In this document: in pieces, positions 1-19,718 of the stretch | Layout of the letters: the number at the start of each line of letters is the position of its first letter | How positions within the stretch are numbered: the stretch's first letter is position 1 | Assembly: GCA_048881705.1 (NCBI GenBank) | Contig: JBHLSH010000073.1 | Span: forward strand, 1-19,718 | Length of the DNA: 19,718 nucleotides | DNA from: Candidatus Heimdallarchaeota archaeon | Lineage (GTDB): Archaea > Asgardarchaeota > Heimdallarchaeia > Hodarchaeales > Hodarchaeaceae | Direction: 5' to 3' | The notes under the pieces: generated by a model | Databases searched by the model: none | Seen by the model: only the letters and a program-made list of their open reading frames with translations | What the model was told of the DNA's origin: nothing | Translations under genes and position numbers: made by a program

Positions 1-1
1 A

Positions 2-75
2 CGGCACCGGCAGGACTTGAACCTGCGACCACCCGGTTAACAGCCGGACGCTCTACCTAACTGAGCTACGATGCC
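2..75 (-). tRNA. tRNA-Asn(GTT)
   Basis: The reverse complement folds as a cloverleaf: acceptor GGCATCG/CGGTGCC, D arm GCTC/GAGC, anticodon arm TCCGG-CT-GTT-AA-CCGGG, T arm GCAGG-TTCAAGT-CCTGC, discriminator G. CCA is not encoded within the window. Confidence 0.96.
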
Positions 76-81
76 GAATAA

Positions 82-175
82 TGGGCCTGGGGGGATTTGA
101 ACCCACGATCATCCGGTTTCTCCGGTATATAAACCATATGAGCCGGACGCTTTGACCAGGCTAAGCTACAGGCCC
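82..175 (-). tRNA. tRNA with CAT anticodon, probably tRNA-Ile2 (agmatidine type), with a 19-nt intron at 37/38 (118..136)
   Basis: Acceptor GGGCCTG/CAGGCCC; anticodon stem TCCGG/CCGGA; loop CT-CAT-A | intron TGGTTTATATACCGGAGAA | A; T loop TTCAAAT. G1-C72 excludes the initiator. A GGGCC 5' end is typical of archaeal Ile tRNAs, whereas elongator Met usually starts GCC. Confidence 0.9.
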
Positions 176-188
176 AAAGAGTGTGATA

Positions 189-743
189 TTATGGATAAAC
201 GACGTATAATCCATCTTGAAATACAGTAGGATCTTTGCTGCGACGGCCACGTAAACGGGTTGATTCTGCCAAACGAGCCGCTGTTTGGGAAACCTTCTCT
301 ATATTAGCTCCTGTTAAAGTGATAAGGTCGCCTTTTATTGACACATTCACAGAGGGATCAAATGGTACAAGGATGGGATCTCTACGCCCATATAAATTCT
401 TAATTGCAATCACATCTTTCTGAGCTTCAACGGTTGCCGGAAAATGCGAAGTTATGACCTGCACTTGGTAAGTAAATCCCTCGGTGACCCCTTTAATCAT
501 ATTTTTGAGGTGCCCAGTGATCGTTCCTACCATGGAGGCCTCGGCTTTGCTGCCAAAATGACTTTGAATATGAAAGGTTTTCTCATTTAGGAGGTCCATA
601 TGTACTCGTAGCCGTTCAAAGGCACGGGTAAGTTCTCCTTTTGGCCCTTTAATATTGACCTGATATCCTCCACGGATAGGAGTGAGAGACGCAGTAATCC
701 CTTCAGGAACTTCAACTGTTCTTTCTATGACAACGTGTTTCAT
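189..743 (-). CDS. rpl6: 50S ribosomal protein uL6 (L6P/L9e)
   Basis: Motifs VEVPEG, KGPKGELTR, GTITGHLKNMIKGVTEGF, SHFP and KDPTVFQDGLYV. A GGAG SD-like sequence lies upstream. Confidence 0.97.
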   Translation of the reverse strand: MKHVVIERTVEVPEGITASLTPIRGGYQVNIKGPKGELTRAFERLRVHMDLLNEKTFHIQSHFGSKAEASMVGTITGHLKNMIKGVTEGFTYQVQVITSHFPATVEAQKDVIAIKNLYGRRDPILVPFDPSVNVSIKGDLITLTGANIEKVSQTAARLAESTRLRGRRSKDPTVFQDGLYVVYP

Positions 744-762
744 TAGGGGTGCTCCATCTCGA

Positions 763-1149
763 TTAATATACGTATGCCAGCAAACGTCCGCCTAGATTCC
801 TTTCCTTGGCTTCATTATGGCTCATAACACCTTCAGACGTCGAAACAACGAGGATTCCCATGTCACGCGCAGGCAAGTACTGTTTCTCCCAAGAGACGTA
901 GTCCTTTACCTTAACGGGATATCGGGGTTTAATAACACCAATTTTTGTGATTCGCCCAAGTAGCTGGACAGAAATGATCCAGCGATCTTCCATGACTTCG
1001 AACTCACCGATGGCACCGTATTGTTGAATCACTCTGAGCACGTTGGCGATAATGCGACTCGCAGGTCGGATAGTAACCTTTTTACGACCGAGAATTTCGG
1101 AATTTGCAATGCTAGACATGGCATTGGCAAGAGGATCAAGCATAACCAA
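763..1149 (-). CDS. rps8: 30S ribosomal protein uS8
   Basis: Motifs [50 protein letters not shown] and GGRLLAYVY. The start is taken as TTG at 1149 (MVMLDP) after GAGATGA; ATGs at 1158 and 1143 are alternatives. Confidence 0.97.
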
Positions 1150-1540
1150 TTGTATCATCTCATGATGGGAGGTGTGATACTCTCAATGGGAAAGAGCAGT
1201 TCTATTGTTAATTTTGCTCGTTAGGACAGTATAAACCAACCTGATGGACTAGAATGTCCATATCTGTCGTATAAGTAAGTCACTTTTATCGTGTGTCCTC
1301 AACTTATACTAGCATCTTGGGTGAAAAAACATCTGGAAATCATCCGATATATGAAGATAGTAGGGGGTTTATTTTCCATTGGCCTTCTCGGAAATTATCC
1401 CCATTTATGTTTCTTTTTTTCTCGTCTCGTTGTTCAAAAGTAATCCAAAACTAAAACATGGATCAAAGGAAGGAGTTGCCCCTAGCTGACAATCATTGAA
1501 AAGCACGGGATCTTACTGTTCATTAATTTTGAGTTTCCTA

Positions 1541-3517
1541 TTATTCATTTACTTTATCGGTACCATTTTCTTCCGTATCATCCACTTCTTGGTTTAGTGG
1601 GCGCATCCCCAGTGATACGAACTGCTCGACAACAGGTTGTATTTTAATGAAAGGTACGCCGTCAGTAGCAATAAGGCTGGCTACTAGCACCATATTCACC
1701 TGATCGAACTCATCACTACTGAGTCTCTTTTCCTGTAATAGAATCTGTGTGAACTGAGAAACCAAGGCGGGAAATTCAGGATCATCCAATGCTACTCTAT
1801 GTAGGATGGTTTTGATACTATTGATAAAAGATAATCCCAATTCTACAAACGTATTGGAAACCGGAATTTCAAAAAAATCGAGATTGAATAGAAGTTCGTC
1901 AACCTCTTCTTCCGTGGGATCATTGGGGGAAGTATGGATAGTGTTTTTGGCGAACCGTTCGAGGAGTACCAAGGCCCGTGCTTGAACAAACAAATTGTTA
2001 GTATTTCGAAGGATCTGCTTCACTGCGAGCCGCACATGATGATAATATTGTTCATCACATTGATCACCTAGATAGTTTAGAGCCTGGAGAATAGTGAGGA
2101 TTGCTCGACCATATAGCCGGATCTTGTTACGGCGGCCATGAAGAACATGTTGACGATAATCCTGGGAGAGTATCATGATTGAGAGCTGTAACAGTCTTTC
2201 GAATAGATGCCCAGAATGAAGCTTATCATCTCGAATTGATTCTTCTAAGGATTCTTCAAGTTCCGCAATCTCAGTCTTATCGATAGCATAGCTTTCCATC
2301 ATGGCATCAAGGGCTTCGATGTTCATTTGCTGGATACCCACGGACTCCACGGATATTTTATGTACGTACGCCGCCTTGAGAATCGGGCTCATCGCGAAAC
2401 CGCGTCGTTCCTCTTTTTTGTGGTAGATTTCTTCAATAAGCTCGGTCACTTTCGAAAGATGGTAGAAAGCAAAGTCTTCTCCTAAAAGATATTCCAATGC
2501 TAGGTTAAAGACCGCGCCGAACCATTTTAGATGAAATCCTCGTGAGTACGAAAAACTAGAAAGAAAGATGTTTTCAATATGATACAATTCCCGGGTTATT
2601 AAGGTCAACGTGGAGTAATAGTTCTCAAAGATAAAGTGCTTGAGCTCCCGTGCACTGGAATAATCCCTAGAGCTCGGATTAAGTACCATCTGGGGAAGCC
2701 ATGAGGGAATAAGTGATAATAGAAGATTAAAAGCCTTTGTGAATGATTCAAGGTCCTTTATGGTTACACGTCCTTTTTGAAACGAAGTGTCAAATTCGGG
2801 AATATCGATGGACGTACCAAAATGTAGATCTGCTTTGTAAAAATCAATCAACGCCTTCCCTAGACCACCCCCTCGTTTCATCATCTCTACATTAACATAA
2901 ATATCTTTAAGTGCATATAAGGCAAACTGGGAAATCGCTTTGAGGAAAGTAATGATTTCCTCTTTTTCGAATGATCCGGGAGGTACAATTCCTGCTAGTT
3001 GAGTGAAAAAATCTAACGAAAACACTAATGAATTACGTAAGCGTATTTCCATGCCCCGCTGTCGTTGAATGCTATGTAATATTTCGTGTAGAAGCAATCC
3101 ACGGAAACTGGAACGATTTTTTGCCTTTAGAAGACGCGAGGATTCCTCCAGTCGAACGAACACAAATTCTTTTTCTTTATAGCCGTAACTGAAACTACTT
3201 TGGAACGGTACGTGAAAAAAATCCACCAAATTTCCCATTTCTTCTGAGGGAAGACCGCTTTCAGTCTTAATGTATGAAATTACTTCTTCGATCTTTGTAA
3301 TATCTGAAAATACGATGACCATATCGGCGATTGAATCACAGAACTTCTTAATCATGGGGCTATTGAGAACTGCCATAACTGATTTTTCCATGGTTTTAAA
3401 AAAGTCCAGAAGTACAATTTTCGGAGAGCTGACTACTTCTTTCATTAGGCGTGCTTCCAGAAGATTTGCCTTTTTATGCGCTAAGCTTGGATGAAGAAAG
3501 CGGCGAGTTTCATCCAA
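1541..3517 (-). CDS. Hypothetical 658-aa soluble protein with an N-terminal zincin-like HExxH motif and a long helical C-terminal region
   Basis: Long ORF with a TTG start, co-oriented 86 bp downstream of secY. It contains GLLLHEILH (3074..3088) and a downstream ALKDIYVN helix. No clear TM segment. Confidence 0.8.
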   Translation of the reverse strand: MDETRRFLHPSLAHKKANLLEARLMKEVVSSPKIVLLDFFKTMEKSVMAVLNSPMIKKFCDSIADMVIVFSDITKIEEVISYIKTESGLPSEEMGNLVDFFHVPFQSSFSYGYKEKEFVFVRLEESSRLLKAKNRSSFRGLLLHEILHSIQRQRGMEIRLRNSLVFSLDFFTQLAGIVPPGSFEKEEIITFLKAISQFALYALKDIYVNVEMMKRGGGLGKALIDFYKADLHFGTSIDIPEFDTSFQKGRVTIKDLESFTKAFNLLLSLIPSWLPQMVLNPSSRDYSSARELKHFIFENYYSTLTLITRELYHIENIFLSSFSYSRGFHLKWFGAVFNLALEYLLGEDFAFYHLSKVTELIEEIYHKKEERRGFAMSPILKAAYVHKISVESVGIQQMNIEALDAMMESYAIDKTEIAELEESLEESIRDDKLHSGHLFERLLQLSIMILSQDYRQHVLHGRRNKIRLYGRAILTILQALNYLGDQCDEQYYHHVRLAVKQILRNTNNLFVQARALVLLERFAKNTIHTSPNDPTEEEVDELLFNLDFFEIPVSNTFVELGLSFINSIKTILHRVALDDPEFPALVSQFTQILLQEKRLSSDEFDQVNMVLVASLIATDGVPFIKIQPVVEQFVSLGMRPLNQEVDDTEENGTDKVNE

Positions 3518-3603
3518 TATGTAGTATTGATCCTACAATCCCGATCTGATGACAAAACATCTTGCTTCAAATAAAGAAGATGCTGGGCCCGTTACCATCG
3601 TAA

Positions 3604-5109
3604 TCAGAGCCCCAGGAATCCACGTAATGCGGGATTCATTTCTGCAACCCGCTCTTTACTGATAAGCTCAAAATATTGCCTCATAATTGATACAGACAAC
3701 AGGATACCCATCCCTGACCCAATAGCACCAAGGAAGTCAGCAAAAGCGGCAAGGCACCCAATAAAAATACCTCCTATCACCGTTATCGTGGGAATGTACA
3801 TTTCTAGGCGTCGTTCGATCCGTTTCTTGCTCTGCCGCCAACCTGGCATTTGCATCCCTGATTGTAGAAACTGTTGTGCCACATCACGTGGCCCCATCCC
3901 CGCAGTATCCAACCACATAACTGAGAACACTACGGACAGAAAGATCAAAACCAATGCATAGACTGCCGCCCTAATTATCGATGAAATCGGATCTGTAGGA
4001 TTAATAACCCCTAATTCCCCGACCAAGGATCTAGGTGGAGTTAAAAAATAGACCAAACCTGTTTCCGGAACATACTGCCCAGATACATTATCCGCTCTAA
4101 AAGTTCCTAGGAGAGAGGAGAGGAGGTCTGGTTGAGTTTGACCGCCGGCAGTGCTAGCATTCCAAAGGATTTGGGCAATGAAGTAGATGTCCGCAAAGAC
4201 TGCCGACGTTAGAATAACGGGGATATTAGAAACGTACAGCAACTTAATAGGATAAGTTGACCGAATCCCCTTATACTGGGTATACGCCACGGGAATCTCA
4301 ATCCGCATGGATTCAAAGTATATGACGATTATGAAGACTACAACCGTAGCAATGACCGAAAGAAGCGATAGGGAGGGGAGATTGAGAGCATTCGCAGGAT
4401 CATAACGGAAAAACAGGGCGCCGATTGCTGTTGGTATTCCTTCTGCGCTTACCCAGGCTAAGAAGGCTAATACAATTCCACGATTCGACAATACTTCTGT
4501 AGGCCCCTCTCGAACCGCCTGCACTGAAAATAATCCTGTGAAAATTTGTAAGCCTACACCACCTGCTATGAAAAGTGAGATTCCAGAACCTAAGCCCCAG
4601 CCTTTCTGCACCAGCTCATCCAACAAGATAATAATGATACCAGCAAACAGTAGTTGCCCGATGATGACCATTTGAACAGGTAAATCAAGGTTTTGCCCGT
4701 AACTTCCACCTATTAGGAATGCAACGGCTTCTATGATGGTCATAGCTACAGACATGACCTTTTGTGCACCTGTATAAAGAGAACGTTCCTCTGGATCGCC
4801 CATATTGACATTAATAATCTTACTTCCAACCAAAATCTGCATAATAAGCCCTGCAGTAACTATTGGGCCGATACCTAATTCGGCCAATGATCCTTGGGTT
4901 GAAGCGGTAATAGTTCGCATATAAGCGAATGGATCGCTCTCCCCAGGATTTGCAAGTAAAATGGGTGTAGACGCCATAACGAAATAGATAATCAAGGCTA
5001 CAAACGTCCAGGCCATTTTTTCATTAAAACGCACCTCACGAGTAGGTTTAACCACCTCAGGGGTTATGGACATAAAAGGACGGACCGCTTGCAGAAAACG
5101 AGATGTCAT
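3604..5109 (-). CDS. secY: Preprotein translocase subunit SecY/Sec61alpha
   Basis: Motifs GSLAELGIGPIVTAGLIMQIL, LDELVQKGWGLGSGISLFIAG, YPIKLLYVSNIPVIL and GSGMGILLSVSI; about 10 TM segments. SD GAGGT lies 7 nt before the ATG. Confidence 0.98.
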   Translation of the reverse strand: MTSRFLQAVRPFMSITPEVVKPTREVRFNEKMAWTFVALIIYFVMASTPILLANPGESDPFAYMRTITASTQGSLAELGIGPIVTAGLIMQILVGSKIINVNMGDPEERSLYTGAQKVMSVAMTIIEAVAFLIGGSYGQNLDLPVQMVIIGQLLFAGIIIILLDELVQKGWGLGSGISLFIAGGVGLQIFTGLFSVQAVREGPTEVLSNRGIVLAFLAWVSAEGIPTAIGALFFRYDPANALNLPSLSLLSVIATVVVFIIVIYFESMRIEIPVAYTQYKGIRSTYPIKLLYVSNIPVILTSAVFADIYFIAQILWNASTAGGQTQPDLLSSLLGTFRADNVSGQYVPETGLVYFLTPPRSLVGELGVINPTDPISSIIRAAVYALVLIFLSVVFSVMWLDTAGMGPRDVAQQFLQSGMQMPGWRQSKKRIERRLEMYIPTITVIGGIFIGCLAAFADFLGAIGSGMGILLSVSIMRQYFELISKERVAEMNPALRGFLGL

Positions 5110-5331
5110 TTGAGCTACCTCAGAGAGGAGTGAAGACCCGTAGCGATTTTCAGGTCTCCATATCCGTTGTAGGAGGGGGATTAGGGGTAGAAATTTATTT
5201 GTTTTCTTGCTATCCTCTTGTGCAAATAGTAGAAAAAGGACAAAATATTTTACCGCTGACAGAGCGGGATCGTTTTAGTCGAAATCTGGTGAATTCTGTA
5301 TCCAACAAGGATTTCAAAGGTGCTCAAGTAA

Positions 5332-7434
5332 ATGAAACAAATACGTAGGTTAGGCTACCAACTTTTTCTTGTAGGTGTCGTTTTTTCAAGCCTCTTTTTC
5401 GCATCAATTGCTGTGATTGCCTCTGGTAGGGTGATATCCCCTCAATCTTTGGATCACCAGGCAAGAATAGCGCCAAGCCCGACAAAACGAATTTCTCTGG
5501 AAGATCTGAACTTTTTTGATCCAGAAGACCTAACCAATACGAGTCACCAGGTCAATATCACCCGTACAATTGTGGCAAATCAATACGGGTATACAAGTGA
5601 GACCATCCGCATTGAAGTATCCAACAACGGGTTGAATCCGATAGATGCATTCAACCTCACTCTCCCCTTCGTGGAGTACAGCGATAATAGGTACCTCCGA
5701 GTTTTTTCGAGTAACGATACGGAGACCGAATACACGGAGTGGACCGAAATCGAAACGAATAATGATTCTGTTGTCTATGTGGTCGCTTTCCCAGAGATTG
5801 AACCTACTCACTCTTCAATCATCACGATTCAGATGGATCATCCTCATGCCGTCACCTATGACAAGGATATGCAGTTGGAAGAAGCTACGTTTCCATACTT
5901 CTTCAATCTTTCGTTCATTCCAATGATTTCCTTACCAATAACACGGTACCATGTTGATTGGTCCATAGGTAAGGATAAAACGGGAGCTGTGCTTCCGGTC
6001 TCCATAGATAATGAAACAATTACACCCGATCCATCGTCATTCACAGGAACTTTGACGAACGACCAGCAAGGAATTCGAATTGCGAACGTCACTGATTTAG
6101 CCACTATTGATAGAACCATATTGAACACAACTGAATATGGAAATTATAATCTAACTCGATTGGCGAACCTACCGTTTATTCCTGCCTATCAACCCAGATT
6201 GAAGGCCAATTTCACTGCCTATTATCTTTCATTTGATTATTCACAACAAGTCTATACTAGCATCGAATTTTCGTCTCTAACTACCAAGGTCATCGTCTCA
6301 GAATGGGGTTGGACAACCACGGTTCATGATATCGTAATCCGAAACATTGGAATCCAATCTGGATCAATATTGAAGACCGCGCTTGGCAGTAGCACGTTCC
6401 CATATATCGATTTCAATGTACCCGAGACTGCGCACAAAATTGGTTTCCGTGATAATTATGGCAACATTTCCATAGCATCCGCGTCAACAACTACCACAGG
6501 TAAAAAGATTGTCCAAATTAATCCGCGTGTTGAAATAGAAAAAGGTGAAATATATTACCTCCAAATGTCTTACCGCGAACGAACATCAGATATTGCTTCT
6601 GATCTCGGTAACGGCAGAATACAGCTTCATCTACCTCTGACGATCGCAAATAATTGGACCATAAGTCAATTCGAATTTAATTTGCTTCTACCTTTTGGAT
6701 CCACGTTCAACCTTGAAGATATGGTTAATTCGACCCAAAAACAGACTTTACGACACGTTCTTGCAAGTTCTACCGTTTCGGAAAGAGAATTTCTAGGATT
6801 GTTCAATCGTGTTGGAATTCATTTAATGTACCAGGAATTGACACCATTAAGCATTCGCTACGTTGATTTCATTGCAGGTCTTGCACCGGTGTACCCCTTC
6901 TATCAACCTCTCTCAATTTTCCTTTTCTTGCTCATACTTGGAATCGCTTACATTCTTGTTCGAAACATCTCATTTGGAATAAAACCCAGACGCGTATTAC
7001 TTGAAGAAATACCCCTAGATCTGATTAGGAATTTTGTCAAGAATTACGAAGAAAAAACAGCTGTCAGAGCTCAAATCTTGCGACTAGATAATAGACGCAA
7101 AACCAAGAAAATTTCGGCCCGCGAGTACGAAAAAACCCGGGCTCTTCTGAATAATCGGATGGAACAAGCCGATCGTTCCATTGTCAGTGTGTCACGGAAA
7201 TTGGCTGGCGAAAGTCGACGCTATCGAGTTGCTATGAGGACAATTGAAGTTGCAGAAGCCAGTCGTGAGGATATTTTGCTCAATATTGATTCGCTTGAGC
7301 GCAAAAAGACCCAGGGACGCATTGGAAAAGAAGCTTATGCGAAATTAAAACTCAGTTACGATAAGCAACTTCAAAGTGCGAACAATGAGATAGATAAAGT
7401 CTTAATTGAACTTCGAGCCTTGCTTACAGGGTGA
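5332..7434 (+). CDS. Ribophorin I (Ost1/RPN1)-like type I membrane protein, an OST accessory subunit homolog
   Basis: Architecture: signal peptide, beta-rich ectodomain, one TM, helical cytosolic tail. Collinear motifs match RPN1 as recalled: VNITRTI (EDVKRTVDL), VIVSEWG (IEVSHWG), PETAHKIGFRDNYGNIS...INPRVEI (PAAAQDVYYRDEIGNVS...IRPRFPL), YQPLSIF...LVRNISFGI (LQEPLLV...YVRLDFSI). Confidence 0.82.
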   Translation: MKQIRRLGYQLFLVGVVFSSLFFASIAVIASGRVISPQSLDHQARIAPSPTKRISLEDLNFFDPEDLTNTSHQVNITRTIVANQYGYTSETIRIEVSNNGLNPIDAFNLTLPFVEYSDNRYLRVFSSNDTETEYTEWTEIETNNDSVVYVVAFPEIEPTHSSIITIQMDHPHAVTYDKDMQLEEATFPYFFNLSFIPMISLPITRYHVDWSIGKDKTGAVLPVSIDNETITPDPSSFTGTLTNDQQGIRIANVTDLATIDRTILNTTEYGNYNLTRLANLPFIPAYQPRLKANFTAYYLSFDYSQQVYTSIEFSSLTTKVIVSEWGWTTTVHDIVIRNIGIQSGSILKTALGSSTFPYIDFNVPETAHKIGFRDNYGNISIASASTTTTGKKIVQINPRVEIEKGEIYYLQMSYRERTSDIASDLGNGRIQLHLPLTIANNWTISQFEFNLLLPFGSTFNLEDMVNSTQKQTLRHVLASSTVSEREFLGLFNRVGIHLMYQELTPLSIRYVDFIAGLAPVYPFYQPLSIFLFLLILGIAYILVRNISFGIKPRRVLLEEIPLDLIRNFVKNYEEKTAVRAQILRLDNRRKTKKISAREYEKTRALLNNRMEQADRSIVSVSRKLAGESRRYRVAMRTIEVAEASREDILLNIDSLERKKTQGRIGKEAYAKLKLSYDKQLQSANNEIDKVLIELRALLTG

Positions 7435-7439
7435 TTTGA

Positions 7440-7691
7440 ATGTTAGTTGCTCAGGAAAGCAACCTAAAAATGGTTCCAGCCATCGTAATAGAGCATCATT
7501 TGTGCACTCGCTGCAGTAAATGTATTAAGAGTTGTCCCGCAGATATTCTTGTTCGAGAAAAATCGAAAGCAAACACCTACAAATTTGATATTGAAGTAAC
7601 AGATGCGGGTCTTTGTTTCGAATGTCGAGCCTGTGAAGTTGTTTGCCCAGAGGACTGCATCCATATATTATGTATTACGCAAGCCCCGTAG
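7440..7691 (+). CDS. 2x[4Fe-4S] ferredoxin
   Basis: Two CxxCxxCxxxCP motifs: CTRCSKCIKSCP and CFECRACEVVCP. Starts 5 nt after the ribophorin stop. Confidence 0.9.
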   Translation: MLVAQESNLKMVPAIVIEHHLCTRCSKCIKSCPADILVREKSKANTYKFDIEVTDAGLCFECRACEVVCPEDCIHILCITQAP

Positions 7692-7818
7692 TGTAGCGGT
7701 CCATTATCGAGGAATTTAATCCTCGTGAGCCCATATCATGCGAGGTTTTGGTCTAGAATCGTAACTGGCGATTCTGGGAAGATTCCTCGTGACCCCAGTT
7801 CGAATCTGGGCGGGGCTA
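7682..7818 (+). tRNA. tRNA-Gln(TTG) with two introns: D-loop (about 7703..7734) and canonical 37/38 (7752..7783)
   Basis: Acceptor AGCCCCG/CGGGGCT with the A1-U72 pair typical of archaeal Gln; T arm CCCAG-TTCGAAT-CTGGG; anticodon stem CGAGG/CCTCG with TT-TTG-G. The 37/38 intron forms a full bulge-helix-bulge. The D-loop carries an extra 30-32 nt hairpin. Confidence 0.9.
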
Positions 7819-7846
7819 TCAATCTTTCAAGATTTTGTGCTTGTGT

Positions 7847-8128
7847 CTACTTGGATCCCGACAGGTTGAATGGTTTTCCCTCTTCCAAAATTGAAGAGGG
7901 AATCTGAACCCGGTATTTACGGAGAAACTCTAAATCCTCCGCCTCTTTTCGTAGATCATCAGGGAGCATAACTGGAATAGTTTTTCTAATAGGATAATAT
8001 CGTTTACATTTTCCGCAATGGATAAGGCCGGATTCCACTTCTAAATCGCTGCTTTCAAACACTAAAAGCTCTAACTCGGGGTTCTTACACATCGGACAGG
8101 CCAAGATCTCCATTAATTCTCTTTTCAT
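7847..8128 (-). CDS. trm112: Trm112-family methyltransferase activator
   Basis: MKRELMEILACPMCK...GLIHCGKCKRYYPI...IPVMLPDDLR zinc-ribbon signature, plus a short C-terminal extension. Confidence 0.93.
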   Translation of the reverse strand: MKRELMEILACPMCKNPELELLVFESSDLEVESGLIHCGKCKRYYPIRKTIPVMLPDDLRKEAEDLEFLRKYRVQIPSSILEEGKPFNLSGSK

Positions 8129-8133
8129 AATAT

Positions 8134-8204
8134 CACTTCAGACGGCTCTTCACACATTCATCGTTGTCTGGACAACTCTGCCGGGGATAACATCATCATC
8201 AGCG
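8134..8204 (-). ncRNA. Box C/D 2'-O-methylation guide sRNA with two guides to 23S rRNA domain V
   Basis: Minus strand reads: stem CGCT, G, C box ATGATGA (8199-8193), guide TGTTATCCCCGG, D' CAGA, hairpin GTTGT-CCAG-ACAAC, C'-like ACGATGA, guide ATGTGTGAAGAGCCGT, D box CTGA (8141-8138), stem AGTG. The guides complement the conserved LSU rRNA sequences CCGGGGAUAACA and CGGCUCUUC. Confidence 0.88.
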
Positions 8205-8293
8205 ACTTTTTACAGGAATGGGGATTGACGGATTCTTCGATACGAATATGCAGAAGCTGCCTTCTACTGTAATAGCGATGTATACAAGGAAGA

Positions 8294-8614
8294 TTAATAG
8301 GTCACTGGATATATTATTATTAGAACTAATAGAGCGAGGATACTTACAGAACAGATTATAAACCATTCACGATAATATTTTCTTTTCTCGGTCTGGTTAA
8401 TACTTTTTGATAGCTGAATACGAAAATTCCATGTGAACAATACGATCAGGGCTGTTAGAAAGATAAGCATGACGTGTTGAATGGTTCGATCAAGGAATCC
8501 CAAATATAAGACAATTGCTGCGGCCAATATTATGATAGAACCCAAAATTGATAAGTCTAGAAGCTTCACAGACTTAGGAAGTTCAGACCAGCGTTTGACA
8601 TCGCTAGTAGTCAC
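8294..8614 (-). CDS. Small 3-TM membrane protein, candidate DAD1/Ost2 (OST subunit) homolog
   Basis: GTG start with a perfect AGGAGG SD 8 nt upstream; three hydrophobic segments. PxxVKLLD and FRIQL occur at nearly the DAD1 spacing. The CDS is well supported; the family call is tentative. Confidence 0.6.
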   Translation of the reverse strand: MTTSDVKRWSELPKSVKLLDLSILGSIIILAAAIVLYLGFLDRTIQHVMLIFLTALIVLFTWNFRIQLSKSINQTEKRKYYREWFIICSVSILALLVLIIIYPVTY

Positions 8615-8662
8615 GTGTGTGTCCTCCTGACGCTTTTTTCTCTTAGCAAGTGCTGGAACGAA

Positions 8663-8725
8663 CTAGAGATTATAAAAACCTGTCCTGCAAAAGCTGAAAG
8701 AAAGAGTGGCTAGAGATTATTAAAT
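8663..8725. promoter_or_regulatory. Two imperfect direct repeats CTAGAGATTAT(A/T)AAA with TATA-like cores in a divergent intergenic region
   Basis: CTAGAGATTATAAAA at 8663..8677 and CTAGAGATTATTAAA at 8710..8724, between the divergent 3-TM gene and the arcE-like gene. Confidence 0.35.
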
Positions 8726-8770
8726 CCCGTCTCTTTCCTCACAAACCGCAAATTAAAGGTTTGAGATGAA

Positions 8771-10090
8771 TTGGCACACATTAAAACGGTAATCATGGGC
8801 GCCGCAGGCCGAGATTTCCATAATTTCAACACTTATTTTCGTGAAAACGACAGATATGAGGTTATCGCCTTCACAGCGACTCAAATCCCTGACATCGAAG
8901 GAAGGGTATATCCCTCAGAGCTAGCAGGGTCATTGTATCCCCGTGGGATCCCAATTTACGCCGAAGAAAAGCTTCCTGAATTGATTCGCGAGCATAATGT
9001 GGATCAGGTCATACTATCATATTCAGATATTTCTCATATCCAAGTAATGCAGATTGCTTCTCGAGTTATCGCCCTAGGAGCCGATTTTAGGATGATGGGG
9101 ACCTATCATACATGTCTTCGTGCAAACAGGCCTGTTATCGCGGTATGTGCCGTAAGAACGGGCGCCGGTAAGAGTCAAGTAAGTCGAAAATTGGGTCAAA
9201 TCCTGCGAGAATACGGGAAAAAGGTGGCTGTGGTCCGTCATCCCATGCCCTATGGTAATCTAAGTGATCAAATTTGGCAGCGTTTCGGAGATTTAGAGGA
9301 TCTAGATAAACATAACTGCACTATAGAGGAGAGAGAAGAATATTTTCCCCACATTGTTGCAGGAAATTTGGTTTTTGCAGGAGTAGATTATGCCAGGATT
9401 TTGAAAGAAGCTGAAAAAGAAGCTGATATCATTCTTTGGGATGGCGGAAACAATGATTTTCCGTTCTATTCTCCCGATTTATGGATAACCGTAACTGATC
9501 CACACCGGCTAGGTCATGAAACAACGTACTATCCTGGACATACCAATCTGTTGGCATGTGACATCGTTATTATCAATAAAGTGGATACCGCAAACATTGA
9601 GGATGTCGAAACATTAACGAGAACGATCCAATCAGAAAATCCAAGTGCCAAAATAATTAAGGCAAGAAGCCCTATAATAGTCGAAAGTCCAGATATTGTT
9701 GAAAATAAACGCGTTTTGGTCATTGAAGATGGACCAACGTTAACTCACGGAGACATGAGATTTGGTGCTGGTATTGTAGCGGCGCAAAAATATAGGGCCT
9801 CGGAAATCATTGATCCTAGACCTTTCGCCGTTCGTTCCATCAGAGAAACTTTCGCAAAGTATAAACACTTGAACCAGGTCCTGCCAGCCATGGGATATGG
9901 GGATGAACAGATTAAGGATCTTGAAGAAACTGTAAACTCTGCTGATGCTGATACGGTTATAATTGGAACTCCAATAGATCTCAGAAGGTTAATCACGATG
10001 AATAAACCTGCCACTCGTGTCACATATGCGATGGACGATGAAAGCGCCAAGGCTCTTACTGAAATCTTGAAAAATATGAATCTAATCTGA
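8771..10090 (+). CDS. Arginine synthetase (ArcE)-like / cyclic 2,3-diphosphoglycerate synthetase-family P-loop NTPase
   Basis: Motifs IMGAAGRDFHNFN, AFTATQIP, AVRTGAGKS (P-loop), RHPMPYG, CTIEEREEY, WDGGNND, EDGPTLTHG and LPAMGYG. TTG start after GAGATGA. Confidence 0.8.
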   Translation: MAHIKTVIMGAAGRDFHNFNTYFRENDRYEVIAFTATQIPDIEGRVYPSELAGSLYPRGIPIYAEEKLPELIREHNVDQVILSYSDISHIQVMQIASRVIALGADFRMMGTYHTCLRANRPVIAVCAVRTGAGKSQVSRKLGQILREYGKKVAVVRHPMPYGNLSDQIWQRFGDLEDLDKHNCTIEEREEYFPHIVAGNLVFAGVDYARILKEAEKEADIILWDGGNNDFPFYSPDLWITVTDPHRLGHETTYYPGHTNLLACDIVIINKVDTANIEDVETLTRTIQSENPSAKIIKARSPIIVESPDIVENKRVLVIEDGPTLTHGDMRFGAGIVAAQKYRASEIIDPRPFAVRSIRETFAKYKHLNQVLPAMGYGDEQIKDLEETVNSADADTVIIGTPIDLRRLITMNKPATRVTYAMDDESAKALTEILKNMNLI

Positions 10091-10166
10091 AGTTTGGGGC
10101 GATGGGAAATTGGAACCTAGCGACAGTAGTAACAGCATGTTTTAAGCCACACAAGACGCTTATTTG

Positions 10167-10562
10167 TTAATATTGCTCCTGTGTACTCACAGCAACCATG
10201 TAGAGTCCAATAATCGCGAGAAGAGCGCTTCCTGCCGCCGCTAGAATCCCTATTATTGGTGCTGTCTCATTTATGATGAACCAGGCCACCAGGATAAGAG
10301 CCGCACCCAAACCCAAACCACCGATGATGGTGGCGTTATTTCCCTCACCGTACCCGTAACTTTCCCGAGAACCGTATCCCATACCAAGTCCACCAATTAT
10401 TCCTGCAATCCAGACCAAAAATAGTTCAAAATAAGCTGGATTCCCGACTATGGTAGGATCGAGAATTGGCATTTGTAATGCTGGAATGAGTACAACCAAA
10501 AAACTCACCGCAAAGATTAAAGTACCAATAAAAGTCGGAGTTCTTACCATTTTTCTTACCAT
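10167..10562 (-). CDS. Hypothetical 4-TM, Gly-rich small membrane protein
   Basis: 131-aa ORF with four hydrophobic stretches separated by short loops; no confident family. Confidence 0.75.
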   Translation of the reverse strand: MVRKMVRTPTFIGTLIFAVSFLVVLIPALQMPILDPTIVGNPAYFELFLVWIAGIIGGLGMGYGSRESYGYGEGNNATIIGGLGLGAALILVAWFIINETAPIIGILAAAGSALLAIIGLYMVAVSTQEQY

Positions 10563-10878
10563 CTAACCCTTTAATTGTGAAAATATAGTTAGCTTGAATC
10601 TGAAAGATTACCTTTTATCATTTTTCATGATCACACAACTAAAACACGCAGATAATTAGAATGACTCTAAAAAACCAGCTTTTCTCATTTATCATCAATT
10701 TGTATTGATTTTGTTCTGGACCATAATAAATTCACAACTAGTGTTCCTCAAACAACAAAATATCGGGATTCAGTTTATTAAACCGCCTTTCATGGATCCA
10801 TCGGAAATCTTAAGGAATGGTCTTAATTAACATTGATCGGCCTTAGTTTTAGAATAATCGTTGAATGGAACCGCTAAA

Positions 10879-11835
10879 ATGAAAATATTAGTGACTGGAA
10901 TTGCAGGTTTTATTGGATCTCATTTAGCAGAGCGGTTAGGGGATTTAGGATATGAAGTCGTAGGGATAGACTGTTTTACTGATTATTATTCCCGAGAACT
11001 AAAGCAATTGAATATGGAAAAGATCAAGAGCTACGATATTCCGGTTTATAATTTCGATCTTGCAAAGGACGGTCTAAAATCAGCATTACAAGGGGTTGAC
11101 GTCATATATCACCTGGCCGCTCAACCAGGAATTTCTATCTCGACCCCGTTTGAAGAATATGTAAAGAATAATATCATTGCCACCAAAAATCTGGTAGATT
11201 CGTGCAGAAACCTTTCTTCACTAAATTGTTTTGTCAATATTTCAACTTCATCGGTATATGGAGCGCATGCAACAGATCCTGAGGATGCAGCACCTAAACC
11301 TACTTCATTTTATGGTGTTACAAAGTTGTGTGCAGAGCAATTAGTTCTTGCTTACCATCGCGAATATGGATTCCCTGCATGTTCCCTGCGTATTTTTTCT
11401 GTGTATGGGCCACGTGAAAGGCCTGAAAAGCTGTTTCCTAAGATCATCTTGAGTATATTGAACAACACCTCATTTCCTCTCTATGAAGGGAGTGAAACCC
11501 ATTCTCGAAGCTATACTTACGTCGAGGATATAATACATGGATTGATCTCCGTATTAAACCACAAGGACAAAGCGATCGGGGAAATTTTCAATCTGGGCTC
11601 GCCAGTTGAAGTTACTACTGGAGAAACAATAAAGATTGTTGAACAAATCATGGGGAAGGAAGCACAAAAAGATGTCCTTCCGAAAAGGCCTGGGGATCAG
11701 ATTCGAACTTGGGCAAATATCAATAAAGCACGTTCAATTCTCGGTTTTGAACCACAAACTCGAATTGAAGACGGATTAAAACTAGAAATAGATTGGTTTC
11801 GAGAAATCTATGAAAAAAACATCCTATATGAATAA
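10879..11835 (+). CDS. NAD-dependent nucleotide-sugar epimerase/dehydratase (extended SDR, UDP-glucuronate 4-epimerase/WcaG-like)
   Basis: MKILVTGIAGFIG (GxxGxxG), HLAAQPG, STSSVYG, catalytic YGVTK (YxxxK), LRIFSVYGP. The ATG at 10879 is preferred over the TTG at 10861. Confidence 0.93.
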   Translation: MKILVTGIAGFIGSHLAERLGDLGYEVVGIDCFTDYYSRELKQLNMEKIKSYDIPVYNFDLAKDGLKSALQGVDVIYHLAAQPGISISTPFEEYVKNNIIATKNLVDSCRNLSSLNCFVNISTSSVYGAHATDPEDAAPKPTSFYGVTKLCAEQLVLAYHREYGFPACSLRIFSVYGPRERPEKLFPKIILSILNNTSFPLYEGSETHSRSYTYVEDIIHGLISVLNHKDKAIGEIFNLGSPVEVTTGETIKIVEQIMGKEAQKDVLPKRPGDQIRTWANINKARSILGFEPQTRIEDGLKLEIDWFREIYEKNILYE

Positions 11836-11866
11836 TTATCTCCTTCTCATGTGTCAAAGTTACGCT

Positions 11867-11872
11867 AAAAAA
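11867..11872 (-). terminator. Oligo-T tract directly after the tRNA-Val 3' end
   Basis: T6 on the minus strand abuts the discriminator; consistent with archaeal oligo-U termination of the eL32..uL15-tRNA unit. Confidence 0.4.
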
Positions 11873-11946
11873 TGGGCCGGCCCAGATTTGAACTGGGGAC
11901 CTCCTGCGTGTCAGGCAGACGTCATACCGGGCTAGACCACCGGCCC
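11873..11946 (-). tRNA. tRNA-Val(GAC)
   Basis: Acceptor GGGCCGG/CCGGCCC; anticodon arm TCTGC-CT-GAC-AC-GCAGG; T arm CCCAG-TTCAAAT-CTGGG; no intron. Confidence 0.96.
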
Positions 11947-11977
11947 GAATCATTTTCAAAGAACTTAATGAGGGCGA

Positions 11978-12421
11978 TTACCCTTCTGTATCTTTTGTAA
12001 AAATCTTACCGCCAACAGCTTCTATTTTTGTTTGGGCCCTGGATGTGATTTTAGAGGTATAAAGATGGATGGGAGTGTTGACTCGACCAGAACCAAGGAC
12101 TTTCGAATATCCCAGTTGAGTTACATCTACCTTGATCGCTTGTCCGTCCTTAACAGCCTGATTCGAAGATAGCCAGCTTTCAAGCTGTTCTTCTATGATT
12201 CCCACATTGATCGTTCGGGACGGAAGCCTTTTTGGAGGAGAAAATCCTTTTTGGCTTTCGATGATAGCAGAAATTTTACCAATGCGGTGATGGCCCTTGC
12301 TACCTGCTTTACCAACTCCACCACGAGACCCGCTTTTCCTATGGCCTCCTGATACTCGCCCATATCCATAGGTTCGGCTGCCACGCTGTTTTTTTATCTT
12401 CTTTGACCGTCTGGTTGTCAT
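11978..12421 (-). CDS. rpl15: 50S ribosomal protein uL15
   Basis: RGSRTYGYGRVSGGHRKSGSRGGVGKAG, INVG, GYSKVLGSG, AQTKIEAVGG. An upstream ATG at 12433 overlaps the uL30 stop (TAATG). Confidence 0.96.
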   Translation of the reverse strand: MTTRRSKKIKKQRGSRTYGYGRVSGGHRKSGSRGGVGKAGSKGHHRIGKISAIIESQKGFSPPKRLPSRTINVGIIEEQLESWLSSNQAVKDGQAIKVDVTQLGYSKVLGSGRVNTPIHLYTSKITSRAQTKIEAVGGKIFTKDTEG

Positions 12422-12432
12422 TTGCATCCACA

Positions 12433-12930
12433 TTATGCCATTTTGATGATAAGCTGATTGATATGTTCGCCTCTATACCCGAGTGCCCCTCCCAAGGTAT
12501 AAGGTTGTTTAACTCCCCGACTTCTATACCCTTTTCTTGGGGGATGCAAACGAAAAACAGGTTTTAGACCTTTTATTTCATCTAGACTGGCTTTAAATCG
12601 TAAAAATTGGTCTACGAAGTCATCAATATTCGAGAATCGTGTATTTTTTTTGATATAGTCTTCCGTGACTCTTTGATTTCCATTTATGCGCCCTCGTTTG
12701 ATAATAAGTTCCTTTGTGCTAGCAAAATTTAATTCACCCCAAGTAACTGTATCCTTTGCCTTCTGTAACATACCTTTATAGGTTTCACGATCATCTATAA
12801 TGACACAATGATTCGTTTTATGAAGTCGTAAGAGATTAAGGGTTTTTTTTATCTCCTGATGTCTGCCAATGGCGCTTCGGATACGGATCACCACCATCCG
12901 ACTAGTCGTTTGGGAGGGAGATTTTGACAT
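12433..12930 (-). CDS. rpl30: 50S ribosomal protein uL30 (long archaeal type)
   Basis: VIRIRS, TLNLLRL, GMLQKAKDTVTWGE, KPVFRLHPPRKG, GALGYRGEHINQLI. Confidence 0.97.
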   Translation of the reverse strand: MSKSPSQTTSRMVVIRIRSAIGRHQEIKKTLNLLRLHKTNHCVIIDDRETYKGMLQKAKDTVTWGELNFASTKELIIKRGRINGNQRVTEDYIKKNTRFSNIDDFVDQFLRFKASLDEIKGLKPVFRLHPPRKGYRSRGVKQPYTLGGALGYRGEHINQLIIKMA

Positions 12931-12936
12931 AATCTA

Positions 12937-13596
12937 TTATTCACCCCATTCAGTAACATGCGATCGGGCATACGTGGCCCGGAGCGCTTCAAAGGTAGCT
13001 TTACAAAAATTCTGAGTTGTTCTGGTGTCTCCAAATGTTTTACTCCATATATCAGATATTCCAGCCAGTTCCATAATGTTTGTGGCAACGTCTCCAATCA
13101 CAAGTCCCAGTCCTTTCGGCGCCGGTTTCAAAATAACTCGAACACTACCAACCTTGCCTTCGGTTTGGAATGGAATTGAGTGTGGATTGGAACAGGTGCA
13201 TTCCCAACTCCCACATCCTCTCTTAATTGGTACAATATTCAATTTAGAAAGAACGATAGCATTTCTGATGGCTGTTCCAACGCCTGCTGCCTTTGCCTGC
13301 GCTACTCCAACAATTCCATTTCGATTGCCAACGCCAGCTGTCGCAACAAATAACGTTTTTCGCCCAGCATCAGTCTGTCTCTGAACTCGACCCACATCCA
13401 ATACAGTTTCGGTCAAATTAGGAACAAGGAAGTCGACAACCCTGACATCATCAATTCGAAATGAATCACGAAAAACATCATAAATGGAGGTAATAGATCC
13501 CTCCTTTACCAAATGACCCACCTCTGTTCGAGGCATCCATGAATCAAGATCGACATCCGCTGCTGCATTTTCTCTATCGCGTCGTCTTCTACTCAT
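12937..13596 (-). CDS. rps5: 30S ribosomal protein uS5
   Basis: WMPRTEVG, VQRQTDAG, VGNRNGIVG, IVPIKRGCGSWEC, PAPKGLGLV, AGISDIWSKTFG. Confidence 0.97.
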   Translation of the reverse strand: MSRRRRDRENAAADVDLDSWMPRTEVGHLVKEGSITSIYDVFRDSFRIDDVRVVDFLVPNLTETVLDVGRVQRQTDAGRKTLFVATAGVGNRNGIVGVAQAKAAGVGTAIRNAIVLSKLNIVPIKRGCGSWECTCSNPHSIPFQTEGKVGSVRVILKPAPKGLGLVIGDVATNIMELAGISDIWSKTFGDTRTTQNFCKATFEALRATYARSHVTEWGE

Positions 13597-13629
13597 GTCC
13601 AATCATCCTTTAGTATTATCAATTCAATC

Positions 13630-14223
13630 TTAATGATATTTAGTTTCAATCGCATTTTTCGTGTTCTCAAATAAGTCGGTTAGCTTGGTCGGATCAATTT
13701 TTTGCTTGATGTATTTTGAAAATTGTTTTTCAAACCGCTCTACATCATCCTGTTTAAGAATTCTAGCATATTCGGCAATATGTTTCCCTTTAAGGCGTTC
13801 CTCCGTGGGAAAAACTTTTTCCGAATGTGGCACCTCTAATCCCGAATCAACAATTCCTTTCAGAGCGGCAAATAGACGAGATCCATAAACGGGAGGGTTC
13901 AGCCCCGCATCAAGGATTGCTTGTTGAATTCCAGCTTTCTGTCCTTTGAGTCCTGCCAAAAAACCGACAAGATATGCGCTCGGGATATTTGACGTGGCCC
14001 CTCCCCATTGAAATGCTTTTGAAAGTTCACGTGTGTGGGCTGATGAGAGTGTGAAATCCCCATTGATTCTTGCATCTATAAATTGAATAAGGCAGTGATT
14101 ATTGGTGAGACGGACAACCGCTCGGGTTTCGTTACTTCGAACTAGTCGTCGCCGCAAATGATAGTTTGTTTTCCCTTCGCGTCGACGTCTAAAAGGGACA
14201 CGATATCGGGCACCTTTTGCCAT
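13630..14223 (-). CDS. rpl18: 50S ribosomal protein uL18
   Basis: MAKGARYRVPFRRRREGKTNY, NIPSAYLVG, AILDAGL, LKGIVDSGLEVPH. An alternative GTG at 14232 overlaps the eL19 stop. Confidence 0.97.
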   Translation of the reverse strand: MAKGARYRVPFRRRREGKTNYHLRRRLVRSNETRAVVRLTNNHCLIQFIDARINGDFTLSSAHTRELSKAFQWGGATSNIPSAYLVGFLAGLKGQKAGIQQAILDAGLNPPVYGSRLFAALKGIVDSGLEVPHSEKVFPTEERLKGKHIAEYARILKQDDVERFEKQFSKYIKQKIDPTKLTDLFENTKNAIETKYH

Positions 14224-14228
14224 ACTCT

Positions 14229-14696
14229 TCACCGTCTCCGTACTTTTGGCTTTTTTACGATTCCAAGGTCTTCGATTGTATTTCGGAGATAGGCAACACT
14301 GCGGTACGCATTACCTTTAACTTTTGCATAAAGCGTCCTATACTGGGCAGGTGATATCGCTTGCTTGTCTCTAAGTGCTCGTAGGTATCGTCTCTGGGCT
14401 CTCACCTTAGTGATCCAAAGTTTTTTACTGGGTTGTCTTGCACCTTTTCTTCCTTTTCTACTTCCAGGGCCTCTCCGTTGTCCTCGGCGTTTTTGTCTCC
14501 TAATGTATCTAGCACGAGCTCGGGATACGCCTTGCACTGGCTTTTTCCGAATTATTCCATCAGCAATGAGCTTTCGCACGTCCGCTCTTGTTAAGGCTAG
14601 TGAAAGGTCTTCCTCAACGTCCGGATCAATCCAAACTCTATGCACCCCTACTCCCAGGACTTTAGCGGCGATTCGTTTTTGAGGAGCAAGATTCAT
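14229..14696 (-). CDS. rpl19e: 50S ribosomal protein eL19
   Basis: QKRIAAKVLGVGVHRVWIDP, TRADVRKLIADG, RRGPGSRKGRKGAR, LYAKVKGNAY. ATGA overlap with the eL32 stop. Confidence 0.97.
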   Translation of the reverse strand: MNLAPQKRIAAKVLGVGVHRVWIDPDVEEDLSLALTRADVRKLIADGIIRKKPVQGVSRARARYIRRQKRRGQRRGPGSRKGRKGARQPSKKLWITKVRAQRRYLRALRDKQAISPAQYRTLYAKVKGNAYRSVAYLRNTIEDLGIVKKPKVRRR

Positions 14697-15214
14697 TCTT
14701 CTTCGTCTCCAATTTCAAGGTCTGACAATTCGAGGTCTGATAATTCAAGATCCTCGAGTGCCTCCTCATCAAGCGCTAGCTCTTCTTCTAGGTCACGCAG
14801 ATCCACTCTGGCGACAATGGGATTTATTATATGAACGTTGAGTAGTTGGGCTTCAGTAATGATTCTTTCCTTTTTTTTCCTTCCCACACCGGCCGCAATC
14901 CGACCCACCTGATAAGAGGTATCAATGAGTGATAAATCTAAAGGAGAATTGATCAATACCTCTTCAGTGCCCACAGATGATTGATAACGAATCTGCCTCG
15001 GGCTTCGAAATCCAATTGATGGGGATACCGGCCAGCCTTGCTTCTTTATCCTTGTCCTTGAATCAATCCCACGGGCCTTCCGCCAGCTTTTTTTAACCCG
15101 TTTATATCTCCACGATTCGGGTCGGTGGAATTTCGGCCTTTTTTTCTTTAAAAGGGCCTTAATTCTTTGGAGGCGAGCCTCCTGACCAGAGCTTATTTTT
15201 GAAATGTCTGACAT
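14693..15214 (-). CDS. rpl32e: 50S ribosomal protein eL32 with an acidic C-terminal extension
   Basis: KKRPKFHRPESWRYKRVKKSWRKARGIDSRTR and IGFRSPRQIR. The true start is taken as the ATG at 15214 (MSDISK). Confidence 0.95.
   Translation of the reverse strand: MSDISKISSGQEARLQRIKALLKKKRPKFHRPESWRYKRVKKSWRKARGIDSRTRIKKQGWPVSPSIGFRSPRQIRYQSSVGTEEVLINSPLDLSLIDTSYQVGRIAAGVGRKKKERIITEAQLLNVHIINPIVARVDLRDLEEELALDEEALEDLELSDLELSDLEIGDEEE
14715..14752. repeat. 15-bp imperfect tandem repeat (about 2.5 units) encoding DLELS-DLELS-DLE in the eL32 tail
   Basis: tcaaggtctgacaat / tcgaggtctgataat / tcaagatc. Confidence 0.8.
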
Positions 15215-15639
15215 TTCATGTTTCTTCCATTTATGCCGTAGAACCCTTGTCTTCCGCTTTGAGAAAAGAATAACGGTGGGATTGAGATCTATTATGTGTG
15301 AAACGACTACAGAATCCAAACCAAGCCCCATTATTCCCTGTATTTAAATGATGCAGGAAAAATCTCCCGAGATGACAATTGAAGTTTTTGCAGGAGGGGT
15401 TCTTAAAAACGTCGCTTACCTACTAGCATTTAGATCATTCAGCTTTCCAGGAGAGATCTTGTATTCACGTTATCCATTCTGGAGCATATCATGAAATCAT
15501 TAACTTTTTATCAGAGATTTCAAGATTAAATGCAACGAAAATAAAATTCTGTAATCTTCTTAGGTCGTACTCCCCCTTATTAATACATCTTCCACCACAT
15601 CTCAAAAACTTCACTTATGATGATGCCCTAATTACCCAT

Positions 15640-16602
15640 TTGACTCCTGCTGATATTGCGGGGCTCACAATAGCTGGAGTGGATGGCGGATATGTTTCAC
15701 GAAGGTTCATTGGGTTTGACATCTTTCTTTTCAGAGCGGTTGCTGTTTTTTCTAGCTATACTCCCACGGGTATCCAAAAAACTACCTATTACCCCGCCAA
15801 AACCCCGCCATTTGAAACTGCGGTCTCGGAAGTGGGATTATCTGTCATTGACGCTGAACAATACGGAACAATAAGACGAGCAATTACAGAGATTCAAGTT
15901 GCCCTTCAAGTTCTGGAGGTAAGCCCAAAAAAGGTAGATATCCTCCTTTTAGATGGAAGCCCAGTCATAAAAAAACCTTTAACAGGAAATCAGAAAATCT
16001 TACGTTACTATCAAACCTATCTAAATCATCTCGCTAGGCTTGTATCCCAAACAAGAGAAGATCGGATTCGATTGGCCTGGATTGTGAAGGACAGTCGGTT
16101 AAATCTTCTCACCAAATTTCTTGGACGAATTCTCCCCTTCTTAAGTGAGGAGATACCCGAGATGCTGGCAATTGATTATCGCAGCATAATTAACAGAAGT
16201 AGAGATATGGATTTATTTTTCTATTTATTAGAACCAAATGCACGGAGTCTGGTATATCACTACCCCTTCCAATTACCTATTGATTCGGGCCTGGATTTAG
16301 CACTCTATGTTTATTACCTGAAAACGGCACCATACGACATTCCGCTTAGGATTGAGTTATTCCAATCCATCCCTCTGAAATCCCTAGCCAATGTAAATGA
16401 AGTGAATATTCTCTCTGAGGCGATCTTGCCTATTTCTCAATACAATCGGGAATATGGGATTCCTGCACCCATAGTTGAGGCCGATGCACGGGCAAGAATA
16501 AAAGAAACCGAAGTCGATGCTCTGTTTCGGTCGATCCACAAAAAACATCCCACGCCAGATTTGTGGTTCCCTCGTCGAGAAAGAACTCCTTGGAGATTTT
16601 AA
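15640..16602 (+). CDS. nurA: NurA-family 5'-3' nuclease (RNase H-like fold); the real start probably lies upstream
   Basis: Acidic motifs IAGVDGG, LLLDGS, IVKDSR and C-terminal YGIPAPIVEAD; immediately upstream of herA. The reading frame is open from 15427. Confidence 0.85.
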   Translation: MTPADIAGLTIAGVDGGYVSRRFIGFDIFLFRAVAVFSSYTPTGIQKTTYYPAKTPPFETAVSEVGLSVIDAEQYGTIRRAITEIQVALQVLEVSPKKVDILLLDGSPVIKKPLTGNQKILRYYQTYLNHLARLVSQTREDRIRLAWIVKDSRLNLLTKFLGRILPFLSEEIPEMLAIDYRSIINRSRDMDLFFYLLEPNARSLVYHYPFQLPIDSGLDLALYVYYLKTAPYDIPLRIELFQSIPLKSLANVNEVNILSEAILPISQYNREYGIPAPIVEADARARIKETEVDALFRSIHKKHPTPDLWFPRRERTPWRF

Positions 16603-16636
16603 CCTTGAAATTATTCGATAATGAGGCTGAATACAT

Positions 16637-18112
16637 ATGACCCTACTTGGAACGGTAATCTCAACGAAAGACTCTCCTAACCTGGATAAAATTGAGTTCA
16701 TTATTAATGAAAATAATGTCCAGCCATATGCAGAACGAGGACAGTTTGTTACTCTTCGTAAAGGCCAAAATCTGGAAATCCTAGGCCAAATTACTGGAAT
16801 CAAGAAATATAATGCGTATTACGCGAACTTCGACTTTAATATCCAAGAACTAGCCTCTCGGGAATTCGATGCTATCTTTCCAACGAATGAATGGGAAAGT
16901 ACGGTTGCTGAACTAAAACCATTGGGTGAACTAAATAAGAACAGTGGAAAAATTAGGCGGCTCAAATTTCCTGTGTCTCCTGGTTCGAAAGTATATACGG
17001 CAGATCCAGCCATAATTTCGATGTTCCTTGGATTTGATGATAATGGCCTTTTTTGGGGGGAAATCCCGGCAAATAATGTAAAAGTACAACCCAATCTTTC
17101 GCGTTTGTTAAGAAAGCATCTTGCAATCCTCGCTATTTCAGGGGCGGGAAAATCTTACGCCACAACGGTTTTGCTCGAAGAGCTCTATCACTATGGAAAG
17201 ATGGGAGTTCTCGTCGTTGATCCACATGGTGAATATACCGCTGTCCTTCCTGAAATGGATGGAAGTGAACGAATGCCTGAAGTTATTAAAGGTTCATTTA
17301 TTTCAATTGGCGTTCCCGAACTTTCAGCATGGGATATTTCCGAATTCATACCCGATATGACTGTAGTTCAGACTCGTGTATTAGACAGCCTGATTGCGGA
17401 ATTGCGAAAACAAAAAGCTCTTTATGGTCTGCAAGACCTCATCCGTGTTACTGAGCAGTCTGAAACTATCAATACTCGCACCAAGGATGCATTAATCGGG
17501 TGGCTGCATTCTTTAGATCGAACATACCTATTTTCGGTACAAACCAACCCCATCATGGATCAAATGATTAGGCCAGGAAAGATAACGATTCTCGATTTAT
17601 CGGAGATTCGAAATCTTCGGAGTAGGTCCATCATTGTCCTACACTTTCTGAAAGGATTGTACTATCAGCGTATTCGGAATAAAATCCCGCCATCGGTGTT
17701 TGTGATTGAAGAAGCGCATCAATTCTGTCCCCAAAACCAAAGATCTGTCTCAAAACGGATTATCGAGACCATCGCTCGTGAGGGACGAAAATTCTATGTT
17801 TCGCTTTGTCTTATTTCCCAACGACCAGTGAATTTATCGGTAACGGCACTCTCCCAATGTAATTCGAATCTGATACTTCGAATCAGAAATCCATACGATC
17901 TCGATTTCATTGGTCGGACTTCTGAAGGAATCGATAGAGCGGCATTGAAGGTACTCCCCGATTTAGAAATTGGTGAAGCCTTATTGGTAGGTGAAGGAGT
18001 CAATTATCCTGTATTTTTCCGTGTGAGAGCCAGACGACTTCGAGCTAATAATTCTAATTCCGATTTAGAATCGGTTGCTGAAAGCTGGTCTAGCAATAAT
18101 TCAGAGAAGTAA
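16637..18112 (+). CDS. herA: HerA-family (FtsK/HerA) ATPase/helicase
   Basis: N-terminal HAS-barrel-like region; HLAILAISGAGKS (Walker A), VVDPHGEY, VIEEAHQF (Walker B), IAREGRKF (arginine finger), LISQRP. Confidence 0.93.
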   Translation: MTLLGTVISTKDSPNLDKIEFIINENNVQPYAERGQFVTLRKGQNLEILGQITGIKKYNAYYANFDFNIQELASREFDAIFPTNEWESTVAELKPLGELNKNSGKIRRLKFPVSPGSKVYTADPAIISMFLGFDDNGLFWGEIPANNVKVQPNLSRLLRKHLAILAISGAGKSYATTVLLEELYHYGKMGVLVVDPHGEYTAVLPEMDGSERMPEVIKGSFISIGVPELSAWDISEFIPDMTVVQTRVLDSLIAELRKQKALYGLQDLIRVTEQSETINTRTKDALIGWLHSLDRTYLFSVQTNPIMDQMIRPGKITILDLSEIRNLRSRSIIVLHFLKGLYYQRIRNKIPPSVFVIEEAHQFCPQNQRSVSKRIIETIAREGRKFYVSLCLISQRPVNLSVTALSQCNSNLILRIRNPYDLDFIGRTSEGIDRAALKVLPDLEIGEALLVGEGVNYPVFFRVRARRLRANNSNSDLESVAESWSSNNSEK

Positions 18113-18397
18113 CCTCGAGGTTTACGGTAAGAAAACTACTTCCCAGTTTTTATAGTCGTTTATTAGCTCTTCTCATATCTATCCAAGCTGATTGTGCAAG
18201 TAAATCGGTTCTTCAGTTATCACTAGACAGTAATAGGCTTTTGCCATCTAATCTTTTATCGGGAGAAACTAGAAAAGAAGAATATAAAATTCAATCATTA
18301 AATAGGATTTCTGATGTCAATATGCTACCCGGATTCCTGTGTCTACAGGCCATGGAAACGTTTTACATTTGGACTTACAATGGAGTAGAATTCAGCT

Positions 18398-18535
18398 ATG
18401 GCTCTGATTAACTTTTCATATGCATCGTTTATTGCTACGATCTTTGCACTCTTATCCCTTGCGTTAATAGTGTTGTATTTATTATTCTACAACGAGGAGG
18501 AGGAGGAAGAGCTGGATGAAATTACAGAAACTTAG
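18398..18535 (+). CDS. Unannotated 45-aa single-TM microprotein with an acidic tail
   Basis: MALINFSYASFIATIFALLSLALIVLYLLFYNEEEEEELDEITET*. GGAG lies upstream. The ORF fills the gap before the convergent tpiA stop and is below the ORF-track size cutoff. Confidence 0.62.
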   Translation: MALINFSYASFIATIFALLSLALIVLYLLFYNEEEEEELDEITET

Positions 18536-18553
18536 CCCTTTCATTGATCGGTT

Positions 18554-19237
18554 TTATTGCAGTAGCGTTTGAGCCATTTTAGACAACAGTGCATGAGGAT
18601 CTTTCGCTTTTACATATGCAGAAGCGAGGAGGACCCCTCGTGTCCCCAATTCAAGCGCTTTTTTCACATCTTCTGCATTAGATATGCCCGCTCCACAAAG
18701 AGGGGTTACCTGGGGATTCTCGAGTAGAATCCGTTTGACATTATTTTTCACTATCTCGGGTTGAGCGGCTGAGACTGAAACTCCGGTGCCAATAAGTTCT
18801 GGTGGTTCGAAGGCTATTGCATCGGGATTTAATTTAGCAGATGCAGCGCTCACTGCTTCATTGTTTGTACACACAACTGTGTATAGCCTATATGATCGTA
18901 AATCGCGAATCACGCCTTCAATATCAGCCAGGTGCATTTTATTCTCAGAATGATTAATAAGAGATCCGGAAGCGCCCGAGACATTGATCATCTCTGTAGA
19001 AATTTTCCCCGTGTGACTCCCCGTAGAGACATTGTCTACTGTCTGTGAAAAAACAGGGATTTCGAGCTGCTCAGCAAATTGAGTTAAATGGGTTATTGGA
19101 GGGCAGACCACAATCATTGCACCAGATTCTTGCGCCACACTCTCTGCAATCTTCGCTAGCTCGAGGCCTTGTTTACCCAAAGCTTTGGGATAGATTTTCA
19201 GGTTTAAAACAATAAGAGGGACTTTAATTTCCTTCAT
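18554..19237 (-). CDS. tpiA: Triosephosphate isomerase (short archaeal type)
   Basis: NLK, SLINHSE, AFEPPELIGTG, LCGAGIS, GVLLASAYVKA. An alternative TTG start lies at 19249. Confidence 0.96.
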   Translation of the reverse strand: MKEIKVPLIVLNLKIYPKALGKQGLELAKIAESVAQESGAMIVVCPPITHLTQFAEQLEIPVFSQTVDNVSTGSHTGKISTEMINVSGASGSLINHSENKMHLADIEGVIRDLRSYRLYTVVCTNNEAVSAASAKLNPDAIAFEPPELIGTGVSVSAAQPEIVKNNVKRILLENPQVTPLCGAGISNAEDVKKALELGTRGVLLASAYVKAKDPHALLSKMAQTLLQ

Positions 19238-19413
19238 TTCGCTAATCAAACCCGGAAATCAAGGGATAGCCTTATCAAATTCAAGATTCTTGTTCTATGT
19301 TTACTCCGTTTCCCTTAGAATAAAGAGATTTCGGGGGTCAGAACTTTTTAATCATGCTACAAAGACCGATTGCCTGTGTCTTATTATCCAAATAAAAGGA
19401 GGAGCTCTTGTTA

Positions 19414-19718
19414 ATGAGCCGTCGTTCGCGTTCACGTTCTCGTATAATCGATAAATGGTCTGCGAAGGATATTTACCAGGTTTACACTCCTCCTGGCTTT
19501 CTTGAAGGGGAGGAGAGGCTAATTGGAGAAACAGTAGCTGATGATCCGCAAAAAATGATTGGCCGTGTGATTGAAGTCTCTCTGGGGGACGATTTAATCA
19601 ATGATTATACGAAGAGACACGTAAAACTTCAATTTCAGATCACTGATGTGACGGGAAACAAAGCACAAACTCGTTTTAAAGGACATTCGTTTGCACGAGA
19701 TCATCTACGTTTTCTTGT
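19414..19718 (+). CDS. rps3ae: 30S ribosomal protein eS1 (S3ae), truncated by the window end
   Basis: Not in the ORF track. Translates as MSRRSRSRSRIIDKWSAKDIYQVYTPP...IGETVADDPQKMIGRVIEVSL...HVKLQFQITDV...AQTRFKGHSFARD. SD AGGAGGAG at about 19397-19404. Confidence 0.95.
   Translation, partial: MSRRSRSRSRIIDKWSAKDIYQVYTPPGFLEGEERLIGETVADDPQKMIGRVIEVSLGDDLINDYTKRHVKLQFQITDVTGNKAQTRFKGHSFARDHLRFL

Follow-up and report, generated by a model that had tools for sequence, protein, structure and literature searches.

The window, that is, the whole stretch of DNA analysed, is 19,718 nt long and represents an entire contig of a Hodarchaeales genome (Heimdallarchaeia, Asgard). In it, secY, the gene for an Ost1 homolog and the gene for a probable Ost2/DAD1 homolog share one locus, by which an earlier observation made on this DNA, the first-pass annotation, is confirmed in part. 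In addition to SecY, the locus specifies two homologs of non-catalytic oligosaccharyltransferase (OST) subunits; the assignment is firm for Ost1 and probable for the Ost2/DAD1-like protein, the gene of which is found about 0.9 kb from ost1. The following features were defined:

3604..5109, minus strand: secY, Sec61alpha-type translocon pore, 501 aa (Pfam SecY, Plug_translocon, NCBIfam SecY equivalog)
5110..5331, no strand: 222-bp spacer separating the divergent secY and ost1 genes (sequence read)
5332..7434, plus strand: Ost1/ribophorin I homolog, 700 aa (PF04597, 8WHN match)
7440..7691, plus strand: small 2x[4Fe-4S] ferredoxin, 83 aa (Pfam Fer4 families)
7847..8128, minus strand: Trm112, methyltransferase activator (Pfam Trm112p, NCBIfam Trm112_arch)
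8294..8614, minus strand: probable Ost2/DAD1 homolog, 106 aa, N-terminal helix and three transmembrane (TM) helices (family profile, fold searches)
8771..10090, plus strand: P-loop relative of cyclic 2,3-diphosphoglycerate synthetase (cDPGS), 439 aa (PDB 9sxb)
10167..10562, minus strand: tm131, 4-TM membrane protein of 131 aa without known family (AF2 model)
10861..11835, plus strand: NAD-dependent nucleotide-sugar epimerase/dehydratase, 324 aa (Pfam Epimerase, GDP_Man_Dehyd)

The genes proposed initially for SecY/Sec61alpha and for an Ost1/RPN1 homolog were both verified. SecY passed the curated thresholds of Pfam (SecY, E 8.8e-65, 219.5 bits, cut-off 32.2) and NCBIfam (equivalog, 401.8 bits, cut-off 300), and a Sec61-type plug is present (Plug_translocon, 29.7 bits, cut-off 22.1). 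A paralog with 40% identity is located on contig C8 of the same genome, the copy in the window being the main one. Ost1 was matched by PF04597 over residues 314-543 (E 3.6e-12, 46.5 bits, gathering cut-off 25), and its residues 558-698 matched the cytosolic domain of OST1 from Prometheoarchaeum (MK-D1; 8WHN) with E 1.1e-7. Hydrophobic segments are found at residues 7-36, a signal or anchor, and at about 520-551, a single TM helix, fitting a type I architecture with signal/anchor, ectodomain, one TM helix and a helical cytosolic C-terminal domain. Fourteen N-X-S/T sequons are present in the ectodomain, compared to 6.0 +/- 2.1 in shuffled sequences. Homologs of Ost1 were detected in 40 of 41 relatives. 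The cytosolic domain of MK-D1 OST1 binds ribosomes (Carilo et al. 2024, PMC11417166), and the protein described here apparently retains a cytosolic helical domain of this predicted ribosome-binding type. An open reading frame of 81 aa spanning the gap between secY and ost1 (5103-5348) is probably not a gene: it was matched in the relative G001 alone (91-94% identical) with no match among more distant congeners, and neither a TM segment nor a Pfam family was detected.

Other parts of an OST are encoded elsewhere in the genome. The catalytic STT3/AglB had been noted as lying outside the window; indeed, two copies are present on other contigs, both with the STT3 N-terminal and STT3-PglB core domains. 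Searching the genome for STT3/AglB, WBP1-like and OST3/6-like genes yielded candidates of each. Those for OST3/OSTC and Wbp1 are found on other contigs, as is an Ost5-like gene. The Wbp1-like gene (contig C86) reached 26.6 bits with OST48_N, below the cut-off of 36. Its profile matched mammalian OST48 over 93-287 with E 4e-5, but the GIFT domains of IFT52 scored better (E 1e-9). With 427 aa, a signal peptide and a single C-terminal TM segment, the protein fits the architecture of OST48, for which about 430-450 aa are expected. The best match of the genome to Pfam Ost5 is on contig C79 (7654-8148; E 7.3e-5, 25.1 bits, cut-off 27.4). Swp1/RPN2 was not detected in the genome with Pfam models.

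The OST-related genes are interleaved with others. The ferredoxin gene (Pfam Fer4 families, E around 3e-8) starts 5 bp downstream of ost1 and is probably co-transcribed with it; this order is common to the genus and the genome G022 of the sister family. Trm112 (Pfam Trm112p, E 1e-10; NCBIfam Trm112_arch, E 8e-20) is encoded on the strand of the Ost2-like gene and follows it; this arrangement is shared by the genus and G023. The 439-aa P-loop protein matched PDB 9sxb over residues 210-301 (E 1.7e-8) and, weakly, the Pfam families cobW and CbiA. Its gene occupies a fixed position in the block of the genus, and we know of no link of such a protein to OST. The nucleotide-sugar epimerase reported as adjacent is encoded by a real gene (Pfam Epimerase, E 1.3e-50; GDP_Man_Dehyd, E 1.3e-52), but not by a conserved part of the block, as it adjoins tm131 solely in the present genome and in its closest relative, G001.

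Comparison of the locus among relatives revealed a block of about 10 kb. Of the 21 genomes of the genus, 20 have SecY and Ost1 genes as a divergent head-to-head pair, and the order in most congeners is Wbp1-like, tm131, cDPGS-like, Ost2-like, Trm112, ferredoxin, Ost1, SecY. In at least 16 congeners, a distance of 3-4 kb separates the Wbp1-like from the Ost2-like gene. That most congeners have the Wbp1-like gene in the same block lends weight to an OST accessory neighbourhood, for which conservation could be established across the genus, but not in the other families sampled. The sister family keeps fragments alone (Ost1-ferredoxin, tm131-Ost1, Ost2-like-Trm112). Where further families of Heimdallarchaeia were sampled, no SecY gene was seen within 9 kb of Ost1, and the Ost2-like gene had none of the genes for Ost1, Wbp1-like, OSTC-like or Ost5-like proteins next to it; the loci examined from families f3-f5 showed no trace of linkage. 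Linkage of the same genes was seen in one genus only and not across independent lineages. The block is not an operon, since strands are mixed and unrelated genes (Trm112, ferredoxin, cDPGS-like) are interleaved. The neighbourhood characterizes a single genus, and as evidence that its genes are functionally coupled it is weak at best.

A reading in which all gene identities are right and their co-location is functionally meaningless, an accident inherited within one genus in a region rich in housekeeping and ribosomal protein genes, has to be taken seriously, and its chances are put at somewhat below even. The restriction of the intact block to this genus and the alternating strands with their interleaved genes point in this direction, as do the ribosomal protein genes bordering the block and the breaks within it: the Wbp1-like gene is displaced in the present genome, where it resides on contig C86, and in G001, and the block is also broken in G006 and G021. 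Moreover, the contig carrying one of the STT3 copies, STT3a, also bears a Cdc6/Orc1 gene. On the other hand, a stretch of about 10 kb in a genome of 4-5 Mb holds homologs of three subunits of one eukaryotic complex together with the translocon pore. Retention of the block has also persisted while Ost1 diverged to about 46-52% identity, and the Ost2-like and Wbp1-like genes stay paired in G006 even though Ost1 is 62 kb away. Ost2 and Wbp1 belong to the same OST subcomplex in eukaryotes.

Both genes for small membrane proteins (8294-8614 and 10167-10562) are real; the 106-aa and 131-aa proteins deduced from them show around 50% identity across the genus and protein-like conservation patterns. 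The 106-aa protein is probably a distant homolog of Ost2/DAD1, as suggested by profile and model comparisons. When its family profile was compared to 177,635 PDB sequences, yeast OST2 was the sole match below E 0.5. This match improved from E 0.0076 with 31 sequences to E 0.00083 (22.5 bits) with 41 sequences, the next-best match being 600-fold worse (E 0.5-1.4). The alignment is co-linear and nearly full-length (profile positions 12-97, yeast Ost2 residues 39-126), and several conserved motifs are aligned in register: K-L-(L/I)-D, a conserved Asn before TM2, L-R-L-x-L, and E-(W/F). The AF2 model (pLDDT 78; helices 3-10, 14-39, 45-70 and 74-101) has an N-terminal helix ahead of three TM helices. 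Topology and length fit Ost2/DAD1, for which a cytosolic N-terminal helix, three TM helices and about 110-130 aa are expected. Among 350,542 chains, Ost2/DAD1 chains of six entries led the lists of two structural aligners, with 98-100 of 106 residues covered. In Foldseek, yeast Ost2 and human DAD1 were on top (probability 0.82-0.89, TM 0.65), and in VIA Ost2/DAD1 were found at ranks 1, 2, 3, 5, 6 and 11 (Z 10.3-8.6). The family comprises proteins of about 100-125 aa and occurs exclusively in Heimdallarchaeia, in four of seven families of the class (f1-f4).

The similarity could also be that of any small helical membrane protein, the 106-aa protein being a lineage-specific 3-TM protein unrelated to Ost2/DAD1. 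The fold match is not clear of unrelated three-helix bundles, which reach VIA Z 8-9.5, and in the list from a shape search of the ESM Atlas, 3-TM families unrelated to DAD had comparable TM-scores, while a DAD cluster was missing. Language-model neighbours of the protein were uninformative. The profile did not retrieve human DAD1 from the PDB sequences, and no match of the window's protein to Pfam DAD (PF02109) was obtained at E <= 1. More members of the 106-aa family matched DAD than any other Pfam family, but never over threshold: five of 41 gave sub-threshold values of E 0.006-0.1 (best 0.006), and in none of the genomes of the class did a DAD match exceed the cut-off. The isolated position of yeast OST2 among the PDB matches, further improved by the broader profile, the motifs in register, the common topology, the leading ranks in both aligners and the linkage of the gene to those for Ost1 and the Wbp1-like protein make this explanation improbable. 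The DAD1/Ost2-like claim of the first-pass annotation is supported, at the level of a probable remote homology, by family profile, fold ranking and topology, while Pfam DAD stays below threshold and the fold match lacks a clear margin.

An Ost5/TMEM258-like protein had also been proposed for the window, but this did not stand. The sole other small membrane protein gene is tm131 (10167-10562), for which an assignment as Ost5/TMEM258 was rejected: its product has four TM helices (AF2 model, pLDDT 91.7) instead of a two-TM hairpin, and PF05251 was not matched. There was no sequence match in the PDB and no OST chain in the Foldseek list. An unrelated protein was best in VIA (Z 7.9); DC2 reached Z 5.9 and the TM domain of MAGT1 Z 5.5. 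Alignment to the OST3/OSTC-like family with hhalign gave a probability of 0.5%. The tm131 family is order-specific, being seen solely in f1 (19 of 21) and f2 (2 of 2).

That tm131 constitutes an extra OST or translocon subunit specific to Hodarchaeales, for example at the membrane position of Swp1 or OST3/DC2, is quite unlikely. In favour of it, the gene always lies in the interval bounded by the Wbp1-like and Ost2-like genes in the genus, and in G023 it is the one immediately upstream of Ost1; the protein is predicted as a confident 4-TM bundle with weak structural resemblance to DC2 and the TM domain of MAGT1, and no Swp1 is detectable by Pfam in the genome. Against it, tm131 resembles no OST subunit in sequence or profile, its structural scores do not rise above noise, more distant homologs, P0163 for instance, are encoded away from OST genes, and the limitation of the family to one order argues against an ancestral subunit. 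Products of neighbouring genes seldom bind on adjacency alone. We regard it as just as doubtful that, in Hodarchaeales, the genes for SecY, Ost1, the Ost2-like and the Wbp1-like protein have stayed linked because their products form a single translocon-OST supercomplex, docked on the ribosome at the cell membrane, with tm131 as a new subunit, e.g. in the Swp1 slot.

The reading we favour, and consider likely, is that the locus combines genes for non-catalytic OST subunits with the main secY, that the organism has a eukaryote-like OST with STT3 which Ost1 docks on the ribosome-SecY translocon, that the neighbourhood is a feature at the level of the genus, and that tm131 is not Ost5. In such a system, Ost1, the Ost2-like and the Wbp1-like protein would join STT3/AglB as non-catalytic subunits, and the OST3/OSTC-like and Ost5-like proteins from other contigs may enter the same assembly. 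Together, these subunits would form a multi-subunit oligosaccharyltransferase of eukaryotic type in the cell membrane, and its docking by Ost1 on the ribosome-SecY translocon would permit co-translational N-glycosylation. The original proposal that the locus may encode parts of a multi-subunit proto-OST coupled to the translocon is supported in part: SecY, Ost1 and the probable Ost2-like protein remain, with the Wbp1-like protein as an addition in most congeners, whereas the Ost5-like protein and the epimerase as a conserved part are to be removed.

Compared to the archaeal spc operon, which ends in secY, the window shows the genes L32e-L19e-L18-S5-L30-L15 on the secY strand. Here, however, L15 is separated from secY by a 6.9-kb insert with the OST-related block, and S8-L6 come after secY. 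The congeners have secY in inverted orientation with respect to the L15 cluster.

Homologs of Ost1, Ost2, Wbp1 and Ost5 from Asgard archaea have already been published, and the locus fits the eukaryote-like glycosylation subunits reported (PMC10307638). According to Eme et al. 2023 (PMC10307638), Ost1 is found across Asgard archaea, Ost2, Wbp1 and Swp1 are restricted to Heimdallarchaeia, and Ost5 occurs in most classes. The range of the 106-aa family (f1-f4) agrees with that given there for Ost2 (PMC10307638), as compared by distribution. A SecY-Ost1-Ost2-Wbp1 neighbourhood was not found described in the available texts and supplements of Eme et al. 2023 and Carilo et al. 2024.

The eukaryotic OST on Sec61 served as reference (yeast 6EZN/6C26; human OST-A/B 6S7O/6S7T; translocon 8B6L). 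As in this system, the genome encodes an Ost1/RPN1 with cytosolic helical domain, a probable Ost2/DAD1, STT3 and Sec61alpha/SecY, as well as Wbp1/OST48-like, OST3/OSTC-like and Ost5-like proteins, which would be the parts of a putative complex. In contrast to eukaryotes, Swp1/RPN2 escaped the Pfam models, the Ost2-like protein has diverged too far to be recognized by Pfam DAD, and the site would be the cell membrane and not the ER. The genes, dispersed in eukaryotes, are in part clustered here. With the single-subunit archaeal AglB, both STT3/AglB paralogs share the STT3 N-terminal and STT3-PglB core domains. Typical archaea relying on AglB only are devoid of eukaryotic accessory subunits, whereas the present genome encodes several homologs of them.

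In one Hodarchaeales genus, secY, ost1, an Ost2-like gene and, usually, a Wbp1-like gene are neighbours. The first three are carried by the window, which constitutes one entire 19,718-bp contig, C73, of a bin of 3.96 Mb (91% complete, 7.5% contamination). The spc-type ribosomal cluster is rearranged here. A 6.9-kb block splits L32e...L15 from secY, and S8-L6 are found behind secY and the gene of a 658-aa protein rather than ahead of L32e. All genes from the epimerase through ost1 are situated between L15 and secY.

Protein-coding genes of the window
189-1158, minus strand: ribosomal proteins S8-L6
1541-3517, minus strand: 658-aa protein without family match, directly downstream of secY
3604-5109, minus strand: secY, matching curated models
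5332-7434, plus strand: 700-aa Ost1/ribophorin I homolog
7440-7691, plus strand: 83-aa ferredoxin
7847-8128, minus strand: Trm112
8294-8614, minus strand: 106-aa membrane protein, Ost2-like
8771-10090, plus strand: 439-aa P-loop protein, cyclic-2,3-diphosphoglycerate-synthetase-like (9sxb, E 2e-8)
10167-10562, minus strand: tm131, a 131-aa membrane protein
10861-11835, plus strand: epimerase, an SDR-type nucleotide-sugar enzyme
11978-15331, minus strand: ribosomal protein cluster L32e-L19e-L18-S5-L30-L15
15640-18112, plus strand: NurA-HerA nuclease-helicase pair, following the ribosomal protein cluster
Right end, with NurA-HerA: triose-phosphate isomerase

In congeners, secY has the opposite orientation with respect to the L15 cluster. 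The 658-aa soluble protein matched nothing in Pfam, NCBIfam or PDB, and among the loci examined its gene is conserved beside secY only in the closest relative, G001, and in G021. An 81-aa ORF (5103-5348), considered as a small membrane subunit, was discarded: it is devoid of a TM segment and conserved only in the near-identical relative. The only RNA genes detected by ARAGORN and by Rfam at gathering thresholds were those for tRNAs (1-76, 82-175, and 11873-11946), a search that atypical archaeal RNAs could escape.

The assignments of a Sec61alpha/SecY and of an Ost1/RPN1 homolog in the first-pass annotation were both corroborated. The window SecY scores above every curated threshold and contains a Sec61-type plug, and the 700-aa protein reaches 46.5 bits with PF04597, the cut-off being 25. 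This protein has a hydrophobic N-terminal segment and a TM helix at about residues 520-551, and its residues 558-698 match, at E 1.1e-7, the solved cytosolic domain (8WHN) of OST1 from Prometheoarchaeum MK-D1, for which ribosome pull-down has been demonstrated (PMC11417166). In the Ost1 ectodomain 14 N-X-S/T sequons are present, compared to 6.0 +/- 2.1 in shuffled sequences, only one of 2000 shuffles reaching 14. The Wbp1-like protein encoded on contig C86 has 12. Judged from these sequons, both putative OST subunits would be N-glycoproteins themselves. The adjacent nucleotide-sugar epimerase is a standard SDR-type enzyme as annotated, but this genome and G001 are the only ones in which the epimerase gene and the L15 operon adjoin tm131, and the epimerase is therefore placed outside the conserved block.

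For the 106-aa protein, annotated as a DAD1/Ost2-like three-TM protein, direct searches found nothing and broader ones a consistent signal. The gene is real. Homologs of about 50% identity are present across the genus, and W9, K-L-L-D, Y37, D42, W62, R65, E-W, and a C-terminal YPVTY are invariant in them. Pfam DAD matched neither this protein nor any other in the genome, and was above cut-off in none of the 83 genomes of the class. The best matches in the class came from G033, G025, and G039 (E 6e-4 to 0.02); the one inspected, from G033, covers part of a multi-pass membrane protein of 437 aa and was read as spurious. A narrow profile of nine family members yielded nothing in PDB at E <= 10, and the ESM Atlas feature search (language-model neighbours) and shape search returned generic small membrane proteins only, with no DAD cluster.

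When 1.84 billion representatives were searched exhaustively by HMM, the family proved compact, with 28 clusters, almost all of them of 97-125 aa. When a profile of 31 diverse members was compared with all PDB sequences, yeast OST2 was the sole match (E 0.0076; next 1.4), and broadening the profile with 113-aa homologs from other Heimdallarchaeia families gave an E value of 0.00083 for the same protein (next 0.5). The alignment is co-linear, profile positions 12-97 corresponding to Ost2 residues 39-126, with K-L-(L/I)-D, an Asn before TM2, L-R-L-x-L, and E-(W/F) in register. Pfam DAD is also the family matched by most members, five out of 41, every one below threshold. An AlphaFold2 model (pLDDT 78) consists of an N-terminal helix and three TM helices; when it was compared with 350,542 chains by Foldseek, yeast Ost2 and human DAD1 came out on top. 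With VIA, Ost2/DAD1 chains occupy ranks 1, 2, 3, 5, 6, and 11 (Z 10.3-8.6, rmsd 3.1-3.5 Å, 98-100 residues aligned). Taken alone, this model-based evidence is weak: unrelated three-helix bundles reach VIA Z values of 8-9.5 and the Atlas shape search lists other 3-TM families. When its sequence and shape are weighed jointly with size, distribution, and gene context, the 106-aa protein is probably a true Ost2/DAD1 homolog.

Ost5/TMEM258 is a two-TM hairpin. An Ost5/TMEM258-like membrane protein had also been annotated in the window, but the range holds only one further gene for a small membrane protein, that of tm131, modelled as a high-confidence four-TM bundle (pLDDT 91.7), and the annotation is not supported. 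tm131 matches no Pfam family and no PDB sequence, its Atlas neighbours are uninformative, and its hhalign probability with the OST3/OSTC-like family of this genome was 0.5%, equal to the negative control. Structural scores with Foldseek and VIA were at noise level (best Z 7.9, an unrelated protein; DC2 5.9; MAGT1 5.5). On these grounds tm131 was rejected as Ost5, OST3/DC2, Swp1, KCP2, or TRAP-gamma. Its family was detected in both families of this order and nowhere else, and a distant homolog, P0163, has genes for proteasome, YdjM, MoCF, and CCA-adding enzyme as neighbours, OST genes being absent. On contig C79, a protein of 164 aa (7654-8148(+)) is the best Ost5/TMEM258-like candidate of the genome (E 7.3e-5, just below cut-off); it combines a signal peptide and a Thr-rich linker with a two-TM region at the C-terminus that is equivalent to PF05251 positions 2-67. 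Its gene is next to a 609-aa gene and a multi-TM gene which, by eye, resemble those of GlmS and of a UbiA-type prenyltransferase.

Comparison of gene order revealed that, of the 21 genus genomes in which both genes were found, 20 have secY and ost1 adjacent and divergently oriented; within the genus, identity is 46-52% for Ost1 and about 80% for SecY. Gene order across the block, tm131 - P-loop - Ost2-like - Trm112 - ferredoxin - Ost1 - SecY, is maintained in the genus. In most congeners, the Wbp1-like gene is located within the block, 1-1.5 kb past tm131 and at a distance of 3-4 kb to the Ost2-like gene. This Wbp1/OST48-like gene in the block is the main addition of the present analysis. It is far from ost1 only in this genome, G001, and G007, and in G006 it is still beside the Ost2-like gene though ost1 is 62 kb off. 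In six congeners, STT3 and ost1 are 35-38 kb apart, and the OSTC-like gene is about 30-48 genes away, as counted by locus tags.

The block is not an operon, because strands alternate and unrelated genes (Trm112, ferredoxin, cDPGS-like) are interspersed. At most, ost1 and ferredoxin, separated by a 5-bp gap, and the Ost2-like gene and Trm112 may be co-transcribed. The neighbourhood is kept across one genus, but in the sister family only fragments were seen, Ost1-ferredoxin in G022 and tm131-Ost1 plus Ost2-like-Trm112 in G023. For families f3-f5, the regions retrieved on either side of Ost1 or of the Ost2-like gene gave no match to window genes or to Wbp1-like, OSTC-like, or Ost5-like genes. A rival reading, in which the co-location is merely inherited by chance within this genus, in a housekeeping-rich region, is a possibility to be taken seriously, falling somewhat short of probable.

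STT3/AglB, Wbp1-like, and OST3/6-like genes, sought elsewhere in the genome, were all found on other contigs. The Wbp1/OST48-like gene (C86, 3630-4913(-), 427 aa) is below threshold for OST48_N and its architecture fits; its profile matches OST48 with E 4e-5, but IFT52 GIFT domains score better. The C86 segment containing it is the counterpart of the sequence to the left of the congeners' OST block. On the same contig, an OST3/OSTC(DC2)-like 3-TM protein of 153 aa is encoded (1316-1777(+); PF04756 E 2.5e-5), some homologs of which carry precomputed PF04756. Both genes flank two genes resembling, by eye, those of ribosomal S10 and S7.

Two STT3 paralogs, on C90 and C8, are 82% identical. The C90 copy, STT3a, has as neighbours a gene for Cdc6/Orc1 and one resembling that of a DNA polymerase small subunit (3566-4822(+), 4877-6448(-), 6620-8785(-)), from which a replication origin may be nearby. 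On C8, a second SecY paralog, a membrane wHTH/MarR-like protein, and the second STT3 are encoded co-directionally (12497-13990(-), 11634-12344(-), 9413-11584(-)). The paralog is 40% identical to the window SecY over 474 aa; Pfam hmmscan assigned no family, and the genome search with Pfam SecY also missed it. Since G001 has the paralog and only one STT3, on a different contig, the adjacency on C8 looks recent.

Encoded in this genome are SecY, a ribosome-domain-bearing Ost1, a probable Ost2, Wbp1-like, OST3/OSTC-like, and Ost5-like proteins, and two STT3. From eukaryotic structures and PMC11417166 we infer that the accessory subunits would join STT3 to form a complex in the cell membrane, in which Ost1 would couple OST to translating ribosomes on SecY. 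Co-folding of STT3a, the Wbp1-like C-terminus (290-427), and the 106-aa partner in one job gave 0.73, with 0.00 for both partner-swapped controls and 0.55 for the STT3-swapped control, a result that counts neither way. The locus alone does not demonstrate complex formation. It offers a defined gene set for co-expression, co-purification, and reconstitution, in which tm131 should be included as an unexplained membrane protein.

The locus bears on the question, in eukaryogenesis, of whether the archaeal ancestors of eukaryotes already had a multi-subunit, translocon-coupled OST. Asgard Ost1 was reportedly published in 2017. Asgard homologs of Ost2, Wbp1, Ost5, Ost4, and Swp1 have been described (Eme 2023, PMC10307638), and the link of Asgard Ost1 to translocon and ribosome has been tested (Carilo 2024, PMC11417166). 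In the literature examined, no description of the SecY-Ost1-Ost2-like block, with or without the Wbp1-like gene, was found; it may have been reported elsewhere. The subunit homologs are already published. The locus is a useful but modest addition, contributing an Ost2/DAD1-like family that is concrete, well conserved and set in a defined gene context. Eme et al. 2023 report Ost2 homologs, and report them from Heimdallarchaeia alone (PMC10307638); the 106-aa family, which may be the same as theirs, agrees with this distribution.

What the first reader, a model, noticed from the sequence alone, without database searches (positions are those of the whole stretch)
8134..8204. Unannotated dual-guide box C/D sRNA targeting the peptidyl-transferase region at sites methylated in eukaryotes
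Seen: complete C-D'-C'-D architecture with k-turn geometry. The D' guide is a 12/12 complement of CCGGGGAUAACA and the D guide complements CGGCUCUUC. By the established +5 rule the targets are G2446 and C2510 (E. coli 23S numbering). From recall, these equal yeast Gm2815 (snR38)/human Gm4392 (SNORD1) and human Cm4456 (SNORD49). Inference: one archaeal sRNA does the job of two separate eukaryotic snoRNAs, suggesting these methylations predate eukaryotes.
Basis: partly seen in the sequence, partly recalled or inferred. Interest (0 to 1): 0.85.

Follow-up and report, generated by a model that had tools for sequence, protein, structure and literature searches.

The report
Asgard dual-guide rRNA methylation guide RNA
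This is a real, unannotated ~70-nt box C/D guide RNA of a Hodarchaeales (Asgard) archaeon that most likely directs sugar methylation of two nucleotides in the ribosome's catalytic centre; eukaryotes methylate the same two sites, but it is an ordinary member of a known RNA class and the same target pair is already published for Methanopyrus.

Summary
On the minus strand (8206..8132) lie a terminal stem, C box AUGAUGA, a 12-nt D' guide, D' box CAGA, a 5-bp hairpin, a degenerate C' box, a 13-nt D spacer and D box CUGA. The RNA ends 9 nt before a Trm112-like gene.

- **Conservation:** the RNA occurs in 18 of 21 congeneric genomes. Boxes, guides and stems are invariant; the loop and flanks vary.
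- **Wider spread:** covariance models find the same RNA in four further Asgard families.
- **Machinery:** the host encodes Nop5, fibrillarin and L7Ae.
- **Targets:** the host's own 23S domain V is not assembled. A congener's 23S gives 11 Watson-Crick pairs plus one G-U for the D' guide (target G2446) and 9 of 9 for the D guide (target C2510).
- **Covariation:** two other lineages show compensatory guide and target changes, one of them at position 2510 itself.
- **Numbering:** the mapping to yeast Gm2815, human Gm4392 and human Cm4456 checks out.

Novelty is modest. Methanopyrus kandleri sR7 (Dennis 2015) has the same two targets in the same order, and Nanoarchaeum sR03 also targets G2446. Dual guides are the archaeal norm. 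This scan noted the same RNA before in other genomes. Expression and methylation are untested. Verdict: a new member of a known kind.

The parts
8201..8206 (-). 5' half of the terminal stem (GUCGCU). The inner 4 bp are conserved.
   Evidence: Pairs with 8137-8132 in the MFE fold. CACU/AGUG or CGCU/AGUG is conserved with covariation.
8193..8199 (-). C box AUGAUGA
   Evidence: Matches the RUGAUGA consensus. UGAUGA is invariant in 17 of 18 aligned homologues.
8181..8192 (-). D' guide UGUUAUCCCCGG. The core GUUAUCCCCG (8191-8182) is invariant. The +5 nucleotide is C8185, pairing with 23S G2446.
   Evidence: Invariant 10-mer. Its best and only full rRNA match is CCGGGGGUAACA in congener 23S, with 11 WC + 1 GU. 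Guide and target covary in G142.
8177..8180 (-). D' box CAGA (NNGA; the GA is invariant)
   Evidence: variants are CAGA, AUGA, UUGA, CUGA and AGGA, always 12 nt after the C box.
8163..8176 (-). Internal hairpin GUUGU-CCAG-ACAAC, closing the C'/D' motif into a k-turn-like stem
   Evidence: MFE fold. GUUG/CAAC is invariant in the genus, the fifth pair covaries, and the stem is replaced by other complementary stems in G124, G280 and G281.
8155..8161 (-). Degenerate C' box AUGAAUG (UGA invariant)
8142..8154 (-). D spacer UGUGAAGAGCCGU. The conserved guide is GAAGAGCCGU (8151-8142). The +5 nucleotide is G8146, pairing with 23S C2510.
   Evidence: Invariant 10-mer, while the 5' three nucleotides vary. 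It matches CGGCUCUUC 9/9 in congeners G005 and G008. G129 has a compensatory guide A opposite target U2510.
8138..8141 (-). D box CUGA
   Evidence: Invariant.
8132..8137 (-). 3' half of the terminal stem (AGUGAU)
7847..8128 (-). Trm112-like gene (93 aa) starting 9 nt after the D box. This is neighbouring context, not part of the RNA.
   Evidence: PF03966, E = 1e-10. The sRNA lies directly upstream in all 10 Hodarchaeales-type loci but not in other families.

Best explanation
Window 8206..8132 (minus strand) encodes a box C/D sRNA.

Inferred mechanism, from the established archaeal model:
1. L7Ae binds the terminal C/D k-turn and the hairpin-closed C'/D' k-turn.
2. A Nop5 dimer and two fibrillarins assemble on them.
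3. Each ~10-bp guide-rRNA duplex places the nucleotide opposite guide position +5 in a fibrillarin active site.
4. The D' guide would give Gm2446 and the D guide Cm2510 (E. coli numbering) in 23S rRNA. These sites lie on the two strands flanking helix 89, at the peptidyl-transferase centre.
5. Because the two targets are 64 nt apart, the RNA may also hold these strands together during folding.

Shown here: the anatomy, the conservation, stem covariation, guide-target covariation, and the presence of the three protein genes.

Inferred only: expression as a discrete RNA, RNP assembly, and actual methylation.
For: - **Anatomy and coordinates:**
- **Conservation:** present in 18/21 congeners, with invariance confined to boxes, guides and stems.
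- **Stem covariation:** 7 of 9 pairs covary.
- **Other Asgard families, both guides kept:** G124 (E 6e-16), G281 (3e-14), G280, G282 and G129.
- **Other Asgard families, D' guide only:** family f19.
- **Targets in congeners:** G005 23S, 83% identical to the host 23S over the shared part, and G008.
- **Guide-target covariation, G129:** its 23S has U2510 and its D guide has A at +5.
- **Guide-target covariation, G142:** its 23S has CCCUAGGGGUAACA and its D' guide UGUUACUCCUAG pairs 12/12.
- **Other targets:** no comparable match in host 16S, the host 23S 5' part or 35 tRNAs.
- **Chance expectation:** 0.055% for both guides.
- **Machinery:** Nop5-fibrillarin operon on G000:C27 and L7Ae on C58.
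- **Precedent:** M. kandleri sR7 has the same two targets.
Against: - The host's own 23S is cut at model position 2078, so the target region is missing and could not be paired directly.
- The D guide forms only 9 contiguous pairs, with a U-U at position 1.
- The D' duplex carries a G-U wobble if the host has G2448, as its relatives do.
- The C' and D' boxes are degenerate and the C'-D spacer is 13 nt rather than 12.
- The fold z-score is unremarkable at -1.08, as expected for C/D RNAs.
Confidence: 0.8

Rival explanations
1. The element is mainly a cis-acting leader of the trm112-like mRNA. An L7Ae-binding k-turn placed over the ribosome-binding region would control Trm112 translation. The rRNA complementarity would be secondary.
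For: The D box ends 9 nt before the trm112 ATG in G000 and G001. The RNA sits upstream of trm112 on the same strand in all 10 Hodarchaeales-type loci. L7Ae is reported to bind k-turns in archaeal mRNAs (PMC5539422 abstract).
Against: In other congeners the gap to the ATG is 36-52 nt or more. Homologues in families f15, f18, f19 and f21 have no trm112 nearby, yet keep the guides and covary with 23S. Invariance of two 10-nt guides is not needed for a k-turn operator.
Confidence: 0.1
2. The RNA acts chiefly as an rRNA-folding chaperone. It would clamp the two strands flanking helix 89 during assembly, with methylation absent or incidental at one or both sites.
For: The two targets are 64 nt apart on either side of H89. 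Dennis 2015 describes double guides with closely linked targets and proposes a folding role (PMC4644070; PMC7994747).
Against: The register of both guides relative to the D' and D boxes is strictly conserved. The +5 nucleotide itself covaries with its target in G129. That fits selection on the methylation geometry, and the two roles are not exclusive.
Confidence: 0.07
3. It is a chance arrangement of box-like motifs in an intergenic spacer, or the guides target another RNA such as a tRNA or an mRNA.
For: Short box motifs are common. The best tRNA match is 8 WC + 1 GU + 1 mismatch, in tRNA-Leu(CAA). 9- to 12-mers complementary to the guides occur in coding regions of the genome.
Against: Genus-wide and cross-family conservation, stem covariation and guide-23S covariation. 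The genomic matches are no more numerous than chance predicts.
Confidence: 0.02

Closest known systems
Methanopyrus kandleri C/D box sRNA sR7 (MKAsR7; supplement of Dennis et al. 2015, PMC4644070)
   Same: A dual-guide sRNA. Its D' guide GGUAAUCCCCGG followed by CCGA puts +5 on G2446. Its D guide CGGAGAGCCGG followed by CGGA puts +5 on C2510. These are the same two sites, in the same D'/D order (sequence; M. kandleri 23S row; registers derived here).
   Different: MKAsR7 has a short 9-nt D'-C' spacer and a canonical C' box UGAUGA. The Asgard RNA has a 15-nt hairpin-closed spacer and degenerate C' and D' boxes. Guide flanks differ. Common descent versus independent pairing of two neighbouring hotspot guides is undecided.
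Nanoarchaeum equitans sR03 and sR04, and Sulfolobus acidocaldarius sR7 (same supplement)
   Same: The NeqsR03 D' guide AAUUAUCCCCGC followed by CCGA targets G2446. It tolerates the same U-G wobble at G2448, because N. equitans 23S also reads GGGGGUAAC. NeqsR04 and Sac-sR7 guides pair with the CGGCUCUU segment.
   Different: NeqsR04 and Sac-sR7 put +5 on G2509, one nucleotide from C2510. In these species the two guides sit on separate sRNAs.
Eukaryotic snR38 / SNORD1A-C / plant snoR38 (Rfam RF00213) and SNORD49A/B (RF00277)
   Same: They guide methylation of the homologous nucleotides: yeast Gm2815, human Gm4392, Arabidopsis Gm2805, Dictyostelium Gm3148, and human Cm4456. The RF00213 consensus carries GUUAUCCCUGU-CUGA as a D' guide, in the same register as here.
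   Different: The eukaryotic RNAs are two separate, longer, single-guide snoRNAs. Rfam scores are far below gathering: snoR38 24.4 against 45 bits, and SNORD49 11.4 against 37 bits. snoR38 is not among the hits for two other Asgard homologues. The similarity is explained by the boxes plus a target-constrained guide.

Membership tests
Archaeal box C/D sRNA (2'-O-methylation guide) | C box RUGAUGA near the 5' end and D box CUGA near the 3' end, brought together by a terminal stem | tested here: met
   AUGAUGA at 8199-8193, CUGA at 8141-8138, and a 4-6 bp stem. The boxes are invariant in homologues and the stem covaries.
Archaeal box C/D sRNA (2'-O-methylation guide) | Internal D' and C' boxes that can form a second k-turn or k-loop | tested here: met
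   The D' box is NNGA and the C' box is AUGAAnn. The GA and UGA that form the sheared pairs are invariant, and the motif is closed by a conserved hairpin. Both boxes are degenerate relative to consensus.
Archaeal box C/D sRNA (2'-O-methylation guide) | Guide spacers of about 12 nt between C and D' and between C' and D | tested here: met
   12 nt between C and D', and 13 nt between C' and D.
Archaeal box C/D sRNA (2'-O-methylation guide) | At least 9-10 bp of guide complementarity to the host's rRNA or tRNA, with the target opposite position +5 | tested here: inconclusive
   Host 23S domain V is not assembled. The feature is met on congener G005/G008 23S (11 WC + 1 GU; 9 WC) and supported by guide-target covariation in G129 and G142.
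Archaeal box C/D sRNA (2'-O-methylation guide) | The host encodes L7Ae, Nop5 and fibrillarin | tested here: met
   PF01798 at 222 bits and PF01269 at 252 bits, adjacent on G000:C27. PF01248 at 86.6 bits on C58.
Archaeal box C/D sRNA (2'-O-methylation guide) | Expressed as a discrete small RNA, with the target ribose methylated | not testable with these tools
   No RNA run is listed for this DNA, and no modification data exist.
Rfam snoR38 (RF00213) / eukaryotic snR38-SNORD1 | Score at or above the family's gathering threshold (45 bits) | tested here: not met
   24.4 bits, E = 0.045. The family is absent from the hit lists of the G142 and G281 homologues.
M. kandleri sR7-type double guide (G2446 + C2510) | The D' guide puts +5 on G2446 and the D guide puts +5 on C2510 of 23S | tested here: met
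   Registers were derived from the sequences and compared. Whether the two RNAs are orthologous by descent was not resolved.

The most novel reading that the evidence does not exclude
The Asgard RNA, and with it M. kandleri sR7, would be the direct evolutionary ancestor-type of the eukaryotic snR38/SNORD1/snoR38 family. The D' guide for G2446 would have been inherited vertically into eukaryotes in the same register. The C2510 guide would later have separated onto SNORD49-type snoRNAs. That would make this one of the first individual snoRNA lineages traceable across the archaeon-to-eukaryote transition.
Probability: 0.15. Interest if true: 0.7.

Novelty: new member of a known kind. Interest (0 to 1): 0.4.

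Why it matters
No catalogue of Asgard box C/D sRNAs turned up in the searched literature. This RNA is conserved across Hodarchaeales and at least four further Asgard families. Its two guides covary with the 23S peptidyl-transferase region.

It shows that the closest archaeal relatives of eukaryotes carry guides for Gm2446 and Cm2510, both of which are methylated in eukaryotic ribosomes. Together with the Methanopyrus and Nanoarchaeum precedents, this makes an archaeal origin of these two marks plausible. It also gives a concrete test case for whether specific snoRNA guides were inherited or re-invented.

Practically, it adds an annotation and a covariance model for Asgard genomes. It does not reveal a new mechanism.

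Tried and rejected
1. **Pairing with the host's own 23S.** The host 23S on G000:C9 stops at model position 2078. No domain V or VI motif exists anywhere in the 155 contigs.
2. **Two tempting 23S contigs in congeners are contaminants.** G001:C57 is only 64-71% identical to the host 23S. G006:C310 is of the bacterial CUCAUC type.
3. **Closed congeners.** G010 and G016 gave no RF02540 match.
4. **Rfam at gathering thresholds.** No hit at the locus. At E-value thresholds there are only sub-threshold generic C/D hits. snoR38 tops the list by bit score in the window but not in other homologues, so it was rejected as evidence of membership.
5. **Expression.** No RNA holder is listed among public runs, and read laying was not used.
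6. **Alternative targets.** tRNAs, 16S and the 5' part of 23S gave nothing comparable.
7. **trm112 synteny outside the genus.** None found.
8. **23S of G124, G280, G281 and G282 for further covariation tests.** These regions are not assembled; the matches found lie outside recognisable 23S or are unconfirmed 2-mismatch hits.
9. **Thermoproteus tenax sR140.** It carries GUUAUCCCCGGC, but its 23S reads CCAGGAAUAAC, so it was not counted as a G2446 guide.
10. **Promoter.** TATA-like AT-rich boxes lie about 20-28 nt upstream in several congeners, but none is clear in the window. This is left open.
11. **Literature on Asgard sRNAs.** Nothing specific was found.

Full report
**What is there.** Read on the minus strand, window 8206..8132 has every element of an archaeal box C/D sRNA:
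- terminal stem GUCGCU/AGUGAU
- C box AUGAUGA (8199-8193)
- 12-nt D' guide UGUUAUCCCCGG (8192-8181)
- D' box CAGA (8180-8177)
- hairpin GUUGU-CCAG-ACAAC (8176-8163)
- degenerate C' box AUGAAUG (8161-8155)
- 13-nt D spacer ending in GAAGAGCCGU (8154-8142)
- D box CUGA (8141-8138)

Nine nucleotides further on begins a 93-aa Trm112-like ORF (PF03966). Rfam at gathering thresholds reports only three tRNAs in the window.

**Organism.**
- The window carries a Ribophorin I-like ORF.
- Close relatives of the Trm112 gene lie in MAGs titled Hodarchaeota, Hodarchaeum mangrovi or Heimdallarchaeota bin6. The host is therefore a Hodarchaeales-type Asgard archaeon.
- It encodes an adjacent Nop5-fibrillarin pair, and L7Ae.

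**Is it more than chance?**
- A BLAST search and a covariance model (R1) find the element in 18 of 21 congeneric genomes. They find it in none of 62 other genomes of the class at E <= 0.01.
- In the 18-sequence alignment the invariant columns are the C box, a 10-nt D' guide core, the GA of D', the GUUG/CAAC stem, the UGA of C', a 10-nt D guide core, the D box and the terminal stem.
- The hairpin loop, the first nucleotides of the D spacer, guide positions 1 and 12, and the flanks all vary.
- On the wider alignment, 95.8% of stem cells pair, against 28-65% when partners are slid. Seven of nine pairs show double changes.

**Wider distribution.**
- A pattern search for the D guide plus D box, followed by models R1 and R2, found homologues in another Asgard class.
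- G124 (f15), G129 (f18) and G280, G281 and G282 (f21) keep both guides.
- Six f19 genomes keep only the D' guide and carry a different D guide.
- The C2510 guide also appears as the D' guide of other sRNAs, in family f24 (5 of 7 genomes) and family f7.
- Linkage to trm112 is confined to the Hodarchaeales genus.

**Targets.**
- The host 23S on contig C9 is cut at model position 2078. No domain V sequence exists in the assembly.
- Two 23S contigs in congener MAGs proved to be contaminants.
- Congener G005 has a 23S that is 83% identical to the host's over the shared 943 nt. It reads CCCCGGGGGUAACAGAG and UCGAUGUCGGCUCUUCC. G008 shares the second segment.
- The D' guide pairs there with 11 Watson-Crick pairs plus one U-G wobble at G2448. 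The D guide pairs with 9 Watson-Crick pairs.
- These are the unique best matches in a composite of host 16S, host 5' 23S and G005 3' 23S. tRNAs offer nothing comparable.
- G at position 2448 is seen in every Heimdallarchaeia 23S recovered, in G129 and G142, and in Nanoarchaeum.
- Random genomic 10-mer and 9-mer pairs both hit this rRNA set in 0.055% of trials.

**Guide-target covariation.** This is the strongest new evidence.
- G129's 23S has GAUGUCGGUUCUUCC, with U in place of C2510. Its D guide reads GGAAGAACCGC, so the guide nucleotide at +5 is A. This restores a perfect 10-bp duplex.
- G142's 23S has CCCUAGGGGUAACA. Its D' guide UGUUACUCCUAG pairs 12/12. The target changes C2443U and G2444A are matched by guide changes.
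- The register keeps +5 on 2446 and 2510 throughout.

**Numbering and the eukaryotic sites.**
- The E. coli row of the Dennis 2015 alignment places CCGGGGAUAACA at 2442-2453 and CGGCUC at 2507. This is consistent with the known m2G2445, D2449, A2451, Cm2498 and m2A2503.
- PMC8817022 tabulates yeast Gm2815/snR38 = human Gm4362/snR38A-C = Arabidopsis Gm2805 = Dictyostelium Gm3148, and Gm2922 = Gm4469.
- PMC9941101 gives Cm4456 (Cm4426)/SNORD49A/B.
- By the same arithmetic, Dictyostelium Cm3212 (CD38) is also the C2510 equivalent. This is an inference.

**What is already known.**
- An earlier follow-up note of this scan (e1-5680784) stated that Methanopyrus sR7 has the same target pair. I checked it.
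- MKAsR7 reads AUGACGA-GGUAAUCCCCGG-CCGA ... UGAUGA-CGGAGAGCCGG-CGGA. Against the M. kandleri 23S row, +5 falls on G2446 and C2510, in the same D'/D order.
- NeqsR03 also puts +5 on G2446, with the same U-G wobble. NeqsR04 and Sac-sR7 hit G2509.
- Double guides with nearby targets are the archaeal norm.
- The RNA is therefore a new (Asgard) member of a known kind. Its internal hairpin and degenerate C'/D' boxes are a minor architectural variation.
- The scan has also noted the same RNA in other genomes.

**Relation to eukaryotic snoRNAs.**
- Rfam snoR38 is the highest-bit-score sub-threshold hit for the window (24.4 against 45 bits). It aligns its D' guide GUUAUCCCUGU-CUGA in the same register.
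- It is absent from the hit lists of two other Asgard homologues.
- The resemblance is what boxes plus a target-constrained guide would give. It is not evidence of membership or descent.

**Mechanism and confidence.**
- Best reading (0.8): a methylation guide that forms an L7Ae/Nop5/fibrillarin RNP and directs Gm2446 and Cm2510 on the strands flanking helix 89, possibly also aiding folding.
- A cis-regulatory role on trm112 may be an add-on in G000 and G001, where the gap is 9 nt. It cannot be the conserved function.
- Expression and methylation remain untested, since no RNA runs are listed.

Noticed in passing
G000:C9:70390-72465 (L001); G001:C38 (L028/L034): The host 23S and that of its closest congener both break at the same model position (2078), at a contig end. 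G008's contig ends exactly at AACAGAG (E. coli ~2450). The 23S genes of this genus seem to be interrupted by introns or mobile elements, which would explain why domain V is rarely assembled.
   Followed up: partly
L055:1434-1477 (G005:C44); L058-L062 (family f4): A 44-nt insertion with a GUGUAG/CUACAC stem sits in the loop of 23S helix 89, between the two sRNA target sites, in G005. Family f4 genomes have an insertion of about 70 nt at the same place. G008 has none. It could be a mini-intron or an expansion segment next to the PTC.
   Followed up: no
L064-L069 and L036-L049 (family f3 genomes): Family f3 23S genes carry an intron inserted right after GGGGUAAC (C2452). That is exactly the 3' edge of the conserved 10-nt D' target core.
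   Followed up: no
L055, L064-L078, L238, L240: Every Asgard 23S recovered here has G instead of the usual A at E. coli position 2448 in the PTC central loop, as does Nanoarchaeum equitans. The genus's D' guide keeps U opposite it (a wobble), whereas the D' guides recovered from families f15 and f18, from G281 (f21) and from four f19 genomes (G138, G140, G141, G142) have C there.
   Followed up: partly
G001:C57 (L026); G006:C310 (L025): These are probably contaminant rRNA contigs in congener MAGs. One is a full archaeal 23S only 64-71% identical to the genus. The other is a bacterial-type 23S fragment.
   Followed up: partly
L016:2042-2127 (G017:C187): A second, inverted copy of the sRNA lies about 550 nt from the first. 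It has intact guides but a destroyed C box (GGCAUUGA), so it looks like a decaying duplicate. G013 and G021 carry partially rearranged copies.
   Followed up: no
window 82-175 (-): Rfam calls a 94-nt tRNA here (57.5 bits) that ARAGORN does not report. It is probably an intron-containing tRNA next to tRNA-Asn.
   Followed up: no
window 5332-7434 (+): A 700-aa ORF with a Ribophorin I domain (PF04597, E = 3.6e-12). This is a eukaryote-signature OST subunit typical of Asgard genomes.
   Followed up: no
window 8199-8366 (-): A 55-aa ORF with no Pfam hit ends with its TGA stop inside the start of the sRNA (8201-8199, overlapping the stem and C box). It is probably not a gene.
   Followed up: no
L210-L212 (family f24); L183-L184 (family f7): The C2510 guide (A)GGAAGAGCCGU-CUGA occurs as the D' guide of a different sRNA with a classical short k-loop spacer. 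So the same guide sits in different sRNA contexts in different Asgard families.
   Followed up: partly

Follow-up and report, generated by a model that had tools for sequence, protein, structure and literature searches.

A short open reading frame near the gene for a ribophorin I homologue, in the genome of a Candidatus Heimdallarchaeota archaeon, raises the question of whether its membrane-spanning product is related to Ost2/DAD1. Ost2/DAD1 is the small subunit with three membrane helices in subcomplex III of the eukaryotic oligosaccharyltransferase (OST), and for a long time this subcomplex, Ost2/DAD1 included, was taken for an innovation of eukaryotes. A DAD1/Ost2-like identity had been proposed in an earlier note on the window (the whole stretch of 19,718 nucleotides that was analysed, to which all positions refer unless a locus or contig is named). 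The protein is a conserved, single-copy, three-helix membrane protein of Heimdallarchaeia, and its sequence profile and predicted fold come closest to Ost2/DAD1. We put the probability that the product is an archaeal protein distantly homologous to Ost2/DAD1 at roughly 78%. The grounds for this reading and the explanations that compete with it are set out below.

The gene and its conservation in the class

The open reading frame is a real gene and correctly delimited (Table 1). Its GTG start is supported by the Shine-Dalgarno sequence located 7 nt upstream and by homologues that have their start codon at the same position in the alignment. The divergent spacer between this gene and the one at 8771 is 156 bp long and houses the putative TATA-like element. 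The product had been described beforehand as a protein of 106 residues with three transmembrane (TM) segments, and this description was borne out both by the translation and by an AlphaFold2 model with three long helices.

Table 1. Positions of the features discussed in the text; strands are given relative to the window.
Feature	Position	Strand	Size	Evidence and remarks
tRNA	82..175	-	94 nt	Rfam 57.5 bits; not reported by ARAGORN
SecY/Sec61 alpha	3604..5109	-	501 aa	PF00344 E 8.8e-65 and Plug_translocon; divergent from ribophorin I
Ribophorin I/Ost1 homologue	5332..7434	+	700 aa	PF04597 E 3.6e-12, over cut-off
Small 2x[4Fe-4S] ferredoxin	7440..7691	+	83 aa	Fer4 families; 3' of ribophorin I
Trm112-like zinc-ribbon protein	7847..8128	-	93 aa	PF03966 E 1e-10; immediately downstream of the Ost2-like gene
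Ost2/DAD1-like gene	8294..8614	-	106 aa	GTG start, TAA stop; open reading frame and translation, conservation, models, profile match, Foldseek
Shine-Dalgarno sequence GGAGGA	8622..8627	-		Read from the sequence (plus strand tcctcc); 7 nt upstream of GTG
Putative AT-rich TATA-like element TTTTTATAA (minus strand)	8670..8678	-		Read by eye; about 60 nt upstream of the start
P-loop protein (P439)	8771..10090	+	439 aa	Weak cobW/CbiA matches; divergent from the Ost2-like gene
Glycine-rich membrane protein	10167..10562	-	131 aa	No Pfam family

A word-indexed search matched 29 proteins at E ≤ 0.01, all of them 86-137 aa in length. They are unnamed or listed as "hypothetical protein" in Heimdallarchaeota/Hodarchaeales metagenome-assembled genomes (MAGs), and a precomputed Pfam domain was present in 0 of the 29. 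When 1.84 billion representatives were searched exhaustively with a profile, 27 clusters emerged at E ≤ 0.001 (97-133 aa). The phylogenetic distribution, which the earlier note had named as a check, was determined by six-frame searches: the family occurred once per genome in 73 of the 83 species genomes of the class, and it was present in all 14 high-quality class genomes and in all 18 genera. The genome from which the window derives belongs to the same GTDB genus as the closed 4.94-Mb genome CP070695.1 (NCBI label Candidatus Heimdallarchaeota archaeon).

Positions invariant in the 28 close homologues comprised K14, V16, K17-L18-L19-D20, Y37, IFL 51-53, T61, W62, F64, R65, W84, Y102 and P103, and R65 was conserved in at least 90% of the 49 class-wide members. 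The features that had been singled out by eye, namely KLLD, RIQ (through its arginine, R65) and a tyrosine at the end of TM1 (Y37), are represented among the conserved positions and are no chance matches. Two labels in the public records (P0004/P0042) stood out: a Thorarchaeota assignment for the nearest homologue in public records, at 84% identity, and an Odinarchaeota assignment for a class-type member adjoining ribophorin I. Both labels look inconsistent with a placement in the Heimdall group, and the respective MAGs may be mis-binned or mislabelled.

Genomic setting and putative OST partners

The gene for ribophorin I, reported previously at a distance of 860 bp, ends 859 bp from the Ost2-like reading frame, and its identity was confirmed by the Pfam match (Table 1). 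Within the genus, the usual gene order, spanning about 10 kb, is OST48-like, two further genes, P439, Ost2-like, Trm112, ferredoxin, ribophorin I and SecY. This cluster was found in nearly all genus genomes (loci L019 (CP070695.1) 1379-11236, L026-L031 and L072-L091). In the genome of the window, the OST48-like gene is carried on another contig (C86) than the Ost2-like gene, and in its closest relative (G061) the two genes are 44 kb apart. The most widely conserved neighbour was P439, which is retained next to the Ost2-like gene in loci L019, L024 and L025 as well as the genus loci, and more widely than ribophorin I. The Trm112-like gene adjoins the Ost2-like gene in the same set of loci, and the ferredoxin gene occupies the same position in L019 and L024. 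A homologue of the 131-aa glycine-rich membrane protein was detected in the L019 cluster (phmmer E 1.7e-33). At the far end of the window, the length of the 94-nt tRNA, which lies beside a tRNA-Asn at 1-76, suggests that it contains an intron. Neither ARAGORN nor Rfam, run at gathering thresholds, recorded an RNA gene at 7682-7818 or at 8134-8204, the latter located just downstream of the Ost2-like gene.

In locus L024, a relative with 20-25% identity is flanked by the ribophorin I-ferredoxin pair on one side and by the Trm112-P439 pair on the other. No synteny of the Ost2-like gene with ribophorin I or STT3 was found beyond the genus and L024, and two closed genomes from a different family carry it 1 Mb from ribophorin I. 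Since linkage is confined to one genus and one other lineage, the argument from gene neighbourhood is real but narrow. On a different Heimdall-group contig (locus L023, 7172-8348), the Ost2-like gene directly follows a run of genes for the ribosomal proteins L30, L15 and L40e. In archaea, secY is the usual occupant of this position.

Genes related to OST subunits were also identified elsewhere in the genome. Two full-length STT3/AglB paralogues of 721 and 723 aa are encoded (L016 and L017; C90:7502-8686 and C8:10301-11482), together with a 427-aa OST48/Wbp1-like protein that was matched by PF03345 at E 5.2e-6, under the cut-off. With a single-protein query, the OST48-like gene was found in 39 of the 83 class genomes. 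The profile for ribophorin II/Swp1 (PF05817) gave nothing in the window's own genome, but it was silent in the controls, too, so that this result is uninformative.

Sequence and fold similarity to Ost2/DAD1

A comparison with the Pfam DAD family (PF02109; gathering threshold 27 bits) by HMMER had been put forward as a check of the proposed identity, and by this route the link was not obtained: there was no match on the 106-aa protein at E ≤ 1, none in its genome at E ≤ 10, and a six-frame search of the 83 class genomes produced nothing that exceeded 27 bits. Scanned directly against Pfam and NCBIfam, the protein gave only noise-level matches to membrane proteins. Most of the weak six-frame PF02109 matches in the class sit in unrelated long reading frames. 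Four of them, in two genera, coincide exactly with the Ost2-like gene, which is far above the expectation for one gene among thousands, even though three of these matches belong to a single genus and do not count as independent. DAD was also the Pfam family matched by most of the class-wide members (6/49; best E 7.9e-4, under the cut-off, in register). In P0034, for example, residues 13-100 were aligned to positions 15-107 of the 109-position profile at a sub-threshold E of 0.006. Unrelated DUFs reached similar E-values in such single-sequence searches, so the single-member DAD matches are, taken alone, at noise level.

The lack of any Pfam DAD match over threshold and the comparable strength of the DUF matches both fit an alternative explanation, according to which the gene encodes a lineage-specific small Asgard membrane protein that is unrelated to Ost2/DAD1 and has another envelope or translocon function. 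The resemblance would then be convergent, as any hydrophobic bundle of about 105 residues with three helices running up, down and up could look alike. We regard this explanation as unlikely, in view of the profile searches described next and, further below, of the structural comparisons.

Five variants of the family profile were run against 177,635 distinct PDB sequences. Yeast Ost2 was the top match for three of them: A2, built from 28 diverse members (E 0.013, 18.9 bits; profile 11-95 to Ost2 39-126); A4, in which A2 is extended by 21 sequences drawn from genomes of further class families, giving 49 class-wide members (E 1.6e-4, 24.7 bits; the same spans); and A6, a mixed set of 76 sequences (E 0.063). 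It was not found among the PDB sequences with A1, made from the 28 close homologues, or with A3, which is mostly non-Heimdall. Human DAD1 was also matched by A4 over nearly its whole length (E 0.16; profile 10-94 to DAD1 18-108). The best E-value stays below 1e-3 after allowing for the five profile variants, and the score climbs with added class diversity, as true remote homology predicts. Among the matches of a word-indexed search with A2 at E ≤ 10, none carried a precomputed Pfam domain and none was a eukaryotic DAD1.

In the alignments of A4 and A2 to yeast Ost2, KLLD falls on KLID, the Asn conserved behind TM1 on that of FPFN, R65 on the arginine within LRLQL (F-R-I-Q-L against L-R-L-Q-L) and Y-R-E-W on F-A-E-F. 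This HMMER alignment has the register that had been drawn by eye in the earlier note. The distance from K17 to R65 amounts to 48 residues, compared with 50 residues between K45 and R95 of yeast Ost2, and HMMER accommodates the difference by a 2-residue insertion in TM2 of the yeast protein. The FPFN loop, a hallmark, is reduced to Q-N in the family and reads Q-H (H47) in the 106-aa protein. The list of eukaryotic motifs used for this comparison (K-L-[IL]-D, FPFN, L-R-[IL]-Q and F-A-[DE]-F) rests in part on a single yeast sequence. That Ost2 is the single best PDB match for the majority of the profile variants, and that a full-length alignment pairs the most conserved residues of the family with conserved DAD motifs, argues against an unrelated protein and for homology with Ost2/DAD1.

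Two independent structural models of the 106-aa protein were generated. Model 1, based on 28 sequences, had a pLDDT of 75, whereas model 2 (AlphaFold2, 76 sequences) had a mean pLDDT of 88.6 and a pTM of 0.73. The AlphaFold2 helices comprise a short N-terminal helix (residues 3-10), which is amphipathic, and three long ones (14-39, 45-70 and 74-101). In a Foldseek search of 350,542 PDB chains, model 1 retrieved yeast Ost2 at ranks 1, 2, 4 and 5 (TM 0.65-0.67). With model 2, six of the top seven matches were Ost2/DAD1 chains (TM 0.60-0.73, probability 0.96-0.99), the best of them being 8agc_D (TM 0.73/0.71, rmsd 2.9 over 98 columns, probability 0.99). With E-values of 0.3-1.5 (0.3-0.8 for the Ost2/DAD1 chains with model 2), these Foldseek matches do not reach significance for a helical protein of this small size. 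The Z values from VIA-align were 10.0 for 6s7o_D (rmsd 3.4, 100 residues aligned) and 9.8 for 6c26_2 (rmsd 3.0, 98 aligned), and a further value was 8.7. A Z of about 10 ties with generic BAR-type long-helix matches (rmsd > 6), and for helical bundles values below about 13 can reflect a common arrangement. The language-model search of the ESM Atlas returned low scores, unrelated DUFs and no DAD cluster. The corresponding fold search contained no DAD cluster either and was headed by a 92-aa cluster of hypothetical Thorarchaeota proteins (TM 0.74/0.84, rmsd 1.9 over 90 residues).

The superposition on Ost2 from OST structures that had been suggested earlier therefore has a mixed outcome: Ost2/DAD1 chains lead the Foldseek lists, but the E-values and the tie of the VIA scores with generic helical matches limit what can be drawn from them. 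The predicted fold is supportive by its ranking, not decisive. The VIA scores and the uninformative ESM Atlas searches would fit an unrelated three-helix protein; the placement of Ost2/DAD1 chains at the top of the Foldseek list for both models speaks for Ost2/DAD1 instead. Taken over sequence and structure, the DAD1/Ost2-like identity proposed at the outset stood with respect to the profile and Foldseek rankings and failed with respect to the PF02109 threshold.

The distribution of charges was used to predict the membrane topology. The N-terminal segment carries +4/-3 charges, and the loop between TM2 and TM3 (R65...R82) carries +6/-2, a net charge of +4. According to the positive-inside rule, the N-terminus and the TM2-TM3 loop would be cytoplasmic, whereas the loop joining TM1 to TM2 would lie outside, together with the C-terminal YPVTY. 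This predicted topology is that of Ost2, with the outside being equivalent to the ER lumen.

Co-folding of the Ost2-like protein with the OST48-like protein gave a score of 0.48 (runs 0.51, 0.48 and 0.44), with a partner pLDDT of at least 74 and agreement of the runs in at least 85% of contacts; all three controls scored 0.00. In the calibration of this method, 58 of 80 solved complexes attained the mark, as did 2 of 110 mismatches, and scores of 0.60 or below comprised 7 of the 80 solved complexes plus both mismatches that passed. As a like complex has already been solved, the pass may reflect likeness only. The prediction thus lends weak support to a contact between the two proteins and, to the same modest degree, weighs against an unrelated protein. 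In mammals, DAD1 and OST48 reportedly touch each other, as described in the cross-linking and two-hybrid literature of 1997.

Relatives in other Asgard archaea, possible role and comparison with known systems

A search with the class profile revealed one open reading frame of 92-128 aa in 279 of 400 Asgard genomes, with representatives in many families outside the class (for example L033:4983-5306, L035:4992-5270, L043:4890-5243 and L047:5001-5279). These families may include Loki- and Thor-type lineages. The outside relatives share the length class and the three-helix fold of the Heimdallarchaeial proteins, as well as a Trp that is invariant (W84) and a [KR]-[IL]-[LM]-[DN] motif before TM1; they differ in that R65 and YP are not conserved. 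A profile made solely from 19 outside members recovered the reading frame in the window, alone among the 13,284 reading frames of its genome, at E 9e-12. Outside members by themselves gave no Ost2 signal when the mostly non-Heimdall profile A3 was compared with the PDB sequences, and they were not located near STT3 or ribophorin I. Both of these negative results are also in line with a small Asgard membrane protein unrelated to Ost2. An identity of the wider family with Ost5/TMEM258 was rejected, as the Pfam scan contained no Ost5 match and the proteins have three helices instead of two.

It is conceivable, at somewhat less than even odds, that the Ost2-like family extends beyond Heimdallarchaeia, with the outside relatives being true orthologues and the Ost2 lineage correspondingly older. 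In that case, the lineage would predate Heimdallarchaeia and would have existed in Asgard archaea without Wbp1 and Swp1. Ost2 would then be an older partner of AglB or the translocon, around which subcomplex III was built later.

The wider family also bears on a second alternative, in which the protein is an Ost2 homologue that acts outside OST, either no longer or never part of it, and serves the SecY translocon or ribophorin I as a small partner in a general way. Such a role would fit the occurrence of the family in classes reported without Wbp1 and Swp1, given that the subcomplex-III partners are reported only in Heimdallarchaeia (PMC10307638), and it would fit the proximity of the gene to SecY in the window and its position at the usual secY site in locus L023. 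We nevertheless consider it highly improbable: binding to SecY is hypothetical, the OST48-like co-fold points, if weakly, to an OST subunit as the partner, and the genus-level cluster that contains SecY and ribophorin I contains the OST48-like gene as well.

For a homologue of Ost2/DAD1 that is part of OST, as favoured here, a function can be proposed by analogy with Ost2. The protein would most likely be a non-catalytic membrane scaffold that may pack between the catalytic AglB/STT3 subunit and the single TM helix of the OST48/Wbp1-like subunit. Packing of this kind would be expected to stabilise a multi-subunit, eukaryote-like OST working beside the Sec61/SecY channel and ribophorin I.

The suggestion that the protein could be a new eukaryotic signature protein is not supported by the literature. 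Asgard homologues of Ost2/Dad1, Ost4, Ost5, Swp1 and Wbp1 have been identified, with Ost2, Wbp1 and Swp1 reported to be restricted to Heimdallarchaeia (Eme et al. 2023, Nature 618:992, PMC10307638), and DAD/OST2 homologues have been reported in Gerdarchaeota (Cai et al. 2019, bioRxiv 10.1101/858530). Ost2 was not mentioned in PMC11417166 or in a 2026 preprint on structural clustering. Ost2/DAD homologues in Heimdallarchaeia are therefore already known, and the present analysis is a confirmation, not a discovery. The same holds for the implication that the presence of Ost2 in the archaea closest to eukaryotes supports a multi-subunit, translocon-linked N-glycosylation machine predating the ER, which has been published as well (Eme et al. 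2023). What is added here is a reproducible link, with its limits stated, between an unannotated family of "hypothetical proteins" and Ost2; a genus-wide cluster that joins the OST48-like, Ost2-like, ribophorin I and SecY genes; and a hint of a far broader occurrence of the family among Asgard archaea than has been described so far.

Several features set the archaeal protein apart from eukaryotic Ost2/DAD1 (PF02109; 6c26_2, 6ezn_B, 8agc_D and 6s7o_D). The identity is about 14% and the similarity falls under the Pfam threshold, the FPFN loop is not kept in the archaeal family, TM2 is shorter than that of yeast Ost2 by 2 residues, W84 and the C-terminal YPVTY are specific to the archaeal family, and the protein belongs to a prokaryotic cell membrane, not to the ER. 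On the other side, the length is similar (106 aa versus 113-130 aa), and a short N-terminal helix is followed by three TM helices in both cases. In both, K-L-[LI]-D stands ahead of TM1, a conserved Asn follows that helix, TM2 ends with a conserved Arg, and TM3 is preceded by an aromatic-x-E-aromatic motif. Ost2/DAD1 is also the best PDB match of the archaeal family by sequence and by Foldseek. As in organisms with the eukaryotic OST, genes for STT3, ribophorin I and an OST48-like protein are present in the same genome. The Ost2 homologues described by Eme et al. and Cai et al., with which the comparison was made at the level of claim and distribution, are likewise Heimdallarchaeial Ost2 proteins recognised by distant-homology methods. 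The distribution reported by Eme et al. (2023) matches that of the present family, which occurs in every genus of the class (18/18) and, in the window's own genome, together with an OST48/Wbp1-like gene.
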